In this document: positions 1 to 64,000 of the stretch, one piece after another
Position numbering within the stretch: the stretch's first letter is position 1
Layout: every line of letters begins with the position of its first letter
Assembly (NCBI GenBank): GCA_002255365.1
Contig: NCBI01000006.1
Coordinates: forward strand, 18,742 to 82,741
DNA length: 64,000 nt
Direction of reading: 5' to 3'
Origin: Chromatiales bacterium 21-64-14
GTDB taxonomy: Bacteria; Pseudomonadota; Gammaproteobacteria; 21-64-14
Made by a program: the position numbers and the translations under genes
The notes under the pieces: generated by a model
Seen by the model: only the letters and a program-made list of their open reading frames with translations
Databases searched by the model: none
Told to the model about the DNA's origin: nothing

Positions 1-124
1 GGAGGCTGGTGCGTGGTGCCCTGTCGTGCGTAGCATCGGCAGAGCACGGCTCCGGCTTGAGCCGACCGTGGGGAGAGGGAGCAGCCGGTTCCGGCGCACA
101 TGCCGGAACCTGACTGTGGGGCCC

Positions 125-694
125 TTATTGCTGAGTTGGTGGAACGGCGGGGCGCGGAGTTCCGCCACCGGTGGTCGCGCCACCGGCGTCCACTGGCGGC
201 GCGGTCGGGGCGTAATCCAGGGTCGCTTGATCCAGCAGCCGGCCGGCGCCGTTTACCACCTCCACCTTCCAGGTGCCCGCCCACTGGGGCTGCAGCCGCT
301 TGCTGGACCACACCCGCCAGCGCGGTCCCTTGATCTGGAACGGTACGCTGGCGACCACCGCGCCGTTGTGGATCCAACGGTGGATTACCATGCCGCCGGC
401 CATACCCCGTACATCCGTGAAGAAATAGACCCGGCCCGTATCCCTGGTCAGGCGTTTGATGGCATCTACCGGCTCGCGGTCGTGGATGGCGGTGGTAAAC
501 TGTGCGCGCTCGACGCGGCCAGTAACCGCCGCTTCCGGCGCCACTGTGGTCCCGGCTGGGGCCGCGGGTACCGGCACTGCGGGTTCCACGGCCGGCGCGG
601 GTTTCGTCACCGGGGCGGCCTCGGTGACCGGACCGGCTGCGTACAAGGGGTTGCATAGCGCCAGCCCGGCGATCAAACCAATGGCGAATCGCAT
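125..694 (-). CDS. secreted protein, DUF2914-like (signal peptide, Ala/Pro-rich linker, conserved C-terminal domain)
   Basis: ORF with N-terminal signal peptide MRFAIGLIAGLALC...; C-terminal block VYFFTDVRGMAGGMVIHRWIHNG resembles DUF2914 from memory; no search possible. Confidence 0.4.
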   Translation of the reverse strand: MRFAIGLIAGLALCNPLYAAGPVTEAAPVTKPAPAVEPAVPVPAAPAGTTVAPEAAVTGRVERAQFTTAIHDREPVDAIKRLTRDTGRVYFFTDVRGMAGGMVIHRWIHNGAVVASVPFQIKGPRWRVWSSKRLQPQWAGTWKVEVVNGAGRLLDQATLDYAPTAPPVDAGGATTGGGTPRPAVPPTQQ

Positions 695-952
695 CGTGTC
701 CTCCTCCCTGCAGCGGCGTTGTTATGGTTGGATAGAACAGGTGCGCCGTGTCCGGGCCAGACATACCGACCCGTGCGCCTATCATACCCCTGGGCTCCGA
801 TGGTGGGATAGGGGTGCCCGGCCGCCGGTGCATCTCACACCGGGACATGGGAGCATCCCGGTGTCCGCGGTGCCATGGGGGCCGCGCACCCACGGCGCAG
901 CGGCGCCGGTGTCCGCGGCCTGGGCGGGGACTGGACACCGCGGCACGACCCG

Positions 953-1525
953 ATGACCAGAGCGATTGACTACCGGGACTGGCACATCCCGTTGCGCCGC
1001 GGGCGCATCACGTTGCGCGCGGCCCGCGCCCGACTCGCGTCAGTGGGCGCAGGTCCGCAGGCGATCCCGTTGATGGTGCGGCTGATGGAGAACCCGCGCT
1101 ACCGCGTGCCTGGGGTCACGGTTTTCCACGGTGCCGTAGACCTGGAGCAGCACGACTGCATCCACTTGGTGTTGGGGCGCGGGCTGTTGCCGAAGGACGA
1201 GGCTTTCACCATCGGTTTTACCATGGGCAGCACCCACAAGGTTAGTACCACTGAGGAAGCGCTGTTCGGGTTTGTCTCCCGGTATCTTTATCCGGAGGTC
1301 TACCGGTTCGGCGACGAGGAACTGCGGATCTTTCGTGACGCGGTGAAGCTCGGCTGGATCTCCGGGTGCCGGCCGTTGGATCAGGTCGATTTCGCGCCTT
1401 ACCTGGATTTGCCGCTGGCGCAGGTGCGTACCGAAATCGGACTCGAGCGGGAACTGATCTTGGCCTATTACCGCATCGAGAAGCGCCGCTATCCGAACGC
1501 GCCCGAGAGTCAGCGACTGGTATAA
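953..1525 (+). CDS. Coq4-family protein (HDxxH-x11-E zinc motif)
   Basis: Internal ATG at 953 (MTRAIDYRD); motif HDCIHLVLGRGLLPKDE matches Coq4 HDxxH-(x)11-E signature; ORF track frame 875..1525. Confidence 0.4.
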   Translation: MTRAIDYRDWHIPLRRGRITLRAARARLASVGAGPQAIPLMVRLMENPRYRVPGVTVFHGAVDLEQHDCIHLVLGRGLLPKDEAFTIGFTMGSTHKVSTTEEALFGFVSRYLYPEVYRFGDEELRIFRDAVKLGWISGCRPLDQVDFAPYLDLPLAQVRTEIGLERELILAYYRIEKRRYPNAPESQRLV

Positions 1526-1735
1526 ATTCAAAGGACGGCGCGTTCCCGGGACGTAGGATTGCGGTGGGGGAGCGCCTGCCGGGCCGTGCTATCATGATGC
1601 GCGGGCACCGGTACCCTGGGTCGCCTCGGGCCGCGAGGCACCGGTGCCCCGCATCCTGGCCCGCCGTGATCTCCTCCCGTGACCCGCGCGGTTCGGTGCC
1701 CCGTTGGACCGCCCCAGATTAGGAAGACCGGAACC

Positions 1736-3313
1736 TTGTATCGTGCATCGAAAGATTTCCTGGGCCGCCTGGCCGGTGTTGGCAGCCAGCGGCTGCTGCG
1801 GGCGGGAAAGGTCGGGATTGAAAAAGAAACCCTGCGCGTGTCGCCGGATGGGAAGATTACCCAGACGCCCCATCCGCAGGCCCTGGGCGCAGCGTTGACC
1901 CACCCGCACATCACCACCGATTACTCGGAGGCGCTGCTGGAGTTCGTGACGCCGGCGTTCACGGATATCTCTGAGGTCCTGGGCTTTCTTCGGGACACAC
2001 AGCAGTTCGTCTACGCCCAACTGCGCGACGAGATCCTGTGGGCCACCAGCATGCCGTGCGTGGTTGCAGGGGAAACCAGTATTCCCATCGCACGCTACGG
2101 AAGTTCCAACGCCGGCACGATGAAGACCGTATACCGGCGCGGACTGGGGCACCGTTACGGCCGCGTTATGCAGGTTATCGCCGGCGTGCACTTCAACTAC
2201 TCGTTCAATGACGCGCTTTGGCCGGTGCTCCAGGAACTCGAGGGAGATCGGCGCGCGCCGCATGTGTTCAGTTCGGAGCGCTATTTCGGCGTGCTCCGCA
2301 ACCTGCAGCGACTCGGATGGCTGGTCCCATACCTGTTCGGTGCGTCACCTGCGGTCTGCAAGTCGTTTCTGGGCGGAAAACCCACCACTCTGGCGGAGTT
2401 CAATACCACTACCTACTACGAGCCGTTCGGCACTTCCTTACGCATGGGTGACATCGGCTATCAGAATAACAAGGAGACCGAGACCGGCATCAAGGCGAAC
2501 TATGATGGCCTGGAGGCCTACATCCAGAGTCTCGAACACGCTATATCGACACCTTGGCCCGCGTACGAAAAGATCGGCGTGGTCGTCAACGGCCAGTACG
2601 AACAGCTCAACCCGAACCTGCTGCAGATCGAGAACGAATACTACAGCACTGTGCGCCCTAAGCAGTTGCTGAACGGCAACGAAAAGCCGATCCATGCGTT
2701 GCGCAGCCGCGGCGTGCGCTACGTGGAGCTGCGGTCGCTGGACGTCAATGCCTTCGATCCGTTGGGAGTCCATGAGGACCAGCTCCGTTTCCTGGAAGCG
2801 CTGATGGTGTTTTGCTTGATCCAGGACAGCCCGCGCATCGATGCCCGCGAGCGGCGCGAGATCGATTACAACGAGCTGGCCGCGGCGCACCGCGGGCGCG
2901 ATCCCGACCTGCAGCTGCAGCGCGGGGGCAGGGAGGTGACACTTCGGGATTGGGCGAGTGAGGTTTGTGAGTCCATGGAGGCGGTGTGCGCGCTGCTGGA
3001 CGGGGACCGCGATGACCGTCCCTATGCCGCCAGCTTGGAGATCCAGCGCCGGGCGGTTCAGGAGCCCCAGCGCACGCCCGCTGCCCGTATGCTGGCCGAG
3101 CTGCGCACGACCGGCGAGGGGTTCTACGACTTCGCGCGGCGCATGTCCCTTGAGCACCAACGCTATTTCAGTTCCCTGCCGGTAGACGAGGACCGCTTCC
3201 GGTGGTTCCGCGAGTTGGGCGCACGCTCCCACGCGGAGCAGGCCACCATGGAGGCGGCCGACGAGATCCCATTCGGGGAGTACCTGCGCCGTTACTTTGC
3301 CCAGGACGATTGA
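1736..3313 (+). CDS. gshA: glutamate--cysteine ligase (gamma-glutamylcysteine synthetase)
   Basis: Full-length colinear similarity to E. coli GshA (EKETLRV, SMPC, YLFGASPA, LQIENE, RSLD motifs). TTG at 1736 preceded by AGGAAG RBS fits the E. coli N-terminus; the alternative ATG at 1679 is possible. Confidence 0.85.
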   Translation: MYRASKDFLGRLAGVGSQRLLRAGKVGIEKETLRVSPDGKITQTPHPQALGAALTHPHITTDYSEALLEFVTPAFTDISEVLGFLRDTQQFVYAQLRDEILWATSMPCVVAGETSIPIARYGSSNAGTMKTVYRRGLGHRYGRVMQVIAGVHFNYSFNDALWPVLQELEGDRRAPHVFSSERYFGVLRNLQRLGWLVPYLFGASPAVCKSFLGGKPTTLAEFNTTTYYEPFGTSLRMGDIGYQNNKETETGIKANYDGLEAYIQSLEHAISTPWPAYEKIGVVVNGQYEQLNPNLLQIENEYYSTVRPKQLLNGNEKPIHALRSRGVRYVELRSLDVNAFDPLGVHEDQLRFLEALMVFCLIQDSPRIDARERREIDYNELAAAHRGRDPDLQLQRGGREVTLRDWASEVCESMEAVCALLDGDRDDRPYAASLEIQRRAVQEPQRTPAARMLAELRTTGEGFYDFARRMSLEHQRYFSSLPVDEDRFRWFRELGARSHAEQATMEAADEIPFGEYLRRYFAQDD

Positions 3314-3332
3314 AGCGCAGGACGGCCGTGTC

Positions 3333-3851
3333 TTAGTGTTTCCGGTCCCCGGGCGCGGTCCGCCAGTTACCGAGGAATCCGGCCGCGCCCAGACCGGCGA
3401 ACCAGGACAGGACCCATTCCGGCATGCTCAGTCCAAGAAACGTCCAGGAGATCCGCGCACAGTCCCCGGAGCCGGTGAGTACCATGCGCAGGGTCTTGGT
3501 GAGCGGGAAGGTTTCCAGCAGGTAGTTCAGCCCCGGACCGCAGGCCGGCACTTGATCGGCCGGCAGGTGCTGAATCCATACGTGACGGGCCGCCACTGCG
3601 GCGCCGGTCAGTGCGACGACGGCGATCGCGACGGCGTAGACCCGGCTGCCCGCGGACCCCGGCCCGTGGATGGCAGCGACCAAAAACGCGACACCCAGCG
3701 CCAGCACTCCGAGCCGCTCGAAGATGCACAACGGGCAGGGGTCGAGGTGATCGTGAAACTGTGCATAGTAGGCGTAGCCGAGCAGTGCCGCGCACGCCAG
3801 GAATCCGGCGGTATTGAGCCAGCGGTGGGTTGGTGCGTGGGTTGGGTTCAC
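3333..3851 (-). CDS. dsbB: disulfide bond formation protein B
   Basis: HDHLDPCPLC and SGDCARISWTFLGLSMPEW match the DsbB Cys pairs and topology; GTG at 3851 with upstream GGAG gives ~172 aa like E. coli DsbB; the ORF frame extends to 3953. Confidence 0.75.
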   Translation of the reverse strand: MNPTHAPTHRWLNTAGFLACAALLGYAYYAQFHDHLDPCPLCIFERLGVLALGVAFLVAAIHGPGSAGSRVYAVAIAVVALTGAAVAARHVWIQHLPADQVPACGPGLNYLLETFPLTKTLRMVLTGSGDCARISWTFLGLSMPEWVLSWFAGLGAAGFLGNWRTAPGDRKH

Positions 3852-3996
3852 GGGGCAATCTCCAGCGCCATGGTGCGCTGACTTTATCACGCGGGCTTGG
3901 GCAGGGTCCACGGCCGCCCGCGGAACGCGCGGGTGGCGGCACGATTTACGCAACCGGGGTAGCGTGTTCTAATGGCGCATCGATAAGATCTTCGGC

Positions 3997-4866
3997 ATGA
4001 TTCGCCGCGTTTGGAGGGATAAAGTGACCGAACAGCTGCCGGAAAAGGCCCAGAGCATGGCGGTGTTCTGCGATTTCGAGAACATCGCGCTTGGAGTCCG
4101 TGACGCGAAGTATGCGCAGTTCGACATCAACAAGGTGCTGGAACGGCTTTTGCTGAAAGGCAATATCGTTGTAAAAAAGGCTTATTGCGATTGGGAGCGA
4201 TACAAGGATTTCAAGCGCGCCATGCACGAGGCGTCGTTTGAGCTGATCGAGATTCCGCACGTGCGCCAGTCCGGGAAAAATTCGGCCGATATTCGGATGG
4301 TGGTGGACGCGTTGGATCTCTGCTATACCAAAGCGCACGTGAGCACCTTCGTGGTGATCAGCGGCGATTCGGATTTTTCTCCGCTGGTGAGTAAGCTGCG
4401 CGAGAACGACAAGGTGGTGATCGGGGTGGGGGTCAAGAACGCGACTTCCGATCTGCTGATCGCCAACTGCGATGAATTCATTTTCTACGATGACTTGGTG
4501 CGGGAGAAAGAGGGCCGTCGGCGTTCGCGCCGCAAACCCGCCGCCAAGGGTGCAGCGAAATCCGCCGAGGAGACGGAGACGGAGACGGTGCCGAAGTCCG
4601 ACGGCGAGAAGCAGCAGGACGCCCTGGACATGGTCATCGAAACGGTGGAGGCGCTGTTTACCGAACGCGGCGAGGAGGAAAAGATCTGGGGCTCCATGGT
4701 CAAGCAGACCCTGAAGCGGCGCAAACCGGGGTTCTCGGAGTCCTATTACGGGTTCCGCACCTTCAGCAAACTACTGGAGGAGGCGCAGACGCGCAATCTA
4801 CTGGAACTGGAGCGCGACGAGAAATCCGGCGGCTATATCATCCGCAGCTTCAACCATGAGGAATAA
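3997..4866 (+). CDS. NYN-domain (LabA-like) protein with C-terminal OST-HTH/LOTUS domain
   Basis: AVFCDFENIA...VVISGDSDFSPLV is a NYN nuclease-fold signature; a Lys/Glu-rich linker precedes the C-terminal YYGFRTFSKLLEE LOTUS-like domain; start may instead be ATG 4057. Confidence 0.7.
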   Translation: MIRRVWRDKVTEQLPEKAQSMAVFCDFENIALGVRDAKYAQFDINKVLERLLLKGNIVVKKAYCDWERYKDFKRAMHEASFELIEIPHVRQSGKNSADIRMVVDALDLCYTKAHVSTFVVISGDSDFSPLVSKLRENDKVVIGVGVKNATSDLLIANCDEFIFYDDLVREKEGRRRSRRKPAAKGAAKSAEETETETVPKSDGEKQQDALDMVIETVEALFTERGEEEKIWGSMVKQTLKRRKPGFSESYYGFRTFSKLLEEAQTRNLLELERDEKSGGYIIRSFNHEE

Positions 4867-4911
4867 CGCCGTTGCCGGCGTTGCGGAGGGGTCCGCAAGC
4901 GCGCACGCGGT

Positions 4912-5196
4912 TCAGTCCCCCATCCACCCGTTGAGGGCGTCGATAATGGCGCGCGCTTGATCCTTGCTCGAAATCGTGAATTTGGACTTCTGCTGATATT
5001 CCCCATTGCGCTTCTGGTAACGGCGGATGGAGAACTTGTCCGGACCGTACTCTTCTTTTTTGCGGTCCCATTCCTGGTAGCGGAACAGGATCGTGCTCCA
5101 GGCGCCCCGGGATAGGACCACCTTGTCCAGCTGCTTTATGAGCTGGGTGCCGTCTTCCACGTAGTCCACGGACAGTTCGTCGATTTCCGAGGCCAT
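4912..5196 (-). CDS. hypothetical small protein (94 aa), lower GC
   Basis: Clean ORF with non-Arg-biased composition, unlike the antisense artefacts; no recognisable domain. Confidence 0.3.
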   Translation of the reverse strand: MASEIDELSVDYVEDGTQLIKQLDKVVLSRGAWSTILFRYQEWDRKKEEYGPDKFSIRRYQKRNGEYQQKSKFTISSKDQARAIIDALNGWMGD

Positions 5197-5387
5197 ATGG
5201 CCCTCACTGGGTTGCGACTGGGCCTGTAAAGGTAGGCAATTCCCGGGCCGCGATCAAGTCGCATCGTGCTGGAGGGCGCTTGCACACCACCCGCAGATCG
5301 GCTACGTTGGCGCACGGGCGGGGTGCGCACCCCGTCTTGCGTCCCATCCGTCCCGGCTTCGCGCCCCGGACTAGTCCGGTTTGCACC

Positions 5388-7358
5388 ATGAAAAGCCTCT
5401 GGAATGACGACGAGGCGGCACGGTTCCGCGGTGATCTGGAACTGCGTGTCTACTCCTCGCGCCTGTTGGGACGCGAGCCTGCCCTGGTCCTGCACGGCGG
5501 CGGCAACACCTCAGTCAAGATCACCGAGCGCAACCTGCTCGGCGCGGAGGAGACCCTGCTCTACGTAAAGGGCAGCGGCTGGGATCTGGAGTCCATCGAC
5601 GTGGCGGGTTTTGCGCCGGTGCGCCTGGCGCATCTGGTGGCCCTGTCCCGGCTCGCGTCCCTATCCGATACGGAGATGGTCAACGAGCTGAAGACCCACA
5701 TGACCCGCGCCTCGGCGCCGACCCCGTCGGTGGAGGCAATCCTGCATGCCATCCTGCCGTATCGCTATGTAGACCATACCCACGCCGACGCGGTGGTTAC
5801 CATCACCAATACGGCCGATGGATTGGAGCGCATCCGGGAGGTGTACGGCGATCGCGTGGTGGTCATTCCGTACGTGATGCCGGGCTTCGATCTGGCGCGT
5901 CTGTGCGCTGAGCGGTTCCCCGCCGAGGCGGGCCCCGGGACCGTGGGCATGGTGCTCATGAATCACGGGATCTTCTCATTCGGGGAGAGCGCGCGGGAAT
6001 CCTACGAGTGCATGATCGATCTGGTCAGCCAGGCCGAGGCATATTTGCAGGGACGCAAGGCGTGGGTGCTGCCGGCGCCAGCGCAGACCGAGGCCGGCCC
6101 TGTGCTTGTGGAGACCATCGCGGCCTTGCGCCACGATCTGTCGGCGGCGGCGGGGGCCCCGATGATCCTGTCCACGGTACGGGATCCACGGTCCATGGAT
6201 TTTGCGCGGCGTGCCGATTTGGAGCGGATATCGCAACAGGGGCCGGCCACCCCCGATCACGTGATCCGCACCAAGCGGTTGCCGATGCTGGGCCGGGACG
6301 TGGCCGCCTACGCGCGTGCTTACCGGGCCTACTTCGAAGCCCACGCCCCACGCGGCGGTGCCAAGACCATGCTGGATCCCGCGCCGCGGGTGGTGCTGGA
6401 CCCGGAGCTTGGTTTGTGCGTGGCGGGCCGTACCGCGAAGGACGCCGCCATCGTGCGCGACCTGTACCGGCACACGATGGAAGTCATCCTGCGCGCCAGC
6501 GCGCTGGGGGGTTACCAGGCGTTGCCGGCGGCGGATATTTTCGACGTCGAGTACTGGGATCTGGAACAGGCCAAGCTGCGCAAGGGCGGAACGCCACCCC
6601 CGTTTACCGGGGAGGTGGCGCTGGTCACCGGCGGCGCGTCAGGTATCGGAAGCGCGTGCGTGACGGCGCTCCTGGAGCGGGGCGCCGCGGTGATCGCACT
6701 GGATCTGGATGCGCGGGTGACGGCCATGGAGGCACGCCCGGGGTTCCGCGGGATCCGCTGTGACGTGACCGACGAGGCCCAGGTGGCGCGGGCATTAGAG
6801 GAAGGCGTGCAGGCCTTCGGCGGCTTGGATATGCTGATTCTGAATGCTGGTGTGTTTCCCCAGAGCCGTTCCATTTCGGAGCTGTCGCAGGAGGAATGGC
6901 GACGGATCATGGCGGTGAACCTGGACGCGAATCTGAGTGTGATGCGTGCCGCGCATCCGTTGCTGAAACAGGCGCCGGCCCAGGGGCGTGTGGTTGTCAT
7001 CGGCTCCAAGAACGTGCCGGCGCCGGGTCCCGGGGCCGGGGCCTATTCCGCCTCCAAGGCCGCGTTGAACCAGTTGGCCCGAGTTGCCGCCCTGGAGTGG
7101 GGAGCAGACGGGATCCGCGTCAATATCCTGCATCCGAATGCGGTGTTCGACACCGGGATTTGGACCCGGGAGGTGTTGGAGGCGCGTGCCGCGCGCTACG
7201 GAGTGAGCGTGGAAGAATATAAGGCGCGCAACGTGCTGCGCACCGAGGTTACCAGCCGCGACGTGGCGGAACTTGCCGCGGCGATGTGCGGCGCGCTGTT
7301 TGCCAAGACCACTGGCGCGCAGGTGCCCGTGGATGGTGGCAACGAACGGGTGATCTGA
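5388..7358 (+). CDS. bifunctional class II aldolase (rhamnulose-1-phosphate aldolase-like) / short-chain dehydrogenase
   Basis: N-terminal class II aldolase/adducin domain (HGGGNTS...YVKGSGWDL) fused to an SDR domain (TGGASGIG...YSASKAAL); start at ATG 5388 (MKSLWNDDEAARF). Confidence 0.75.
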   Translation: MKSLWNDDEAARFRGDLELRVYSSRLLGREPALVLHGGGNTSVKITERNLLGAEETLLYVKGSGWDLESIDVAGFAPVRLAHLVALSRLASLSDTEMVNELKTHMTRASAPTPSVEAILHAILPYRYVDHTHADAVVTITNTADGLERIREVYGDRVVVIPYVMPGFDLARLCAERFPAEAGPGTVGMVLMNHGIFSFGESARESYECMIDLVSQAEAYLQGRKAWVLPAPAQTEAGPVLVETIAALRHDLSAAAGAPMILSTVRDPRSMDFARRADLERISQQGPATPDHVIRTKRLPMLGRDVAAYARAYRAYFEAHAPRGGAKTMLDPAPRVVLDPELGLCVAGRTAKDAAIVRDLYRHTMEVILRASALGGYQALPAADIFDVEYWDLEQAKLRKGGTPPPFTGEVALVTGGASGIGSACVTALLERGAAVIALDLDARVTAMEARPGFRGIRCDVTDEAQVARALEEGVQAFGGLDMLILNAGVFPQSRSISELSQEEWRRIMAVNLDANLSVMRAAHPLLKQAPAQGRVVVIGSKNVPAPGPGAGAYSASKAALNQLARVAALEWGADGIRVNILHPNAVFDTGIWTREVLEARAARYGVSVEEYKARNVLRTEVTSRDVAELAAAMCGALFAKTTGAQVPVDGGNERVI

Positions 7359-7413
7359 GTTGCAGTGCGAGATCCCGGCTGCCGTGGCGTCGCCGCCCAT
7401 GGGATCGCGCGGG

Positions 7414-8619
7414 TTATCCGCCGCCCATCAGGTGCTGGAAGATCCGAAATCCCGCCAGGTAGGTCCCCACCGCGGAACCCAGGGTGCTCAGCAGGAAGAC
7501 CAAAAGGGTGCGTGCGACCCGGTTGCGCCACCAGCCCTTCCAATGGGCCGTATCGGAACGCAGGCGGCTGAAGTCCCCAACCGTGGGCTTGCGCAACCAA
7601 GCCTCCACCGTCGCGGTTACCATGCCGGCGCCGATCATGGGGTTCAGTGAGGTGATGGGCGCCGCCACGAACCCGGTTGCTACGGTGAGCGGGTGGCCAC
7701 CGGCGATGCCAGCGCCCATCGCCGCGAGGATGCCGTTGATCAGGACCCATTCCGTCACCAGCCGCCAGCCAAGCGCTGGGCTGCGGTAAAACCCCAGGGC
7801 AAAGCCCAACACGATCAAACCCACGATCATCCAGGGCAGGAGCTTGGGCCATGGACTCGGCGCCGGCACTTGGTCCAGCGCCGCGATCACTCCCCGGGTG
7901 TCAGGATCCGCGTTCAGTAGGTGATGCTCGATGCCCTTCAGGTGTCCGGCGCCTATCACGGCCAGGAGGTGGGCGGGCCGCGCGGTCTTCATTTCATCGC
8001 TCAGGCGCGCGGCCATGTAACGGTCGCGTTCCTCGATCAGGGGGACGTAGAGCTCCCGCGCTTGGTCCGCGAACTGCGCGAAGATGGACTCCAGCATGTC
8101 GCCTTCCTTGAGCCGTTCGATCTCCGCTTCGGTGACCTTTTCGCGGGTGATCACACTGGCGATCAGGCCGGAGATCAGGTACAGGCGGCGCCACCACGGA
8201 ACGTTGCGGTAGACCCGCGTCAACGTTGTGCCTATTTCACGGTCGATTAGCAGCACCGGCAGCCCGGCGCCTTGGGCCGTCTCCACTGCGGTGCGCATCT
8301 CCTCCCCGGGGCGGATATCGAATTGTTCCGCGAGCCGTTGTTGGTAGGCGCTCAACGCGAGGTTTGCGGTGACCATGGAGGCCTTGCCGTTGCGCAGTGT
8401 CTTAATCAGGTCCAGCCCGGCAAAGGTGTCCGGGTTGATCAGCGCCTGGTAGCGGCTTGGGCACAACTCGACGGCCACGGCGTCATAGTCACCGGTAGCG
8501 AGCAGCGCCTCGACCTTGGCCGCGCTGGCCCGGGAGACATGGGCGGTTCCCAGCAGGGTGATGCGGCGGCCTCCCAGTTCCATCTGAACCAGGGGTTCGC
8601 GGTTTGCGGACGGGGGCAT
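7414..8619 (-). CDS. TraB/GumN-family protein with C-terminal transmembrane region
   Basis: ITLLGTAHVSRASAAKV...LLIDREIG is the TraB family core; hydrophobic C-terminus. Confidence 0.65.
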   Translation of the reverse strand: MPPSANREPLVQMELGGRRITLLGTAHVSRASAAKVEALLATGDYDAVAVELCPSRYQALINPDTFAGLDLIKTLRNGKASMVTANLALSAYQQRLAEQFDIRPGEEMRTAVETAQGAGLPVLLIDREIGTTLTRVYRNVPWWRRLYLISGLIASVITREKVTEAEIERLKEGDMLESIFAQFADQARELYVPLIEERDRYMAARLSDEMKTARPAHLLAVIGAGHLKGIEHHLLNADPDTRGVIAALDQVPAPSPWPKLLPWMIVGLIVLGFALGFYRSPALGWRLVTEWVLINGILAAMGAGIAGGHPLTVATGFVAAPITSLNPMIGAGMVTATVEAWLRKPTVGDFSRLRSDTAHWKGWWRNRVARTLLVFLLSTLGSAVGTYLAGFRIFQHLMGGG

Positions 8620-8987
8620 CGGGTAGGGACTCGCGGCGTGCCGAGGTTACCCTGCATTATACCGGTCTGCGTCCGGGAAGGCGCTGTCCAACTAGCGCCG
8701 CGTCGCGGTCTTCGCGACAACAAACCGGGCGGTGGTTCTCACCGCCCGCCTGCCGTTGTCGACCGGGCCGGAGGTACGAATTCCGTGTCGTCTTGGACGC
8801 GGCGCGGGGGGACGATCGTGTTGCCCTGTGGCGCCCGGGGTTGTGAAGGCGCGTGAGAAATGCGCAGCAGGACCGCACGCCGATCCGTAGGTGATCGATG
8901 GAAGCCGGCCGCCCGGAGCGTCCAGGGCCGCGGATTCCGTGCGCGTGGCTGTAATCACTGCGGGGACCGGTGCGCAGGCGATGCGGC

Positions 8988-9746
8988 TCAAAAATGATAG
9001 AACATGCCGGCGTAGGGACCTCGCCAAGTGATGTCCGCGTTAACATTCTGGAAGCCGTTCAACCGAATTTTCTGTCCGCGCCAGCCGATCTCGGCGCCGA
9101 GTCCCAGGCGGCTTTCGTAGGCGCCCTTCAGGGTGTAATCCAACAGCCGGCTGCCCGCATAGCGCGTGTAGCTCGCGTTTGCGCCTACCGAGGTTCCCGG
9201 GATCGGCAAGGGGATCACGGCATTCGCGTATAGCATGGGTACGGCACCCGAAACCCGCGTGCGCTCGAACTGAGTGCCGGACTGGACCTGTACATCACCG
9301 TTTAGGTACTTCACGTCCACGCCCAGATCCACCTGCATCCAAGTGCGGAGCAGCGAGTAATAGAGCACGGCATCGTATTGGTCGAGTGCCGCTTGGCTGG
9401 CGATGTTCTCGGACGTGGTGAATGTTGTTCCACCAAAGGTCAGGTCGCGGGACAAGGTACTGGCGCCGCCAGTGGAGGCATTGGTATAGACCAGGCGTAG
9501 GTTGGGGAGCAGCGGGATCGGGGATTCGAGGGTAAGCCATGCAAACGCCGCAGTGCGGCGCCCCAATCCGAGATCACGATTCAGGTCCAGGGTGTCGCCT
9601 TGGTACTGGACCGTCCCGCGCGGATCGTGATTCCATCCGCCAGCCCCGACCCAGACCGAGGGGGTGGCCGCGGCGGCGATGGAGACCAGGGCACTGCCTA
9701 GACCCAGGGACACCAGGGCGGCGATGTATTTCCAGTGACGTCCCAT
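8988..9746 (-). CDS. outer-membrane beta-barrel protein (signal peptide, C-terminal Phe)
   Basis: Signal peptide MGRHWKYIAALVSLGLGSALVSIAAAA; alternating amphipathic strands; terminal ...GMFYHF typical of OM barrel proteins. Confidence 0.5.
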   Translation of the reverse strand: MGRHWKYIAALVSLGLGSALVSIAAAATPSVWVGAGGWNHDPRGTVQYQGDTLDLNRDLGLGRRTAAFAWLTLESPIPLLPNLRLVYTNASTGGASTLSRDLTFGGTTFTTSENIASQAALDQYDAVLYYSLLRTWMQVDLGVDVKYLNGDVQVQSGTQFERTRVSGAVPMLYANAVIPLPIPGTSVGANASYTRYAGSRLLDYTLKGAYESRLGLGAEIGWRGQKIRLNGFQNVNADITWRGPYAGMFYHF

Positions 9747-9959
9747 TGGGTTCCCCCCGGCGTATGGCGGCAGCGGTAGCCGTTGCAGCGTACGGCTGGA
9801 ACCCGATTGGAACTGTGTCCCGGTTCACGCGTCCCGGCCCGTGGGACTGGGGACTACAGACGTTGTCGGCCTCGGGCGGCGGGTGCCCGGTTGCGGTGGA
9901 CGGGTGAACTGCGGCGGGGTATCCGGACCGGGGCGGTCCGGCGCAAGTACCGGGGCGGG

Positions 9960-10307
9960 TCAGCGGGCGAGCCAGCCTACCAGCAGCGCCTCGGGTATGC
10001 GTTCCTGCAACGCGCCGGTGATCTCCGCACAGACGCCGGGTGTGGGCCGGTGGGAGACCCACAGCAGGTTGAGTTTCACGTTGAGTTCCACGAACACCAC
10101 CGCATCATCGAAGCGTGCGCAGACCGCCTGGATCTCCTTCACGCAACGCTGGATGATGCGCTGGGGCTTGTTGCGCAACCCCGGAATGATCATCATGAAA
10201 TCGGCGAGCGCCCGACCGTGCTCGTCATGCAGGGGTACCCGTTTGCGCAGCGGTTCGACGTGTTGCAACGAAGCGCTTTTGGCTAAGTTGAAAGAGTCCA
10301 CCGCCAC
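9960..10307 (-). CDS. hypothetical protein
   Basis: 115-aa ORF with balanced composition; no confident family assignment. Confidence 0.3.
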   Translation of the reverse strand: MAVDSFNLAKSASLQHVEPLRKRVPLHDEHGRALADFMMIIPGLRNKPQRIIQRCVKEIQAVCARFDDAVVFVELNVKLNLLWVSHRPTPGVCAEITGALQERIPEALLVGWLAR

Positions 10308-10725
10308 TCTCTCTCCCGCGAGGCTTGCACAGTCTGATGATTACTAGGATACCGCAACGGTGTGGAAAGTTCCTGCCCCGGATTTGTCGGCCGCGCCTTC
10401 AAGCACTTGAGGGCGATGGGTATATCCACCCCGGCCCCAGGTGGGGTGGGCACGCGCGGCGGGTGCCGCGTGAGGCGTTTTGGTCCCGGACGCAATACTT
10501 GCGAGTAAACGCTTGAGAGGTGGCCTGTTTTGGTGCTCTTCCCAAGGTCCGGGTCGCTTCCGTCTGTAGCCAAAGGCGGGTGGTGATGTGGTATCGTATT
10601 GCCTCCGGCGGGGGGCGGAAACTACTCGCCGGAGCCACGATGTTCGCGGGTGTGACCACCAGCGTTGTTCCGCAGGGTGCCTCGCGAGCCCAGGTAGCTT
10701 TCCCAGATCGGCGAAGGAGATAACA

Positions 10726-10914
10726 ATGGCTGAAGGAAACGAAGTGCTGGTGGTTGCATCCAAAGTCAAAAACTATATTCGTGATAAGTCCGGGATGAAT
10801 ACCTCCGCCAGCGTGCTCGAAGTACTGTCCAACCGGTTGCGGGCCATCTGCGATCAGGCGATTGAGAACGCCCGCCGGGACGGACGCAAGACCGTCAAGG
10901 ACCGCGACGTCTGA
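10726..10914 (+). CDS. small histone-fold-like protein (DUF1931-like)
   Basis: ATG 10726 preceded by AGGAGA RBS; 62-aa product MAEGNEVLVVASKVKNYIRDKSG...VLEVLSNRL resembles bacterial DUF1931 histone-like proteins. Confidence 0.35.
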   Translation: MAEGNEVLVVASKVKNYIRDKSGMNTSASVLEVLSNRLRAICDQAIENARRDGRKTVKDRDV

Positions 10915-11630
10915 GAGTGATCGAGCGCCGCCGTTTCCGCGGCGCCGGATCTTGCTGTTTTCCTCGGCGTCAACTCGAGGACCCGTGGTGACGGATTGCG
11001 GCACTGTCCGATACCCCGCGCCGCGGGCCCGCACACCGCCGTCGTGCGGGTGGGGCGGTCTTTGTAACGGCAGGTTCCACCGGCTGGCCGGTCCCGGTGG
11101 ACCCGTTTCGGGCCGGTTTCTCTGGTTTGACCCCGGTCGACGTCCAGCGGATCGAGCAGCGCTGGCGTGCGTGCCTGGGACTCCGCAGCCGTGGGACCGG
11201 CAGGGCAGCTACCTTCATGATAAATAGCGCGGGCGGTGCCCGGGTAGCCGCCGTTCCGCCCCGGCGGATGCAGGTGATGCGCCCTTCCCGGGACATCGTG
11301 TTGCGGTTGCGGTAGGGTGTTTCGGACCTTGGTTTTCGGTCCGTATCATCGCGGTGCGCCCGCGTGGGCCTCATCGGATCGACACCCTGTCATCAATGGA
11401 CCCGCTCTGCGCGGCGTGGATTGCCGGGCCGTGCGCCCGACGGTGGCGGCACACCAGGCCGATGCCCCGGGGCGGAAGGCCCGGGGGCACGAACGCCGCG
11501 CCGACCCGGCGCGGGCATCGCGATCAGGTAATGAAACTCAGGGCCACCGCGCCTTGTAAGGAGCCTGGCCATTCCAGCGCGCCGCGCCGTTTCAAACCTC
11601 AGTAGGAGGAAGCCAAACCGGCGCCGGGGT

Positions 11631-12641
11631 GTGTCCGCCTGGGCGTCCCTGCCCAAGGACGAACTCCTGGATCTGCGAGTTTGCGACTTGGATCTGGAGA
11701 TCCAGGGTACCGATCTGGAGGCCCGGATCGCGCAGTTGTGCGCGGAGCTGGAGCAGCGCGGGTTCGTGTTCCGGCCCCATTTCTGGCTCTCCGACGACTG
11801 GTTCTGCCCGGACGGCGTCCCGGGGGTCGCCATTCCCTTTTACCTTGCCCATCCACGCCTCAAGCACCTGGAGCAGCGGCATATGCTGGAAGCCGAGGGC
11901 GGCACGCGGTCCTCCTGCATGAAGCTGCTGCGTCACGAGACCGGCCACGCCATCGCCAATGCGTACCTGGTTCACCGGCGCCGCGGCTGGCGCAAGCATT
12001 TCGGGAAATCGACCCAGACGTATCCGGACACCTATCTCCCCAAGCCATACAGCAAGCGCTACGTAATCCATTTGGATGACTGGTACGCTCAGAGTCATCC
12101 CGATGAGGATTGGGCCGAGACCTTTGCGGTGTGGTTGAAACCGCATTCGGGGTGGCGTACCCGATACCGGGGCTGGTCGGCGCTGCACAAGCTAGAATAC
12201 GTCGATGAACTGATGGATGAGATTCGGCTGCTACCGCCGCGGGTGCGCAACCGCAGACGCGTGGCGCCGGTACGCACGCTCCGGATGACCCTGCGTGAAT
12301 ACTACGAGGATAAGCAGTCGCGATACGGGGTCGACTATCCCGAGTTCTACGACCGTCATCTGCTGCGGCTTTTCTCCAATGATGAACAATACCGGAACAA
12401 CGAGCCGGCTTCCCATTATATCCGCCGGACGCGGGTCGAAGTACTCGGGATCGTGTCGCGCTGGACCAGCGAATACCGCTACCGCGTTGATCTTGTGATC
12501 CAGGAGATGATGCGGCGTTGTGATAAATTGGGTCTGCGCACAATCCGCGACGATCATCGGATGAAGCTGAACCTGACTTCCTGCTTGGTCATGATCGTAA
12601 TGAGCCACCTTCACAGCGGGAAATTCATGGTGGCCCTATGA
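11631..12641 (+). CDS. putative zinc-dependent metallopeptidase (HExxH)
   Basis: HETGH motif plus downstream DEDWAETFA; family known to pair with ATP-grasp ligases; GTG start. Confidence 0.55.
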   Translation: MSAWASLPKDELLDLRVCDLDLEIQGTDLEARIAQLCAELEQRGFVFRPHFWLSDDWFCPDGVPGVAIPFYLAHPRLKHLEQRHMLEAEGGTRSSCMKLLRHETGHAIANAYLVHRRRGWRKHFGKSTQTYPDTYLPKPYSKRYVIHLDDWYAQSHPDEDWAETFAVWLKPHSGWRTRYRGWSALHKLEYVDELMDEIRLLPPRVRNRRRVAPVRTLRMTLREYYEDKQSRYGVDYPEFYDRHLLRLFSNDEQYRNNEPASHYIRRTRVEVLGIVSRWTSEYRYRVDLVIQEMMRRCDKLGLRTIRDDHRMKLNLTSCLVMIVMSHLHSGKFMVAL

Positions 12642-13663
12642 GAAGGCTGCGAGTCATGTTGCTGGTTCACCCGAGCCTGATTCCCCCCGAAGGTGAGATC
12701 GACGTGACGGATCCGCGCATGCAGATCTACGAGACGGAATACGACGTTCGCAATGCGCTCATCGAGTTGGGGCATGAGGTCCGGGTCGTAGGCGTGTACG
12801 ACGATCTCGCTCCGATCCGGCAGACCATCGAGGAGTGGCGGCCGCATATTGCGTTCAACCTGCTGGAGGAGTTCGCGGGCCACGCGGATTTCGACTATTA
12901 CGTGGTGAGCTATCTCCGCATGATGGGGGTCCCCTATACCGGGTGCAAGCCGCGCGGTCTGGTGCTGGCCCGGGATAAGGCCTTGTCGAAGAAGATTCTC
13001 AAGTACCACCATATCCGGGTCCCCGACTTTGTGGTGTTCCCGCGCGGCAAGGTGCGGCGCAGACTCCCGCCGATCCGCTATCCTATGATCGTCAAGTCGC
13101 TGATCGAGCAGGGGTCGGTGGGGATATCGCGCGCCTCCCATGTGGAGAACGAGGCGCAACTCCGCGAGCGGGTGACGCTCATCCATGAGAAATTCGATTC
13201 CGATGCCATCGCGGAGCAATTTATCGATGGCCGCGAATTGTACGTGACAGTGGTCGGCAATACGCGTTTGGAGGTTTTCCCGATCCGCGAATTGACCTTC
13301 AGTAAGTTAGACGAAGGCGTGCCGCGGATGGCGACCTACAAGGTGAAATGGGACGCAAAATACCGCAAGCGGAGAGGAATCGACTATCAATTCGCCCGCA
13401 CCCTCGCGGAAGGGGTCCATGAACGCATTATCCGGTTGTGCAAACGCATATACCGGGTATTGGACCTGAGTGGCTATGCGCGCGTGGACCTGCGTCTTGA
13501 TACGCAAGGGCGGATTTTCGTTCTGGAGGCAAACCCCAACGCCGGAATCGCTCGCTCCGACGATTGCGCCTGGTCTGCGGAGAAGGCAGGTTTATCCTAC
13601 GGCCAATTCATCCAGCGCCTGCTGAGCCTTGGTCTCCGGGCCGGCCGCAACCGGGACGCGTGA
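12638..13663 (+). CDS. ATP-grasp enzyme, D-Ala-D-Ala-ligase-like (amide-bond forming)
   Basis: ATP-grasp fold motifs (PMIVKSLIEQGSVGIS, GYARVDLRL, FVLEANPNAG); 4-nt start/stop overlap with the upstream peptidase gene. Confidence 0.65.
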   Translation: MRRLRVMLLVHPSLIPPEGEIDVTDPRMQIYETEYDVRNALIELGHEVRVVGVYDDLAPIRQTIEEWRPHIAFNLLEEFAGHADFDYYVVSYLRMMGVPYTGCKPRGLVLARDKALSKKILKYHHIRVPDFVVFPRGKVRRRLPPIRYPMIVKSLIEQGSVGISRASHVENEAQLRERVTLIHEKFDSDAIAEQFIDGRELYVTVVGNTRLEVFPIRELTFSKLDEGVPRMATYKVKWDAKYRKRRGIDYQFARTLAEGVHERIIRLCKRIYRVLDLSGYARVDLRLDTQGRIFVLEANPNAGIARSDDCAWSAEKAGLSYGQFIQRLLSLGLRAGRNRDA

Positions 13664-13677
13664 ATATGACCGGTGGA

Positions 13678-13990
13678 TCACGATACCCGGTCAGCAGCCT
13701 CCATGTGCAGGAACTGGACCTCAGCGCCCGCCATGACGATGGTGCCCTGACGCCGGTTCTCGCCGGTGTCGCTGTATTCGAAGCCGTAGACGCGTGTCAA
13801 TTGCAGGTGACCGTCCCGATTCCGCTGCAGGCGCAGTCGGCGCAGGGAAACGGTGTCGTCCAGCAGCCGGGCCCCGAGGCCCGCGCAGGTTTCCGTGCAG
13901 ACACGGTTCGCGGCTTCCCGGGCGCGCATGGTATCGCGCCACGCCCAGACAATCATTCCCAGCAGCAGCAATCCCGCGAGTGGCAGCATG
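13678..13990 (-). CDS. DUF3301-like small membrane protein
   Basis: Internal ATG 13990 gives ~103 aa with an N-terminal TM helix (MLPLAGLLLLGMIVWAW); the longer frame to 14214 is Arg-rich and implausible. Confidence 0.4.
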
Positions 13991-14207
13991 GTGGCGGGTT
14001 CGGTGACCTTGGTCGTCGGTCGGGCGCCGGGGCCCGGCGGCGTGTGCAGGGAGCGCCATTCGCGTCCCCGAGACATGACTATATCATGACGGCCGTGGCC
14101 GCCGGCGTCGGCGCGGGTCCGGGGGTAGCGGAGCGGCGGGGGCCTCCAAGCGTAAAACATTGCACTGGTGTGTGCTTGCCATCCCAACGACGACGAACGG
14201 TGGATAT

Positions 14208-15230
14208 ATGACAACGAACGATTTGGAGTGGCGTGAACAGGCCGCGGCCCAGCTGCACGGTACGCTGGCGCTGAGCGTGGCCTATATAGGAGTGGTAAAT
14301 GGTCTGTTCGCGGCCCTGGATGACCTGGATGGTGCGGGGCCGACGGTGCTTGCTAAGACCGCCGGCATGGATGTGGGCTACGTTACCCGTTGGTGCGACG
14401 CGGCCTACGCCTTCGGCCTCCTGGATGAGGCCGATGCGGCGCGCTTTACGGTCACGGAACTGGGCCGCGCCTACCGGGGTAATTCCTTGGGGACGCTGAT
14501 GCCCTTCGCGGTCCGGGCCATGTTGTCGACCCACATGGCAGAGCGGGCCGCCGCACTGATGCGCAGCGGGGAGCGTCCCGGGGATGGGGTGCTCGCGGAG
14601 CGGGAGACGGTGGTGCCGTGGTTCGGCCCGATGCTAGAACACCAGTTCGGAGGTTTTTTCGAGCGGGAGATCCTTCCGAGCCTGCCTGCCTACCGGGAGG
14701 TGGACCGGCGCGGTGGCCTGGCGGTGGATCTGGGCTGCGGGAACGGCTGGTATGTGCGTCGCCTGGTGGCCCGATACCCGGGATTGCGCGGGCTCGGTCT
14801 GGACGCCATGGCCGAGAACATCACCCAGGCTGCTGAGTTGGCGCAGGCGGCCGGGATCGCCGACCGCCTGCGCTTCGAGACCGGGGATATCCATGATTTC
14901 CAGTCCCTGGAGCCGGCGGATCTGATCGCCATGAACCGAGCCCTGCACCACGTGTGGCACGACCGGGAGAACGTGTTTCGCATCATCCACGACCACCTCA
15001 AGCCCGGTGGGTACGCTGTGATCTGGGAGCCGAACTGGCCCGTGGAACGTTCGGCCTTGCGTATGCCTGGGCGCGCAGGCATGGCATTCCAGAACTTGGC
15101 CGAACACGTGCAGGGCAACCACCTCTTGCGTCCCGACGAGATCGCCGCGCAGTTCCGCAAGGTCGGCATGGAGCCTGAGATCTACCTGTTCGCCGATGGT
15201 GGCGAAGCGGTGATTACCGCCGTGCGGTGA
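14208..15230 (+). CDS. class I SAM-dependent methyltransferase with N-terminal dimerisation/winged-helix-like domain (O-methyltransferase-like)
   Basis: LAVDLGCGNGW motif I, acidic motif II, and IHDHLKPGGYAVIWE; start ATG 14208 (MTTNDLEW). Confidence 0.6.
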   Translation: MTTNDLEWREQAAAQLHGTLALSVAYIGVVNGLFAALDDLDGAGPTVLAKTAGMDVGYVTRWCDAAYAFGLLDEADAARFTVTELGRAYRGNSLGTLMPFAVRAMLSTHMAERAAALMRSGERPGDGVLAERETVVPWFGPMLEHQFGGFFEREILPSLPAYREVDRRGGLAVDLGCGNGWYVRRLVARYPGLRGLGLDAMAENITQAAELAQAAGIADRLRFETGDIHDFQSLEPADLIAMNRALHHVWHDRENVFRIIHDHLKPGGYAVIWEPNWPVERSALRMPGRAGMAFQNLAEHVQGNHLLRPDEIAAQFRKVGMEPEIYLFADGGEAVITAVR

Positions 15231-16671
15231 GTGGCGGCTGCTGCGGGGCAGACGGCGGAGACGCTGCGCCGGCGCGGCCCGGAGTGTCGCCGGGCGGCTT
15301 TGGCGGCGGATGGCGAAACATGGTGACGACGTCGAACATCAGACCCGAAAGTGCGTGGAAGCGCATGACCCGGAAGACCAGCGTAGGCAAGGACATCGCC
15401 CGCACCGTACGGACCTCCCGCAAGCGGGGAAGGAACGCGATGGCCACCGTGGCGCGTACCAGCGTGGAGACGAGAAATACGCCGTACAGCACACTGATCC
15501 AGCGTATTTCATGTCCGGCGACGGTGAAGCGGGTGGGCAGTGCACTGGCCAGCCAGGCGCCCAGCATGGCGCCCAGGAACAGACCCACGTTGACCAGTGT
15601 GTTGTGGAAGGCCAGGTAGGTGGTGCGTTTGGGGCTCGGTACAAGATCGTATAGAAAATTTCCGGAACTCAGACTGTAACCCGCCCAACTCAGACCCGCC
15701 AATATCTGCACGGCGATCAGGTACCAAAAGCTGGTGGAGACCAACCACAGGGCGGGTAGAAACGGAATCAGCGACCCGGTGAGCGCGAGGATCAAGCGAT
15801 TTCCGAACGCGTCGCTGATCCGGCCCCAGGTGTTCAGGGTCAGGATCTGGACGACCACGGCGGTGGCGGTGTTGGCCATGAATTGCAGATAGGAGAAATG
15901 CAGGTCCCGCAGCATATAGACAGTGAAAAACGGAGACGCGATGGATACCGCGAACTGCATCAGGAACACGAACAGCGAAAAGCGCAGGAACGACGATTTG
16001 CGCGCGCGTTTCAGCCAGCCGCCGGCCACCAGTTCCTGGACCATGGGGTGGCGGGGCGGTTCGTGCATGCGTGCCAGATGATAGATCGAGACCAAGCGCG
16101 CCACCGCCGCGGCCGCGAAAACCAGGAGATAACCGGTCACGGTGCTTCCGGCCCGGTCGAAGCCGTCTAGCACAAGACCGGCGCTTACCAGGGCCAGGAA
16201 TGCCATTACTGTCGCGTAGCGAGTGCGTCGCCCGAAGTAGCGGCCGCGTTTGCGTTCCGGGACCAGGTCGCCCATCAGGCTGGTCCACTGCGGTGCGATG
16301 AGGTTTCCACACATGTAATAGACCGTGACGCATCCGATCAGGATCATGACGGCGTGGTTTCGGAACAGGAGTGGAAGGAGCGCGAGCGGAAGCCAGGTCA
16401 GGGCCTGGAGTCCGGCACCGGCCAGGATGAGAGTCTTGCGCCGGGGGATGCGCCGTCCCAGCCACGCGGACAGCAACTGGGCGAAGGATCCCAGCAGTGG
16501 CGGCAGGGCAGCGAGCAGCGCGATCTGTTCGGTGCTGGCCTTGAGCAGCAGCGCAAAGGCGGACAGGTAGGTCTCGCCGCCGCCGGACATGACCGAATAG
16601 GCCGCAGCATCACGTACCGAGTGCCGTAGCGAGCGGTCAACCTGGGGGTCTTTCGAATACTGGTGAGTCAC
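15214..16671 (-). CDS. MFS transporter
   Basis: ~12 predicted TM segments; MFS-type loop motif GxLxDRxGRR-like (LGRRIPRRKTL). Confidence 0.7.
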   Translation of the reverse strand: MTHQYSKDPQVDRSLRHSVRDAAAYSVMSGGGETYLSAFALLLKASTEQIALLAALPPLLGSFAQLLSAWLGRRIPRRKTLILAGAGLQALTWLPLALLPLLFRNHAVMILIGCVTVYYMCGNLIAPQWTSLMGDLVPERKRGRYFGRRTRYATVMAFLALVSAGLVLDGFDRAGSTVTGYLLVFAAAAVARLVSIYHLARMHEPPRHPMVQELVAGGWLKRARKSSFLRFSLFVFLMQFAVSIASPFFTVYMLRDLHFSYLQFMANTATAVVVQILTLNTWGRISDAFGNRLILALTGSLIPFLPALWLVSTSFWYLIAVQILAGLSWAGYSLSSGNFLYDLVPSPKRTTYLAFHNTLVNVGLFLGAMLGAWLASALPTRFTVAGHEIRWISVLYGVFLVSTLVRATVAIAFLPRLREVRTVRAMSLPTLVFRVMRFHALSGLMFDVVTMFRHPPPKPPGDTPGRAGAASPPSAPQQPPLTARR

Positions 16672-17054
16672 GGCGGCGGTGGAAGTGGTCCGGGTACGGG
16701 CATCCGCGTTCCGCGCGGGACTGCGGCAAGGCCGGTTCCGGCGGGTGCCCGCGTCGAACGCCGTAGGCCGAGCGCATCACGCTAACCGAGTTCCGCCATC
16801 CACGCAAGGCGCCCGGTCCGGGTAGGGTGTGGACTGCGTTGCGGCGGATTCGCCATTCGGAGTAATCTTTATCATTGGTTGATTTGCCCGCCTTTCCGGG
16901 ATGCGGGCGACCGGAGCCAAGTCGCCCGGCGGTACCGACCGCAGGAGCCGTTCGAGGCGCGGACGATCAGGTTGAGCGGTGCCCCGAGTCCACCGGATTC
17001 GGGCTCAATGCGGCCGGACCCGGAGGGTTTGACCCAGGGGGTTGAAAGTCAGCG

Positions 17055-17330
17055 ATGGGAAAGTCGATATACGTGGGGAATCTGCCCTTCGATACTTCGG
17101 AAAATGAGGTGCGTGCGTTGTTCGCCCAGCACGGCGTGGTGCTTTCCGTCACGCTAGTCACTGACCGCGAGACCGGACAGCCGCGCGGCTTCGGATTCGT
17201 GGAGATGGAGCCGGGAGCCGTCGATACGGCGATCGAGCGACTCAACGGGGCGCAGTTTCAGGGCCGCGCGTTGCGTGTGAACGAGGCCCGCGGCAAGCAT
17301 TCCCGAGATGACGCGCCGCCCGGCGGATAG
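17055..17330 (+). CDS. RNA-binding protein (single RRM, RNP1/RNP2)
   Basis: IYVGNLPF (RNP2) and RGFGFVEM (RNP1) motifs; Gly-rich tail. Confidence 0.8.
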   Translation: MGKSIYVGNLPFDTSENEVRALFAQHGVVLSVTLVTDRETGQPRGFGFVEMEPGAVDTAIERLNGAQFQGRALRVNEARGKHSRDDAPPGG

Positions 17331-17455
17331 CCCGCATTTTTTATGACGCGTCGCGGCGCACGACGCGGTGCGCGGCGATCGGGCGGGAACCTACCAGCGC
17401 TGTGGGATCGGTGGGTCGCGTGCCGCCCGCACCGGCCCGCGGCGTATCCAGGTGC

Positions 17456-17815
17456 CTACGCATCGGAGTCTGGCAGCAGAATCCGGGTGCCTTCGGTGTC
17501 GAGCCCGTCCTCGCTGACGAAGCGCAGCTCCTGTGCTCCCACCCGCAGGACATCCCCGTGTTTCAGCAGATGGCGTGTCGCTGGCTTGCCGTTCACCTGG
17601 GTCCCGTTGGTGCTGCCGAGATCCTCCACGACGACGTCACACAGACTTTCCATGTAGGGACTGGGCCGGACCGTCAGCAGGGCGTGCCGGGTGCTGACGG
17701 TGGGGTCGTCGATCCGGATCTCGTTCTCCGGGCCGCGTCCGACGCGAAGCGTTCCCGAAACTATTTCGTACTCACGGATGGCGGTGCCTTCCAGGCTGTG
17801 TACGAGTTTGGGCAT
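17456..17815 (-). CDS. FHA-domain protein
   Basis: Internal ATG 17815; FHA signature GR..ENEIRIDDPTVSTRHALL...GSTNGTQVNG. Confidence 0.7.
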   Translation of the reverse strand: MPKLVHSLEGTAIREYEIVSGTLRVGRGPENEIRIDDPTVSTRHALLTVRPSPYMESLCDVVVEDLGSTNGTQVNGKPATRHLLKHGDVLRVGAQELRFVSEDGLDTEGTRILLPDSDA

Positions 17816-17873
17816 GGTGTTGCCTCCTTCTGAACCAAGCGGCGTTGCGCTGGTGTGATGGCGTGGGGCGCTA

Positions 17874-20405
17874 TCAGTTCGGACCCCGGCGCCGCCCGCC
17901 CTTGACCTGCTGACGGCATTTTCGCAGTGCCGCGGCCATGGCGGCGCCGTCGCTGTAGCGTTTTTTCGGGTCTTTTTGCAGGGCGGTGTTGATAACCCGG
18001 CCGACGCAGGCGGGCAGGCCACGGCGCTGCTTGCGGATGTCCACGTGACGCTGGTGAGCGATACGGTACATCAAGGTCGCCAGCGAATCCCCGGTAAACG
18101 GCAGTTGGGCGGTGAGCAGCTGATACAGGGTGACACCTAGGGAATACAGGTCCGTCGCCCCGTCCACCCGGTCTCCCGCCACCTGTTCCGGCGACATATA
18201 GGACGGGCTCCCCAACAGGGTTCCGGTGCGGGTGTGATGGCTGTCAGTCAGGGAAGCAATACCGAAGTCGGTCACTTTGATGTTCCCACCATCGCAGGGG
18301 TAGAGGATGTTCCCCGGTTTGATGTCGCGGTGGACCACGCCGCGGTGATGGGCGTAGTCCAATGCGTCCGCCACCTGTGCCCCGACGTCCAGCACTTCTC
18401 CCACGGGCAGGCGCCGGTCCGGTGCCGTGAACGACTCGAGGTTTTCCCCCTCCACGTAGTCCATGGCGATGTAGGCCACGTCGTGCTCTTCACCGACGTC
18501 ATAGATTGTCACGATGTTGGGGTGATCGAGCCGCCCGGCGGCCTGGGCCTCCTGCAGGAAACGCTGTTCGGCCGCCTGCAGGGCGCTGCCTTCGAACTCC
18601 TGGGACAATGCCAGGGTCTTGATGGCCACCGGCCGTCCGATCTTCGGGTCGGCGCCCAGGTAGACCATCCCCATGGTGCCCTTGCCCAGCTCGCGTTCCA
18701 GGCGGTACCGCCCGAGCATGGGTTTCTCCACCCGCGGATCGTTCATCACCAAGGTCTTGGTAGCCCCGAGTCCTACTCCGGCCCCGGCCCCGGCCGCGGA
18801 CGGAAAGTGTTCGGCGACGGATGCCAAGCGCCCGTGGCGCTCCCGTATGTCCCGGTACGCAGCGTCGTGACGGGCGATCCGGGCGTAGACCGCCATGGCC
18901 TTAGGGAACTGGCGGCGGCGCTCGAACTCCTGTCCCAATGAATACAGGGATTCCACCACGGCTGCATCCAGCGGGCAGCGGCACAGGATCTCGAACGCCT
19001 CGTCGAGTCGTCCCTGAGTCTGGAGCGCGGCGTGGGCGGCGGCGACGATTCCACGCATCCGGTGTCCCACCGCGAGCACCATTTGGGTCGTCACCAGGAA
19101 TACCGCCGGTAGTGTCAGGGGCAGCCACAGCAGATGGGTTACGAGTGCGAGCACTTCGGCGTTGAGCAGCAGCAGGGCGAGCGCGCCGCTCAGCCACAGG
19201 CCGCGGCGCCCGTGCATGGCGGAAGGCAGAAGCAGCAGCCATAGCGCCAGCAGGAGAATCAGGGCGCGCTGTGCTCCGAAGAACCACGTCGGTACGGTGA
19301 TACCGGTGCCGTTCAACAGGCTGTCCACCACCGCGGCGTTCCAGGTAACCGGGGTATAGCGCAGCCCCCCGACACCCGGGAACGGCGTCATCTGGTCGGG
19401 CGCGGTGAGACCCACGAGCACGATCCGCTGCCGCAACCGGCTCGCTGGAACCTCGCCTGCCCACCAGCGTGCCAGCGAATAGACAGGTACCGCGAGGCCG
19501 CCGCGGGTATCCCGGGGCGGCTGCGGATACCACCGATAACCCGGCCCTGTGCGGCGCATGAGCTGGCCGATCTGGATCCCACGACCCGGCATCGGTACCA
19601 CGGCGCCCATCGGCATCTCTACCGCCTGGGCCGCGAGCCGCAGCGCGAAGGATGGGAGGCGTTGACCGTCCACCCGGGGGAGCAGCGCGGCGCCCCGCGC
19701 GCGGCGTTGCTGCGTGTGGACCAGGCCTACGCCCGCCGCGCCGCGCATCAGGGACTCGAGGGGTGCGCGTACCACCTGGGGCGGGGTGCCAGGTGGCGCC
19801 AGGAAGGGTCGCAACAGCGTGGGGTAGGGGGGCGGCAGCAGGTCCCGAGCGGTCACCACTGCGGATTGCAAGGCGCCGGGCAGCGGCCGCGTTTCAGAGG
19901 TGGTGTGACCGTAGGCCGCGAGTATGACATTCCGCGTTTCCGCGAGGGCTTGTGCCAGTACGGTATCGGGGTCGGCATGGGCCAGCCATGCACGCACCTC
20001 CCGGGCCCCCGCGCTGTTCATCGTCTGCGCGTCGGCGCGCAGCTGCGCGAGACCCGGCGGTGTCTGGGATCCCGCGAGGGGGAGCAGCAGGCCTACGGCC
20101 CGGGGGTGGACGTCTTGCAGGCGCGTGACGATCCCGGCCAGCAAATCGTGCGGCCAGGGCCACGGACCCATGCGGGCGAGGGTGGCGGTATCGATGGCCA
20201 ACACCGCAACCGCGGCGGAATCCGGCGCAGGGGGCAGGAGGCGCGCGGCGAGTTCGTAGGCACGGTCTTCCACAGATTGCAAGGCGGCCGTGTAGGTGCC
20301 GAGCACCATGCAGCCGGCGGCAATGACAATCAGGAACCGGTGGTGGGTCCAGAGGGCAGGTCGCACAGGTGGGCCGTCCTGACGGTGCCGGGCGCCGAGA
20401 CGCAT
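17874..20405 (-). CDS. CHASE2 sensor domain Ser/Thr protein kinase
   Basis: N-terminal CHASE2-like periplasmic region flanked by TM helices; C-terminal Hanks kinase (GKGTMGMVY, VAIK, HRDIKPGNIL, DFG, SPEQ). Confidence 0.75.
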   Translation of the reverse strand: MRLGARHRQDGPPVRPALWTHHRFLIVIAAGCMVLGTYTAALQSVEDRAYELAARLLPPAPDSAAVAVLAIDTATLARMGPWPWPHDLLAGIVTRLQDVHPRAVGLLLPLAGSQTPPGLAQLRADAQTMNSAGAREVRAWLAHADPDTVLAQALAETRNVILAAYGHTTSETRPLPGALQSAVVTARDLLPPPYPTLLRPFLAPPGTPPQVVRAPLESLMRGAAGVGLVHTQQRRARGAALLPRVDGQRLPSFALRLAAQAVEMPMGAVVPMPGRGIQIGQLMRRTGPGYRWYPQPPRDTRGGLAVPVYSLARWWAGEVPASRLRQRIVLVGLTAPDQMTPFPGVGGLRYTPVTWNAAVVDSLLNGTGITVPTWFFGAQRALILLLALWLLLLPSAMHGRRGLWLSGALALLLLNAEVLALVTHLLWLPLTLPAVFLVTTQMVLAVGHRMRGIVAAAHAALQTQGRLDEAFEILCRCPLDAAVVESLYSLGQEFERRRQFPKAMAVYARIARHDAAYRDIRERHGRLASVAEHFPSAAGAGAGVGLGATKTLVMNDPRVEKPMLGRYRLERELGKGTMGMVYLGADPKIGRPVAIKTLALSQEFEGSALQAAEQRFLQEAQAAGRLDHPNIVTIYDVGEEHDVAYIAMDYVEGENLESFTAPDRRLPVGEVLDVGAQVADALDYAHHRGVVHRDIKPGNILYPCDGGNIKVTDFGIASLTDSHHTRTGTLLGSPSYMSPEQVAGDRVDGATDLYSLGVTLYQLLTAQLPFTGDSLATLMYRIAHQRHVDIRKQRRGLPACVGRVINTALQKDPKKRYSDGAAMAAALRKCRQQVKGGRRRGPN

Positions 20406-20538
20406 GCGCGCCGCAGCTTACGATCGGCATTGTGCCTGGCCGAGGGCACCGGTGCAGCGACCGGGTTCACAGGCCAGCGGGTTCCAGGCCAGGGCATGGC
20501 GATCTGAGCCGTGCCCCGACCTGGGTCCCGGTCCCCGG

Positions 20539-21246
20539 TTAGTCGGCCTTGGTGACCGGTTTCGCCGGCGGCTTGATGGACAGCAGATCGATGTCAAATA
20601 CCAAAGTCTGATTCGGACCGATCGCATCCCCCGCGCCGCGCGCGCCATAGGCGAGTTTACCGGGGATCACGACCTGCCACTTGGAACCCACGGGCATCTG
20701 TTTCAGCGCTTCCTGCCAACCGGGGATTACTTGTCCGACCGGGATCTCAGCGGGTTCGCCGCGCTTGTAGGAACTGTCGAATTCGGTACCGTTCGGCAGG
20801 GTTCCCCGATAGTTCACCACCACTGTGTCCCCGGCCGTGGGCTTCGGGCCGGTACCTTTGTGCAGTACCTTATATTGCAGACCGTCGGGCAGTTCCACCA
20901 CGCCCTTCTTCTTCCGGTTGGCCGCGAGGAAGGCCTCACCCGCCTTCTCGTTTTTCTCTGCCGCCATGGTCCGTTCGGCGATCTTCTTTTTCTGGAATTC
21001 CATTACCGCAACCTGCATCTGCTTAGCGGTGAGCTTGGGGGTCGCCCCGGAGAGCACGTCCCCGACCGCCAAGCTGAGGGCCTTGACGTCCAGATCCACG
21101 CCTTGGTCCTTCAGATTGTGGCCGATCTGGAACCCGATGGCGTAGCTCAGCCGCTCCTTCTCGGTCTTCAGACCGGCGGCGCCCTGAGCCCATGCCCCCA
21201 GCGGGAGGGTCGTAGCCAGGAATGCCAGGAGAAGTTTCTTTTTCAT
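20539..21246 (-). CDS. fkpA: FKBP-type peptidyl-prolyl cis-trans isomerase (periplasmic, FkpA-like)
   Basis: Signal peptide; N-terminal dimerisation helix; FKBP domain (GLQYKVL..G.G..P...D.V.V.Y.G.L.NG..FDSS). Confidence 0.8.
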   Translation of the reverse strand: MKKKLLLAFLATTLPLGAWAQGAAGLKTEKERLSYAIGFQIGHNLKDQGVDLDVKALSLAVGDVLSGATPKLTAKQMQVAVMEFQKKKIAERTMAAEKNEKAGEAFLAANRKKKGVVELPDGLQYKVLHKGTGPKPTAGDTVVVNYRGTLPNGTEFDSSYKRGEPAEIPVGQVIPGWQEALKQMPVGSKWQVVIPGKLAYGARGAGDAIGPNQTLVFDIDLLSIKPPAKPVTKAD

Positions 21247-21889
21247 GATGTCCCCTCAATGGTTGCGAAGTCCGGCGGCGCGCGGGTCGCGTGCGGCGCC
21301 ATGATGAGACCGCAGGCGGATTCGGCGTGGCCTCCCTGGGCCGCCGTGCCCCGGCGTCGGCACCGCGCTATGGTCCCATAACTGAAGCTCCGATCCAAGG
21401 GAGCGGCGTGCCGTTCCGGCGGCCCTGGTACGCTTTACCAGTGAATTCAATAATAAATTGAATTATATATGGATAATTATCAGTAATTATCAAAGAAGCG
21501 GTATAGGCGCGGTGGCAGGTAATGCTCAAGGGTGCCCGACCGGGCGCCGGCACGCGGCAGGGGGATGGGTAACCCACTCGGCGCGGAGGTGGCGCCATGC
21601 ACACGCGGTACTAGATGCCGGAGGACGTTGGCCTTCGGCTCCCGGGCGATCTGCGGTTCTCGTTCCGGGAGAGGCTCCGGGTAGTCCAGCGCTATCTGCG
21701 CGAAGTGCGCCGCGGCCAGCCGGTGATCGGCTTCCCTGGCCACGGGAGAATTCGGGTCCGCGCGGTCTGAACCCCGCTTCACGCCCGTCTGGTTCGGTGC
21801 CGCGCCAGCGTTGCGCGGGCCGCGGTATGTCATGACTTTTAAATATACAGCAGTTACCATGAAATATTTGTGGTCGGCGATAGGACGCC

Positions 21890-23962
21890 ATGGACATCAT
21901 CGACCTGAAGCAGCCAGAACTCTATTTCAATCGTGAACTGAGCCTGTTGGAATTCAGCGACCGCGTATTGGAACAGACCAAGGATGAGACGGCGCCACTC
22001 ATTGAGCGGCTCCGCTTCCTGTGTATCGCCAGTACCAACCTCGACGAATTCTTCGAGATCCGCGTCGCTGGGCTCAAGCAGCGTGCGGAACTGGGCGCAG
22101 TGCAATCCGGGCCCGACAACCGCACTCCCCAGGAGGTGCTGAAGGCAATCAGCGCCAAGGCGCGGAGATTGGTGGATGAACAGTACCGCGTCCTCAACGA
22201 TGTGCTGATCCCGCGGCTCGCCGAGCAGAACATCCGTTTCATCCGCCGTACGGAATGGACCGAGCCTCAGGAGGCATGGGTACGCAAGTACTTTGAAGAA
22301 AGTCTGCTGCCGGTGCTTTCCCCGCTGGGCTTGGATCCGGCTCACCCGTTTCCGCGTATTCTGAACAAGAGCCTCAATTTCATCGTATCTTTGGAGGGCA
22401 AGGACGCCTTCGGGCGCGGTGCCCAGGTGGCGGTGGTTCAGGCCCCGCGGGCGCTGCCGCGCATCATCCAGTTGCCTCCGGAGGACACCGGAGGCGGGCC
22501 TTGTGACTTCGTGTTCCTGTCTTCCGTCATACATGCCTTCATCGATCAGCAGTTCACCGGCATGAAGGTCAACGGTTGTTATCAGTTCCGGGTCACGCGC
22601 AACAGCGACCTGTTCGTGGACGAGGAGGAAATCGACGACCTGTTGCGTGCGGTCGAGGGCGAATTGGCCTCGCGCCGCTACGGGGCGGCAGTGCGCCTGG
22701 AGGTCGCCCATGACTGCCCGGACGACATGGTGGATTATTTGCTGAATAAATTTCAGCTCGGCCGCGACGACCTGTATCAGGTCAACGGGCCGGTGAATCT
22801 GAACCGCCTGTCCGCCGTCTGCGACCTCGTGGACCGTCCGGATCTCAAGTATCCCGGTTTCAGCTCCAGTCTCCCGGCGCGCCTCATGGGCAACCCGGAC
22901 TTGTTCGAAGTGCTGCGCCGTCAGGATATGTTGCTGCACCATCCGTTCGAGTCGTTCCTGCCGGTCATCGACCTCCTGCGTCAAGCCGCATCCGATCCCG
23001 ACGTGCTCGCCATCAAGCAGACTCTTTATCGCACGGGCCCGGAATCCGCGGTGGTGGATGCCTTGGTGGCCGCCGCCCAGGCGGCCAAGGAAGTCACCGT
23101 GATCATCGAGTTGCGGGCGCGCTTCGACGAGGCCGACAATATCGGGTTGGCCACTCGCCTGCAGGAGGCGGGCGCACATGTGGTCTACGGGATCGTCGGG
23201 TTCAAGACCCACGCCAAGATGATGCTGGTGGTGCGGCGCGAGGGGCGCGTGCTGCGTCGCTATGTGCATCTCGGTACCGGAAACTATCATCCCCGGACCG
23301 CGCGGCTGTATACGGATTACGGTTTGTTTACCGCCGATCCGGTGATCGGTGAAGATGTCCACCGGATCTTCCTGCAGCTTACCAGCGTGGGTCGGGCGTC
23401 GAAGATCCGCAAGATCCTCCAGTCCCCGTTCACCCTCCACGAGGGTATGCTCGCGCGGATCGACCGGGAGACCCGGAACGCCGCGGAAGGGCGCGCTGCG
23501 CGCATCATCGTCAAGCTCAATTCGCTGGTGGAGCCGCAGATCATCCAAGCGCTCTACAAGGCCTCCATGGCCGGGGTGCGTGTCGACCTGATCGTGCGCG
23601 GTATCTGCTGCCTGCGCCCCGGAGTTCCGGGGGTGTCGGATCGGATTCGCGTGCGCTCGGTGGTCGGGCGTTTTCTCGAACATACCCGGGTGTATTTCTT
23701 CCACAACGGCGGTGAGCCGGAAGTGTTCTGTGCCAGTGCCGACTGGATGGAGCGCAATTTTTTTCGCCGCGTGGAAGTCTGCTTCCCGATTGAATCGCGC
23801 GCGTTGCGCGAGCGGGTGGTGAAGGAACTCAAACTCTATCTCAAGGACAACACCCAGGCATGGGTGCTCCAGTCCGACGGGTCCTATCAGCGGCGTACCC
23901 CCCGGGGCGGGAGCGCGCCGTTCTCCGTTCAGCAGGCCCTTCTGGCCAGCTTGGCCGGTTAA
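21890..23962 (+). CDS. ppk: polyphosphate kinase 1
   Basis: Colinear with PPK1: ELYFNRELSLLEFNRRVL N-terminus; two PLD-like HKD regions; 690 aa. Confidence 0.9.
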   Translation: MDIIDLKQPELYFNRELSLLEFSDRVLEQTKDETAPLIERLRFLCIASTNLDEFFEIRVAGLKQRAELGAVQSGPDNRTPQEVLKAISAKARRLVDEQYRVLNDVLIPRLAEQNIRFIRRTEWTEPQEAWVRKYFEESLLPVLSPLGLDPAHPFPRILNKSLNFIVSLEGKDAFGRGAQVAVVQAPRALPRIIQLPPEDTGGGPCDFVFLSSVIHAFIDQQFTGMKVNGCYQFRVTRNSDLFVDEEEIDDLLRAVEGELASRRYGAAVRLEVAHDCPDDMVDYLLNKFQLGRDDLYQVNGPVNLNRLSAVCDLVDRPDLKYPGFSSSLPARLMGNPDLFEVLRRQDMLLHHPFESFLPVIDLLRQAASDPDVLAIKQTLYRTGPESAVVDALVAAAQAAKEVTVIIELRARFDEADNIGLATRLQEAGAHVVYGIVGFKTHAKMMLVVRREGRVLRRYVHLGTGNYHPRTARLYTDYGLFTADPVIGEDVHRIFLQLTSVGRASKIRKILQSPFTLHEGMLARIDRETRNAAEGRAARIIVKLNSLVEPQIIQALYKASMAGVRVDLIVRGICCLRPGVPGVSDRIRVRSVVGRFLEHTRVYFFHNGGEPEVFCASADWMERNFFRRVEVCFPIESRALRERVVKELKLYLKDNTQAWVLQSDGSYQRRTPRGGSAPFSVQQALLASLAG

Positions 23963-24099
23963 CGGGCGGTCTACCCGCCGCGCGACAGTCCGCGCTTCGC
24001 GCCGGTGTTTGTCACACGGGCGCGGCGGCGACCTCAGGACGGCGCCCATACCGGTGGCGAACCTCACCATCCCTCGGGCCCACTCATGAACCATGCGCG

Positions 24100-25605
24100 C
24101 TAGGTGATCGTCAGCGTGTAGCCGTCGGCCTTCAGGTAGTCGGCTTCCTGTTCCAGATCCGCCTGAGTGAGAGGATGCGCTTCCATCCACCCCTCCGGAA
24201 AGCGCAGCGCGATGGTTTTCGCATCGCCTTCCAGCTGTATCTGAGGAGGGAGGTTAGGATTGCGGCTGCGATGCACCACCACGGCGAGGCGCAGGATGAG
24301 GGCAAGGCGGGTTGCGGGTTGAATCCACGCCGCGGGCAGTTCGCGCAACACTGCCACGGGAAACTTGCGCCGATGGGCGCGGACGACGGCCGCAAGCAAT
24401 TGCTGGTCACGGCGCGAGAAACCCGCCAGATCGGCGTTGGCGAGCACGTAGGCGCCATGCTTGTGGTAGCCGCTGTGGGCGATGCCCATGCCGAGCTCGT
24501 GCAGCCGCGCGGCCCAGCTCAGCAGGCGTTCCGAGGCATCCTCGTCCAAGGACCATGTCCCCGCCACTTGGCCGAGAAAGTCCAGTGCGGTGCGTTCCAC
24601 CCGCTGGGCCTGTGCGAGATCGACGTTGTAGCGGCTTGCCAAGTTCGTCACGGTGCGCCCGCGCACATCGTCCTGGGCATGACGCCCGATGAGATCGAAC
24701 AGCAGGCCCTCGCGCAGCGCGCCGTCGGATACCCGCATGCGCTCGATGCCCAGCGCCTCGAAGGTGGCCAGGGCCACGGCGACGCCGCCGGGAAACACCG
24801 GGACGCGCGCCTCGCTCACCCCCGGAAGCTTGATCCGGCCCACATGACCGGCCTTCAGCAGGGCCTCCTGCAACCGGCGCAAGGCGGGTAAGGTGATCCC
24901 GGCGTCGCTCCAGCCCGATTCCAGCACCGCGCGGAGGATGGCGCGCAGGGTACCGGATGCGCCGATCGCGTCGCCCCAGCCGAGCCGCCGGAACGCCTCT
25001 ACGTGGGGTTCCAGTTCAGTGCGCGCCGCCAGCTCCGCGCGGCGCCAGCGCTTGGGGGTGATCTCTCCATCCGCGAAGTGGGCGCGACTCATGGTGACAC
25101 AGCCCATGTAGAGGCTTTCCATGTGTACCGGCTCGAAATGCTCGCCGATGATCAGCTCGGTGCTGCCGCCACCGATATCCATGGCGAGTCGTCGGCTACC
25201 GTCGTCGGCCACGCTGTGGGAGACCCCTGCGTAGACCAGCCGCGCCTCCTCGACCCCGGAGATCACCTCGATGGGGTGCCCGAGCGCCTGTTCGGCGGCG
25301 GCCAGGAATTCCGGGGCATTGCGGGCGCTGCGCAAGGTATTGGTGCCGACCGCGCGCACGCTCCCCGGCGCCATATGGCGCAGCCGCTGGCCGAAGCGTT
25401 CCAGGCAGGCGAGGGCGCGCTGCGCCGCCTCCTGCGTGATGCGGCGCTCCGCGTCCAAGCCACCAGCGAGGCGCACCATGTCATGCAGGCGATCGACCAC
25501 ACTGAGCTGCCCGTCCAGGAGCCGGGCGACCAGCATATGGAAGCTGTTAGAGCCGAGATCGACGGCAGCGACGGTCTCGGGTAGGGCTTTCCTGGCGCGG
25601 GGCAC
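24100..25605 (-). CDS. ppx: exopolyphosphatase (Ppx/GppA family)
   Basis: AAVDLGSNSFHMLVARL, DIGGGSTE, LPGVSEARV motifs colinear with E. coli Ppx; GTG 25605 fits the Ppx N-terminus; the ORF frame extends to 25806. Confidence 0.85.
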   Translation of the reverse strand: MPRARKALPETVAAVDLGSNSFHMLVARLLDGQLSVVDRLHDMVRLAGGLDAERRITQEAAQRALACLERFGQRLRHMAPGSVRAVGTNTLRSARNAPEFLAAAEQALGHPIEVISGVEEARLVYAGVSHSVADDGSRRLAMDIGGGSTELIIGEHFEPVHMESLYMGCVTMSRAHFADGEITPKRWRRAELAARTELEPHVEAFRRLGWGDAIGASGTLRAILRAVLESGWSDAGITLPALRRLQEALLKAGHVGRIKLPGVSEARVPVFPGGVAVALATFEALGIERMRVSDGALREGLLFDLIGRHAQDDVRGRTVTNLASRYNVDLAQAQRVERTALDFLGQVAGTWSLDEDASERLLSWAARLHELGMGIAHSGYHKHGAYVLANADLAGFSRRDQQLLAAVVRAHRRKFPVAVLRELPAAWIQPATRLALILRLAVVVHRSRNPNLPPQIQLEGDAKTIALRFPEGWMEAHPLTQADLEQEADYLKADGYTLTIT

Positions 25606-25699
25606 GGGGAATGTGTTAGCTCGGCGACGTGGCTCGGGTGGATCCAGGGACCATTCTGTCCGCTTGCGCCGCCTCCGGCAAGCACGACCGTGGTGTGGG

Positions 25700-26719
25700 T
25701 TATTCCAAGTCCGCGGTTTGCACCGCCCGCAGCGGCGCCGTGCCGCACGTCGCCAAGCGGCGGGCGCTCGCCCGCACCGATTCCAGTAGCGCAGCGTCTT
25801 GGTCAATGCTTCGCGCGTGCAGTACCACCCAGGCGGTGCGGTGGCGGACTACGGACTGTTGCGCCATCGCCATCAGTCCTGGTAATGGGTCGTCCCGCAG
25901 GGTGCGGCGCAATTGTGCCAGCGGCGCGTCGGCGAGCACCGATTCTATCACGCGCAACCCATGGCGTCCGGTGGCCTTGCGTGTCATCGCGCGCAAGCGC
26001 TCCGCCAGTACATGACTGTCCTGGAGTTCCCCGAGCTGATCTTGGAACGCGCTCAACCCAGCCAGTACCCCGGCGCCACCTTCCAGAGGGCCGGCAAAGG
26101 GTTCCAACAGATAACGCACGCTCTTGACGCGCAGGCGTACCCGGTGCGCCTGCGGATCGTCGGGCGCGGACCGTAGTTCTATCAGCGCACGCTCCAGCGC
26201 GTCGGCATAGCGATGGATTTGCACGCCGGTCGCTTGAGCGAATCCCACTGCCCAGGGGGCGGGTCCCCGGCTTCCGAGTCGCGCCAACAGACGTTCCTCG
26301 ATCCGTGCCCAGGCGGCGGGGACGCGCTTTTGCGCGCGACGCCGGGCCCGGACTTGGCGCTGTTCCCACTGGCCGATAAGCCACTCCACCCCGGGACGTT
26401 CCCGTGGCGCAAGTCCCGGGCGCGGGGATCGCAGCCATCCCGACGCGGCTTCGGCGTTGCGAGCGCCATTAGTGGTGCGCCGCAGGCGTCCCAGCGACCT
26501 CGGGATCTTGTCTCCGGTATTCAGCCACGCGCCGTAGGCCCGCAGTATGACCCGCAGGCGCCGCAGCGCCACGCGGAGATTGTGCAGCGCCTCCGGATCA
26601 TCCGTATCTCGCAGCTGTTTGACGCTGGTGCTCACGTTGCGGATCTGGGCAAGGCACCCGCGTCGCGCCCCGTCGACGGCGCTAAGGTGAAACAGGCCGA
26701 TATCCGCTGGCGTTCTCAT
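25700..26719 (-). CDS. CHAD-domain protein (polyphosphate-granule associated)
   Basis: Helical Arg/His-rich repeats with HxLRVALRRLR-type CHAD motifs; immediately upstream of ppx. Confidence 0.6.
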   Translation of the reverse strand: MRTPADIGLFHLSAVDGARRGCLAQIRNVSTSVKQLRDTDDPEALHNLRVALRRLRVILRAYGAWLNTGDKIPRSLGRLRRTTNGARNAEAASGWLRSPRPGLAPRERPGVEWLIGQWEQRQVRARRRAQKRVPAAWARIEERLLARLGSRGPAPWAVGFAQATGVQIHRYADALERALIELRSAPDDPQAHRVRLRVKSVRYLLEPFAGPLEGGAGVLAGLSAFQDQLGELQDSHVLAERLRAMTRKATGRHGLRVIESVLADAPLAQLRRTLRDDPLPGLMAMAQQSVVRHRTAWVVLHARSIDQDAALLESVRASARRLATCGTAPLRAVQTADLE

Positions 26720-27222
26720 AGTGTCTCGCTGTCGCCCAGCTCGCGGAGCTGGCGCGGCGTGTAGGCCCAGCGGAGCACTGCGGTCCCGAACGCAGGCATG
26801 GCAGGAAACTCGAGGAGACAGGCGGCGCCCTTCTTAAAGATAAACATGGGTGGGTCGGTACGGTCCAGGCACGCGCTGACCCACAAGCCCAGGATGGGTT
26901 CATGCCCTACCAGAATCATGACCGTGCCCGCGGTGTGTGTGGAGACCCATTCCAGCAGATCCTCGCCACAGGTGCCGGGCGCAAGAACGGAGGACTGTTC
27001 CAGCGTAACTCCGCCGTAGGCCTGGGCGATGAGTTCCGCGGTCTGTACCGCCCGTAGCAGGGGGCTGCTGACCAACCGCGTTGGTCCGCGAAGAATTCGC
27101 GCGAGTCCGATGGCGCCGCGGCGCATTTTCGCGCGGCCTTCTGGGGTCAGGGGCCGCGTGGCGTCACCGCCGGGGTCGCGGTCCTCCGCGATCGCATGCC
27201 GTACCACAGCGACCTGCAGCAT
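26716..27222 (-). CDS. sixA: phosphohistidine phosphatase SixA-like (histidine phosphatase superfamily)
   Basis: VVRHAIAE...RPLTPEGR (RHG motif) and C-terminal LVGHEP; 4-nt overlap with the CHAD gene; start ATG 27222. Confidence 0.6.
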   Translation of the reverse strand: MLQVAVVRHAIAEDRDPGGDATRPLTPEGRAKMRRGAIGLARILRGPTRLVSSPLLRAVQTAELIAQAYGGVTLEQSSVLAPGTCGEDLLEWVSTHTAGTVMILVGHEPILGLWVSACLDRTDPPMFIFKKGAACLLEFPAMPAFGTAVLRWAYTPRQLRELGDSETL

Positions 27223-27632
27223 GTGGGGGGTCCGCTCCTTAAGAATGGGGATCATGCCGGGGACCGGGCCGGCGTGCCTGCGGTTCAGTATAGGTAGCGG
27301 TTTTCCGGCCCGTCAAATCGTTCCGCGACGGCGCGCGCCGTTAGGATCAGATTCCCGGAAGGAGCTTACAAAAGGGAGTCCTCGATATTCAACTTCCTAT
27401 GGCCTGCAACAGGTGCATCGTTTACCTTATTCCCAATCCCTCCATCTGTTTGAAATATGCGCAAAATGCCGACTTCCGGCACTTGGCGGGTAGGAATCGG
27501 CTTGCGGCCAACGCGGTCGGCGGAAAAGCGTTCCTCCAGGATGTAATTTCAGTTGCGTTCCGACTGTTGGTCGCTCACCCGTAGCCCGCACTCAGTTATA
27601 TTCTGTACTATTTGCGATTTTTGAGATCGGCT

Positions 27633-28400
27633 CTAGTTCCTTCCTGCAATGACGCCCCCATCCACGTCCCATATTGCGCCCGTTACCCAAGCGGCTTTGC
27701 TGGAAAGCAGAAAGCATATGGTGTTGGCGACATCGTCCGGGACACCGATACGTCCGATGGGATGAAAGGCATTGAATGTCGCCAGTGTGGCGTCGATTTG
27801 CTTCGGGTCGATAAAGGCTTCGTATATGGGTGTCTTGACGACCGCGGGTGAGACTGCATTGACACGGATATTGTGGTCGGCCAGTTCCATGGCCATATGC
27901 TGGGTGAGTGAATGGAGGCCTGCCTTTGCCATTGAATAGGCTGACGACGGCGTGGCTTTAATGGCTTGCTTCGCCCACATGGAGCCGATGTTCACGATCG
28001 AGCCACCGCCATGGGTCACCATGTTCTTCGCGACAGCTTGGGAGATAAAGAATAGGGCCTTGTTCAGCGCCATGTAGGTTTCATAGTCCTCCTCGGAGTG
28101 CTCCAGGAAAGGGGTGGGCTTGAAATAGCCAGCCGCGTTTACCAGATACTTGATATGACGGTTATGATCGTTGGCTAGCGCCGTAACGCGTGCGATGCCG
28201 GAGGGCTCATAGAGGTTCGCTTGCAAGGGCTCGATTACGCCATAGTTGGATAGCGCCGCGATGGCGTGCTCGAGCTTTTTTGCGTCGTTGCCGACGATCA
28301 CTGCTTTAGAGCCGGATTCGAGTAGTTGCTTGGCTACGGCATAACCAATGCCGCTTGAACCGCCCACAATCATTGCCCATGCTGCGTTTGACGTGGTCAT
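27633..28400 (-). CDS. SDR-family oxidoreductase
   Basis: [11 protein letters not shown] Rossmann motif; catalytic YxxxK (YSMAKAGL); lower GC (~55%) than surroundings. Confidence 0.75.
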
Positions 28401-28530
28401 CTTTATCTCCTGGTGAATGCGTAGAGGCCGTGGGCGCCACTTTAGTGGCGGCGGTATACTATTGAAAGCCGGTGCAAAGCCATTGGGTAGGCAGTTTTCG
28501 GCGCATTTTCATGAAAAACATAGGGAATAA

Positions 28531-28854
28531 ATTTTCCCGGACGTCAGTGCCGGAACGTACTGCCCGGATGGTGGAGGCCATTTACGGCGCAAGTGGTTAC
28601 TTGCCGCCTACAATTTACAGGCAAATGAGATCAACCGGCCAGACGAGATGGTTCGATCTGTCGAGGGTCTTTCGACGGAGGTATTGAACGAGTGTCTGAG
28701 GCGGAACGTCGAGTTTGGAATTCTGGAACGGGTTGCATTCGCTGAGGTTCCGCCCCGGGCGGAATATAGGGTGACGCCATTCAAGGAGAAATTCCTTCGC
28801 ATTCTCGATGAGCTTGAGAAGTTGCAGGACAAGATTGAAAGTGAGCCGTTGTAG
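28531..28854 (+). pseudogene. HxlR-family winged-helix regulator lacking a canonical start (probable pseudogene or non-canonical initiation)
   Basis: C-terminal half EVPPRAEYRVTPFKEKFLRILDELEKL matches the HxlR consensus; the upstream in-frame segment (from the stop at 28528) encodes a CPDGG...KW HxlR-like N-term but has no ATG/GTG/TTG; first ATG is 28648; divergent from the SDR as typical for HxlR. Confidence 0.4.
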
Positions 28855-29007
28855 TGACATCGAGCGCAGACGCCGCAAGTTTGGCGTTGGAGTTCCTGCC
28901 GCCCATAGGCGGTTGCCACACGAGCTTCCGGCGACGCTGTTGTTTGCCGGAATGGGAAAAAAAAGGGGAGTCTCGTAGGGTAACGTGCGAATAGTGGAAT
29001 AGGGGGG

Positions 29008-29646
29008 GTGACTGTGATTACGAAAATGACAGGTCAAAAGATGGGGATTGGGGCCGCAACGAGCAACGACCCGCGGCCCAATGGCGACAAATATTCTACG
29101 TGCAGCAATCTCCCATTGCGGGTAGGCCGCAGAATCCGCGCGATTCAGTATCTTGTTGTTGGCCTATCCATCACGGTGGTCCAGCCGGCATGGTCCGCGG
29201 GACCTGATCTGAAGCCCGGGCTTTGGGAATATGCAACGTCCATCAAGGGGGCGGGTGTTGTTATGCCGGACCTGAGCAAACTGCCTCCGGAGCAGCGCGA
29301 GAAATTTCGCAAGGCGTTGATACAAATGGAAACTGAGCCGCGCAACATCGCGCTAAAAATTTGTTTGACCGAGGAGAAGATAAAGAGCATGGATTTCTCT
29401 GCGCGGAAAAAATCTCCCCACTGCACGCAAAGCGTGACGCAGGACGGGTCGGGGAAGTGGACCGAGACGTCGCATTGTGTGACGGACGGGCAGGCACAGG
29501 ATTCGGTTGTTAAAATTCATGTACTGAATCCCACCCATGTGACGAGTGCCGGTCAGGTTACCGTCACACGGGGCGCGCAGGTCCATAAATCGGAATTTCG
29601 TCAGGATGGTAAATGGGTGAGTGCCGATTGCGGCGGCGTGAAATAA
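29008..29646 (+). CDS. hypothetical secreted protein (possibly DUF3617-like)
   Basis: Hydrophobic signal-like segment AIQYLVVGLSITVVQPAWSAGP then PGLWE motif; Cys-containing C-terminal domain; low GC. Confidence 0.35.
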   Translation: MTVITKMTGQKMGIGAATSNDPRPNGDKYSTCSNLPLRVGRRIRAIQYLVVGLSITVVQPAWSAGPDLKPGLWEYATSIKGAGVVMPDLSKLPPEQREKFRKALIQMETEPRNIALKICLTEEKIKSMDFSARKKSPHCTQSVTQDGSGKWTETSHCVTDGQAQDSVVKIHVLNPTHVTSAGQVTVTRGAQVHKSEFRQDGKWVSADCGGVK

Positions 29647-30042
29647 GTAGCCACATGATGCGGGATGGACTTGGTGTTGGAAGGCCCGCAGCGGGTCTAA
29701 GTAGCGTTGGTGGGGCGGTGGGCTGAGCTGAGCGGAGGGCCCGAGTTGGGAACCAACTTACTATCAATACCCGTTGCGCTACGTTCTAACTAATGGCTTG
29801 GCAGCTTCGTCGGAACACGCGGCACTTTTGCGCTTGCAGTTGGCCATGGCGTTGGGCGGAATACGCAGCACGGCACGGGTTTGGATGTATTCGGGCGGCT
29901 TTTGTGCGGAAGTTGTTGGCTGGGCCTGGTACCATTTTCCGCCAGATAACATGACCGCGAATTGGTGTTGGCGTGCGTGGGATTAACGGTAGCAGATGAA
30001 GCGCTCCTCCTCTCCTGCTGGTTCGGAGCGCTTAGAAGTAAA

Positions 30043-30118
<76 letters not shown>

Positions 30119-30182
30119 GGTCGCGGTTTTACCACGTTTCCGCGCGGCGCGCGCTATTCTAGCACCGTCGCCGGGCCGGGTG

Positions 30183-30908
30183 CTAGCGGCGGCGGCGCTG
30201 GAGCAGTCTGCGCTCGAGTTCGGCCACGAACCGTTCCAGGCACTTCTGCTGGGCGCGGGTCAGGTCGAGAAACCGCCCACCGATGCGCAGTTTGCCCCGT
30301 GCCTCGTCGAATCGCACATAGCACACCTCCAGCGCGCTGCGCAGCGGAGGGGCGTCCGGGAGTTGGACCACGCAGGCCGGGACGGTATCGCCCCGTTGCA
30401 GGGTGCCGCTGGCGAGATAGGCGCCGACTCCGCTCACCGACAGATCATGCAACGAGCCATCCAGGAGTTGCTCGGGGCCGAGGGCAAGCTGAACTGGGAT
30501 CACCAAGGACGCGCCGACTTCCACCCGGTAATGGGTGCGCCGCTGGCGATAGCGGACCAGGCCGGGTATGGCCAACTGATAGTAGGCGATGCCCGCGGCG
30601 CCGCCGATCTCCTGCACCGCCGCGGGAAAGCGGATCTCGATGCCGTGCAGCCGGCCGATGACCTGCAGCTTGCGCGCTTCCAACAGGCGCTCATGACCGC
30701 GGCGCGGGTTCAGTTCGTCCAGCAGCAGGTGGCCCAGATCGGGATCCACCTCTAGCAGGGCACTGCTGTAGAGGGATTGTTCGCCGGGGATCGAGACGGA
30801 GAGCAGGGCGTGACTGTCCATCAGGCCGCGGAGCAGGGCCACGATCCGGGTAGGGTCGGTAACGTTCTCTTCGGCCCCGAATGGGTCTTGCCGGGATTGG
30901 TTTTCCAT
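30183..30908 (-). CDS. flgZ: flagellar brake protein YcgR/FlgZ-like (PilZN + PilZ domains)
   Basis: YcgR-type N-terminus (IVALLRGLMDSHALLSV), C-terminal PilZ RxxxR-like region, and position downstream of flgMN as in Pseudomonas FlgZ; start ATG 30908. Confidence 0.7.
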   Translation of the reverse strand: MENQSRQDPFGAEENVTDPTRIVALLRGLMDSHALLSVSIPGEQSLYSSALLEVDPDLGHLLLDELNPRRGHERLLEARKLQVIGRLHGIEIRFPAAVQEIGGAAGIAYYQLAIPGLVRYRQRRTHYRVEVGASLVIPVQLALGPEQLLDGSLHDLSVSGVGAYLASGTLQRGDTVPACVVQLPDAPPLRSALEVCYVRFDEARGKLRIGGRFLDLTRAQQKCLERFVAELERRLLQRRRR

Positions 30909-31013
30909 GTGCTCAGGGGGTGTTTCCCCGCGCCGCACAAGGCGGCTCGGTCGCTGTGACTGGAGCATCGTGATGCGCCTCCCTGCGCCGGTTCATCGGG
31001 TGCCGCCGTCGGC

Positions 31014-31493
31014 TCAGGCCTTGGCGATGCTGCGCCGCTGGTTGTGGCCCAGCGGTTTGCCTTTGGGTCCGTACCCGGATCCTCCCGGGAGTTGGCCGCG
31101 CAGGATATCCAGCGCTTGCTGGATCCGTATCCGGCTCATCTCGAGGATCCCGCCGTTGCGCCGATTCCGGTCCCGGCATGCCCGCACCTGGGTCAGTAAC
31201 TCTTCCCACTTTGCGCTGAGGACTCCGTCCGGATCGTTGGCGTGGAGGAATGCCGTCATCCCCGGGTTTCCTGGCGCGTAGCCGGCGGACGCCAAGAGTT
31301 GGAGCCGCCGGCGCTCCCAATCCTCGAGTTGTTCCAGATGCTGTTGTTTGTCGACTGTCAGGGTTTCCACCGTGGTGGGGTCCACCTGCGTGAGGGCGTT
31401 TTGTTCCTGGTCCAGCAACGCGTTCAAGCGGCTGGCCGCTTCCAACTGTTCTTGGAGCAGGCGAGCGAGAGCGCCGTAGATCGCGGAACTCAT
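31014..31493 (-). CDS. flgN: flagellar export chaperone FlgN
   Basis: FlgN-family helical protein (LLDQEQNALTQ...); located after flgM. Confidence 0.65.
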   Translation of the reverse strand: MSSAIYGALARLLQEQLEAASRLNALLDQEQNALTQVDPTTVETLTVDKQQHLEQLEDWERRRLQLLASAGYAPGNPGMTAFLHANDPDGVLSAKWEELLTQVRACRDRNRRNGGILEMSRIRIQQALDILRGQLPGGSGYGPKGKPLGHNQRRSIAKA

Positions 31494-31825
31494 GGTCTAC
31501 CGGGTGCTGGGAGTTGCGCGTCGAGCCGGATCAGCCGGTCGGCGATTCGGGGTGGGTCTGGCACGAAGGTGCCGTTGGCAATGGTTTGGCGGACCGCGCC
31601 CACCCGCTGTGCATCGACGATGGGGACCGAGGCTAAAGCCGCGTGCAGTTGCTGCAGGTGTTCGGCCGCGGCGGTGAGGTGCACCGTATCGGAATTTGTA
31701 GCGGTCCCCTGCTGCGTACCGTGGTTCGTGCCGCGCGCGCCGGGGGTGGCACCGTTGGTCCGACCGCCTTTGTCCACGTGGCCGTGGCCCAGATTCGCCA
31801 AATTGTTGACGTCTTTGATATCCAT
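31490..31825 (-). CDS. flgM: anti-sigma-28 factor FlgM
   Basis: C-terminal VDAQRVGAVRQTIANGTF...IADRLI matches the FlgM sigma-28-binding region; sigma-28 promoter upstream. Confidence 0.65.
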   Translation of the reverse strand: MDIKDVNNLANLGHGHVDKGGRTNGATPGARGTNHGTQQGTATNSDTVHLTAAAEHLQQLHAALASVPIVDAQRVGAVRQTIANGTFVPDPPRIADRLIRLDAQLPAPGRP

Positions 31826-31866
31826 GGTCCTAACTTACCTCCGCCGTAGTACTTTTTGCTGCCCAG

Positions 31867-31897
31867 TATGACGGCCGGGGTGGGGCAAACTTTAAAG
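31867..31897 (-). promoter_or_regulatory. sigma-28 (FliA) promoter upstream of flgM
   Basis: Minus-strand TTTAAAGTTT-N11-GCCGTCAT between the flgA stop and flgM start. Confidence 0.5.
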
Positions 31898-31945
31898 TGT
31901 CTCCCCTCAGGGTTACTTATTGATCCACCAGCAAGTCTGATGGCT

Positions 31946-32650
31946 TCACAGTGGGACCCGGACGACACCCGTGGCCACGACGGTGCCTTCCACCACGCGT
32001 TTGGAAGAGAGGTTGCGTACCTTGATATCCGCGCCGTTGGCGCCGTCCGCCAAGGCTGTGCCGGCCATGCGTACTTCCAAGCCGCCCACTCCTGCCACGA
32101 GGGTGACCTGTTGGCCACGGCGCACGAGGGGCGGAAACGCGAGGGTGTTGGGGGTGAGGGCGGCGCCTGCGGGGATGAGGCGGAGCGCCCGTTTACCCAA
32201 TGCGGTCTTGGGGTTTGTGAGGTATCCGTAGGCCAAGCCGTTCAGGTCGCGGCGCGCCAAGCGGAAGTCGTCGCTGGTCAGTGTGGTGCCCCGGGTGAGG
32301 GCACGTGCCGCTACCAGGACTTTTCCGTATAGGGCGACCTGCGCCGGCACATAGAGGGTCCAGGGGTGCGCTCCGGTGCAGCGGATGCCCACGGCCGTGT
32401 TCCCCAACGCCCTGCCGCCCGGCGGCAGGAAAGTCTGCAGCGCCACGGGACACTTGGGCAACCGCAGCCGCGGGTCGAGGGCGTCCACTTTCACTTGCAG
32501 CTCGCCCACGGTGGATCGGGCATGCTGGGCGCGCAGAAACCGGGCCGCGGCGTCCCGGATACTGGCGGTGGACTGCAGTTCCGCAGCCGGCACCGTCGGT
32601 GCGATGGCCAGTAAGGCGATTGAGAGTGCGACACCGGCGAATCGGATCAC
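31946..32650 (-). CDS. flgA: flagellar basal-body P-ring formation chaperone FlgA
   Basis: Signal peptide; SAF-like C-terminal domain (GQQVTLV...[16 protein letters not shown]). Confidence 0.75.
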
Positions 32651-34008
32651 GATGGGGTGTCCTCCGCGGGATTGGCCCGCAGCAGTTGGTGGATGCCACT
32701 GAACACGGTGTCCAGGGCGCTGTCCATCTCACCCATCTGCGCGCGCGCGGCGTCGAGGTTACCGGACGCCAGCCGACCTGCGATCTCCGCACCGCACTCG
32801 TGGAGTTGGCGGTGGGAGGCAACCAAGCCGCGGAATGCCGGATGCACGCCGTAACGCTGTTGGCCCCGATTGGCCAGCCACCGGCCCAGGCGGCATTCCT
32901 GATGGCCCTTGACGCCCTCTGGTGACACGGGCTCGTTTTTACGCAATGCCTCGTCCAGGGTGAGTTTCCACATCAGGTGTCCGCCCTTCACCCCGCACAA
33001 CAGGATCCGGTCGTCTTCAGAGTCGGCAAAGGCGTTGAGCTGGCGCGCGCCGGCCGCCGCGACGATCCGCGCGTGGTCAGCAAGCAAGCCGATCCGGCGG
33101 TTCTCTTCCTCCAGCTCGCTGGTGATCTCGCTCAGGGTGCGTGCCATGCTATGGGAGACCTGCTGCTGGTCGCCGGCGGCCACGGCGATCTGGTGGGCAC
33201 GCTCGGTAACGTCGTTCACCACCGCATGGATATCCGATAACGCTACCACCACGGTTTCCAGGGATTCGCCGCTGGTGGAGAGCCGCTGCAGGCCGGTTTG
33301 CACCGATGCCGTGGCGGTGCGCGACAACTCGTTCATGGTGGCCGTGACGGATTCGATTTCGGTAGTCGCCTGGGCGGTCTTGTCGGCGAGCTGCTTGACC
33401 TCGCCGGCGACTACTGCAAAGCCGCGGCCCGCTTCACCGGCCCGGGCTGCTTCGATAGCGGCGTTCAGGGCCAGGAGGTTGGTTTGGTGAGCGATGTCCT
33501 TGACGATGGCAGTGAGCTTGTCGATCTGCTGGGTGAACCCGGCCAACTGTTCCATGCTGTCGGCCATGGTGCGGACCGCCCCTTCCAGCAGGTCCAGTTC
33601 CCCCACCAGGGTGGAGGCGCAAACGTTGCCTTCCCGGACTTTGCCGCTGCCCTCACCGGCGCGCTCCGCCGTCTGGCCGGCGTGGGTGGAGATGGACTCC
33701 GCCGTCGCGGCCATCTCCTCTACCGCCGCGGCCACCCCGGTCACCTGATCCTTGAGGTCGGCGAGCCCATGATGAAAGGTCCCGGTTCCTTCCATGAGCC
33801 CGGTCGACTGTTCCATGAGTTCCATCCCCTCCCGCGCGATCCGGTAGAGCTTATCGTTCCAGTCCAGCAGGGCGGTGGTGACCGGCTCCAGAGCCGCACC
33901 GGTGGCGCGATGACGCTGTCGAGATTCGGCCACCCGTTGGCGGTCTGCGGCGAGCGCCGCGTTCAGCACTTCGAGGACATGCCGGGTGATGAGCAGGGCT
34001 TGCGTCAC
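32647..34008 (-). CDS. soluble methyl-accepting chemotaxis protein with C-terminal CZB (chemoreceptor zinc-binding) domain
   Basis: MCP signalling tip [34 protein letters not shown]; no TM segments; C-terminal CZB motif [11 protein letters not shown] with flanking His; 4-nt overlap with flgA. Confidence 0.75.
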
Positions 34009-34145
34009 GGTGTCTCCTTGGGCCAGAACGGTCGCGGTTTGGACGCCGCTCAGATTCGGGGTTCTGGGCTTTCAGCGGCGCCGAATCACCCGACCTTTAA
34101 TCAAGGTTGAGTAAATGCATATTCCATGCCGTCACGGCGTACCAG

Positions 34146-34172
34146 TAAAGGAATTAAAGACCGCGCCGATAC
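34146..34172 (+). promoter_or_regulatory. sigma-28 (FliA) promoter upstream of cheV-cheR
   Basis: TAAAGGAA-N11-GCCGATAC, near-perfect to TAAAGTTT-N11-GCCGATAA, ~30 nt upstream of cheV. Confidence 0.55.
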
Positions 34173-34201
34173 CGGTGGTGGGCCAGAATAGGAGGTGAAG
34201 G

Positions 34202-35149
34202 GTGGCGAGCATCCTGGATAGCGTCGACCAGCGGACCCAACTCGCGGGGCGCAACCGGCTCGAACTGCTGTTGTTCCGCTTAGGCGGCAAACAGCGATTC
34301 GGAATCAACGTGTTCAAGGTTCAGGAGGTGTTGCCCTGTCCGGTGATGACCCGTTTGCCGAAGTCCCATCCGGTGGTCAGCGGTGTGGCTCATGTACGCG
34401 GCAGGACCTTTCCGGTATTGGACCTGGCTCTCGCCATCGGCGCCGGCCCGTTGACGACGACGGAGCCCCGCTTCGTCGTGATAACGGAATACAACCGGTC
34501 GGTACAGGGTTTTCTGGTCAGTGCTGTGGACCGCATCGTCAATCTGCGCTGGGAAGACGTACGGCCGCCACCGCGCGGGGCCGGTGGGGAGGCGAGCTTC
34601 CTGACGGCGGTGACCCAGGTGGATGAGGATCTGGTCGAGATCATCGACGTGGAGCGGGTGTTGACCGACGTGGTTGGTGTGCCGGCTCCGGTTTCCGCCC
34701 TGATGGCAGAGGCGCCCCGGGACGTGGCGGTGACCCAGGCCCATGTGCTGGCCGTGGACGATTCCCTCGTGGCGCGTCGGCAGATTCGTCGCACGCTGGA
34801 GCAGATCGGCGTAGAATGCACCCTCGCTGATAACGGTCGGCTCGCGCTCGAACTGCTCCGCGGGTGGGCGGATGCGCAGGACCCGCGTTTCCAGCGTACG
34901 GTGATGGTGGTGTCCGACATCGAGATGCCGGAGATGGACGGGTATACCCTGACAACGGAATTGCGTAGCGATCCGCGCCTGCAGCATCTTTACGTGCTGC
35001 TCCATACTTCTCTGAGTGGTGTATTCAACAGCGCCATGGTGGAGAAGGTGGGTGCCAACCGCTTCCTGGCCAAATTCCAACCCGACGAATTGGCTGACGT
35101 AGTGTTGAACCGGATTCATGACGCCAGTGCCCGGGACTCCGCCGCCTGA
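34202..35149 (+). CDS. cheV: chemotaxis protein CheV (CheW-like + receiver domain)
   Basis: CheW-like N-terminal domain; C-terminal receiver (LAVDDS...VSDIEMPEMDG). Confidence 0.85.
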   Translation: MASILDSVDQRTQLAGRNRLELLLFRLGGKQRFGINVFKVQEVLPCPVMTRLPKSHPVVSGVAHVRGRTFPVLDLALAIGAGPLTTTEPRFVVITEYNRSVQGFLVSAVDRIVNLRWEDVRPPPRGAGGEASFLTAVTQVDEDLVEIIDVERVLTDVVGVPAPVSALMAEAPRDVAVTQAHVLAVDDSLVARRQIRRTLEQIGVECTLADNGRLALELLRGWADAQDPRFQRTVMVVSDIEMPEMDGYTLTTELRSDPRLQHLYVLLHTSLSGVFNSAMVEKVGANRFLAKFQPDELADVVLNRIHDASARDSAA

Positions 35150-35261
35150 TCCCGACGACCGCGGAACCTGATCGCGGTCACCGCGGTGCGTGGCGGCCCC
35201 CCGGCGCCGTAGCGCGGCCGCCGCGCTTGGATACCCCGTCGCAGCGTGACGTCTACCCTCG

Positions 35262-36176
35262 ATGGAAAGCGGTCCCAGCCACGATAATAGGCACGCAACA
35301 GGCTTCGTGTCAGGGATCGAAGACTTGAACGATACCGGCCTCACCGAGACGGAATACGAGGACTTCCGAGCGTTTCTGGAGGAATCCTGCGGCATCGCGC
35401 TGGGAGACCAAAAGCAATATCTGTTGACCACGCGCCTGCGGCCGTTGCTGGAGGAGTTCCGGTACGGATCCGTGGGCGAGTTGCTGGGGCATTTGCGCAA
35501 GGGGCTCGGGCTTGGGCTGCGGGAGCGGGTGGTCGATGCCATGACCACCAACGAGACCTACTGGTTCCGGGACGGACATCCCTATGAGATCCTCGCCAAT
35601 ACCATTCTGCCGGAGCTGGACAAGCGTCCCGGCGTGATGCCGCGGCTCTGGTCTGCCGCTTGTTCGTCGGGCCAGGAGCCCTATTCCATCAGTATCGTGA
35701 TTCAGGAGTACCTGCGCGCCCGTCCCGGCGCATTTCCATCCGGGGTGCAGGTGGTCGGGACGGATATTTCTCCCACCATGCTCAAGAAGGCCCGTTCCGG
35801 GCTCTACCATGAGAGCGACCTTGCCCGGGGATTACCGGCCGAGCAGCGTGACCGGTATTTCAAGCGCCGGGGATTCGGCTCGGAGATCAATCCGGAGATC
35901 CGGGCGCGGGTCCGGTTCATGGACCTGAACCTGCTCAAGCCCTATACCCTCATGGGCAATTTCGACGTGATCTTCTGTCGCAACGTGTTGATCTATTTCT
36001 CGGCGCAGTCCCGCCGTGACATCCTGGAACGCATGATCCGGGTGCTGAATCCCGGGGGCTACATGGTCATGGGCGCGTCTGAATCCCTGGCCAACCATGC
36101 CTCATCGTTTCAGATGGTGCGCGTCGGCGGGGGTATCGTCTACCGGCTGAAGGACCCGTCCCGTCCCCTGCGCTGA
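35262..36176 (+). CDS. cheR: chemotaxis protein methyltransferase CheR
   Basis: CheR N-terminal helical domain plus SAM-binding domain (RLWSAACSSGQEPYSI, FCRNVLIYF). Confidence 0.8.
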   Translation: MESGPSHDNRHATGFVSGIEDLNDTGLTETEYEDFRAFLEESCGIALGDQKQYLLTTRLRPLLEEFRYGSVGELLGHLRKGLGLGLRERVVDAMTTNETYWFRDGHPYEILANTILPELDKRPGVMPRLWSAACSSGQEPYSISIVIQEYLRARPGAFPSGVQVVGTDISPTMLKKARSGLYHESDLARGLPAEQRDRYFKRRGFGSEINPEIRARVRFMDLNLLKPYTLMGNFDVIFCRNVLIYFSAQSRRDILERMIRVLNPGGYMVMGASESLANHASSFQMVRVGGGIVYRLKDPSRPLR

Positions 36177-36298
36177 AGGTCCGCGGGGTCCGTGAGCTTC
36201 CAAGCATTGCCGCCTAGCGGCCTGGGTTTGCCGCCTGGACCTCGCTTGTCTCTTCCTCCATCCCACTGAAACCCTTTCGATTCAATCGCCTGTCAAGT

Positions 36299-36314
36299 TG
36301 GCACGGGCATTGCT
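36299..36314 (+). promoter_or_regulatory. sigma-54 promoter upstream of flgB (TGGCAC-N5-TTGCT)
   Basis: Exact -24/-12 consensus TTGGCACGGGCATTGCTT ~30 nt upstream of the flgB ATG. Confidence 0.6.
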
Positions 36315-36344
36315 TTATTTGAGCTGAAGGGAATGGAGGGTGTC

Positions 36345-36764
36345 ATGGCGTTCAGTCTAGATCAGGTGTTCGGCATTCATGCCCAGGCGCTGCTGCTGCG
36401 GGGCAAACGCGCGGAGATCCTGGCGTCCAACCTCGCCAATGCAGACACGCCCAACTACAAGGCGCGGGATATCGACTTCAAGGCGCTCCTTGAACAGGCG
36501 CAGGGAATGAGCGGGTCGGCCGGATCACAGCCGCCCATGGCGCTTACGGTCACCCACGCCGATCAGATTCAGCCCTCGGCGACGGGATTCGGTGGCGTAT
36601 CGCTGCTCTACCGGGTGCCCACCCAGCCTTCCCTGGACGGGAATACCGTGAACACCCAGCAGGAAGAGGCCGAGTTCTCGCGCAACGCGGTTCAGTATCA
36701 GGCGAGTCTCACATTCCTGACCGGCGGGATCAAGACGATCATGACCGCCATTATGGGAACTTAA
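36345..36764 (+). CDS. flgB: flagellar basal-body rod protein FlgB
   Basis: N-terminal rod motif LANADTPNYKARDIDF; GGAGGG RBS before ATG 36345. Confidence 0.85.
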   Translation: MAFSLDQVFGIHAQALLLRGKRAEILASNLANADTPNYKARDIDFKALLEQAQGMSGSAGSQPPMALTVTHADQIQPSATGFGGVSLLYRVPTQPSLDGNTVNTQQEEAEFSRNAVQYQASLTFLTGGIKTIMTAIMGT

Positions 36765-36767
36765 GCC

Positions 36768-37178
36768 ATGTCCTTACTCAACGTCTTCAATGTGGCCGGT
36801 TCCGCAATGAGCGCGCAGTCTGTGCGCCTCAACGTGGTGGCCAGCAACCTTGCCAACGCCGACAGCGCCGCCAGCAGCACGGGTCAGACGTATCGTGCGC
36901 GGATGCCGGTGTTTTCGGCGGTCTACAGTCCCGACGGAGATGGGTCCGCGGTTGGGGTACGGGTGGCCGGCATCGTGCAGAGCCAAGCGCCGCTGCGCAG
37001 CCGCTACTCTCCGGGCAATCCCCTGGCGGACAAGAACGGCTATATCCACCTGCCGAACGTCAACACCATCGAGCAGATGGCGGATATGATCTCGGCATCA
37101 CGCACCTACCAGGACAACGTGCAGGTGCTCAACACCTCCAAGCAGCTTTTATTGAACACCTTGCGCTTGGGGCAGTGA
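36768..37178 (+). CDS. flgC: flagellar basal-body rod protein FlgC
   Basis: SNLANADS...YQDNVQVLNTSKQLLL is the FlgC signature. Confidence 0.9.
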   Translation: MSLLNVFNVAGSAMSAQSVRLNVVASNLANADSAASSTGQTYRARMPVFSAVYSPDGDGSAVGVRVAGIVQSQAPLRSRYSPGNPLADKNGYIHLPNVNTIEQMADMISASRTYQDNVQVLNTSKQLLLNTLRLGQ

Positions 37179-37207
37179 GTTTACACTGGGCCTGAAGGAG
37201 TTTCGAA

Positions 37208-37888
37208 ATGACATCCGCCATCAACACCGCAACCTTGCAGCAACTGGGCCTGCTTCAGACCCCGCCGCCCGCGGCGAGCAGCAACTCGGCGCAACTGGGG
37301 CAGAGCGCTTTTCTAACGCTCATGACTACTCAGCTGCAGAATCAGGATCCGTTGCAGCCCATGGACAATAGCCAGTTTCTGAGTCAGATGGCCCAGTTCG
37401 GGACGGTATCCGGGATACAGGGCCTGCAGACGTCGCTCACGCAGCTGTCCAATACCTTGTCCTCGAGCCAGGCCCTGCAGGCGTCGAGCCTAGTCGGGCG
37501 CACGGCGCTGGTTCCCCAGAACACGGGCCTGTTATCGACCGGCGGCGTACTGCAGGGGGCCGTCACGATGCCGGCCGGCGCGACCGGCGGAACCGTGAAG
37601 ATCTACGACATGAGTGGGCAACTGGTACGCAGTATGAGCCTCGACACCCCGGTGGGCGGGTTCGCGAATTTCCAGTGGAACGGTATTGAGGATAACGGCA
37701 GTCAGGCCCCGGCTGGCCAGTATCAGGTTCAAACCGCGGCGAATATTGGCGGGACGTCGACGGCGCTACAGACCCTCATCGCCGCGCCGGTGGACAGCGT
37801 CATTCTGGGTAGCAGTGGCAGCGGCTTGACCCTGAATCTGGGAGGGATCGGTCCAGTCGCATTGTCGGACGTTCAGCAGATCATGTGA
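37208..37888 (+). CDS. flgD: flagellar hook capping/assembly protein FlgD
   Basis: FLTLMTTQLQNQDPLQPMDNSQFLSQMAQF N-terminal FlgD motif. Confidence 0.85.
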   Translation: MTSAINTATLQQLGLLQTPPPAASSNSAQLGQSAFLTLMTTQLQNQDPLQPMDNSQFLSQMAQFGTVSGIQGLQTSLTQLSNTLSSSQALQASSLVGRTALVPQNTGLLSTGGVLQGAVTMPAGATGGTVKIYDMSGQLVRSMSLDTPVGGFANFQWNGIEDNGSQAPAGQYQVQTAANIGGTSTALQTLIAAPVDSVILGSSGSGLTLNLGGIGPVALSDVQQIM

Positions 37889-37911
37889 TCAACCTGTAGA
37901 GGTAAGCGATC

Positions 37912-39132
37912 ATGGCATTCGGGATAGCATTGAGCGGGTTGGACGCGGCATCGTCCGATCTGAACACCATCGGCAATAACATCGCCAATGCCGGTACCGT
38001 CGGCTTCAAGGGTTCGCGCGCCGAATTCGGTGATGTTTACGCGGTTAGTGCACAGGGGATCAGTTCCACGGCCATCGGTAGCGGCGTGCGTCTGCAGAAG
38101 GTCGCCCAGCAGTTCGATCAGGGTAATATCCAGTCCACTGGCAAGAATCTGGATCTGGCGATCAGTGGACAGGGTTTCTTTACCGTCAGCAACAATGGAA
38201 GTTTGGCCTATACCCGCGCGGGTAGCTTCAGCGTGGATAATAATGGCTACGTGGTCGACCCCGCTGGGGATCATTTGCAGGTGTTCCCTCCTGGGAGCCT
38301 CCCCGGGACCTTCAACACCGGGACCCTGAGCGATCTGCAGCTGGCCAATACACTTGGCACCCCGAAGGCGACCGCCAACGTGAGCCTCGGCCTGAATCTG
38401 CCCGCGGGCGCGACACCGCCGACCACGACGCCTTTCAGTCCGACCAACCCCAGTACCTATAACCAAGCCACGTCCATCACCATGTACGATTCGCTGGGCA
38501 CCGCACACACGGCGAGTACCTACTATGTGAAGACGTCGACGCCAAATCAGTGGCAAGCCTATCTCTACATCGACGGCAATCAGTTGACCAGTGGCGGAAG
38601 CCCCGCGACGACCCTGCAGTTCAACAGCAGCGGCCAGTTGACCAGTCCGGCGAGTGGAAAGATTGCCTACAGTACTGATCCGACCACCGGGATCACTCCG
38701 ACCCTGGACTATTCCAACACGACCCAGTTTGGTGCCGGATTCGCGGTGAATTCGCTGACCCAGGACGGTTACGCAGCCGGCCGGCTGAGTGGCATCAATA
38801 TCGACAGCACCGGAGTGGTACAGGCCCAATTCACCAACGGGCAGTCTCAGAATCTGGGTCAGCTGGCCCTGGCCAACTTCGCCAACCCCGAGGGTCTGCA
38901 GCAGCTCGGGAACACCAGTTGGGCGGAAACCTTCGCTTCTGGGTCCCGTCTACTGGGGCAAGCCGGCACCGCGAGCTTCGGTAACGTCCAGTCCGGCGCG
39001 CTGGAGAGCTCCAATGTCGACATTACCAAGGAGCTGGTAAACATGATCATCGCACAACGTAACTTCCAGGCGAACGCCAAGGTGATTACCACCGCGGATA
39101 CCCTCACCCAGACCATCATCAATATGCGTTAA
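37912..39132 (+). CDS. flgE: flagellar hook protein FlgE
   Basis: Conserved hook-protein termini (MAFGIALSGL...NIANAGTVGFK; C-term QRNFQANAKVITTADTLTQTIINM). Confidence 0.9.
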   Translation: MAFGIALSGLDAASSDLNTIGNNIANAGTVGFKGSRAEFGDVYAVSAQGISSTAIGSGVRLQKVAQQFDQGNIQSTGKNLDLAISGQGFFTVSNNGSLAYTRAGSFSVDNNGYVVDPAGDHLQVFPPGSLPGTFNTGTLSDLQLANTLGTPKATANVSLGLNLPAGATPPTTTPFSPTNPSTYNQATSITMYDSLGTAHTASTYYVKTSTPNQWQAYLYIDGNQLTSGGSPATTLQFNSSGQLTSPASGKIAYSTDPTTGITPTLDYSNTTQFGAGFAVNSLTQDGYAAGRLSGINIDSTGVVQAQFTNGQSQNLGQLALANFANPEGLQQLGNTSWAETFASGSRLLGQAGTASFGNVQSGALESSNVDITKELVNMIIAQRNFQANAKVITTADTLTQTIINMR

Positions 39133-39171
39133 CGATGATCTTGGAACGCAAGCAGGCATAAGAGAGTTTCC

Positions 39172-39912
39172 ATGGACCGTGTACTCTATATCGCGATGTC
39201 CGGTGCCCAGCAGACGATGCTGGCGCAAGCGGCGAACAGCCAGAATCTGGCTAACGCTAATACGACCGGCTTCCGTTCCGAGTTGTCCGCGTTCCGCAGT
39301 CAACCGGTTTTCGGGCCAGGCTATCCGAGCCGTGTGTATGCGATGGCGGAGAGTCCGGGGGTGAATTATTCCAGCGGCACTCTCGAGTCCACGGGCCGTA
39401 CCCTCGATGTCGCCGTGAGCGGTCCCGGTTGGATCGCGGTGCAGGCACCGGACGGTTCCGAGGCCTATACGCGGGCCGGCGACCTGCGCATCACCACGGC
39501 TGGGATCTTGGAGACAAGCACCGGCTTTCCGGTGTTGGGCAACGGGGGGCCGCTTGCGGTGCCGCCTCACCAGAAGCTGGCGATCGGACGTGATGGGACG
39601 GTGTCGGTGGTTCCCCTGGGGCAGCAGCCGAATACGTTGGCGGTAGTCGACCGGATCAAGTTGGTGAATCCCTCCCCGTCCGATCTGCAACGTAGCGCCG
39701 ATGGCCTGTTCGTGAGTCGTAGCGGGAAGCCGGTTCCGCCGGACGCAAACGTACAACTGATATCCGGCGCCCTGGAGACGAGCAACGTCAACCCGGTGAA
39801 CGCCATGGTCAATATGATCGAGTTGGCACAGGCATATGAGATGCAGGTGAAGGTAATGAGTACGGCACGTCAGAACGACGCAGCCACGACGCAGCTGATG
39901 GTGATCCAGTAG
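39172..39912 (+). CDS. flgF: flagellar basal-body rod protein FlgF
   Basis: [12 protein letters not shown]...[10 protein letters not shown]; C-terminal rod motif. Confidence 0.85.
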
Positions 39913-39958
39913 ACTAGCGCGCCGCGGGATTAGACAGAGCGATTTCAGGAGAGATGCG

Positions 39959-40744
39959 ATGACCCCAGCATTGTGGGTGGCGAAGACCGGGCTCGACGCG
40001 CAGCAGACGCGCATGACGGTGATTGCGAACAACTTGGCGAATGCCAATACCATGGGTTATAAGCAGACCCGAGCCGTATTCGAGGACTTGTTGTATCAGA
40101 ACGTGCGCCAAGTCGGTGGGCAGACCTCCCAGAATACGCAGCTGCCGTCCGGGTTGATGCTGGGAACTGGCGTCCGGCCGGTAGCTACCGAGAAGCTCTT
40201 CACTCAGGGCAACTTGGTACAGACCGGAAACCCGCTGGATCTGGCGATTCAGGGGCGGGGCTTTTTCCAGGTACTCCTGCCGGATGGGACTACGGCGTAT
40301 TCGCGCGACGGTACCTTCCAGGTGAACTCCCAGGGCGAATTGGTTACCTCCAGCGGGTATACGGTGCAGCCGTCGATCACGATCCCCAGCAACGCCCAGA
40401 GCGTCACCATCGGGACCGACGGCACGGTGAGTGTAAGCCTGCCCGGGCAGGCGAGCCCCTCGCAGCTCGGGTCATTGCAACTCGCGGATTTCGTCAACCC
40501 GGCGGGCCTGCAGCCCATGGGGGACAACCTGTACCTGGAGTCGGCGGCCAGTGGCACCGCGCAGAGTGGGAACCCCGGGTTATCCGGCCTCGGGACTGTG
40601 GTACAGGGCTCTCTGGAGAGTTCCAACGTGAACGTTGTGCAAGAGCTGGTGGACATGATCGAGACGCAACGCGCCTATGAGATGAACTCCAAGGCGATCT
40701 CCACCACGAACCAGATGTTGCAGTTCGCCAGTACCAACCTTTAA
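39959..40744 (+). CDS. flgG: flagellar distal rod protein FlgG
   Basis: [31 protein letters not shown]; C-terminal [23 protein letters not shown]. Confidence 0.9.
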
Positions 40745-40856
40745 GGCGGTAGTCGGCAGGGAGCTGGCACTAGGGGTTTGCAGGACGCAATTGGTGGTCA
40801 AGGATGACCCCCTTTCTTTGGTTAGATGCTGCCATCGCGACAAACAGGGAACTGGA

Positions 40857-41579
40857 ATGGGTGCTGACAGACATTTTCGGATTTTGCGCTTGGCGGCAAT
40901 CCTGCTGACGGCGGTGCTGGCCTCGGCGTGCGCGTCGATGCCGTACTCCCACCCGGAAGCCTACAAACCGATGGAATTGCCGAAAATTCCTCCGCCGCAG
41001 AGGAACGGAGCGATCTACCAGGCGGGTTATAGTGTCGGGATCTTCGAGGACCCGAAGGCACGGCGGGTTGGAGATTTGCTTACCATAGTCCTGGCGGAGA
41101 ATACCCAGGCATCGAAGAGCGCCAGCACCACCGCCAAGAAGACGGACACCGTGGATATCGCGAATCCGACTATCCTGGGCTCTCCGGTGCAGTTCGCCGC
41201 GCCGGGACTGCTCCCGCTCCTTACCAACCGCAATAACAATTTGGCGAATTCCCTTTCTTCTTCGAATAACTTCGCGGGTGCCGGAGACACGAGCCAGAGC
41301 AACAGCCTGACCGGGAATATCACGGTGATGGTCACACACGTGATGTCCAACGGAAATCTGGTAGTGGAGGGTGACAAGCACCTTACGTTGAATCAGGGTG
41401 ACGAGGTGATCCACATCCAAGGCATCGTGCGTCCGGTCGATGTGCAGGACGACAACACGGTGTTGTCCACGCGGGTGGGCGACGCCGTGATCACCTATCG
41501 CGGGAAGGGCGTGGTGGCCGATGCCAGCAAGATGGGGTGGCTGTCGCGCTTCTTTATAAGTGTTTTCTGGCCGTTCTGA
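40857..41579 (+). CDS. flgH: flagellar L-ring lipoprotein FlgH
   Basis: Lipobox LASAC after ATG 40857; conserved FlgH core ([10 protein letters not shown]...[13 protein letters not shown]). Confidence 0.85.
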
Positions 41580-41685
41580 GGTTTCCGGTCCAATGGATGC
41601 CGCCCTAAACAGATGCGAGGCGAACGAGATGACCGTAGACACCCGGATTGCTGGTGGTGGGCCCGGTACGCGCGGCGAGTGGCGC

Positions 41686-42813
41686 ATGCCCGGCACTGGA
41701 TTCGGGGCACGGGTCGCGGCCGGTGTTTCCCTGCTCATGCTGCTCGTTATGACCGCGGCGCCGGCCTTGGCCGAACGCGTGCAGGACCTCGCGTCGGTGG
41801 CCGGTGTACGCAACAACCAGCTGGTCGGCTACGGTCTTGTGGTCGGGCTCGACGGTACTGGAGATCAGACCAGCCAGGCGCCGTTCACGGTCCAGAGCCT
41901 GATGAATATGCTGACCCAGTACGGAGTCACGCTTCCGCCCAACGCCAACCCGCAGCTCAAGAACATCGCGGCGGTGTCGGTGAGCGCGGAGCTGCCACCG
42001 TTCGCGAAGCCGGGACAGGCGATCGACGTGACGGTCTCATCGATCGGCAACGCTAAGAGCCTGCGCGGCGGTACGTTGTTGATGACACCGTTGCATGGGG
42101 CCGACGGACAGGTCTACGCCATCGCTCAGGGCAACCTGCTGGTGGGCGGTTTTGGGGCGTCGGGTAGCAGTGGTTCCAGCGTGACGGTGAACATCCCAAG
42201 CGTGGGAAGCATTCCCAACGGCGCGACGGTTGAACGTTCGGTGCCCACATCCTTCGATGCGGGTAACACCGTCCAGTTGAACCTGGATAGCCCGGATTTT
42301 ACTACCTCGTACCGGGTTGCTGAGGCAATCAACAAGGCGATCGGGGAGGGGACGGCGCAGCCGGTGGACGGCAGCTCGATCCGCGTGAACGCGCCTACAG
42401 ACGCGGCGCAGCGGGTAGCCTTCGTCTCGATGATCGAAAATATCCAGGTCCACCCCGGAACGGTCCCGGCGCGGGTGATCATTAACGCGCGCACCGGCAC
42501 CGTGGTTATCGGCAGCGGGGTGATGGTATTGCCGGCGGCGGTGGCGCACGGGAATCTTTCGGTGACCATCTCCGAACAACCCCTGGTGAGCCAGCCCGGA
42601 CCGCTTTCCAACGGCACCACCCAGGTAGTCCCGCAGACCAGTATCCAGATCACCGAGCAGAAGCGGCGGTTGTTTGTGCTCAAGCCGGGCGTGACGTTGG
42701 ACGACTTGGTGCGGGCCATCAATAAGGTGGGCGCCACACCCAGCGATCTGGTCGCGATCCTGGAGGCCTTGCACGCGGCGGGTGCGCTGCGGGCCCAACT
42801 GATCGTCATTTAA
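41686..42813 (+). CDS. flgI: flagellar P-ring protein FlgI
   Basis: Signal peptide then [31 protein letters not shown]; start ATG 41686 (alt 41632). Confidence 0.85.
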
Positions 42814-42899
42814 TCCTAGTCGATGGACATACGGATGCGTTCTAGGTGCGGTGCCAGAGGTATGGGAGCCAGGCATAACGGTCCACCGGAGCCCGCGTC

Positions 42900-43898
42900 A
42901 TGACTGCGCCGATGGTGGATCCTGGGGTCTACCTGGATTTCCAGGGCCTCAACCGATTGAAGGCGGAGGCAGGTCGGGATTCGCCCGGCGCGGTGGCACA
43001 GGCCGCGCGCCAGTTCGAAGCGCTGTTTCTCCAAATGATGTTGAAGAGCATGCGCAAGGCCACGGAGGGCCTGGGCCATGGCCTGTTGGATAACGATCAG
43101 ACCCGCTTCTACCAGGGACTGGCGGATCAGCAACTGGCCCTGTCCATGTCCCGGAATTCCGGGCTGGGCTTGGCGAAGTTGCTGGTGGAACAGCTCGGGG
43201 GCCACCACGCCGACAAGGTGCAGCCGGGCGCGGTGTCCGGCGCGGGCATCAGCCTGTTGAGAGCGTCTGTACGGAAGGGGCTACCCCTACATCGGCAACA
43301 GCAACGCGCCTTTCCGTTGGGACCTCAGGTACGGACACCGGGGACGGTAGCGACCGACGTGCCCGCGGGAAGTCCCCCCGAGGGAGGCCCCTCCAGTGGC
43401 CCGGCTGCCTTCGTACACAAGGTGTGGCCGCTGGCGCAAACCGCGGCGGCGGCCTTGGGGGTCAGCCCAGTGGTGCTGTTGGCGCAGGCGGCGCTCGAGA
43501 CGGGTTGGGGGAGCGCGGTCATCCACCATCCGAACGGACTCAGTAGCCACAACCTGTTTGGGATCAAGGCCGGTTCCGGTTGGAGTGGCCCCAGCGTGGG
43601 AGTTTCCACCGTGGAGTACCAGGACGGAACCGCGGTGCGCCGCGTGGAGCCGTTCCGGGCCTACGGGTCCTATGCCGAAAGCTTTGCGGACTATGTCCAT
43701 TTGCTCAAGCAGAGCCCACGTTATCAGCAGGCCTTAGCCAGCGGCGGGGATCCGGTGGCCTTTGCCACCGCCCTGCAGGAGGCCGGTTACGCTACCGACC
43801 CCAACTATGCCGCCAAACTCCAGGGCGTATTGGGAGGCGCGACCCTGCGGGATGCCCTATCGTCCCTCAAGGAGACCGACGGTCGGCCGTTAATCTGA
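42900..43898 (+). CDS. flgJ: flagellar rod assembly protein / peptidoglycan hydrolase FlgJ
   Basis: N-terminal FlgJ rod-capping domain (QFEALFLQMMLKSMRKA) plus C-terminal glucosaminidase domain (AQAALETGWGSA...NLFGIKAG). Confidence 0.8.
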   Translation: MTAPMVDPGVYLDFQGLNRLKAEAGRDSPGAVAQAARQFEALFLQMMLKSMRKATEGLGHGLLDNDQTRFYQGLADQQLALSMSRNSGLGLAKLLVEQLGGHHADKVQPGAVSGAGISLLRASVRKGLPLHRQQQRAFPLGPQVRTPGTVATDVPAGSPPEGGPSSGPAAFVHKVWPLAQTAAAALGVSPVVLLAQAALETGWGSAVIHHPNGLSSHNLFGIKAGSGWSGPSVGVSTVEYQDGTAVRRVEPFRAYGSYAESFADYVHLLKQSPRYQQALASGGDPVAFATALQEAGYATDPNYAAKLQGVLGGATLRDALSSLKETDGRPLI

Positions 43899-43985
43899 AG
43901 GACGAGCGGAAAACCGTAGGGGCTGCCGTGAAATACCGATTTGACGTCCACCTCTATCGGACGGGACTCCCGGAGGAGTGCTGAA

Positions 43986-45908
43986 ATGGCCGACCTGCTG
44001 AGTATCGGGGCCTCCGCGCTCCTCGCGGACCAGACGTTGCTGAATACCGTTAGCCAAAATATAGCTAACGTCAATACGCCGAGCTATTCCCGCCAACGGG
44101 TGAATCTGACTCCCCAGCAGGCGCAGTTTACCGGTGCGGGTTACATCGGTAGCGGTGTGCAGGTGAGCGGGGTTCAGCGCGTCTACGATCAATTTCTTAA
44201 CAATCAGGTGGTGACCAATACTTCCGCACAGAATCAGTTGCAGCAGCTCTACCAGCTGTCGAGCCAAGTGGACAATTTGTTGGGCACGAGCGGTTCAGGT
44301 GTCACTACCGCCGTCCAAAACTTCTTCAATTCCGTGCAGGATGTGGCCAATAGCCCCACGTCCACCGCTACCCGGGAGGCCTTGTTGGGTAGCGGCCAAT
44401 CCGTGGTGCAGACCTTCAATACCCTGAGTGCTCAGCTCACCAGCCTGGACAGCGGCGTCAATCAGAACCTGACGAACGCGGCGTCGAATATTACCAGCCT
44501 TGCCCAGGGAATCGCGCAGTTGAACCAGCAGATCGTCAACGCGCAGGCCGCGGGCCAGGGCGTGAGCCCCAACGATCTCCTGGATCAGCGTGATGCCCTG
44601 GTAACCCAGCTCGCCCAGCAGGTTGGAGTCACTACCAGCACGGAGAGCAATGGAGCACTGGATGTCTCCATTGGAAGTGGCCAGTCTCTGGTGGTGGGGC
44701 TGAAGGCCGCCACCCTCGCCACGGTCAACAACTCTGTGAACCCTTCCCGGAAGGACATCACCCTGACCTTTGGTAGCCAGTCGGTGGTCGTGACCAATCA
44801 GATCACTGGGGGGCAGGTGGGCGGCATGCTGCAGTTCCGTACGAACGTGCTGGATCCCGCCCTCAACGGGCTAGGCCGCGTCGCTATCGGATTGGCCGGT
44901 ACCTTCAACAAGCAGCAGCAACTGGGTATGGACCTAAATGGTCAGCTCGGCGGTAATTTCTTTACCGTGCCCCAGCCACAGGTTTTGCCGAATCCCGGTA
45001 ATAGCGGATCGATCAGCGTCGGGTTCAGCAATGTCGGCAATCTAACGACTTCAGACTATACGTTGGCTTACAACGGGAGCAGTTACACCCTGACCCGGCT
45101 TAGTGACGGGAAGAATATTCCAATGTCCGGCGCCGGGACGTCGACCAACCCGTTCGTTGCCGATGGCTTGAGTATCGTGGTGGGGCCGGGAGCGGCCGCC
45201 GGCGATCAGTACCTGATCCAGCCCACGCGCCTGGGCGCCGCCCAGATAGGCATGGCAATTACTGATCCCAGCAAGGTCGCCGCGGCGGCCCCGGTGCAGA
45301 TCAATGCCGCTACGAATTCCACCGGGACGCCGACCAATGCCGGCTCCGGGAGCTTTACCAACGTCGCTGCGACGACGGCCAGCGGCCTACCCCTGAGCAG
45401 CAACGTGACATTTACCTATGATGCCACGGCGAAGGTCTTCAACTATTCAGGCGCTGTGAGTGGGAGTTTCGCCTATGACCCGACGGTCGACAGCGGCAAG
45501 ACGTTTTCGGCCGGGGGCATTCAGTTCACCGTCACCGGGACTCCGGCCACTGGCGATCAGTTCGTCATGTCCAATAACACCAGCGGGTCCGGTGACAACA
45601 GCAACGCGGTGTTGCTGGCGGGCCTGCAGAGTCAGCCGCTCCTCGCATCGGGCACGGCCACCTACTCCGACACCTACGGGCAAGTCGTGGCGAATATCGG
45701 CAGCCAGACTCAGCAGGCCAACATTGCCCAGCAGGCGCAGACCGCACTGCTGCAGCAGGCACAACAGGCCCGGGACTCGGTATCCGGGGTGAACCTGGAC
45801 GAGGAGGCCGCAAACATGATCAAGTTTCAGCAAGCCTATCAAGCGGCTGCGCAGGTCATTTCGGTGTCCAACACCTTGTTTCAGTCCCTCCTCAGCGCGG
45901 TGAGGTAA
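43986..45908 (+). CDS. flgK: flagellar hook-associated protein 1 FlgK
   Basis: ATG 43986 after GGAGGA RBS (MADLLSIGASAL); conserved HAP1 N and C termini. Confidence 0.85.
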   Translation: MADLLSIGASALLADQTLLNTVSQNIANVNTPSYSRQRVNLTPQQAQFTGAGYIGSGVQVSGVQRVYDQFLNNQVVTNTSAQNQLQQLYQLSSQVDNLLGTSGSGVTTAVQNFFNSVQDVANSPTSTATREALLGSGQSVVQTFNTLSAQLTSLDSGVNQNLTNAASNITSLAQGIAQLNQQIVNAQAAGQGVSPNDLLDQRDALVTQLAQQVGVTTSTESNGALDVSIGSGQSLVVGLKAATLATVNNSVNPSRKDITLTFGSQSVVVTNQITGGQVGGMLQFRTNVLDPALNGLGRVAIGLAGTFNKQQQLGMDLNGQLGGNFFTVPQPQVLPNPGNSGSISVGFSNVGNLTTSDYTLAYNGSSYTLTRLSDGKNIPMSGAGTSTNPFVADGLSIVVGPGAAAGDQYLIQPTRLGAAQIGMAITDPSKVAAAAPVQINAATNSTGTPTNAGSGSFTNVAATTASGLPLSSNVTFTYDATAKVFNYSGAVSGSFAYDPTVDSGKTFSAGGIQFTVTGTPATGDQFVMSNNTSGSGDNSNAVLLAGLQSQPLLASGTATYSDTYGQVVANIGSQTQQANIAQQAQTALLQQAQQARDSVSGVNLDEEAANMIKFQQAYQAAAQVISVSNTLFQSLLSAVR

Positions 45909-45914
45909 TCGGCC

Positions 45915-46817
45915 ATGCGTATCGCCACGATCGACATGTTTCAGCAGGGCACCGCGAGCATCCTGAACCAGCAGACCCTGCTGAGCCAGACGCAGCAGCA
46001 ACTGGCGACCGGGCAGCAGCTGCTCAGTCCGTCGGACAATCCCGCTGCGGCGGCGCAGGTGCAGAGCCTGGATGTGTCGATCAGTCAGACCAATCAGTAT
46101 CAAACCAATGCCGATGCTGCGACTGCTAGCCTCAATGTAGAAAACAGTGCTCTGACTTCCGTGGTCAATGGTCTGCAGAGCGCCAGGGACTTGGCCGTGC
46201 AGGGTCTGAACGGGACGCAGAGCGCGCAGGCACGCCAGGGCATCGCGACCCAGGTGCAGCAGATCCTTGATCAGGTCGTGAGCGTCGCCAATACTCAGGA
46301 TGTTAATGGGAAGTACATATTCGCCGGGTACAGCAGCGGCAGTGCACCGGTGAGCGCAACGGGTACCACCTACACCTATACGGGAGACAGTGGCCAGCGA
46401 CTCGCGCAGATCGGGCCGAGCCGGCAGGTCGCGGTGGGTGATTCCGGTTCCGCGGTGTTCATGAATGTCCCCGCGAGTGGGGGTGGGAAGCAGAGCGTCT
46501 TCAAGACCTTGTCGGACCTGATTGCGGGCTTGCAGGCCAACAACCCGAGTCAGAGTTCCCTGACGAATCTGGACAACGCGCTCAATAATGTTCTGACTGT
46601 GCAGACAGAGATCGGGTCGCGCCTCAATGCAATTTCCGACCAAAAAAATCTAAATACCAATTTCCTCACCCAAGTAACGACAAACCGGTCGCAACTGGCG
46701 GATGTGAACGTCGCCCAGGCTTCAATCCAACTCAATCAGCAGCTTCTGGCCTTGCAGGCGGCTCAACAGAGCTTTGCCAAGATCCAGGGCCTGTCCTTGT
46801 TTAATTACCTGCGCTGA
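45915..46817 (+). CDS. flgL: flagellar hook-associated protein 3 FlgL
   Basis: Flagellin-like N/C termini; follows flgK. Confidence 0.8.
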   Translation: MRIATIDMFQQGTASILNQQTLLSQTQQQLATGQQLLSPSDNPAAAAQVQSLDVSISQTNQYQTNADAATASLNVENSALTSVVNGLQSARDLAVQGLNGTQSAQARQGIATQVQQILDQVVSVANTQDVNGKYIFAGYSSGSAPVSATGTTYTYTGDSGQRLAQIGPSRQVAVGDSGSAVFMNVPASGGGKQSVFKTLSDLIAGLQANNPSQSSLTNLDNALNNVLTVQTEIGSRLNAISDQKNLNTNFLTQVTTNRSQLADVNVAQASIQLNQQLLALQAAQQSFAKIQGLSLFNYLR

Positions 46818-46847
46818 GCCACGGCGGGCGCACGACACGCGGCAATG

Positions 46848-46863
46848 TGGTACGAAGCTTGCA
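46848..46863 (+). promoter_or_regulatory. candidate sigma-54 promoter (TGGTAC-N5-TTGCA) upstream of the giant gene
   Basis: GG-N10-GC spacing correct; one mismatch to the -24 consensus; ~260 nt leader. Confidence 0.35.
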
Positions 46864-47122
46864 TCTTGCATTGAGTCTCATGCGAGCTGCTGCGTGGCTC
46901 GCCGTTCTCCTCGGCGAAGGGATGCGACCGTGACGGCAGAACACGGAAATACGAGCCCGGCCGGTCCGAATGCCTGCCGTATACCCGCACGTCAGCCAGC
47001 GCCGGTGCCCATGCGCCGCGTGGTCACCGAGTTGCGGCCAGATTGCGCCTGGCCTGGCCGGTGGTCGGAATCCCTTAGTGGCGCTCGCGCCTGTCTCGCG
47101 CCAAACACGTGGGTCCCAAACA

Positions 47123-50100
47123 ATGGATGCGGATGAATTGTTGATCGCTTGTGTGGCGGAAGACCGTCGTGATCACCACATCAAGGTCGCGAATCTGGTC
47201 GGTACGATCAGGTCTTTCGGCGGGAGTTTAGCGAGCGCTCGAATCGCGGTTAATTACGTCGAGTCTGTCGATTCCGGAATCCGCGCATCGCTCGAGGAAG
47301 CGGGTGCCGATGTGAGGGTCGTGCCGCGGTTTGATCCGCGCTGTCCGCATGCCAACAAGCTTCGTATGTTGGAACAGGTGGCAGGTGTGGGCCTGCTCGT
47401 CGCCATGGATGTCGATATGGCTGTGGTTAGGGACTTCCGCTCACAACTCCACACGGGTGGGATAAGCGCCAAGATCGTCGATCTTAATCCCTTGAGTGAG
47501 ACGCAGTGGCACCAGCTTTTTGACTACGCAGGGCTGCCGATGCCCGGGCAGCGATACGTATGTAGTTCCGATGGTGGCGTGGTCCCCCCGTATTTCAATA
47601 GTGGCCTGCTTACCATTCCAGTGCAGTGGATATCGTCCCTGCGCGCGAGCTGGGGTGCATACGTGGCATGGCTGCTCGACGCCAGAATGGACCTGCCTTG
47701 GCTTGAACAGCACGCGTTCTTTACCGACCAACTGGCACTCGCCCTCGCACTGCAGGCGATCCAGTGCCCGGTAATACCACTGCCGATTGAAATGAACTTC
47801 CCAACCCATATACCAGTGGCACCCAACTTCCATCCGGACGATGTAGAGCCATATATAGTTCACTACCATGACCGCGTGAATGCGGACGGAACCTTGGGTC
47901 TTACGGCTTACCGTGCACCCAATCTGGGGATCAAGCGGGTAAACGAATCGATTATAGGCAACATAACCCTCGGCGATGCCGGTACAGCATCGGACCGATT
48001 CAGTAATTCGGTGTTCTGGGAAAAACATTATCGAGACGCGCCTGATCTCGGTTCCGGGGTCGGATCGCGGGCGCAGTTTGCGCGGTATAAGAGCGTGATT
48101 ATTGACCAGCTCACGCAGGAAATGGGGCCTGCCAGTGTGTTGGATGTGGGTTGTGGTGATCTCGCATCAGTCGCGGGCCGACCATGGCCCGAATATACCG
48201 GAATTGACATAGCAGGATGCGTAATAGAGCGCAATCGAACGGCATTTCCGCATTGGAAGTTTCTCCCCGGCGATTTTCTGGAGTTATCTGAGAGTGCTGA
48301 CATCGACGCGGATTTGGTGCTGTGCTTTGACGTCCTGATCCATGAGCATGACCCAATCCGATATGAACAAATTGTTGGGAAATTGCTTCGATCGACAGGC
48401 CGCTGCCTGATGATCGGAGGGTACGACTCCCCCCCATTGCAACGGTACTCCAGTGGGATTAACGCGTTTCATGAACCGCTGTCGGATACCCTTCGCCGCT
48501 ACGGCGTGACTCGAATTGTACGGATTGGTGGCTACCGGGGGGTGACCATGCTGCGGGTAGACCTCGACGATGGGTTGGTCACTCCGCAGCGTAGGCGTAG
48601 TGAAAAAGACGACGATCGGGGGTTCGCGATATTGCGCAGCGGCACGCGGGATGACACGACGCCGGACCGGCCGCAGGAATCCAGTATTACCTCGGGCGTG
48701 GCGAAGGTTTCCTCAGCGCACATGAGTCCGGAACCGGTAGCTGAAGGTGAATCCCCTGAGGTTGGGGATATGCCACAAGCCATCCTCATTGTCGGGATGC
48801 ATCGCAGTGGAACGTCAGCGCTGGCGCGGGTGTTGAACCTGCACGGTGTCCGTCTCGGATCCCGGATGATCCCCCCTCAGGACGATAATGCGCGCGGGTT
48901 CTGGGAGCATCCCGCTGTCATGGCGCTAAATGAACGTGTGTTGGCGTATTTCGGAGGAGCATGGGATCGTCCTGGTCCACTGAGGAATGATGGCCAGAGT
49001 CTGGAGGAGTTCACGGCACTGTTGAACGATGCAGCGACATTAGTGGACGGCGAGTTCTCGGCTACGAAGCTTTGGGGCATCAAGGACCCGCGCTTGTGCC
49101 GTACGCTCCCGTTTTGGCACCGCGTGCTGGAGCGCGCGCGGACTGAGTCGCGGCACGTTCTTGTCATCCGTAACCCGCTGGAAATCGCTGCCTCCTTGGC
49201 GAAGCGAGATGGGTTCTCGCAGACGAGGTCACTTCTGCTCTGGTTCAGATATCTTTTGGACGCCGAGCACGACAGCCGTGGCACCAAGCGCGTCTTTATT
49301 ACCTACGAGCAATTACTCGGTGATTGGAGAAGCGCGATTCGGCATCTTGCCTCCGGTCTTGGAGTCGTCCTGGATCCGGAGACGGAAACCGTCGCGCGTC
49401 GCGTGGAGGCCTTCCTTTCTCCGCAGCTGCGGCATCACCACATGAGGCGACCGCCCACGGTCCAAGACCACGCCCGGTTGGGCCCGCTGGCCGCCGAGTT
49501 CTATGATGCCTTACTCGCAGCGTCACACGGTGATGAAAGTGGACTCGCTGACCTGGATCGGTTGCGGTCGGATATTGAACTTCTGGAGCAGGATTTTAAC
49601 CATAAGAATGCAGCTCCCGAATCCACATCGGGCGCAATACGGAGCATGGTAGAGCCGGAGGCAATCCTTCGCCAGTTGGGCCGGCCGTTACGCGTCGGGA
49701 TCCTTTCTACCGAGAGGAAGGAATGGGGGTGCGCGCACATTCGTCTAGTCAGCCCATTGGCATCTCTCCAGAAGCAGGTGGAGGTCATCTGGGCGGTCCC
49801 TGAAGCGGACGCAACCGCGAGGATCGATTTCGAGCTGCTCGATTCCGCCGATTTGTTTGTTGTCCAAAGGTTCTTCCCATCCGCGGTCAACATGGAGTTG
49901 ATCCGGCTGTTGTTGTCTTCGGGAAAGCCGGTGATCTACGAGGCCGACGACCTCGTAACGGCGATTCCGGAGGCTAACCCTGGGTACGCCGTGGCAGCGG
50001 CAATGCGGCCGTATATTCTGGAAACGGTGACGTCCGTGCATGCGCTGACGGTTTCGACGGAAGAGCTGCGGCGGGCTTTTGCGTCGTACAACAGCAATAT

Positions 50101-53100
50101 TTATATTTTGCCAAACCTGCTGGATGACCGTTTGTGGAATCGGGAGCCGGTCGACGGGAGCGCCGTAGTCGTGATCGGCTATGTCGGCACCTGGACCCAC
50201 CTGGATGACTTGGAAATCATCGAGCCGGCACTCGAAATCATTGCGAAAATATATGGTAGCCGCGTACGGTTCGAATTCGCTGGCTGCATCTCAGAGCGTC
50301 TGAGGGGGCTGCCCAATCTGACGGTGCGAGAGTTTCAGCCGGGCTACGCTGCTTATGCACAGACCCTGCAGGGCCTTGGCGTTGACATCGCGGTGGCGCC
50401 GCTTCGTGATACCGCGTTCAACCGGGTAAAGAGCAATATTAAATGGCTGGAATATTCCGCCTGCGGGATCGCGGGTGTCTACTCAGCAGTTCCGCCCTAT
50501 GTTGCGGACGTGGTGCATGGGGAAACGGGTTTGCTGGCAGGGGAGGATGTGGATGAATGGGTCAATGCGATCGCGAGTTTGGTGGAAAGCCGGGACCGGC
50601 GATTGGCGATCGCTGGTAAGGCGCGGGAACGGGTGTTGGCCGACTACACGGCGAGCCGTGGCGCCCGATCCTACCTTCAGGCCTATGTGGACGTGCTTGC
50701 TAACTTCCAAACCAGACCAAATCGCATGCCGCAGATATCGGCTGAGTACGAGCTTTGGCGGGAGCGCCGTTCCCACAGGGTAGCGACGAGGTTGGACGGG
50801 CTCCGCGATGCGCCCGCCATTCATCTCATCGTCTGCCTCCACGAGGGACAGGAGGCGGCGCTAGCCGATACCGTTGATACGCTCGCCGCGCAGACCTACG
50901 GTGGATGGGGCCTTAGTGTTGTCGCGGATTTTCCATGCCGACAGCCGGACTTCGAGGCGCTGCCGATGTGCGAATGGGTAGCGTCCGACGGCGAGTTCCA
51001 GGATACGGTAAATCAGCTTGTGGCCACTTCGCAGGCTGATTGGTTGGCGCAGATCGATGTCGGAGACCGCTTCGATGCGTCCTTGCTTGCCAGCTTGGCG
51101 CACTACTTGGCTCTGTTCGGCGATTGGCGGGTGGTTTATGTGGATGAAGATGTATGGTTGGCGGACGGGCGCCGTGTCGCCCCTAAATTCAAGCCGGATT
51201 TCAACTTAGATTTGCTTCGTTCTACACCCTATGTAGGCGCCCTCTGTTTCGTGCGCAGGGATGTGTTGGTCGCGATCGGAGGATTTTCGGGCGGGGATGG
51301 CCTAAGCCGAACGTATGATACCGTGCTGCGAGTGCTGGAACATTCGGGGGAAAAGTCGGTCGGTCATGTGCCAGATTTACTTTTCCACCGCAGTGGCGGC
51401 AATGCTGCCGCAGTGGATTTCGCCGCCTCACACGGTGTATGTCGAAGACATCTGGAAGCGCATCTGCAGCGTTGTGGCGTGCACGCGGTTGTTCATCAGG
51501 GTCGTGCCGAGGGTACCCAGTTTATCGAGTATCCAGTGGGCGAACACTGCCGCGTGTCTGTGGTGATCCCCACCGATGGACGTTTGCGGTTTCTTGAGCC
51601 ATGTATCCGGACGGTACTTTCCAACACGGAGTACCCGGACCTCGAAGTCGTCGTGGTGACCGGAACGGAACAGGATCCTAGCCTGGGCCAGTGCCTGTAC
51701 GAACTAATGGCTTGCGACAACCGGGTGCGTGTGGTTTCGAGCGGCGGAGAAAATGGGGTTACGGCGGCTCTGGACGCGGGGGTCCGGGAGGCGTCAGGAG
51801 AATATGTGCTGCTGTTGCACGACGACACATTGATAGTCCAGAAGGACTGGTTGAGCCGGATGGTATCCCTCGCCAAGCGCGACGACGTTGGTGTCGTAGG
51901 GGTAAGGCTGGTGTTCCCTGACCAGCGGATACAGAACTCGGGGATCATCCTGGGCGGCGGCCCCTGGGGCGTTGCGGAGTGCCGGGATGTTGGGAAAACG
52001 CTGACGGACCCAGGGTACCTGGGGCGTCTTGCCTGCGTCCAGGACCTTTCCGCGGTTAGCGGGGCTTGTCTGATGATCCGCGCTGAACTGTACCGACAGG
52101 TCATGGCGACCGAGATGGCGGCGGCGGGACATTTCTGGGATGTGGCCTTGTGTCTGCGAGTGGGTAGGTTGGGGTACAAGGTGGTGTGGACCCCGTACGT
52201 GACGGTGGTCCACCATCATACATCCGTGCGTGAGGCGTGTGATGCTGATCGGCACGGGATCGAGCGGGACGCGGCGCGGATGCGGGCACAGTGGCTGGGA
52301 CGACTTGCGAGTGACCCGGCCTATAACCGCAATCTTTCGCTCACGGGTGGGGGTTGGCGCCCGGATGTAAACCTTTTTTGTCCGTGGGATCCGGCACTCC
52401 GTGAGGACCACCGGATCGTCGGGGTCGGGGCCGGCTCCTACGGATCCTGGCGCTATCGCCTCGCGGATCCCCTGGCGGGCCTCGAGGGCGCAGGGCGTGC
52501 CCGCCCGATGGTCGTCGAGTATTACAGTGAGACAGCGCCCATGCCTACGGTGACGGAGCTCGCGCGGTTAGGGCCCGATACCCTCTTCATGCACAACGCT
52601 GTTCACGATTCGCAGATTGCCCTCATCAAGGAGTACAGGGAACTCCGCCAGGGATTCGTGGTGTTCGGGCAGGACGACCTGATGTTCGAGCTTCCCGGGA
52701 AAAATCCCTTCCAGAAAACCGTGTTCAAGGACATCAAGCGCCGGCTGCGGACCTGTATTGGTTTGGCGGACCGCTTGGTCGTGACGACGGAACCGTTGGC
52801 AGAGGCCTACCGGGAGTGGGCCCAGGATGTGCGGATCGTGCCGAACTATCTCGAACGCTCGGTCTGGGGCGCACTTCGGTCAGAACGCCGGACCGCGCGG
52901 CGACCCCGGGTTGGCTGGGCGGGGGCAATGCAGCACGGTGGGGATCTGGAGCTCCTGATCGAGGTAGTGAAAGAAACCGCGGGTGAATTGGATTGGGTGT
53001 TCTTTGGGATGTGTCTGGAGGAACTGCGGCCATTGGCGGCAGAACTGTGCCCGGCGGTGGCTTTTGACGACTATCCCAAGGTGCTGGCACGGCTGAACCT

Positions 53101-53446
53101 GGACTTGGCTGTCGCTCCTCTGGCGCGCAACCGTTTCAACGAGGCCAAGAGCAATCTACGGATCTTGGAGTACGGGGCGTTGGGGTGGCCGGTGGTGTGC
53201 AGCGATATCCAACCCTACCGGGATGCGCCGGTATGTCGCGTGCCTAACAACTCGCGGGCGTGGATCGAGGCGATCCGGGAGCGCGCCCACGACCTGGACG
53301 CGGCGGCGGTGGAGGGAGACCGGTTGCGGGACTGGGTCCTGAGGGATTGGATGCTTGAGGATCACCTGGAGCAATGGCTGGAGGCGCTGGTTTGTCCCGG
53401 GGCGGCGGTGGGCGGGGCGGACATTCAGGCACACGGAGGTGGCTGA
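47123..53446 (+). CDS. giant multidomain protein: DxD domain + class I SAM-methyltransferase + sulfotransferase + GT-B-like + two GT2 + second GT-B-like domain (candidate flagellin glycan synthesis/modification enzyme)
   Basis: Single 2158-codon ORF (46970..53446); likely start ATG 47123. VLDVGCGDL (MTase motif I) ~48.1 kb; GMHRSGTS (PAPS 5'-PSB) ~48.8 kb; GT2 DxD/VVIPT regions ~50.8-52.2 kb; repeated AVAPL..N..KSN...LEY.A.G motif at ~50.4 and ~53.1 kb. Lies between flgL and fliC where Pseudomonas carries its flagellin glycosylation island. Confidence 0.7.
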   Translation: MDADELLIACVAEDRRDHHIKVANLVGTIRSFGGSLASARIAVNYVESVDSGIRASLEEAGADVRVVPRFDPRCPHANKLRMLEQVAGVGLLVAMDVDMAVVRDFRSQLHTGGISAKIVDLNPLSETQWHQLFDYAGLPMPGQRYVCSSDGGVVPPYFNSGLLTIPVQWISSLRASWGAYVAWLLDARMDLPWLEQHAFFTDQLALALALQAIQCPVIPLPIEMNFPTHIPVAPNFHPDDVEPYIVHYHDRVNADGTLGLTAYRAPNLGIKRVNESIIGNITLGDAGTASDRFSNSVFWEKHYRDAPDLGSGVGSRAQFARYKSVIIDQLTQEMGPASVLDVGCGDLASVAGRPWPEYTGIDIAGCVIERNRTAFPHWKFLPGDFLELSESADIDADLVLCFDVLIHEHDPIRYEQIVGKLLRSTGRCLMIGGYDSPPLQRYSSGINAFHEPLSDTLRRYGVTRIVRIGGYRGVTMLRVDLDDGLVTPQRRRSEKDDDRGFAILRSGTRDDTTPDRPQESSITSGVAKVSSAHMSPEPVAEGESPEVGDMPQAILIVGMHRSGTSALARVLNLHGVRLGSRMIPPQDDNARGFWEHPAVMALNERVLAYFGGAWDRPGPLRNDGQSLEEFTALLNDAATLVDGEFSATKLWGIKDPRLCRTLPFWHRVLERARTESRHVLVIRNPLEIAASLAKRDGFSQTRSLLLWFRYLLDAEHDSRGTKRVFITYEQLLGDWRSAIRHLASGLGVVLDPETETVARRVEAFLSPQLRHHHMRRPPTVQDHARLGPLAAEFYDALLAASHGDESGLADLDRLRSDIELLEQDFNHKNAAPESTSGAIRSMVEPEAILRQLGRPLRVGILSTERKEWGCAHIRLVSPLASLQKQVEVIWAVPEADATARIDFELLDSADLFVVQRFFPSAVNMELIRLLLSSGKPVIYEADDLVTAIPEANPGYAVAAAMRPYILETVTSVHALTVSTEELRRAFASYNSNIYILPNLLDDRLWNREPVDGSAVVVIGYVGTWTHLDDLEIIEPALEIIAKIYGSRVRFEFAGCISERLRGLPNLTVREFQPGYAAYAQTLQGLGVDIAVAPLRDTAFNRVKSNIKWLEYSACGIAGVYSAVPPYVADVVHGETGLLAGEDVDEWVNAIASLVESRDRRLAIAGKARERVLADYTASRGARSYLQAYVDVLANFQTRPNRMPQISAEYELWRERRSHRVATRLDGLRDAPAIHLIVCLHEGQEAALADTVDTLAAQTYGGWGLSVVADFPCRQPDFEALPMCEWVASDGEFQDTVNQLVATSQADWLAQIDVGDRFDASLLASLAHYLALFGDWRVVYVDEDVWLADGRRVAPKFKPDFNLDLLRSTPYVGALCFVRRDVLVAIGGFSGGDGLSRTYDTVLRVLEHSGEKSVGHVPDLLFHRSGGNAAAVDFAASHGVCRRHLEAHLQRCGVHAVVHQGRAEGTQFIEYPVGEHCRVSVVIPTDGRLRFLEPCIRTVLSNTEYPDLEVVVVTGTEQDPSLGQCLYELMACDNRVRVVSSGGENGVTAALDAGVREASGEYVLLLHDDTLIVQKDWLSRMVSLAKRDDVGVVGVRLVFPDQRIQNSGIILGGGPWGVAECRDVGKTLTDPGYLGRLACVQDLSAVSGACLMIRAELYRQVMATEMAAAGHFWDVALCLRVGRLGYKVVWTPYVTVVHHHTSVREACDADRHGIERDAARMRAQWLGRLASDPAYNRNLSLTGGGWRPDVNLFCPWDPALREDHRIVGVGAGSYGSWRYRLADPLAGLEGAGRARPMVVEYYSETAPMPTVTELARLGPDTLFMHNAVHDSQIALIKEYRELRQGFVVFGQDDLMFELPGKNPFQKTVFKDIKRRLRTCIGLADRLVVTTEPLAEAYREWAQDVRIVPNYLERSVWGALRSERRTARRPRVGWAGAMQHGGDLELLIEVVKETAGELDWVFFGMCLEELRPLAAELCPAVAFDDYPKVLARLNLDLAVAPLARNRFNEAKSNLRILEYGALGWPVVCSDIQPYRDAPVCRVPNNSRAWIEAIRERAHDLDAAAVEGDRLRDWVLRDWMLEDHLEQWLEALVCPGAAVGGADIQAHGGG

Positions 53447-53520
53447 AGGGGGACTCAGGCAGCGCTGGGGCGCCCTTTCCAGGAGGCGTGCTTTCCGCGC
53501 CGGATTATTGTCATCCCACC

Positions 53521-53547
53521 TCAAGTTTTGTCCGATGCGATCCGATA
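53521..53547 (+). promoter_or_regulatory. sigma-28 (FliA)-like promoter upstream of fliC
   Basis: TCAAGTTT-N13-CCGATAC resembles TAAAGTTT-N11-GCCGATAA. Confidence 0.4.
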
Positions 53548-53663
53548 CAGGGACCGGGAGCGGTGAATGCGCAGGCGATGCGCCCACGCATATCCGCTAA
53601 GAATGATTCCCCGGGTAACCTTATATAAATAATGGTTATTCGTGGTTTGCGAGGGTTCCGACC

Positions 53664-54500
53664 ATGGCACTAGTCATCAACACCAACATGAATTCTCTGG
53701 TTGCACAGAACAACCTGAGCAAGTCCCAAGATGCCCTGTCTCAGGCCATCCAACGCCTCTCCTCTGGACTGCGGATCAACAGTGCCAAGGACGACGCAGC
53801 TGGATTCTTCACTTCCCAGCTGATGACGCAGGACATCAACGGCATGAATCAGGCGGTGCGCAACGCCAACGACGGCGTATCTCTGGCCCAGACCGCCGGG
53901 GGCGCGATGACCCAGATCAGCAGCGACCTGCAGCGTATCAACCAGCTCGCGGTGCAATCGGCCAACGGTACCGTCCAGAACCGTACCGGCCTCCAGGCCG
54001 AGGTGGATCAGTTGACCCAGGATATCTCGCAGATCGTTCAGACCACCAGCTTCACCGGCGTCAATATGCTGGCTGGGACCAGCGGCACCATCACCTTCCA
54101 GGTCGGAGCGCAGGGCAGTGCCTCCGATCAGATCTCGGTGACCGGGCTCAATCTCACCACGCTGAAGTCCTATGCCGCCGGGCTGACTGCCACCGGCACC
54201 GTCGATGTTAGCACCCAGGCGGCGGCCTCCGCGGCGATCGCCAACGTCCAGGCGGATATCCAGACCGTGGCGGCCGACAGTGCCACCTTCGGCGCGGTGG
54301 AGAACCGGTTCAGTGCGGTGATCAATAACCTGACGAATACGGCGCAGAACCTTACCGCGGCCCGTAGCCGTATCGTGGATGCGAACTTCGCGCAGGAAAC
54401 CGCGAATCTATCACGGGCCCAGATCCTGCAGCAGGCCGGTGTGGCGGTGCTCCAACAGGCCAACACGAGTCCCAATATCGCGTTGACGCTGTTACGGTAA
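53664..54500 (+). CDS. fliC: flagellin
   Basis: Conserved D0/D1 termini (MALVINTNMNSLVAQNNL...; C-term LSRAQILQQAGVAVLQQANTSPNIALTLLR); 278 aa with a short Ser/Thr-rich central segment. Confidence 0.9.
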   Translation: MALVINTNMNSLVAQNNLSKSQDALSQAIQRLSSGLRINSAKDDAAGFFTSQLMTQDINGMNQAVRNANDGVSLAQTAGGAMTQISSDLQRINQLAVQSANGTVQNRTGLQAEVDQLTQDISQIVQTTSFTGVNMLAGTSGTITFQVGAQGSASDQISVTGLNLTTLKSYAAGLTATGTVDVSTQAAASAAIANVQADIQTVAADSATFGAVENRFSAVINNLTNTAQNLTAARSRIVDANFAQETANLSRAQILQQAGVAVLQQANTSPNIALTLLR

Positions 54501-54515
54501 CGGTAGCATTGGACA

Positions 54516-54549
54516 GCGTACGGGGCAGGATGCCCCGTACGCCGTTTCT
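54516..54549 (+). terminator. Rho-independent terminator after fliC
   Basis: Perfect 12-bp stem GCGTACGGGGCA-gga-TGCCCCGTACGC followed by CGTTTCT. Confidence 0.65.
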
Positions 54550-54566
54550 AAGATTCAGGCGATCAT

Positions 54567-54959
54567 ATGAGCGTCATGCCAATTGATCTGAACCCAAACC
54601 CCCCAGTGGGACCGGTCCAGGGACAGGGCGGGCCGCCGGTCGGTAGTGCCCCAGTACCCGCGGGCGCTGTCCTTCCAGGCACTTCGAATCCATTGCCAGT
54701 GGGTACACCAATAGGCGCGGGCGTGTCTCCCATATCGGAGGCCGCGGTTAACGCCGCGGTCCGTCAGTTGAACCAGAGTGTACAGGCCACCAGCAGCGAG
54801 CTGCAGTTCTCCGTCGATAAACAGACTGACCGTATCGTGGTCAAGGTGATTGATATGAAGACCAACCAGGTGATCCGGCAGATTCCATCGCAGGATATTC
54901 TGTCGTTGGACCACCGGATGCAACAACTGGCCGGCATCCTGTTGCGCGCGCGTGCCTAG
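54567..54959 (+). CDS. flaG: flagellar protein FlaG
   Basis: C-terminal LQFSVDKQTDRIVVKVIDMKTNQVIRQIP is the FlaG signature. Confidence 0.7.
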   Translation: MSVMPIDLNPNPPVGPVQGQGGPPVGSAPVPAGAVLPGTSNPLPVGTPIGAGVSPISEAAVNAAVRQLNQSVQATSSELQFSVDKQTDRIVVKVIDMKTNQVIRQIPSQDILSLDHRMQQLAGILLRARA

Positions 54960-55012
54960 CTGCGCGCATTGCTCTTGCCCGCTTATGATTTGCAGGTTAG
55001 CCGAGGTGTGCC

Positions 55013-56371
55013 ATGACGATTAGCAGCAGCAATCTTTCCCCCACCCTGAGCGCCCCCGGGATCGGGACGGGGCTCGACGTCTCCAGCATCGTCAGTCAGC
55101 TGATGGCGGTTGCGAGCCAACCCATGCAGGCGCTACAAGCGCAGCAGTCGGGCATCCAGGCTGAAGTGAGCGGCCTCGGACAGTTGTCGAGTTCGCTGTC
55201 CACGTTTCAGACTGCGCTCCAAGGGCTTACCCTGGACCAATTTCAGGCCCATACCGCGACCTCGGCGGATACCACCAAGTTTACTGCCAGCGCCGATGGG
55301 ACCGCGGTCGTCGGATCTTACCAAATTGGGGTCACCAGCCTGGCGCAGGCGCAGCAGATGGCCTCCGCGGCGTTTGCGGATTCCACGACCACGACGGTCG
55401 GGAATCCCGGCGACACCATGACGATCCAGGTCGGCAGCAGCAGCTCCAACGCATTCACGGTAGCGATCGGCGGGCAGACCCTTACCGGTATCGCCGACGC
55501 TATCAACAACGCTACAAACAACACGGGTGCTACCGCCTCGATACTCCACACGGACGCGGGTTACCAGCTCGTGCTCTCGTCGAATCAGACGGGGACAGCC
55601 AACGCCTTGACGCTGTCGTTCGCGAACAGCAGTGGCACCGCGATCACGGACCCCCTCTCTCTGGCTACGACCCAGGCGGCCGCGGACGCGGTGATTCAGG
55701 TCAATGGACAACAGGCTACCCGGTCCTCTAATACGATCTCCGATGTGATCCAGGGGGTCACGCTGAATCTGGTCGGGACCAGTGCCACCGGCGTCACTAC
55801 CGCGCTGACGGTGGGCCAGGACCCCACGACGGTTACCAAGTCCATTCAGAGTTTCGTGGACGCCTACAACGCGCTCCAAACATCGCTCGGGTCTTTGCAG
55901 ACCGGGAGCCTTTCCGGAGATGGAACCGTTTCCATGGTCAAGTCCCAGTTGCTCGGGGTCATCAACACCCCGGCGACCGGCGTGAGCAACACCTACTCGT
56001 ATCTCGCGGAAATCGGCGTGTCGATCCAGAAGGACGGCACGATGGGGATCGACACCACCCAGTTGAACACCGCCCTCAGCACCGATCCGCAGGGCGTGGC
56101 CCGGGTGTTCGCGGACAGTACCCAGGGGTTTGCGACGCGCCTGGCTGCGCTGGCCGGCCAATTGACCGGGCCCAACGGTATGGTGGCGAGCCAGACCCAG
56201 GGTCTGAATAGCAGCATCAGCATGCTCCAGGATCAGATCGACAATCAGCAGCAGATGCTGAATGCTCAGCAGACAGCGCTAATGGCTCAATATTCGTCGC
56301 TGGATGCGCTGCTCGGTACGATGCAGACTACTAGTAGTTTTCTGAGCCAGCAGCTATCTACGTTGCGATGA
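55013..56371 (+). CDS. fliD: flagellar filament capping protein FliD
   Basis: Conserved FliD N-terminus (GIGTGLDVSSIVSQLMAVASQP) and C-terminus. Confidence 0.85.
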   Translation: MTISSSNLSPTLSAPGIGTGLDVSSIVSQLMAVASQPMQALQAQQSGIQAEVSGLGQLSSSLSTFQTALQGLTLDQFQAHTATSADTTKFTASADGTAVVGSYQIGVTSLAQAQQMASAAFADSTTTTVGNPGDTMTIQVGSSSSNAFTVAIGGQTLTGIADAINNATNNTGATASILHTDAGYQLVLSSNQTGTANALTLSFANSSGTAITDPLSLATTQAAADAVIQVNGQQATRSSNTISDVIQGVTLNLVGTSATGVTTALTVGQDPTTVTKSIQSFVDAYNALQTSLGSLQTGSLSGDGTVSMVKSQLLGVINTPATGVSNTYSYLAEIGVSIQKDGTMGIDTTQLNTALSTDPQGVARVFADSTQGFATRLAALAGQLTGPNGMVASQTQGLNSSISMLQDQIDNQQQMLNAQQTALMAQYSSLDALLGTMQTTSSFLSQQLSTLR

Positions 56372-56477
56372 AGACCACGGGCGGTTTTCTGACACAGCAG
56401 CTAGCGGCGCTGCCCGGGCTATGTATGGTGCTTGGCAGTAGTGGTGCGGGAGTAATCCGGCCGGTGGACATGATAGA

Positions 56478-56500
56478 GATCGACATCGACATCGACATCG
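56478..56500. repeat. hexanucleotide microsatellite (ATCGAC/GACATC)x3.5
   Basis: gatcgacatcgacatcgacatcg read directly. Confidence 0.8.
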
Positions 56501-56553
56501 GGGCAGCAGCGTCTGTACGACGTTGGTTTCAACCATAGGATGGAGTCGTAGAC

Positions 56554-57021
56554 ATGGGCTACAAGAACCTGCACGGCGCTCTCAAGCAGTATAGCCAGAC
56601 CGCGATGGAATCGGGGATCGAGAGTGCCAGCCCGCACCGGTTGGTACAGATGCTCATGGAGGGCGCGCTGGATAAGATTGCTTCCGCGAAAGGATCCATG
56701 GCACGCCGTGCCTTCGAGGCCAAGGGGCATCAGATCAACTGGGCCATCTCCATCATCAACGGGCTACGCATGAGTCTCGACAAGGACGGCGGGGGTGAAT
56801 TGGTGGAGAACCTGGATAGCCTGTATGACTATATGGTCCGTCGGCTGATGTCGGCCCATGTGGAAAACAATCCCGCGATGCTGGATGAAGTGGCCTCCCT
56901 GCTGCGTGAGATCAAGTCGGCGTGGGATGCAATCCCCGACGAGATCAAGAATGCGCCGCGTGCGGCGCCGGAGACGATCGAGCGTGAGGCCGCAAAGCCG
57001 GCCGCGGCGACGGGGCGCTAA
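56554..57021 (+). CDS. fliS: flagellar export chaperone FliS
   Basis: FliS four-helix family (YSQTAMESGIESASPHRLVQMLMEGAL). Confidence 0.85.
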   Translation: MGYKNLHGALKQYSQTAMESGIESASPHRLVQMLMEGALDKIASAKGSMARRAFEAKGHQINWAISIINGLRMSLDKDGGGELVENLDSLYDYMVRRLMSAHVENNPAMLDEVASLLREIKSAWDAIPDEIKNAPRAAPETIEREAAKPAAATGR

Positions 57022-57023
57022 AC

Positions 57024-57359
57024 GTGAACCAAGCACCTGAGTTGGCAACCCCGGAAGCCGACGCCTTGGGTGACATCCTGTCCTTGTCCCGTGCGATGGT
57101 GGCAGCGGCCGAACAAGGGGACTGGGAGGCGGTTACGGCCCAGGAGCAGGACCGGCGCGGGCGGATCAAACGCTACTTTTCCCAAGCCCCGGTCGTGGCC
57201 GCGTCGGCCGGACTGACCGAGGCAGTCCATACCCTTGTGGCCCTGGATCAGCGGGTGATCGAACTGGGCAAGGCGCGTCGCAATCAGATCGTGGATACAC
57301 TCCGCGGCTTGGGTCAGGGCAGCCGCGCGGTTCGAGCCTATCGGCAGGCCGGGCGTTGA
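57024..57359 (+). CDS. fliT: FliT-like flagellar chaperone/regulator
   Basis: Small helical protein with FliT-like LSLSRAMVAAAEQGDWEAV pattern; position after fliS as in Pseudomonas. Confidence 0.5.
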   Translation: MNQAPELATPEADALGDILSLSRAMVAAAEQGDWEAVTAQEQDRRGRIKRYFSQAPVVAASAGLTEAVHTLVALDQRVIELGKARRNQIVDTLRGLGQGSRAVRAYRQAGR

Positions 57360-57405
57360 TAGGCGCGCTCTGTTCCCGCAATACCGGATCGGGTATCTTG
57401 CCCTC

Positions 57406-57984
57406 ATGGCTCCCTCATCGTCCCAGGACCCCTTCTTCGAAGGGCTGAGCTACCAGGACTTCCTGCCCCTGGCGTGGCGGCCCATGCCGACCACATTGAC
57501 GGCGGCGGAATCGGTACGCCTCAACCGGGACAACGAGACGGTGTTGCGGGTGGCGGCTGCCCTGGACGATTTCCGGCCCGATACCAGCGATGAGTCGGGG
57601 GTGGGCTCTGAGCTCGGCCACCTGGATTTCAAACTGAACGTGTTGCTGGATCTGGTCGGCCACTTGGTCACCCGGGACCAGCCGCTGCCGGCGCAGACGC
57701 CGATCCGGCTGAGTGCCCGTGGCCTGGAGTGGACCGCATCTGAATTGCCTGCCGCGGCAGCGCCGGTGGTGGTGAGTCTCCACCTGCAGCCTTCCTATCC
57801 CAGGCCACTGGAACTGCCGGCACGGGTGGTCTTCGTGGCGACGGCCCCCGACGGGGGCCGTCGGGTCCAGGTGCTCTTCGAGGGTCTCAGCGAGGCGGTG
57901 GCGGATGGGCTGGAACGCCTGATTTTCCGCAACCACCGCCGTCAGATCGCCCAGAGCCGGTCCGCCCCCCGCGCCGACGACTGA
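57406..57984 (+). CDS. hypothetical protein in the flagellar regulon (possible atypical PilZ-like fold)
   Basis: 192-aa ORF between fliT and fleQ with no counterpart in the Pseudomonas aeruginosa order; HLDFKLNVLLDLVGHL...beta-rich C-term loosely PilZ-like; no canonical RxxxR/DxSxGG. Confidence 0.4.
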   Translation: MAPSSSQDPFFEGLSYQDFLPLAWRPMPTTLTAAESVRLNRDNETVLRVAAALDDFRPDTSDESGVGSELGHLDFKLNVLLDLVGHLVTRDQPLPAQTPIRLSARGLEWTASELPAAAAPVVVSLHLQPSYPRPLELPARVVFVATAPDGGRRVQVLFEGLSEAVADGLERLIFRNHRRQIAQSRSAPRADD

Positions 57985-58038
57985 GTCTCGCGCCTCCCGG
58001 CCTGCCGGCAGCGGTGGTGCCTCCGGGTAGACAAAATT

Positions 58039-58067
58039 TTGACATCCACCCCCCTTCGTGCTTATGT
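58039..58067 (+). promoter_or_regulatory. sigma-70 promoter upstream of fleQ (TTGACA-N17-TTATGT)
   Basis: Consensus -35 hexamer, 17-nt spacer, near-consensus -10. Confidence 0.5.
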
Positions 58068-58197
58068 TATTGGGTCATGAGGGCGGCCCCGGTGGGGGCG
58101 GCACCCGGAAAACAATAACAATCTCTACAATAGAATGGCGCAGGGCAGGAGGGACCCACGGGCCCCGACTGGCCCCCGCCGACAGGGTATCCCAGAC

Positions 58198-59640
<1,443 letters not shown>

Positions 59641-59693
59641 CTACCCTGGACCAGGGCATTCCTAATTACCTGATTTTATAAGCCTTGCTATTG

Positions 59694-59709
59694 CGGCATG
59701 GTTCTTGCT
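59694..59709 (+). promoter_or_regulatory. sigma-54 promoter upstream of fleSR (CGGCAT-N5-TTGCT)
   Basis: GG/GC dinucleotides at correct -24/-12 spacing. Confidence 0.45.
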
Positions 59710-59772
59710 GTCTTGTGACGGCAGGGGCCGGTTTGTTTGGCAGGTCCCTTGAGGCCGCCATCAGGAGCCGCA

Positions 59773-61014
59773 ATGAGTCACGAGGCGACACGCCGCGCGC
59801 AACAACTCACCGACGCGTTCTACACCTTCAACGAGATGTCGCTTCAATTGGCGGCATCTTATCGGGAGCTGGAGACCCGCGTGGCGGAACTGAGCCAGGA
59901 GTTGGCGGCGGCGCGTTCCGAACGGCTCCAACAGCTGGCGGAAAAGGAACGCCTTGCGGATCGCTTGGCCCGGCTGTTGGAGGCCCTGCCTGGCGCGGTG
60001 ATCGTGCTCGACGGGAGTGGCCGGGTCCAGGAGTGCAACCCGGCGGCCCGGGAGTTGCTGGAAACCCCGCTCGTGGGAGAGCCGTGGCCGGAGCTTGCGC
60101 GGCGCACTTTCGTTCCCCAACCCGGCAGCGGCCATGAACTGCGTCTGCGGGACGGGCGCCAAGTGACCGTCTCGGTTCGGCCCCTGGCAGCGGAGCCCGG
60201 ACAGATCCTGTTGCTGCAAGATGTTACCGAGCACCGCGCACTGGAGGAACAACTCAGCCGCCACCAGCGCCTCTCGGCCATGGGGGAGATGGCCGCCAGT
60301 CTCGCCCATCAGATCCGAACGCCGCTGGCCTCGGCGCTGCTGTATGCGTCCAACCTCGCGCGCGGTGCCGCGCTGGGCGAAGCCGAACGGGGGCGCTTTG
60401 CGGAACGGATCGTCGCGCGTCTCAAGCACCTTGAGCGTATGGTCAACGACATGTTGCAGTTTGCCCGCGGCGGCCACTTCGGGATCGAGGAGATCTCCGT
60501 GGATGGACTGTTAGCGGCCGTGCAGCAGCACCTGGAGCCCCAGTTGCAGGCCGCCGGTGCGCGCCTGGCGCTGGAGAATGCCACCCGCTGCGCCTGTCTT
60601 CACGGTAGCCGTGACGCCCTTATCGGTGCCCTCCATAATCTGGCCACCAACGCCCTGCAGGCCACACCCCACCAGGCCCGGCTGCGGCTGGTTGTCCGCC
60701 AGGAGTCGTCCGGTTATCTGATATTTGAATTCTCCGACAACGGCCCCGGCATCCCGGAGGAGATCCGCGAGCGCATCTTCGAGCCGTTCTTCACGACCCG
60801 GTCCGACGGCACCGGTCTCGGGCTGGCGGTGGTGCACGCGGTGGTGCGTGCCCACCATGGCGATCTATCGGTGGTCACGACGCCCGGTCAGGGTGCCACC
60901 TTCCTGATCCGGCTTCCCATGGCCGAGGCTGCGTTGCCAGCGGCACTCTCGGAGACCAGCGTCGCTACACCCGCGGATAGCGAGCGCCCGGCCCTTTCCA
61001 GATCCACGGTGTGA
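59773..61014 (+). CDS. fleS: two-component sensor histidine kinase FleS
   Basis: PAS-like region; HisKA H-box (MAASLAHQIRTPLA); HATPase N/G1/G2 boxes (DNGPGIP, GTGLGLA). Confidence 0.8.
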   Translation: MSHEATRRAQQLTDAFYTFNEMSLQLAASYRELETRVAELSQELAAARSERLQQLAEKERLADRLARLLEALPGAVIVLDGSGRVQECNPAARELLETPLVGEPWPELARRTFVPQPGSGHELRLRDGRQVTVSVRPLAAEPGQILLLQDVTEHRALEEQLSRHQRLSAMGEMAASLAHQIRTPLASALLYASNLARGAALGEAERGRFAERIVARLKHLERMVNDMLQFARGGHFGIEEISVDGLLAAVQQHLEPQLQAAGARLALENATRCACLHGSRDALIGALHNLATNALQATPHQARLRLVVRQESSGYLIFEFSDNGPGIPEEIRERIFEPFFTTRSDGTGLGLAVVHAVVRAHHGDLSVVTTPGQGATFLIRLPMAEAALPAALSETSVATPADSERPALSRSTV

Positions 61015-61027
61015 GGAGGTTTCTTCC

Positions 61028-62407
61028 ATGAGTCAATCCGCGGTACTGGTGGTGGAAGACGATCACAGCTTGCGCGAAGCCCTGTGCGATACGCTGCAGT
61101 TGGCGGGTTACCCGGTGCTGGCTGCGCAGGACGGTGCGGGCGCCCTGGATGTGATCGAGCAGCAGGCTGTCGTTATGGTGGTGAGCGATGTGCAGATGCG
61201 GCCCATGGACGGGCACACCCTGTTGCGGAAGATCCGCGCCCTGCATGCGAATCTCCCGGTGGTGCTCATGACCGCCTATGGAACAATCGAGAAGGCCGTG
61301 GCCGCGATGCGCGATGGCGCCACCGACTACCTGGTCAAGCCCTTCGAGGCGGACCTGCTGGTGGAGCTGGTGAGCCGCTACCTTCCCGCGGTCCACGAGG
61401 ACATCGGCTTGGTGGCTGAAGATCCGGCCAGCCAGCGTATCCTGGATCTGGCGCAACGGGTGGCGTCGAGCGAAGTCACGGTAATGATCAGCGGGGAGAG
61501 CGGGACCGGAAAGGAGGTCTTCGCACGCTATATCCATCGCCATTCGGCCCGCGCTGGCGGCCCGTTCGTGGCCATCAACTGCGCCGCCATTCCGGAGAAC
61601 ATGCTGGAGGCGGTGCTGTTCGGCCATGAGAAGGGCGCGTTCACCGGGGCCTACCAGGCCCATGCCGGGAAGTTCGAGCAGGCCCAGGGCGGCACCCTGT
61701 TACTGGACGAGATATCGGAGATGGATCTGAGCCTGCAGGCTAAGCTGCTGCGGGTGATCCAGGAGCGGGAGGTGGAGCGGCTGGGAGGTCGGAAGGTGAT
61801 CCCCCTGGACGTGCGGGTGCTGGCAACCTCGAACCGGAATCTGCGGCAAGAGGTGACCGCCGGCCGGTTCCGGGAGGACCTCTTTTACCGCCTGAACGTA
61901 TTTCCTCTCAATCTACCGCCTTTGCGCGAACGGCCCGCGGATATCCTGCCCCTCGCCCGGCGCGCGGTGGAGCGCTACGGGCGCGACCGGTGTCCACTGC
62001 CGGATCTGTCCGCCGCCGCCGCCGAACGCCTGCTGGCCCATTGCTGGCCGGGTAACGTGCGCGAGCTGGAAAACCTCCTGCAACGATCACTGATTCTAGC
62101 CGCGGCGGGCACTATCGGCGCGGAGCACCTGCAGTTCGAGACCGCGTCCCCGGTGATTCAGAGTCCTGGGGGAGGGCAGGCGGCCCCGGCTGGGGATCCG
62201 GCGATTGCCGGCCCGCCCAGCCTTGGGGAGGATCTGCGGGTACGCGAGCAACGCCTGATTCTGGACGCCCTGCGCGAGGGTCGAGGTAGCCGCAAGCGGG
62301 CCGCTGAGGCCCTTGGGATCAGTCCGCGGACCCTGCGGTACAAGCTCGCCCGCCTGCGCGATGCGGGAGTCGAAATTCCGGCGCTGTTTGGCGCGGAACA
62401 TGCATAG
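61028..62407 (+). CDS. fleR: sigma-54-dependent response regulator FleR
   Basis: Receiver domain (VVEDD...SDVQMRPMDG), AAA+ sigma-54 activator with GAFTGA, C-terminal Fis-type HTH. Confidence 0.85.
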   Translation: MSQSAVLVVEDDHSLREALCDTLQLAGYPVLAAQDGAGALDVIEQQAVVMVVSDVQMRPMDGHTLLRKIRALHANLPVVLMTAYGTIEKAVAAMRDGATDYLVKPFEADLLVELVSRYLPAVHEDIGLVAEDPASQRILDLAQRVASSEVTVMISGESGTGKEVFARYIHRHSARAGGPFVAINCAAIPENMLEAVLFGHEKGAFTGAYQAHAGKFEQAQGGTLLLDEISEMDLSLQAKLLRVIQEREVERLGGRKVIPLDVRVLATSNRNLRQEVTAGRFREDLFYRLNVFPLNLPPLRERPADILPLARRAVERYGRDRCPLPDLSAAAAERLLAHCWPGNVRELENLLQRSLILAAAGTIGAEHLQFETASPVIQSPGGGQAAPAGDPAIAGPPSLGEDLRVREQRLILDALREGRGSRKRAAEALGISPRTLRYKLARLRDAGVEIPALFGAEHA

Positions 62408-62506
62408 GAGCGTGTCAAGGCAGGGGTATCTTGGCACGTACCACGACGGCGTGCCGGCGAACCGGGGCCGGACCGAATCGATCGAGATCAACGGGGACAG
62501 AAAGCC

Positions 62507-62833
62507 ATGAGCGAAGTCGACGTCAGCCAGTTGTTGGCGCAGATGCGGGCCATGACCGCGCGGGCCGAGTATGCCGTGGGCCCGGCGCCGGCGTCAGGCA
62601 ATCCCAAGCAGGTGAATTTCGCCCACCTGCTCAAGGACTCCATCAACAAGGTCAACGATACGCAACAGCAGGCGGCCAGCTTGGCCAAGTCCTTTGAACT
62701 TGGTCAGGGCCAGGTGGATCTGTCGGAGGTTATGGTGGCCCTGCAGAAGGCTAATGTGTCCTTCGAGGCCATGACTCAGGTGCGGAACAAGCTGGTCTCG
62801 GCGTACCAGGACATTATGAATATGTCGATCTGA
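62507..62833 (+). CDS. fliE: flagellar hook-basal body protein FliE
   Basis: FliE family (FAHLLKDSINKVNDTQQQA...VMVALQKANVSFEAMTQVRNKLVSAYQDIM). Confidence 0.8.
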   Translation: MSEVDVSQLLAQMRAMTARAEYAVGPAPASGNPKQVNFAHLLKDSINKVNDTQQQAASLAKSFELGQGQVDLSEVMVALQKANVSFEAMTQVRNKLVSAYQDIMNMSI

Positions 62834-62896
62834 TGCGCGCTTCGTCCCACGGCTGCCCGGTGACCTCGCAATGCAATTCAGGAACTGACGACGACC

Positions 62897-64000
62897 ATGG
62901 CCAATGACGCGGTAAGTACCCGTTCCATTGCGGCGCCCCTGCAGGGACTCACCCAGCTCCCGGCGCTGCGCCAGCTCGGGGTCATGGTGGGCATCGCCGC
63001 CAGCGTCGCGCTGGGTGTGGCCATCGTGCTGTGGTCCTGGACCCCCACCTACAGCCTGCTCTACAGCAGCCTTTCGGATAAGGACGCAGGCCAAGTCATG
63101 GCGGCGTTACAAAAGGACAATATTCCTTACCGCGTGGACGAGGCGAGCGGTGCGGTGATGGTTCCGGCATCTCAGGTACATGCCGCGCGCATCAAGCTTG
63201 CCGGCGAGGGGCTGCCCAAAGGCTCGGCAGTGGGTTTTGAACTGTTGGACAAAAACAGCGGCTTCGGCACCAGCCGCTTTGTGGAGAACGTGCGCTACCA
63301 GCGCGCGTTGGAGGCGGATCTCGCCAGCTCCATCATGACCCTGGACAATGTTGAGATCGCCCGGGTACATCTGGCGATCCCCAAGGCCCCGACCTTCCTG
63401 CGTGATAAGGAGAAGCCCAGCGCGTCGGTGCTGGTGAAGCTCTACTCGGGACGGACCCTGGATTCCGGCCAGGTCGCGGCTATCGTTCATCTGGTGGCGT
63501 CCAGCGTACCCGACCTGGAAGCGGCGCGGGTGACCGTGGTGGATCAAAAGGGCGATCTGCTTACGCCACAAGATCCGAACAGTACCATGGCCATGACTTC
63601 GAATCAGTTCCAGTACACGCGCAGGGTAGAGCAGAGTTATGTCCAGCGTATCGAAAATCTCCTGACGCCCATAGTCGGATCAGGCAAGGTCCGCGCCCAA
63701 GTGGTGGCAAATGTGGACTTCACCACAACTGAACAGACCCGCGAGACCTATAATCCGGATCAGCCGGCGTTGCGCAGCGAGCAGACGGTGGACGAGCAGA
63801 ACAGCGCTGGCGGCGGGGCGATGGGCGTTCCCGGCGCGTTGTCCAACCAGCCCCCGGGCGCCGGGGTAGCCCCGGAGCAGGTACCCGCCAAGGGCGCGGC
63901 AGGGGCAGCCGCGCCCGCTGGGAAGAGCGCGCCGCCTGAGCCTACCAATACGGTGCGGCGCGCAACCCGCAACTTCGAGCTCGACCGCACCATCAGCCAT
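62897..64000 (+). CDS. fliF: flagellar MS-ring protein FliF (5' partial, continues past window end)
   Basis: ATG 62897 opens a frame with no stop to the window end; N-terminal TM helix then conserved FliF periplasmic domain (DKDAGQVMAALQKDNIPYRVDEASGAVMVPAS..). Confidence 0.85.
   Translation, partial: MANDAVSTRSIAAPLQGLTQLPALRQLGVMVGIAASVALGVAIVLWSWTPTYSLLYSSLSDKDAGQVMAALQKDNIPYRVDEASGAVMVPASQVHAARIKLAGEGLPKGSAVGFELLDKNSGFGTSRFVENVRYQRALEADLASSIMTLDNVEIARVHLAIPKAPTFLRDKEKPSASVLVKLYSGRTLDSGQVAAIVHLVASSVPDLEAARVTVVDQKGDLLTPQDPNSTMAMTSNQFQYTRRVEQSYVQRIENLLTPIVGSGKVRAQVVANVDFTTTEQTRETYNPDQPALRSEQTVDEQNSAGGGAMGVPGALSNQPPGAGVAPEQVPAKGAAGAAAPAGKSAPPEPTNTVRRATRNFELDRTISH

Follow-up and report, generated by a model that had tools for sequence, protein, structure and literature searches.

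The 6.8 kb gap between flgL and fliC in the flagellar cluster of Chromatiales bacterium 21-64-14 is filled by a single gene encoding a soluble seven-module enzyme of 2107 amino acids, which unites five sugar-transferase domains, a methyltransferase and a sulfotransferase. From this domain content between these two genes the likeliest function of the protein is synthesis and decoration of the filament's sugar coat. The favored reading, held with moderate confidence, is that of a multi-enzyme in the cytoplasm, which puts together an O-glycan on flagellin and tailors it before export. The core enzyme type is already known; for a module that sulfates bacterial flagellin glycans, the literature searched gives no description.

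Within the window (the whole 64,000-nucleotide stretch analyzed, from one contig of an uncultured metagenome-assembled genome, MAG), a single ORF without a stop runs from 46970 to 53446 on the + strand. The likely start codon, ATG at 47123, gives a gene at 47123..53446 (+), whose product is identical to the NCBI protein of the MAG (P0001) and is aligned by close homologs already at residue 1. An uninterrupted ORF of ~2100 aa in this position had been noted in a preliminary description, and it is indeed the only gene in the gap. It shares its strand with flgL (45915..46817, +; TIGR02550, 274.5 bits), the upstream edge of the slot, and with fliC (53664..54500, +; Flagellin families), whose 278-aa product has a Ser/Thr-rich central segment (TTSFTGVNMLAGTSGTITFQVGAQGSASDQISVTGLNLTTLKSYAAGLTATGTVDVSTQ) and is the presumed acceptor. 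The surrounding cluster is of the Pseudomonas flg/fli/fleQSR type. A sigma-54-type promoter-like site (TGGTACGAAGCTTGCA; 46848..46863, +) precedes the start codon by 260 nt and probably acts as a promoter; the pattern is matched twice in the window vs 0.04 expected, the second, at 36299, preceding the genes for the flagellar rod and hook. The sigma-28-type promoter-like site for fliC (TCAAGTTT-N11-ATCCGATA; 53521..53547, +) is likewise a pattern match (1 vs 0.02 expected). Kyte-Doolittle analysis of the 2107-aa protein found no transmembrane segment, which fits glycosylation of flagellin in the cytoplasm; the single 19-residue stretch with a mean above 1.6 falls within the folded GT8-like domain. 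Against the favored reading, genes for sugar-nucleotide or PAPS synthesis were found neither among 20 large upstream ORFs (1-36 kb) nor among the flagellar genes that occupy the remainder of the window.

The N-terminal modules form a cassette. Module 1 (the N domain, aa 1-280; 47123..47962, +) is a GT8-like retaining GT-A glycosyltransferase domain that shows the GT8 fold, a DxD with downstream metal His, and the N-S/A-G sugar-binding loop; its DxD and HxH positions are intact and the catalytic motifs are invariant in the GT8-like alignment. Neither Glyco_transf_8 nor any other Pfam family matches aa 1-320 at E<=10, and module 1 is therefore GT8-like in fold and not filed as a GT8 member. Its homologs all lack Pfam annotation over this domain, which is similar to the GT8 portion of WbbM, an O-antigen enzyme. 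Module 2 (MT, aa ~300-480; 48020..48562, +) is a class I SAM methyltransferase with an intact motif I (VLDVGCGDL). Pfam Methyltransf_11, _31, _12, _23 and _25 match it at aa 326-441 (24.1 bits vs a cut-off of 21.2 for Methyltransf_11, 27.1 vs 27 for Methyltransf_31), as does PDB 3l8d (E 1.4e-3). Beyond a low-complexity linker (aa 481-552; 48563..48778, +) lies module 3 (ST, aa 553-800; 48779..49522, +), which has the fold of a PAPS-type sulfotransferase. Sulfotransfer_3 (cut-off 27) matches aa 554-750 at a borderline 26.7 bits when the whole protein is scanned and at 32.3 bits in the isolated segment, where Sulfotransfer_1 reaches 24.5 bits vs 22. The GMHRSGTS 5'-phosphosulfate loop and the 3'-phosphate motif R139-x-P141...S147 are invariant in 17 ST homologs including module 3, and align with GMPRSGTT and IRDGRAVVHS of a tyrosylprotein sulfotransferase. 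Because the nearest structural neighbors of module 3 are protein-tyrosine sulfotransferases, its acceptor may be a glycan or a protein. Among the representatives listed, N-MT occurs as a two-domain unit of ~495 aa in 21, N-MT-ST as a protein of ~800 aa in 6 and N-ST in 4. The three are neighboring genes at one locus (L088), and at another (L086) an N+MT gene has sulfotransferase genes nearby. Homologs of the cassette are also found in ABC-transporter polysaccharide clusters, so that the cassette is not flagellum-specific.

Four further glycosyltransferase modules follow. Module 4 (aa 853-1200; 49679..50722, +) is a GT4-like GT-B enzyme (Glyco_trans_1_4, 34.5 bits; Glyco_trans_1_2, 35.6 bits) and a paralog of the GT-B module 7 (aa 1755-2090; 52385..53392, +), with 28% identity and E 3e-21. 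Glyco_trans_1_4 covers two stretches of the whole protein at 50.1 bits, in agreement with the two related GT-B-like domains proposed earlier; module 7 alone scores 23.8 bits, below 27. Module 6 (aa 1471-1745; 51533..52357, +) is a canonical GT2 glycosyltransferase (Glycos_transf_2, 68.2 bits at aa 1477-1701; Glyco_tranf_2_3, 60.9 bits) that is matched by GalT1 (PDB 5hea) and carries VSVVIPT, LLLHDD and a DxD. Module 5 (aa 1215-1470; 50765..51532, +), which opens the conserved core, is a divergent GT-A/GT2-like domain with no Pfam match. It is related to module 6 by hhalign (89.6%, E 1.9e-6), and its profile matches the GT2 domain of the K4CP chondroitin synthase (E 2.5e-7) and SpsA (6e-4). Module 5 may be non-catalytic since the canonical DxD is not conserved, its usual position reading D-V-G-D; within a YxDED motif, D127 and D129 are nevertheless invariant, which suggests a conserved function, and a FKPDFNLDLLRS stretch is conserved as well. 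Of the two GT2 domains first proposed, one is thus canonical and the other is a Pfam-negative GT-A domain recognized by profiles only. The motifs quoted at the outset (VLDVGCGDL, GMHRSGTS, IRNPLEIAAS and VSVVIPT) are all present, and HMM, profile and fold searches bear out the methyltransferase, sulfotransferase and glycosyltransferase families; the count of six modules was inexact, there being seven.

The core, i.e. the C-terminal GT-A/GT2/GT-B part of ~870 aa, has a wide distribution. Relatives of the protein are encoded at 407 genome loci, and the core is present in all 80 of those examined in detail. Module 7 is its best-conserved part (41-61% identity across the 80 loci). A true module 4 ortholog occurs in only a few of the 80 (L003, L006, L017, L057, L068, L070) and, among those listed, in 28 GTB1-core representatives. 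Flagellar genes lie within 10 kb at 55 of the 80 loci and on both sides at 29; in 25 the examined region held no flagellar gene, and the core locus of a Thiogranum (L004) adjoins nosRZDFY. In alpha-, beta- and gammaproteobacteria alike, the core is found in the flgL-fliC slot. Many uncultured Gammaproteobacteria have ORFs of 1796-2656 aa in this slot, so that the degree of fusion, first said to be not commonly described, is not unusual among database sequences; a second protein uniting all seven modules was not found among the relatives. Many sister megaproteins contain TPR modules. A sulfotransferase is encoded at 26 of the 80 loci. It is fused in the Thiogranum megaproteins (116-120 bits); in Stellaceae an ST-core fusion gene is followed by rmlC, rmlD, rmlA and then fliC, and the cultured Plasticicumulans lactativorans has a stand-alone sulfotransferase gene adjoining flgL.

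Of the Pseudomonas genes fgt1 and fgt2, described as following one another after flgL, fgt1 adjoins flgL and is required for any flagellin glycosylation, Fgt1 transferring rhamnose to Ser (PMC3402453, PMC3927599). The P. migulae order matches: flgL, P0042 (1197 aa) as the first gene after it, then a 976-aa glycosyltransferase. P0042, which is Fgt1 by position only, the comparison being with this protein rather than the characterized P. syringae sequence, aligns with aa 1231-2085 of the window protein at 36% identity over 855 aa (E 7.5e-153). The flgL-fliC position noted at the outset is real. In P. syringae gene loss leads to non-glycosylated flagellin and rhamnose is put on Ser (PMC3927599, PMC12915359); six serines are glycosylated, and a terminal modified methylated viosamine restricts growth of the rhamnose chain (PMC3927599). 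Like Fgt1/Fgt2 of P. syringae (amygdali) pv. tabaci and the P. migulae pair, the window protein is a large, soluble multi-glycosyltransferase encoded after flgL and upstream of fliC, and the flagellin, with its Ser/Thr-rich center, is short, as in P. syringae. Unlike in these systems, one gene here takes the place of an island. Its product is extended by a second GT-B and by GT8-like, methyltransferase and sulfotransferase domains, and has no counterpart to the N-terminal ~335 aa of the Pseudomonas protein. The P. syringae methyltransferase VioM and capping transferase VioT are encoded by separate genes in a distant island, and P. syringae flagellin is not known to be sulfated.

Other flagellin-modifying enzymes share some of these features. 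FgtA (PA1091) of P. aeruginosa PAO1, in the same slot, is a GT2 fused to a glycan-modifying phosphotransferase (PMC11833859). By description it too joins a flagellin glycosyltransferase to a glycan-decorating enzyme in one polypeptide, but it has two activities, against the seven modules here, and the decoration is phospho-N,N-dimethylthreonine and not sulfate or methyl. FlmG of Caulobacter and Maf are modular and work in the cytoplasm, where they O-glycosylate flagellin prior to its export (PMC7591256, PMC4065374), as proposed here. FlmG binds flagellin by an N-terminal TPR and transfers pseudaminic acid, and Maf has an MptE-like domain, whereas a Pfam scan of the whole 2107-aa protein detected no TPR, PF01973 or recognizable flagellin-binding domain, a point against the favored reading. 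The sulfonated peptidylamido-glycan of C. difficile (type B) and the sulfated N-glycans of Halobacterium salinarum archaellins (PMC5207245, PMC11980604) provide precedent for negative sulfur groups on motility filaments; however, in the former an amide-linked peptide bears a sulfonate and not a PAPS-derived sulfate ester, and the latter is archaeal and N-linked, with an unrelated pathway organization. The literature searched contains no sulfated bacterial flagellin O-glycan, in accord with the initial remark that such glycans are not commonly described.

The core (divergent GT-A, GT2 and GT-B), the conserved unit in common with Pseudomonas Fgt1-type enzymes, would most likely begin a chain on Ser/Thr in the exposed center of FliC and then extend it, the first sugar probably being a deoxyhexose such as rhamnose. 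Module 4, as an extra GT-B, would add another sugar. The cassette would most likely contribute one more alpha-linked (retaining) sugar, followed by SAM-dependent O-methylation and PAPS-dependent O-sulfation of the glycan, and the sugar so modified may be a non-reducing-end cap.

The enzyme might instead build a polysaccharide or other glycoconjugate, e.g. a chain of O-antigen or capsule type whose end is methylated and sulfated. The resemblance of the N domain to WbbM, the clustering of N+MT and ST homologs with ABC-2 transporters, rml genes and other GT2s (L086, L088), and the 25 core loci without a flagellar neighbor in reach, together with the one by nos genes, speak for this. It is nonetheless unlikely, since the window locus has no transporter, lipid-carrier initiating transferase or membrane segment, a flagellar-type sigma-54-like site lies upstream, and the core, a homolog of what Pseudomonas encodes at the fgt1 position, sits in the flgL-fliC slot in three proteobacterial classes. 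The multi-domain O-antigen enzymes of the ABC-transporter pathway (WbdD/WbdA, WbbM-type) work at the membrane on chains linked to undecaprenyl; with neither transporter, lipid-carrier enzyme nor membrane anchor here, they offer an analogy only.

Nor need all modules be active: a flagellin glycosyltransferase carrying relic or scaffold modules, module 5 especially and possibly ST, would yield a plain short glycan without sulfate. Module 5 lacks a Pfam match and conserved DxD, ST scores no better than borderline when the whole protein is scanned, and the lower N-terminal GC3 suggests recent arrival; but with both PAPS phosphate motifs invariant, the GT8-like DxD/HxH positions and MT motif I intact, and the acidic YxDED residues of module 5 family-invariant, such loss of function appears rather improbable. 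It is quite unlikely that ST and/or MT act on the flagellin polypeptide (Tyr/Ser/Thr O-sulfation, methylation of Lys or other residues), similarity of sulfotransferase fold not being predictive of the acceptor. Both travel with a GT8-like sugar transferase even at loci without flagellin, the Stellaceae ST is fused straight to the glycosyltransferase core beside rml genes, and the flagellin variable region has one Tyr with no acidic neighbors. Sulfate and methyl would probably be placed on the glycan rather than the protein.

Homologs occurring as split genes had been anticipated and were seen. The closest relative (68% identity; L091-L093) carries the modules as two genes: an N+MT gene stops at the linker, and an ST-led gene begins there in another frame, overlapping it. 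The single polypeptide is best explained as a fusion of an N+MT gene (~500 aa) with an ST-GT-B-core gene (~1570 aa), which both exist apart in relatives. That the 2107-aa ORF is an assembly artifact joining two such adjacent genes might be suspected from this split and from the single MAG contig, but is very improbable: the 70-residue in-frame linker does not align with the relative, so that a one-base shift in a shared sequence does not account for it, and six other representatives have independent N-MT-ST fusions. Even if split, the two genes would still be adjacent and co-directional, leaving the functional reading unchanged.

The GC content of the gene, first described as lower than that of the flanking genes, is lower than that of the window (59.6% vs 63.0%), and its GC3 is shifted (67% vs 73-81% in the neighbors), but flgL (58.3%) and flgK (60.1%) are equally low in GC. 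The suggestion of horizontal acquisition was overstated, a modest GC3 shift being its sole basis. GC3 climbs along the gene: the N-terminal modules have 57-63%, the last one 77%.

The megaenzyme is encoded within a polar flagellar gene cluster of the Pseudomonas type. A stop-free reading frame runs from 46970 to 53446 on the plus strand of the window, and its codons 1-51 resemble translated non-coding sequence. Since the NCBI protein P0001 ("MAG: glycosyltransferase [Gammaproteobacteria bacterium]", contig JBTSDA010000009.1 of assembly GCA_054605995.1), which is essentially identical to the megaenzyme, begins at ATG 47123 and has the same length of 2107 aa, and since alignments with its closest homologues begin at residue 1, ATG 47123 is taken as the start. 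The ORF is, as first described, the sole gene between flgL (45915-46817) and fliC (53664-54500); flgI, flgJ, flgK and flgL lie 5' of it, and fliC, flaG, fliD, fliS, fliT, a PilZ protein gene, fleQ, fleS, fleR, fliE and fliF 3'. Sigma-54-type promoter-like sites occur twice across the 64-kb window vs 0.04 expected, one 5' of the megaenzyme gene (TGGTACGAAGCTTGCA, 46848-46863) and the other ahead of the genes for the flagellar rod and hook (36299-36314). fliC has a sigma-28-type promoter-like site of its own (TCAAGTTT-N11-ATCCGATA, 53521-53547, ~115 nt 5' of the gene) and is therefore probably transcribed separately from the megaenzyme gene. FlgL (300 aa) and the flagellin (278 aa) are both short-type proteins, and the flagellin has a Ser/Thr-rich centre and a single Tyr.

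The module order of the megaenzyme is GT8-like (N), methyltransferase (MT), linker, sulfotransferase (ST), GT-B, GT-A-like, GT2 and GT-B. Pfam, scanned over the whole protein and over each segment, places a class I methyltransferase at aa 326-441, Sulfotransfer_3 at aa 554-750 (26.7 bits when the whole protein is scanned, 32.3 bits for the segment by itself; cut-off 27), the C-terminal half of a GT-B (module 4) at aa 1017-1185, a strong GT2 (module 6, 68 bits) at aa 1477-1701 and a weaker second GT-B (module 7) near aa 1927-2086. All motifs quoted in the preliminary description are found in the protein, and of the six modules counted there the MT, the ST, one GT2 and the two GT-B domains stand, but the supposed second GT2 is a divergent GT-A domain without a Pfam match, and the modules number seven. 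No specific Pfam or NCBIfam family was found for the N-domain or module 5, every NCBIfam match of the megaenzyme falls far under its cut-off, and a PDB sequence search with the whole megaenzyme returned weak matches to the GT2 and MT only, and no solved relative of the core (modules 5-7). Pairwise BLAST gave no match between module 5 (aa 1215-1470) and the module 6 GT2, so that profiles were required to reveal their kinship (hhalign 89.6%, E 1.9e-6); the module 5 profile also matches the second GT2 domain of the K4CP chondroitin synthase (E 2.5e-7) and SpsA (E 6e-4). Where the canonical DxD would stand it has D-V-G-D, at a position unconserved across the family; invariant there are D127 and D129, within a YxDED motif, and the FKPDFNLDLLRS stretch is conserved; on these profiles module 5 is a divergent GT-A and a putative catalyst. 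The two GT-B modules, 4 and 7, are paralogues (28% identity, E 3e-21).

A scan of one genome per species gave 407 loci with a relative of the megaenzyme, the best 80 of which were tested by tblastn, the queries being the individual modules and the flagellar proteins of the window. What is conserved is the C-terminal trio of modules (GT-A-like, GT2, GT-B), present in 80/80 of these best 80 of 407 loci with 41-61% identity in the final GT-B, and where both genes are visible the order flgL-core-fliC is found in Gamma-, Beta- and Alphaproteobacteria. The P. migulae protein P0042 (1197 aa) matches megaenzyme aa 1231-2085 with 36% identity (E 7.5e-153); its gene order, flgL, P0042, a 976-aa GT, DegT, NeuB and ACP synthase III, agrees in position with the arrangement described for fgt1/fgt2, which adjoin flgL and lie 5' of fliC (PMC3402453). 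Fgt1 adds rhamnose to flagellin serines and its loss yields unglycosylated flagellin (PMC3927599, PMC12915359). In Stellaceae an ST-core gene is followed by rmlC, rmlD, rmlA and then fliC, which fits a rhamnose donor.

The megaenzyme probably works in the cytoplasm as an assembly line that makes an O-glycan of flagellin, in which the Fgt1-like core plus the extra GT-B would initiate and extend the glycan, the GT8-like domain would supply an alpha-linked sugar, and the MT and ST domains would methylate and sulfate. Against this explanation count the absence of genes for PAPS or sugar-nucleotide synthesis from the 20 large ORFs scanned at 1-36 kb and the flagellar genes filling the rest of the window, and the absence from the megaenzyme of TPR or other known flagellin-binding domains; the ST-bearing islands of relatives likewise contained no PAPS genes, only rml and aminotransferase genes. 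The association of the core with flagellar genes is strong, yet not absolute: of the best 80 of 407 loci, 55 have such genes at a distance of up to 10 kb and 29 are flanked by them on both sides, and in 25 the fetched region contains none. A Thiogranum sp. locus (L004, 3642-20181), where two core-family megaproteins of 1730 and 1342 aa adjoin nosR, nosZ, nosD, nosF and nosY, has no flagellar gene within 10 kb of them, so the core family is not confined to flagellar clusters; the contexts of the first distant matches, P0002 and P0003, are short contigs or non-flagellar surroundings and are uninformative. That the megaenzyme builds a glycoconjugate other than that of flagellin is, with both sides considered, unlikely, and a membrane-associated polysaccharide synthase was set aside because there is neither a transmembrane segment in the megaenzyme nor a transporter. 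The TPST-like fold of the ST prompts the alternative that ST and MT modify the flagellin polypeptide directly, which we regard as quite improbable. Inactivity of some modules, leaving a plain glycan, has a somewhat better though still small chance of being correct.

When 1.84 billion representatives were searched exhaustively by HMMER with residues 1-1200, no protein spanned the four N-terminal modules together. A census of domains in the 145 best matches gave GT-B-core in 28 representatives, N-MT in 21, N-MT-ST (about 800 aa) in 6, ST-core in 5, N-ST in 4 and ST-GT-B-core in one (P0208, 1568 aa). Split-gene relatives, anticipated earlier, do occur: the loci L091-L093, which come nearest to the N-terminal part (68% identity), have a 499-aa N+MT gene and then a separate ST-led gene overlapping it in another frame. 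The megaenzyme thus unites what are elsewhere two genes, N+MT and ST-GT-B-core, whose lengths of 499 and 1568 aa add up to nearly 2107. The data come from one MAG, and an artefactual fusion is very improbable, for the 70-residue linker does not align with the split relative, making a one-base assembly frameshift an unlikely cause. Horizontal acquisition had been proposed from low GC; flgL and flgK have a GC as low as that of the whole gene (59.6%), which is thus a weak transfer signal, and it is GC3 that differs, being 63% in N, 57% in MT, 65% in ST, 69% in GT-B, 63% in GT-A-like, 72% in GT2 and 77% in the last GT-B, vs 73-81% in neighbouring genes. This suggests that the modules have resided in the host genome for differing lengths of time, and the rise of GC3 along the gene fits a later arrival of the N-terminal modules.

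Homologues of N, MT and ST also occur in non-flagellar sugar clusters, as separate adjoining genes at one locus (L088) and at another (L086) as an N+MT gene near sulfotransferase genes, with ABC-2 transporters and rml genes; the three appear to act as a functional unit, or cassette, not limited to flagella. The cassette is proposed to add a terminal sugar, then to methylate and sulfate the same sugar, by analogy with methyl-adding O-antigen terminators (WbdD-type) and with the terminal methylated viosamine of P. syringae that limits rhamnose elongation (PMC3927599). Tentatively, it might be a portable capping module whose terminal alpha-linked sugar, methylated and then sulfated, would set flagellin glycan length and charge. 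Were this so, the product would be the first sulfate ester known on a flagellin O-glycan of bacteria and, as an ST lies beside the core in about one third of related species-level genomes, flagellar sulfation would be widespread but so far overlooked among environmental Proteobacteria.

The degree of fusion, at first thought unusual, proved not to be so: very large ORFs are the rule in the flgL-fliC slot of uncultured Gammaproteobacteria (1796, 1834, 1852, 1883, 1968, 1976, 2110, 2137, 2193, 2482, 2593 and 2656 aa), with TPR repeats, FkbM and other methyltransferases and more GT2/GT4 domains as additional modules. A sulfotransferase-like domain stands beside the core in 26/80 loci (best 80 of 407), Thiogranum slot megaproteins having a strong Sulfotransfer_3 (116-120 bits). 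In the cultured Plasticicumulans lactativorans DSM 25287 (L030) the post-flgL island comprises DegT, a stand-alone sulfotransferase (54 bits), a GT2-methyltransferase and a 2137-aa core megaprotein. Directly after the latter (15291-18963) lie an OLD-family TOPRIM ATPase and a UvrD-type helicase, by resemblance a Gabija-like defence pair. Another flgL-fliC island (L025, 18987-21428) has an 813-aa ORF in which radical SAM and SPASM domains are joined to a region like the N-domain (GT8-like), a single instance among the loci analysed.

Flagellin glycans affect filament stability, surface charge, phage attachment and immune recognition, and the decorations on known bacterial ones are methyl, acyl, amidino and phospho groups. 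In keeping with the preliminary description, literature searches gave neither a sulfate ester on any flagellin O-glycan of bacteria nor a paper connecting a sulfotransferase with bacterial flagellin glycosylation. Three precedents come nearest: type B flagellin of C. difficile, with a sulfonated peptidylamido-glycan (PMC5207245), archaeal sulfated N-glycans (PMC11980604), and PA1091, which in the same slot is a GT2 fused to a glycan-modifying phosphotransferase (PMC11833859). The core enzyme type and its flgL-fliC slot are already established; what is new is the seven-module combination and above all the predicted sulfotransferase-bearing cassette. Should the glycan be the acceptor of the ST, the flagella of many environmental Proteobacteria would be polyanionic. 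The gene also illustrates pathway evolution, a conserved three-domain core being enlarged by module shuffling and fusion (here of N+MT to ST-GT-B-core), and a one-gene pathway would be a compact glyco-engineering tool.

The N-domain (47123-47962; homologues P0137-P0204; loci L086, L088 and L090) belongs to a family of ~290-aa proteins of GT8-like fold without a Pfam model, repeatedly fused or adjacent to methyl- and sulfotransferases (N-MT, N-ST, N-MT-ST) and present also in ABC-transporter polysaccharide clusters; a by-product of the analysis is thus a sizeable Pfam-less transferase family accompanying such enzymes. Elsewhere in the window an 843-aa Ser/Thr protein kinase with a CHASE2 sensor (17874-20405, minus strand) lies beside overlapping long ORFs at 21854-24190, of 778 aa (minus strand; no Pfam match) and 690 aa (plus strand). 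A 692-aa class II aldolase and short-chain dehydrogenase fusion (5280-7358) resembles the bifunctional rhamnulose-1-phosphate aldolase/dehydrogenase type.

Follow-up and report, generated by a model that had tools for sequence, protein, structure and literature searches.

A core-only flagellin next to a multidomain Fgt1-type glycosyltransferase homolog in Chromatiales bacterium 21-64-14

In Pseudomonas syringae, Fgt1 transfers rhamnose onto flagellin serines, and six Ser residues of FliC (S143, S164, S176, S183, S193 and S201) are glycosylated (PMC3927599). A large multifunctional enzyme of the GT2 family is needed for the first flagellin sugar in P. aeruginosa (PMC11833859), and cryo-EM of the D0/D1-only Shewanella filament revealed glycans at the outer surface, at positions that correspond to the candidate sites of the FliC described here (PMC13334000). 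The locus considered below belongs to Chromatiales bacterium 21-64-14 and was analyzed within a stretch of 64,000 nucleotides (the window), in which all features given with coordinates lie on the + strand. It pairs a short flagellin with an Fgt1-like glycosyltransferase (GT), a pairing that is already known from the P. syringae group.

The P. syringae/P. amygdali FliC (282 aa) shares the D0/D1-only size class with the 21-64-14 FliC, to which it is 44% identical and nearly colinear. The two islands also have their flgK-to-fleQ gene order in common: flgK-flgL-fgt1-fgt2-orf3-fliC(282 aa)-flaG-fliD-fliS-fliT-fleQ in P. amygdali and flgK-flgL-GT-fliC-flaG-fliD-fliS-fliT-(PilZ)-fleQ in 21-64-14. However, the Pseudomonas island contains two genes (1191 and 968 aa) and an ACP-synthase-III-like orf3, whereas 21-64-14 has a single fused gene encoding 2158 aa; its host is an uncultured Chromatiales bacterium and no plant pathogen. 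In P. aeruginosa b-type strains with PA1088-PA1091 (FgtA), the island occupies the flgL-fliC interval, as in 21-64-14, but their FliC (488 aa) has outer domains and bears two glycans in a peptide (172-207) without counterpart in the 21-64-14 protein; FgtA, set beside the 21-64-14 GT by description, is a GT2 domain fused to a phosphotransferase. The closest solved structures of the same size are Shewanella oneidensis FlaA and FlaB (271-272 aa; PDB 9oxk, 9oxj and 9lah; 41-43% identity, Foldseek E ~1e-13), which form D0/D1-only filaments with outer-surface O-glycans at S143, S171, S180 and S185. In Shewanella, the sugar is a nonulosonic acid attached through a Maf-type system, and the flagellin is also lysine-methylated; no such genes were seen in the window. 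Bacillus subtilis Hag (304 aa; PDB 5wjt and others) is another D0/D1-only flagellin with a full-length colinear match, but its identity is only 35-36% and, unlike 21-64-14 fliC, its gene has no adjacent glycosyltransferase; we know of no report that Hag is glycosylated.

The flagellin gene and its regulatory elements

The open reading frame (ORF) at 53664..54500 is a genuine flagellin gene of the ordinary short type. Its 278-aa product (computed mass 28.7 kDa: 28,722 Da with Met1 and 28,591 Da without; pI 4.8, only three Lys) is 100% identical to the flagellin recorded for the MAG 'Chromatiales bacterium 21-64-14', contains Pfam domains Flagellin_N (PF00669, residues 5-139, E 5e-38) and Flagellin_C (PF00700, residues 193-277, E 6e-18), both above the curated cut-offs, and matches 270-286-aa filament structures colinearly over its full length; its best NCBIfam model is PRK12802, with 282 positions. 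The AF2 model contains helices at residues 8-33, 42-100, 108-127 and 185-268, and this helical D0/D1 core, with a Pfam domain at either end, bears out the short flagellin of a preliminary description of this DNA. The 'minimal D2' proposed in the same description is not borne out: the model lacks any D2/D3 outer domain, and the interval between ND1 and CD1 consists of a D1 beta-hairpin (strands 142-146 and 156-160) and a short loop of ~25 residues (161-184). Since FliC comprises only the helical core, this hairpin and the loop, the filament is predicted to be thin, ~12 nm across as in Shewanella, with residues ~139-190 forming its outer face; we infer the exposure of these residues from the Shewanella cryo-EM filament, in which the glycans lie on the outside. 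No further flagellin gene was found in the 64-kb window, and the polar-type flagellum presumed for this uncultured Chromatiales gammaproteobacterium may have FliC as its only filament subunit.

At 53521..53548, ~143 nt before the fliC ATG, the sequence TCAAG-N15-TCCGATAC forms a promoter motif of the sigma-28 (FliA) type, which matches the -35 element at four of five and the -10 element at six of eight positions, with a spacer one base over the canonical length. Three copies of the pattern are present in the window, where 0.64 would be expected, and another of them directly precedes cheV; five relatives (L001, L005, L006, L013 and L016) have the motif equally far from the ATG (-131 to -145), which upholds the FliA-type promoter claimed earlier as a motif-level prediction. 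No sigma-70 promoter was found. The gene would be a late flagellar gene transcribed from its own sigma-28 promoter, with its transcript probably ending at a hairpin before flaG. A terminator-like hairpin at 53485..53501, past the GT stop codon and ahead of the promoter motif, suggests that GT and fliC are separate transcription units. After the fliC stop codon, ~25 nt before flaG, a GC-rich 12-bp hairpin (54516..54542) has a folding energy of -26.9 kcal/mol (z -3.6) but is followed only by the weak U-tract CGUUUCU, for which reason the hairpin went uncalled in the consensus terminator scan; of the 'strong terminator' previously assigned here, the strong hairpin stands, with a weak U-tract behind it. 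No known RNA element was matched in the fliC leader or terminator at E<=1 in Rfam. The claim of very high expression reflects flagellins in general and does not follow from this sequence itself.

The multidomain glycosyltransferase and its relatives

As stated in the preliminary description, fliC lies directly downstream of a multidomain GT gene. The 2158-aa ORF (46970..53446; the more plausible start is the ATG at 47123) occupies the space between flgL (45915..46817), which marks the upstream boundary of the island, and fliC, from which it is separated by 217 bp; flaG, fliD, fliS (flagellin chaperone) and fliT (54567..57359) follow downstream of fliC. The arrangement of GT between flgL and fliC is also found in L089.

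The protein has seven domains, including four predicted glycosyltransferase domains (GT8-like, GT-B, GT2 and a second GT-B), a methyltransferase and a sulfotransferase. Its N-terminal domain (47123..48100) has no Pfam match, and AF2 (pLDDT 90.9), Foldseek (glycogenin and UGGT, E 5e-11) and the family alignment point to a GT8/glycogenin-like GT-A fold with an invariant DxD. A SAM-methyltransferase domain identified by domain search (residues 378-481; 48101..48412) and a sulfotransferase domain (residues 605-801; 48782..49372; Pfam Sulfotransfer_3, E 6e-7) come next; the translation of the latter contains GMHRSGTS and IRNPLE, which we take to be PAPS-binding motifs. The first GT-B domain (residues ~920-1236; 49727..50677) is paralogous to the C-terminal GT-B of Fgt1 (25% identity, E 8e-19), and the Fgt1-homologous module (residues 1282-2136; 50813..53377) consists of a linker/GT2-like region, a GT2 domain and the C-terminal GT-B. 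In BLASTP, this module aligned with residues 337-1184 (of 1191) of P. amygdali Fgt1 at 34% identity over 867 columns (E 2e-139), and the GT2 core matched Fgt2 at 32% identity (E 1e-56). These alignments establish genuine homology between the GT and Fgt1, the flagellin rhamnosyltransferase of the P. syringae group. The 21-64-14 GT differs from Fgt1 in its additional GT8-like, methyltransferase, sulfotransferase and second GT-B domains and in the absence of the Fgt1 N-terminal GT2 domain (residues 1-336), for which BLASTP found no counterpart. The DxD/DD and further catalytic-type motifs are intact. Among NCBIfam models none is specific for this GT, and the only matches were generic GT2 models far below their cut-offs.

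Of the 17 closest distinct relative loci, 13 (L001, L003, L004, L006-L008, L010-L015 and L017) carry an Fgt1-like module no more than 10 kb from fliC, whereas only 2 of 69 more distant short-flagellin loci have one. Genomes with an Fgt1-homologous module at the fliC locus belong to Chromatiales, Thiogranum, Methylophaga, Castellaniella, Mixta and Pseudomonas; the Pseudomonas homologs are ~1197 aa long and adjoin flgL. Relatives combine the Fgt1-like core in one protein with TPR, methyltransferase, sulfotransferase and additional GT domains. TPR repeats are present in GTs such as those of L001 and L004, and the 21-64-14 GT has none even at E<=1 in Pfam, unlike FlmG-type flagellin glycosyltransferases, in which a TPR domain that binds flagellin precedes the GT.

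Because the GT is an Fgt1 homolog in the same island position, O-glycosylation is the likeliest reading of the 21-64-14 flagellin. The giant protein encoded next to fliC would carry it out: its C-terminal ~855-870 residues would act as an Fgt1-type flagellin glycosyltransferase and modify several outer-face Ser/Thr residues in the cytoplasm, before export, while the GT8-like, second GT-B, methyltransferase and sulfotransferase domains may extend and decorate the glycan. We regard it as reasonably likely, taken as a whole, that this is a core-only flagellin, transcribed by FliA and O-glycosylated on its outer face by the neighbouring Fgt1-type enzyme.

The Ser/Thr-rich centre and candidate acceptor residues

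The peptide TSFTGVNMLAGTSGTITFQVGAQGSASDQISVTGLNLTT corresponds exactly to FliC residues 128-166 (54045..54161), which span the end of helix ND1b and the D1 beta-hairpin. Ser and Thr make up 13 of its 39 residues (33%), compared with 42 of 239 elsewhere in the protein (one-sided Fisher p=0.023) and ~16% in its flanks; for residues 128-189 the counts are 20 of 62 versus 35 of 216 (p=0.006). The Ser/Thr-dense centre described earlier is therefore real within the protein, but it is generic among short flagellins and not distinctive: the 21-64-14 FliC ranks at the 81st percentile among 145 such proteins, in which central Ser/Thr content averages 27-30%, GT adjacent or not. The central Ser/Thr fraction was 0.30 in the 20 short flagellins whose gene has an Fgt1-like GT at most 10 kb away and 0.27 in the other 125 (Mann-Whitney p=0.003), a small effect that is confounded by phylogeny. 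In L005 and L009, fliC follows flgL with no GT between them, and both retain the Ser/Thr richness, S189 and the motif LTATGTVDVS, which is near-invariant across the relatives; since the motifs persist there, the conservation of LTATGTVDVS and of Ser/Thr may be structural in origin. These two loci were set aside as a natural experiment, as they gave no acceptor-specific signal and a GT may be encoded elsewhere in their genomes. Ser/Thr density was likewise dropped as evidence of glycosylation, the 21-64-14 FliC being no outlier and GT-less relatives retaining the richness.

The glycosites mapped by experiment in Shewanella FlaB and in the FliC of P. syringae correspond in alignments to residues 140-197 of the 21-64-14 FliC, mostly 172-190, and the most likely acceptor zone is placed at residues 139-190 (54078..54233), with Ser/Thr at TSGT 139-142, T160, T165, T175, T177, T179, S183, T184 and S189. 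The P. syringae-group reference in all FliC alignments was the database protein P0241, fetched with a P. syringae FliC sequence that is 98% identical to P0241, agreed with nine positional constraints from PMC3927599, has no exact database entry and served as query only. Exact Ser/Thr matches were found for 3 of 10 reference sites (S140, T179 and S189), and four others fall one residue from a Ser/Thr (at G141, A176, Q185 and A190), in loop alignments at 41-44% identity whose placement is uncertain by a few residues. Two of the six P. syringae sites fall on Ser/Thr (S183 on T179 and S193 on S189), one falls on G141, flanked by S140 and T142, and three have no Ser/Thr (a gap, A172 and A197), so that four of the six are not Ser/Thr at the aligned position. 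The Shewanella sites S143, S171, S180 and S185 align with S140, A176 (between T175 and T177), Q185 (after T184) and A190 (after S189), respectively.

The segment 128-166 had been equated with the region in which Pseudomonas flagellins are O-glycosylated. This agrees with P. syringae S143, which aligns inside the segment, but not with the rest: S164 falls in a gap beside it, the other four sites map to residues 172-197, and the P. aeruginosa peptide has no equivalent. Three of the four Shewanella sites also map to 172-197, and the only glycosite hotspot inside the segment is T139-S140-G141-T142. There is close to an even chance that the adjacent enzyme glycosylates flagellin mainly at T175, T177, T179, S183, T184 and S189, which belong to the loop and the first part of CD1, and within 128-166 at S140/T142 at most. 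In addition to the distribution of the reference sites, the conservation of T175, T177, S183 and S189 as Ser/Thr in 91-100% of the family speaks for this arrangement, whereas the few-residue uncertainty of the loop alignments weakens it, and the beta-hairpin residues T139-T144 and T160 are conserved too and would be exposed in a D2-less filament. The earlier proposal of a glycosylated flagellin keeps its support from the Fgt1-homologous GT in the same island position; Ser/Thr density, being generic, is no evidence for it in itself, and the aligned sites lie mostly outside the segment named as acceptor.

Alternative explanations and implications

It is unlikely, in our estimation, that the flagellin is unglycosylated, with a Ser/Thr-rich centre that simply reflects how the D1 hairpin and spoke region are normally composed and a GT that is inactive or serves LPS, EPS or another protein. 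The typical central Ser/Thr content and the same motifs in the GT-less L005 and L009 are consistent with this view, as is the absence of sugar-precursor genes from the window: no nucleotide-sugar biosynthesis genes, including those for dTDP-rhamnose and viosamine, were found among the ORFs scanned. In Pseudomonas, the rhamnose and viosamine donor-sugar genes are located elsewhere in the genome. Nevertheless, the presence of an Fgt1-homologous module at the fliC locus from Chromatiales to Pseudomonas is difficult to account for unless the enzyme acts on flagellin, and the catalytic-type motifs of the GT are preserved. A nonulosonic acid (pseudaminic/legionaminic) glycan like that of Shewanella FlaA/FlaB, attached by a Maf- or FlmG-type transferase whose gene lies elsewhere, is very improbable: although these closest same-size structures bear Pse-like sugars at S143, S171, S180 and S185, Pfam scans of the GT and of the further window ORFs covered found no Maf-type, FlmG-type, TPR-type or Pse/Leg biosynthesis gene, and the enzyme that actually adjoins fliC is Fgt1-like.

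Under O-glycosylation by the Fgt1-type enzyme, a more far-reaching proposal is that the glycan coat functionally replaces the missing D2/D3 domains, that one enzyme of ~2100 aa and seven domains builds it, and that the flagellin oligosaccharide is methylated and sulfated; we consider this combination doubtful. A full-text literature search for sulfotransferases together with flagellin glycosylation returned LPS O-chain sulfotransferases and giant-virus sugar pathways.

The flagellin itself is ordinary, and the greater interest lies in the neighbouring enzyme and the glycan chemistry that it implies. For annotation, an Fgt1-like neighbour gene indicates flagellin glycosylation better than central Ser/Thr density, which alone is no predictor of it. 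If the proposed reading is true, Fgt1-type enzymes would be modular, and Fgt1-type flagellin O-glycosylation would occur not only in plant-associated Pseudomonas but also in uncultured Gammaproteobacteria of the sulfur cycle (Chromatiales, Thiogranum and Methylophaga).

Domain architecture of the flagellin

fliC (53664–54500, + strand) is the sole flagellin gene within the 64-kb window, where its single distant paralog is FlgL. The ORF encodes 278 residues with two Pfam domains, Flagellin_N at residues 5–139 (E 5e-38) and Flagellin_C at residues 193–277 (E 6e-18), and its top NCBIfam model, PRK12802 (282 positions), is matched end to end. FliC relatives in databases number in the thousands: the identical entry is named 'flagellin [Chromatiales bacterium 21-64-14]', and the nearest relatives (277–290 aa, 62–86% identity) belong to uncultured Gammaproteobacteria, e.g., Thiogranum. 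The AlphaFold2 model, computed from an alignment of 57 family members (pLDDT 76.8, with the low values at the termini that are usual for D0), contains helices at 8–33, 42–100, 108–127, and 185–268, one beta-hairpin (142–146/156–160), and an extended stretch at 161–184. The predicted architecture is D0 plus D1 without any D2, so that the short flagellin of the preliminary description is confirmed, whereas its 'minimal D2' is not. The Ser/Thr-rich segment singled out there (residues 128–166) therefore comprises the end of helix ND1b and the conserved D1 hairpin. Its Salmonella equivalent is 'TQFNGVKVLAQDNTLTIQVGANDGETIDIDL', and it is no vestigial D2. Among full-length structures of equal size, the Shewanella oneidensis FlaA/FlaB filaments (9oxk, 9oxj, and 9lah; 41–43% identity) match best, ahead of Roseburia, Kurthia, Caulobacter, and Bacillus subtilis Hag. 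The flg22-equivalent stretch, residues 30–51 (53751–53816, +), reads QRLSSGLRINSAKDDAAGFFTS; its C-terminal part, GFFTS, is unusual and common to the closest relatives, and stands where Pseudomonas flg22 has GLQIA.

Gene order, transcription signals, and the giant glycosyltransferase

The flagellar genes are ordered cheV-cheR, flgD-E-F-G-H-I-J-K-L, a 2158-aa multidomain glycosyltransferase (GT) ORF (46970–53446, +) adjoining fliC as described previously, then fliC, flaG, fliD, fliS, fliT, a PilZ-domain gene, and fleQ-/fleS-like genes. The PilZ-domain gene (57406–57984, +) encodes an atypical (tPilZ) c-di-GMP receptor and is equally placed in three relatives (L001, L005, and L006); a YcgR-like PilZN-PilZ gene is present at 30183–30968 (−). 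The stretch 17874–26719 is an unrelated neighborhood harboring genes for a CHASE2-Ser/Thr protein kinase (17874–20405, −), polyphosphate kinase (21890–23962, +), Ppx/GppA (24100–25806, −), and a CHAD-domain protein (25700–26719, −).

The sigma-28 consensus is TAAAG-N14-GCCGATAA. A motif of this type, TCAAG-N15-TCCGATAC, lies at 53521–53548, 143 nt upstream of the fliC ATG, and recurs 131–145 nt upstream of fliC in five relatives (L001, L005, L006, L013, and L016), in agreement with the FliA-type promoter proposed earlier. A relaxed pattern occurred three times on both strands of the window (0.64 expected); another occurrence, TAAAG-N14-GCCGATAC at 34146–34172 (+), is directly upstream of cheV (34202–35149), an expected FliA target that is followed by cheR (35262–36176). 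A terminator-like hairpin (53485–53501) stands between the GT gene and the fliC promoter motif. The 'strong terminator' claimed downstream of fliC was borne out as a stable 12-bp GC-rich hairpin 3' of the stop codon (54516–54542; dG −26.9 kcal/mol, z −3.6 vs. shuffles), with flaG starting 25 nt past it, but not as a consensus terminator: the scan made no call because only CGUUUCU follows. Neither leader nor trailer of fliC matched an Rfam family. Very high expression would be what flagellins generally lead one to expect.

The annotated GT start, ATG 46970, adds an implausible 51-residue Cys/Pro/Arg-rich leader (46970–47125, +) that is non-coding in appearance; ATG 47123 (MDADELLIAC...) is the more likely start, leaving a flgL-GT spacer of ~305 bp. 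The N-terminal domain (47123–48100, +; ~330 residues) has no Pfam match, but its model (41 homologs in the alignment, pLDDT 90.9) confidently shows a GT8/glycogenin-like GT-A fold, with Foldseek matches to glycogenin, the UGGT catalytic domain, WbbM, and LARGE1 (E down to 5e-11); a DxD is invariant in its family. This family comprises about 1000 representatives at 50% clustering, standalone or fused, often to a methyltransferase. The domain is followed by a SAM-methyltransferase (residues 378–481), a sulfotransferase with GMHRSGTS and IRNPLE motifs (residues 605–801; 48782–49372, +), an internal GT-B domain (about 920–1236), a GT2 domain (1528–1752), and a second, C-terminal GT-B domain.

A search with GT residues 1257–2158 retrieved Pseudomonas proteins of about 1197 aa (35–36% identity, 95% of the query covered), one of which, from P. 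moraviensis, is encoded immediately 3' of flgL and followed by nucleotide-sugar genes. At the locus of a 282-aa P. syringae-group FliC (P0241), the order is flgK-flgL-1191-aa GT-968-aa GT-ACP-synthase-III-like gene-fliC-flaG-fliD-fliS-fliT-fleQ-fleS-fleR. Because of its position upstream of fliC, this GT pair was assigned to the fgt1-fgt2 glycosylation island of the P. syringae group (PMC3402453, PMC3927599). GT residues 1282–2136 align with Fgt1 residues 337–1184 (34% identity, E 2e-139) and residues 1298–1796 with Fgt2 (32% identity, E 1e-56), and the internal GT-B domain is paralogous to the Fgt1 C-terminal domain (E 8e-19). Fgt1 is reported to transfer rhamnose to flagellin serines (PMC3927599). 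The fliC neighbor is thus a true homolog of an enzyme whose role in flagellin glycosylation has been validated genetically, and it occupies the equivalent place in the island.

Candidate acceptor residues

The reported Ser/Thr density of residues 128–166 is real (13/39 vs. 42/239 elsewhere in FliC; Fisher p=0.023), as is that of the wider center 128–189 (20/62 vs. 35/216; p=0.006), though not distinctive: in an alignment of 145 short flagellins, drawn from 80 species-level genomes plus a number of metagenome contigs, Ser/Thr make up on average 27–30% of the corresponding region (17% in helices), and the window FliC ranks at the 81st percentile. P. syringae flagellins carry six glycans, at Ser143, 164, 176, 183, 193, and 201, all inside peptide N136-R210 (PMC3927599). 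In S. oneidensis FlaB, the modified residues are S105/106, S143, S171, S180, and S185, and the D0/D1-only filament of this species shows extra density on its outer surface by cryo-EM (PMC13334000). Through pairwise and three-way alignments, the P. syringae sites map to G141 (S143; S140 and T142 on either side), a 3-residue gap past T160 (S164), A172 (S176), T179 (S183), S189 (S193), and A197 (S201), and the FlaB sites to S140 (S143), A176 (S171; T175 and T177 on either side), Q185 (S180; after T184), and A190 (S185). Three of these ten sites fall exactly on Ser/Thr, four lie within one residue of one, and three have none. The segment 128–166, proposed to correspond to the O-glycosylated zone of Pseudomonas flagellins, thus holds only the first hotspot (TSGT 139–142) and arguably T160, whereas the bulk maps to residues 172–190, and the P. 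aeruginosa b-type glycosites, in outer-region peptide 172–207 of a 488-aa flagellin (PMC11833859), are without counterpart. It is conceivable, if somewhat doubtful, that most glycan sites lie C-terminal to the segment. T175, T177, S183, and S189 are Ser/Thr in 91–100% of the 57 family sequences. They are also kept where no GT is present (L005 and L009), and structural and acceptor constraint are therefore inseparable here. In these two loci (L005 10001–10834; L009 4108–5007), flgL directly precedes fliC, and the flagellins retain LTATGTVDVS and S189.

Proposed glycosylation and its alternatives

FliC, the D0/D1-only product of a late flagellar gene that carries a FliA-type promoter motif and has the FliS chaperone gene downstream, is probably glycosylated by the neighboring enzyme. 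Judging by homology and synteny, the Fgt1-like part would place the initial sugar on several Ser/Thr in the range of about 139–190, the remaining GT domains would lengthen the chain, and modification of the chain would fall to the methyltransferase and sulfotransferase domains. No sugar-nucleotide genes were found among the ORFs of the window; in P. aeruginosa, dTDP-rhamnose is supplied by the LPS pathway.

That FliC is not glycosylated, its Ser/Thr richness being generic and the GT working elsewhere, is unlikely, given the recurrent linkage of the Fgt1-like module to fliC across orders. On contigs with close flagellin relatives, giant GTs of 1352–2318 aa lie directly upstream of fliC in L001 (two), L003, L004, L006, and L007, and a species-genome scan located the module (query residues about 1270–2145) beside fliC in L008, L010–L015, and L017; L016 and L018 were uninformative. 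Among 69 distant short flagellins (43–52% identity), mostly from Burkholderiales and Desulfobulbales and often in tandem copies, it was found only at Castellaniella and Mixta loci. The association is clade-specific and strong. At these two loci, in Castellaniella hirudinis (Burkholderiales; L054, 3346–7014) and Mixta sp. (Enterobacterales; L069, 11049–14714), an Fgt1-like GT of about 1222 aa is encoded next to a short fliC, and the range of the module therefore goes far beyond Pseudomonas and Chromatiales. A nonulosonic-acid modification of the Maf type, like that of Shewanella, the structural neighbor, is very improbable, with no such genes among the scanned window ORFs.

The extras in the relatives' fliC islands vary: TPR repeats, sulfotransferase, methyltransferases, a radical-SAM/SPASM protein, or FdtA/DegT sugar genes. 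The 803-aa radical-SAM/SPASM protein (L006, 6904–9315), between giant GTs and fliC, partly matches the GT8-like N-terminal domain (query residues 62–327). FdtA-, DegT-, and acetyltransferase-type genes (3-amino-3,6-dideoxyhexose-type pathway) lie upstream of the Fgt1-like GT in L007 (660–4733), which has two fliC copies; tandem fliC also occurs in L010, L017, and L018. Modular fusions akin to the window GT are present across environmental Gammaproteobacteria, with a sulfotransferase in six and a methyltransferase in four of the best 120 matches; a sulfotransferase-Fgt1-like fusion is also found at L004. In the full-text literature retrieved, sulfotransferases and flagellin glycosylation came up together only in work that assigns the sulfotransferases to LPS O-chain regions and not to a flagellin island, and in work on giant-virus sugar pathways. 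A sulfated, methylated flagellin glycan would therefore be the most novel possibility, though an unlikely one.

The pairing of a short D0/D1 flagellin with an Fgt1-type island is already established in P. syringae, and the window FliC, a flagellin of known type, fits it. Unlike P. syringae Fgt1, the window GT joins the Fgt1 core to GT8-like, second GT-B, methyltransferase, and sulfotransferase domains on one polypeptide, and it is this fusion that is somewhat new.

Follow-up and report, generated by a model that had tools for sequence, protein, structure and literature searches.

A stand-alone tetramer-type PilZ protein encoded between fliT and fleQ in the flagellar gene cluster of Chromatiales bacterium 21-64-14

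The flagellar gene cluster of Chromatiales bacterium 21-64-14 contains an open reading frame (ORF) of 192 codons between fliT and fleQ, and the question is what it encodes. We analysed it as part of a stretch of 64 000 nucleotides from contig NCBI01000006.1, referred to as the window. An initial annotation, made from the sequence alone, had read the gene order as fliC-flaG-fliD-fliS-fliT-ORF-fleQ-fleS-fleR-fliE-fliF and had regarded the ORF as an extra, uncharacterised gene inserted into an order otherwise matching that of Pseudomonas. The Pfam assignments of the neighbouring genes bear out this gene order (Table 1). The fleQ ORF opens at 58135, but its likely start is at 58198, where the homologues begin. 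In Pseudomonas PAO1 (PA1092–PA1101), there is presumably no gene at the corresponding position between fliT and fleQ.

The ORF is a real gene. It opens at the first start codon past the upstream stop, its GC content by codon position (0.73/0.49/0.82) is similar to that of the neighbouring flagellar genes, and its product is 100% identical over the full length to the NCBI entry ‘hypothetical protein B7Z66_05315 [Chromatiales bacterium 21-64-14]’. A profile built from the protein and 25 relatives, searched against a library of 1.84 billion representatives, matched 1363 cluster representatives at E ≤ 1e-3, of which 506 reach E ≤ 1e-30; among the 150 matches listed, the relatives are 167–208 residues long. 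Because relatives of similar length are so abundant, a chance ORF can be dismissed. Antisense ORFs overlapping the gene (e.g. 57415–57936, minus strand) were discarded as artefacts of high GC content. Both the coordinates and the coding nature assigned in the initial annotation proved correct.

The label ‘hypothetical protein’ can now be replaced by a well-defined family: the product is a stand-alone tetramer-type PilZ protein (tPilZ, PF16823). It matches positions 1–135 of the 136 in the Pfam tPilZ profile with 85.7 bits (cut-off 25; E = 4.1e-24) and the canonical PilZ profile weakly (E = 1e-4); the NCBIfam scan returned no family. The sole significant match among solved structures, covering nearly the full length, is XCC6012 from Xanthomonas campestris (3PH1/3RQA; E = 5e-13 with the single sequence, 3.9e-23 with the profile). 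The AlphaFold2 (AF2) model, with a mean pLDDT of 85 and a pTM of 0.77, consists of a six-stranded PilZ barrel (residues 16–26, 97–102, 106–111, 120–125, 135–146 and 152–158) and the three helices alpha-2 (33–55), alpha-3 (67–89) and alpha-4 (163–186). Between beta-1 and beta-2, alpha-2 and alpha-3 form a two-helix insert of about 60 residues, which is the hallmark of tPilZ as defined in published descriptions of the family. A Foldseek search of the PDB with the model placed XCC6012 chains at the top (E = 7.5e-11, TM 0.68–0.74), followed by the PilZ domains of MotI, YcgR, MapZ and Alg44, and every fold match was to PilZ. The loose resemblance to a non-canonical PilZ fold, for which the initial annotation had proposed structure prediction as a check, is thus substantiated by the Pfam match, by the predicted barrel and by XCC6012 as its closest fold. 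Pfam detected no PilZN domain, the 192 residues forming a single domain, and in every sequence and fold feature open to computation the protein is a tPilZ.

Table 1. Flagellar genes around the tPilZ gene in the window, with the elements of the tPilZ gene and a promoter-like site.
Feature	Position	Strand	Basis or remark
Flagellin gene (fliC)	53664–54500		Pfam
flaG	54567–54959		Pfam
fliD	55013–56371		Pfam
fliS	56554–57021	+	Pfam FliS, 5e-38; presumed first gene of the fliS-fliT-tPilZ unit
fliT	57024–57359	+	Pfam FliT, 5.6e-11
tPilZ gene (192 codons)	57406–57984	+	ORF, Pfam, PDB, AF2/Foldseek
Beta-1 of the PilZ barrel, residues 16–26	57451–57483	+	AF2
Two-helix insert, alpha-2 (33–55) and alpha-3 (67–89)	57502–57672	+	AF2
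DFKLN lock motif, residues 74–78	57625–57639	+	Alignment to 3PH1
Beta-2 to beta-6, residues 97–158	57694–57879	+	AF2; Foldseek to MotI, YcgR, MapZ, Alg44
RLSARG, residues 101–106, degenerate [D/N]hSxxG with Arg replacing D/N	57706–57723	+	Sequence
Amphipathic basic helix alpha-4, residues 163–186	57892–57963	+	AF2
FRNHRR core of alpha-4	57925–57942		Most conserved element of the subfamily
Sigma-70-like promoter, TTGACA-18-TATGTT, between the tPilZ gene and fleQ	58039–58068	+	Consensus scan, 10/12 matches
fleQ	58198–59640	+	Pfam: FleQ N-domain, sigma-54 AAA+ domain, HTH
PAS-HisKA kinase gene (fleS)	59737–61014		Pfam
REC-sigma54 activator gene (fleR)	61028–62407		Pfam
fliE	62507–62833		Pfam
fliF	from 62897		Pfam

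Conservation was analysed in two sets of relatives. Eighty loci were fetched by a peptide pattern over residues 169–177, taken from a 10-sequence alignment, and the results were re-checked on the 150 listed representatives found without any pattern (151 sequences in the counts given below as unbiased representatives). Both tetramer determinants known from XCC6012, the interlocking motif and the alpha-3 heptads, are found in the protein. In alpha-3, DFKLN fits the lock motif in its published general form, [DENH]x[KR]h[DEN], and is aligned with DAKLD (residues 75–79) of XCC6012. The lock motif is present in all 81 syntenic orthologues and in 142 of the 151 unbiased representatives, and Lys-76 is invariant in alignment A1. 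The heptad (a/d) positions of the helix are occupied by Leu-70, Leu-73, Leu-77, Leu-80, Val-84 and Leu-87; five of the six are hydrophobic in 80–81 of the 81 orthologues, while position 84 is Val or Thr. Alpha-3 has the lowest pLDDT of the helices in the monomer model (54–71), as would be natural for a helix whose packing partners are present in the oligomer only. We infer from these sequence features that the protein would form a homotetramer, kept stable by four alpha-3 helices, through the hydrophobic residues of their heptads and the salt bridges of the DFKLN lock.

The residues for canonical c-di-GMP binding are, as judged by motif, lost in the protein and in nearly all of its relatives. 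The RxxxR motif before beta-1 is absent, residues 1–15 being devoid of arginine; none of the 81 syntenic orthologues and two of the 151 unbiased representatives have it. The complete second motif, [D/N]hSxxG, occurs in neither set (0/81 and 0/151), and hSxxG alone in 30/81 orthologues and 18/151 representatives, the protein itself having RLSARG. An RxxxR pattern is found inside alpha-4 (Arg-175 to Arg-179). XCC6012, which carries the same alpha-4 RLHRR pattern, has been reported not to bind c-di-GMP. Given the absence of RxxxR, the degenerate second motif and the non-binding XCC6012, the protein is unlikely to be a direct c-di-GMP effector, as the initial annotation had suggested.

It might still be an effector in another way, either through a non-canonical site such as the arginine-rich alpha-4, or indirectly via a partner that binds c-di-GMP, on the model of the type II PilZ proteins with FimX or Filp. 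Degenerate PilZ proteins acting via FimX-like receptors provide a precedent, and some tPilZ proteins do bind c-di-GMP, for example PA2989, for which Kd values between 188 nM and 2.9 µM are given; the PilZ-superfamily fold and the hSxxG remnant in the protein and part of its orthologues would also agree with such a role. However, the near-complete loss of RxxxR among the relatives, the lack of a complete second motif in any of them, and the finding that XCC6012 and likewise FlgX from Campylobacter jejuni did not bind c-di-GMP make it improbable. PXO_02715 (PilZX3), the Filp partner of Xanthomonas oryzae, was not taken as evidence, as it is listed apart from the fliS-operon gene PXO_06169 of that species.

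A PilZ protein with both c-di-GMP motifs intact is encoded elsewhere in the window (30186–30968, minus strand). It has the PilZN+PilZ architecture of the YcgR/FlgZ type, with RRTHYR as RxxxR motif and DLSVSG as second motif, and is the nearby FlgZ to which the initial annotation had referred. By its motifs it is a candidate for the canonical c-di-GMP brake, so that this function may already be covered by another gene. Brakes of the YcgR/FlgZ/MotI type have a PilZ beta-barrel and a C-terminal helix like the tPilZ protein, and they act on the flagellar motor. Unlike it, they are two-domain proteins with intact c-di-GMP motifs; they are not tetramers, as it is predicted to be, and they inhibit motility. 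A YcgR-like brake role was rejected for the tPilZ protein, which has neither the PilZN domain nor the intact motifs.

By position, the gene is the orthologue of XCC6012/XC_2249 of X. campestris and of PXO_06169 of X. oryzae. The XCC6012/XC_2249 group, which includes XAC1971, XOO2585 and PXO_06169, likewise belongs to PF16823, with lengths of 188–192 residues. In structural alignment, XCC6012 is about 26–28% identical to our protein; it shares the topology (beta-1, alpha-2, alpha-3, beta-2 to beta-6, alpha-4), the loss of RxxxR, the lock motif (DAKLD versus DFKLN) and the FRxHRRQIA helix. The xanthomonad gene, too, follows fliS and fliT and precedes fleQ. The order described there is fliC, fliD, fliS, an unknown gene, the pilZ gene, a LuxR-type regulator, rpoN, a response regulator and fleQ. 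The tPilZ gene is separated from fleQ there by two response regulator genes with rpoN2 between them, whereas in the window fleQ is directly next and, unlike in the xanthomonad locus, fleS and fleR are present. In X. oryzae, fliS, fliTX and the atypical PilZ gene PXO_06169 constitute one operon by RT-PCR, the expression of which depends on RpoN2, FleQ and FliA. When XC_2249, which is identical to XCC6012, is knocked out, motility and virulence are reduced and fewer extracellular enzymes are produced. In work on X. oryzae the tPilZ protein is called ‘FlgZ’, a name that collides with that of the YcgR/FlgZ brake family.

The conserved stretch of alpha-4 reads LE(K/R)LIFRxHRRxxA, and the median net charge of the helix is +4. 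Alignment A1 shows no variation at Phe-174, His-177 and Arg-178, most of the unbiased representatives have FRxHRR, and XCC6012 has FRLHRRQIA at the matching position; in the 80 loci, the conservation of residues 169–177 is inflated by the peptide pattern used for retrieval. A role of alpha-4 has been reported for FlgX and other PilZ proteins, and the FRNHRR core is presumed to be a partner-binding surface.

A local insertion, as had been assumed at the outset, does not account for the gene; it belongs to a family with a known crystal structure, and a tPilZ gene is the usual occupant of the interval between fliS/fliT and fleQ in many gammaproteobacteria. The 80 loci represent Steroidobacteraceae, Acidiferrobacterales, Halieaceae (Congregibacter, Halioglobus), Chromatiales and many unclassified gammaproteobacterial MAGs. 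They were screened by tblastn with the flagellar proteins of the window, and genes within 1.5 kb on the same strand were counted as neighbours. In these 80 genomes, the tPilZ gene is preceded by fliS in 68 of the 72 loci that could be assessed; a fleQ-type gene lies downstream in 68/72 as well, and both are found in 58 of 66. The median gap is about 365 nt between fliS and the tPilZ gene, which leaves room fitting a fliT, and about 216 nt between the tPilZ gene and fleQ. This order is kept at protein identities of 32–64% over several gammaproteobacterial orders.

Loci from Ectothiorhodospira, Rhodanobacteraceae and Competibacteraceae were checked separately from the 80 genomes. Dyella japonica has the order fliC-fliD-fliS-fliT-tPilZ-fleQ-fliE-fliF-fliG, and in a Competibacteraceae MAG a mazEF pair is inserted between fliT and the tPilZ gene. 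In Ectothiorhodospira (L082), the tPilZ gene is followed by fleQ after 43 nt and preceded by unrelated genes; the linkage to fleQ likewise survives without fliS and fliT in loci L021, L035 and L046. In three other loci (L004, L006 and L008), an unrelated cassette on the opposite strand lies between the tPilZ gene and fleQ, and one (L010) has no fleQ-type gene beside the tPilZ gene.

In the window, the gene is most likely the last of a fliS-fliT-tPilZ transcription unit. The three genes are on the same strand, with gaps of 2 nt between fliS and fliT and 46 nt between fliT and the tPilZ gene. No terminator-like site was detected in the 46-nt spacer or directly after the tPilZ gene. RNA folds of the spacer and of the region past the gene are no more stable than those of shuffled sequence and therefore give no sign of a terminator or attenuator. 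The sigma-54 consensus scan revealed a perfect site upstream of flgB (36299–36314) and weaker ones ahead of a giant ORF at 46970, fleS and fliE, with a total count below chance; at up to two mismatches, none was found ahead of fliS or the tPilZ gene. A GG-N10-GC element at 56433–56447 was too weak to be called as a sigma-54 site. The sigma-70-like site between the tPilZ gene and fleQ is the sole match in 4.9 kb, in which about 1.3 are expected by chance; it is suggestive only of a promoter belonging to fleQ itself.

What, then, does the protein do? We consider it probable that it is a tetrameric adaptor, blind to c-di-GMP, which is made with the late flagellar genes and acts by protein contact. 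Encoded at the end of a fliS-fliT-tPilZ unit that the flagellar hierarchy controls, it would be expressed together with the late flagellar proteins; the tetramer would present the conserved basic FRxHRR helix, which may contact a flagellar component. The role is expected to be one that promotes motility. The initial annotation had spoken of a flagellar regulator or chaperone, of which the regulator or adaptor part is plausible from the flagellar context and the chaperone part is not, there being no similarity to FliS or FliT.

The only tPilZ protein with a known mechanism is FlgX. It forms a c-di-GMP-independent tetramer that touches MotA on the cytoplasmic side and keeps the stator ring stable; residues of its C-terminal helix are required for this, and the protein is needed for motility. 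FlgX has a predicted tPilZ fold, no c-di-GMP motifs and a charged C-terminal helix, like the protein described here. By analogy with its binding to the cytoplasmic face of MotA, the motor or stator is our first, if tentative, choice of target. The analogy is a weak one, because FlgX is about 6% identical to XCC6012, is devoid of the [DENH]x[KR]h[DEN] lock and is encoded in another context: ubiA-flgX-flgW, found in Campylobacterota only, with their complex motors, whereas our gene has fliT and fleQ as neighbours in a gammaproteobacterium. That the protein is the gammaproteobacterial counterpart of FlgX, a permanent, tetrameric, c-di-GMP-independent scaffold with its FRxHRR helix on the cytoplasmic side of the stator (MotA/PomA) or on FliG, is a more specific proposal, which we consider rather doubtful. 

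FleQ or FleN is our second choice of target, one we rate as somewhat unlikely, based on the persistent adjacency of the tPilZ gene and fleQ. As a partner of FleQ, be it anti-activator, co-factor or feedback sensor, the tetramer would be a late product of the fliS operon that binds FleQ or FleN and tunes class II transcription. In Salmonella, FliT feeds back on FlhDC, which offers a parallel. The frequency with which fleQ is the next gene downstream, at the median gap given above, argues for this reading, and the pairs that persist without fliS and fliT, among them that of Ectothiorhodospira, fit a FleQ-directed role just as well; moreover, the pleiotropic phenotype of the XC_2249 mutant is more in keeping with a regulator than with a structural component. 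Yet three genes lie between the two in xanthomonads and an unrelated cassette in L004, L006 and L008, L010 has no adjoining fleQ-type gene, and fleQ apparently has its own promoter. These points leave a FleQ partner as a reading of limited probability. In a variant that stands on a par with the FlgX-counterpart proposal, the protein could report the assembly state back to FleQ. What probability remains goes to c-di-GMP signalling of an indirect or non-canonical kind, to assembly and to non-flagellar roles.

With regard to assembly, the protein might be a late export chaperone or assembly factor that serves filament or cap proteins alongside FliS and FliT. Its small size, its cytoplasmic location and its probable co-transcription with fliS and fliT would agree with this, but no similarity to FliS, FliT, FlgN or any other chaperone was found by Pfam, NCBIfam or fold search, and its PilZ beta-barrel is unlike the helical bundles of export chaperones. 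No PilZ protein is known to serve in this way. For its lack of chaperone similarity and its fold, we rejected this role as very unlikely.

Equally remote is a non-flagellar function, for example in virulence or enzyme secretion, in which case the synteny would be an inherited accident. The virulence and extracellular-enzyme phenotypes of XC_2249/XCC6012 mutants would be in line with it, and so would some tPilZ proteins outside the XCC6012 group. PA2989 (Pseudomonas aeruginosa), PlzB/VC1885 (Vibrio cholerae) and Lpg1926 (Legionella pneumophila) have the two-helix insert and are stand-alone, like our protein; each is present in a single copy, and the literature examined does not report their location in a fliS–fleQ interval or, for PA2989 and PlzB, in flagellar clusters. 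PA2989 is a tPilZ paralogue encoded elsewhere in the Pseudomonas genome, for which motility-related phenotypes have been reported. PA2989 and Lpg1926 keep RxxxR, unlike our protein. They fall into a sequence cluster apart from that of the XCC6012 group (cluster 2 versus cluster 11), and our profile search of the protein database did not reach tPilZ proteins of the PA2989 and PlzB types. Against a non-flagellar function stand the gene order retained across several orders in spite of sequence divergence, the dependence of X. oryzae transcription on the flagellar hierarchy and the motility defect of the XC_2249 knockout.

The protein adds a member to a described family and reveals no new kind of system. 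The significance lies in the breadth: in a tPilZ subfamily located between fliS/fliT and fleQ, nearly all members have lost the c-di-GMP motifs and kept the lock and the FRxHRR helix. Whether tPilZ proteins have a connection with the flagellar motor beyond Campylobacterota is a question put by the authors of the FlgX study. The conserved synteny, combined with the motif loss, is circumstantial evidence that tPilZ and the flagellum are linked in general, and it points to Xanthomonas, Dyella, Luteibacter and Congregibacter as tractable hosts. If the protein were indeed the counterpart of FlgX, the partnership of tPilZ and motor would be ancestral and widespread, and no special feature of Campylobacterota.

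The tPilZ gene and fleQ are separated in three related MAGs by one and the same three-gene cassette, which is encoded on the opposite strand (loci L004, 3031–7426; L006, 7050–10655; L008, 6659–11056). On visual inspection, two of the proteins encoded by the cassette resemble a PLP-dependent decarboxylase and an ATP-grasp enzyme. The tPilZ–fleQ pair is retained with a gap of 43 nt in Ectothiorhodospira mobilis (L082, 7001–9064), where fliC, fliD, fliS and fliT are absent upstream of the pair. The linkage of the tPilZ gene to fleQ can thus outlive that to fliS.

Upstream of the tPilZ gene, the usual place of fliS/fliT is taken in a gammaproteobacterial MAG (L035, 4617–5354, minus strand) by a YcgR-like PilZ gene on the opposite strand, which carries the motifs RSSYR and DNISPEG. 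In a Competibacteraceae MAG (L083, 6409–6995), a mazE/pemK toxin–antitoxin pair forms an insertion between fliT and the tPilZ gene.

The elements found in the window are listed in the table. Both sigma-54 entries result from a consensus scan. The GG-N10-GC element could be a weak sigma-54 promoter of fliS–fliT–tPilZ. A microrepeat is present in the same spacer.

Features of the window
Feature	Position	Strand	Location or remark
CHASE2-domain Ser/Thr protein kinase	17877–20405	−	
778-aa ORF	21857–24190	−	adjoins CHASE2 kinase gene
YcgR/FlgZ-type canonical protein	30186–30968	−	PilZN + PilZ
flgA	31949–32650		adjoins chemotaxis gene
Methyl-accepting chemotaxis protein	32650–34008	−	C-terminal CZB (zinc-binding) domain
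Perfect sigma-54 consensus TGGCACGGGCATTGCT	36299–36314		shortly 5′ of flgB
Sigma-54-like site, one mismatch	46848–46863		before 2158-aa ORF
2158-aa single ORF	46970–53446	+	directly 5′ of fliC
Sigma-28-like site TCAAG-N15-TCCGATA	53521–53547		5′ of fliC
Strong hairpin	~54517–54543		3′ of fliC
GG-N10-GC element TGGCAGTAGTGGTGC	56433–56447		fliD–fliS spacer
Microrepeat (CGACAT)x3	~56478–56500		fliD–fliS spacer

The product of the 2158-aa ORF, in which Pfam domains for GT2 and GT1/GT4 glycosyltransferases, a SAM-methyltransferase and a sulfotransferase were found, is a candidate giant flagellin-modification enzyme. Genes for a chemotaxis receptor and a protein kinase were also observed in the window; the 778-aa ORF next to the latter had no match in a Pfam search.

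The name ‘FlgZ’ denotes tPilZ in the Xanthomonas oryzae literature and collides with that of the YcgR/FlgZ-type protein listed here. In this protein, both RxxxR (RRTHYR) and D-h-S-x-x-G (DLSVSG) are intact, and the organism therefore has a candidate c-di-GMP brake in addition to the motif-less tPilZ protein.
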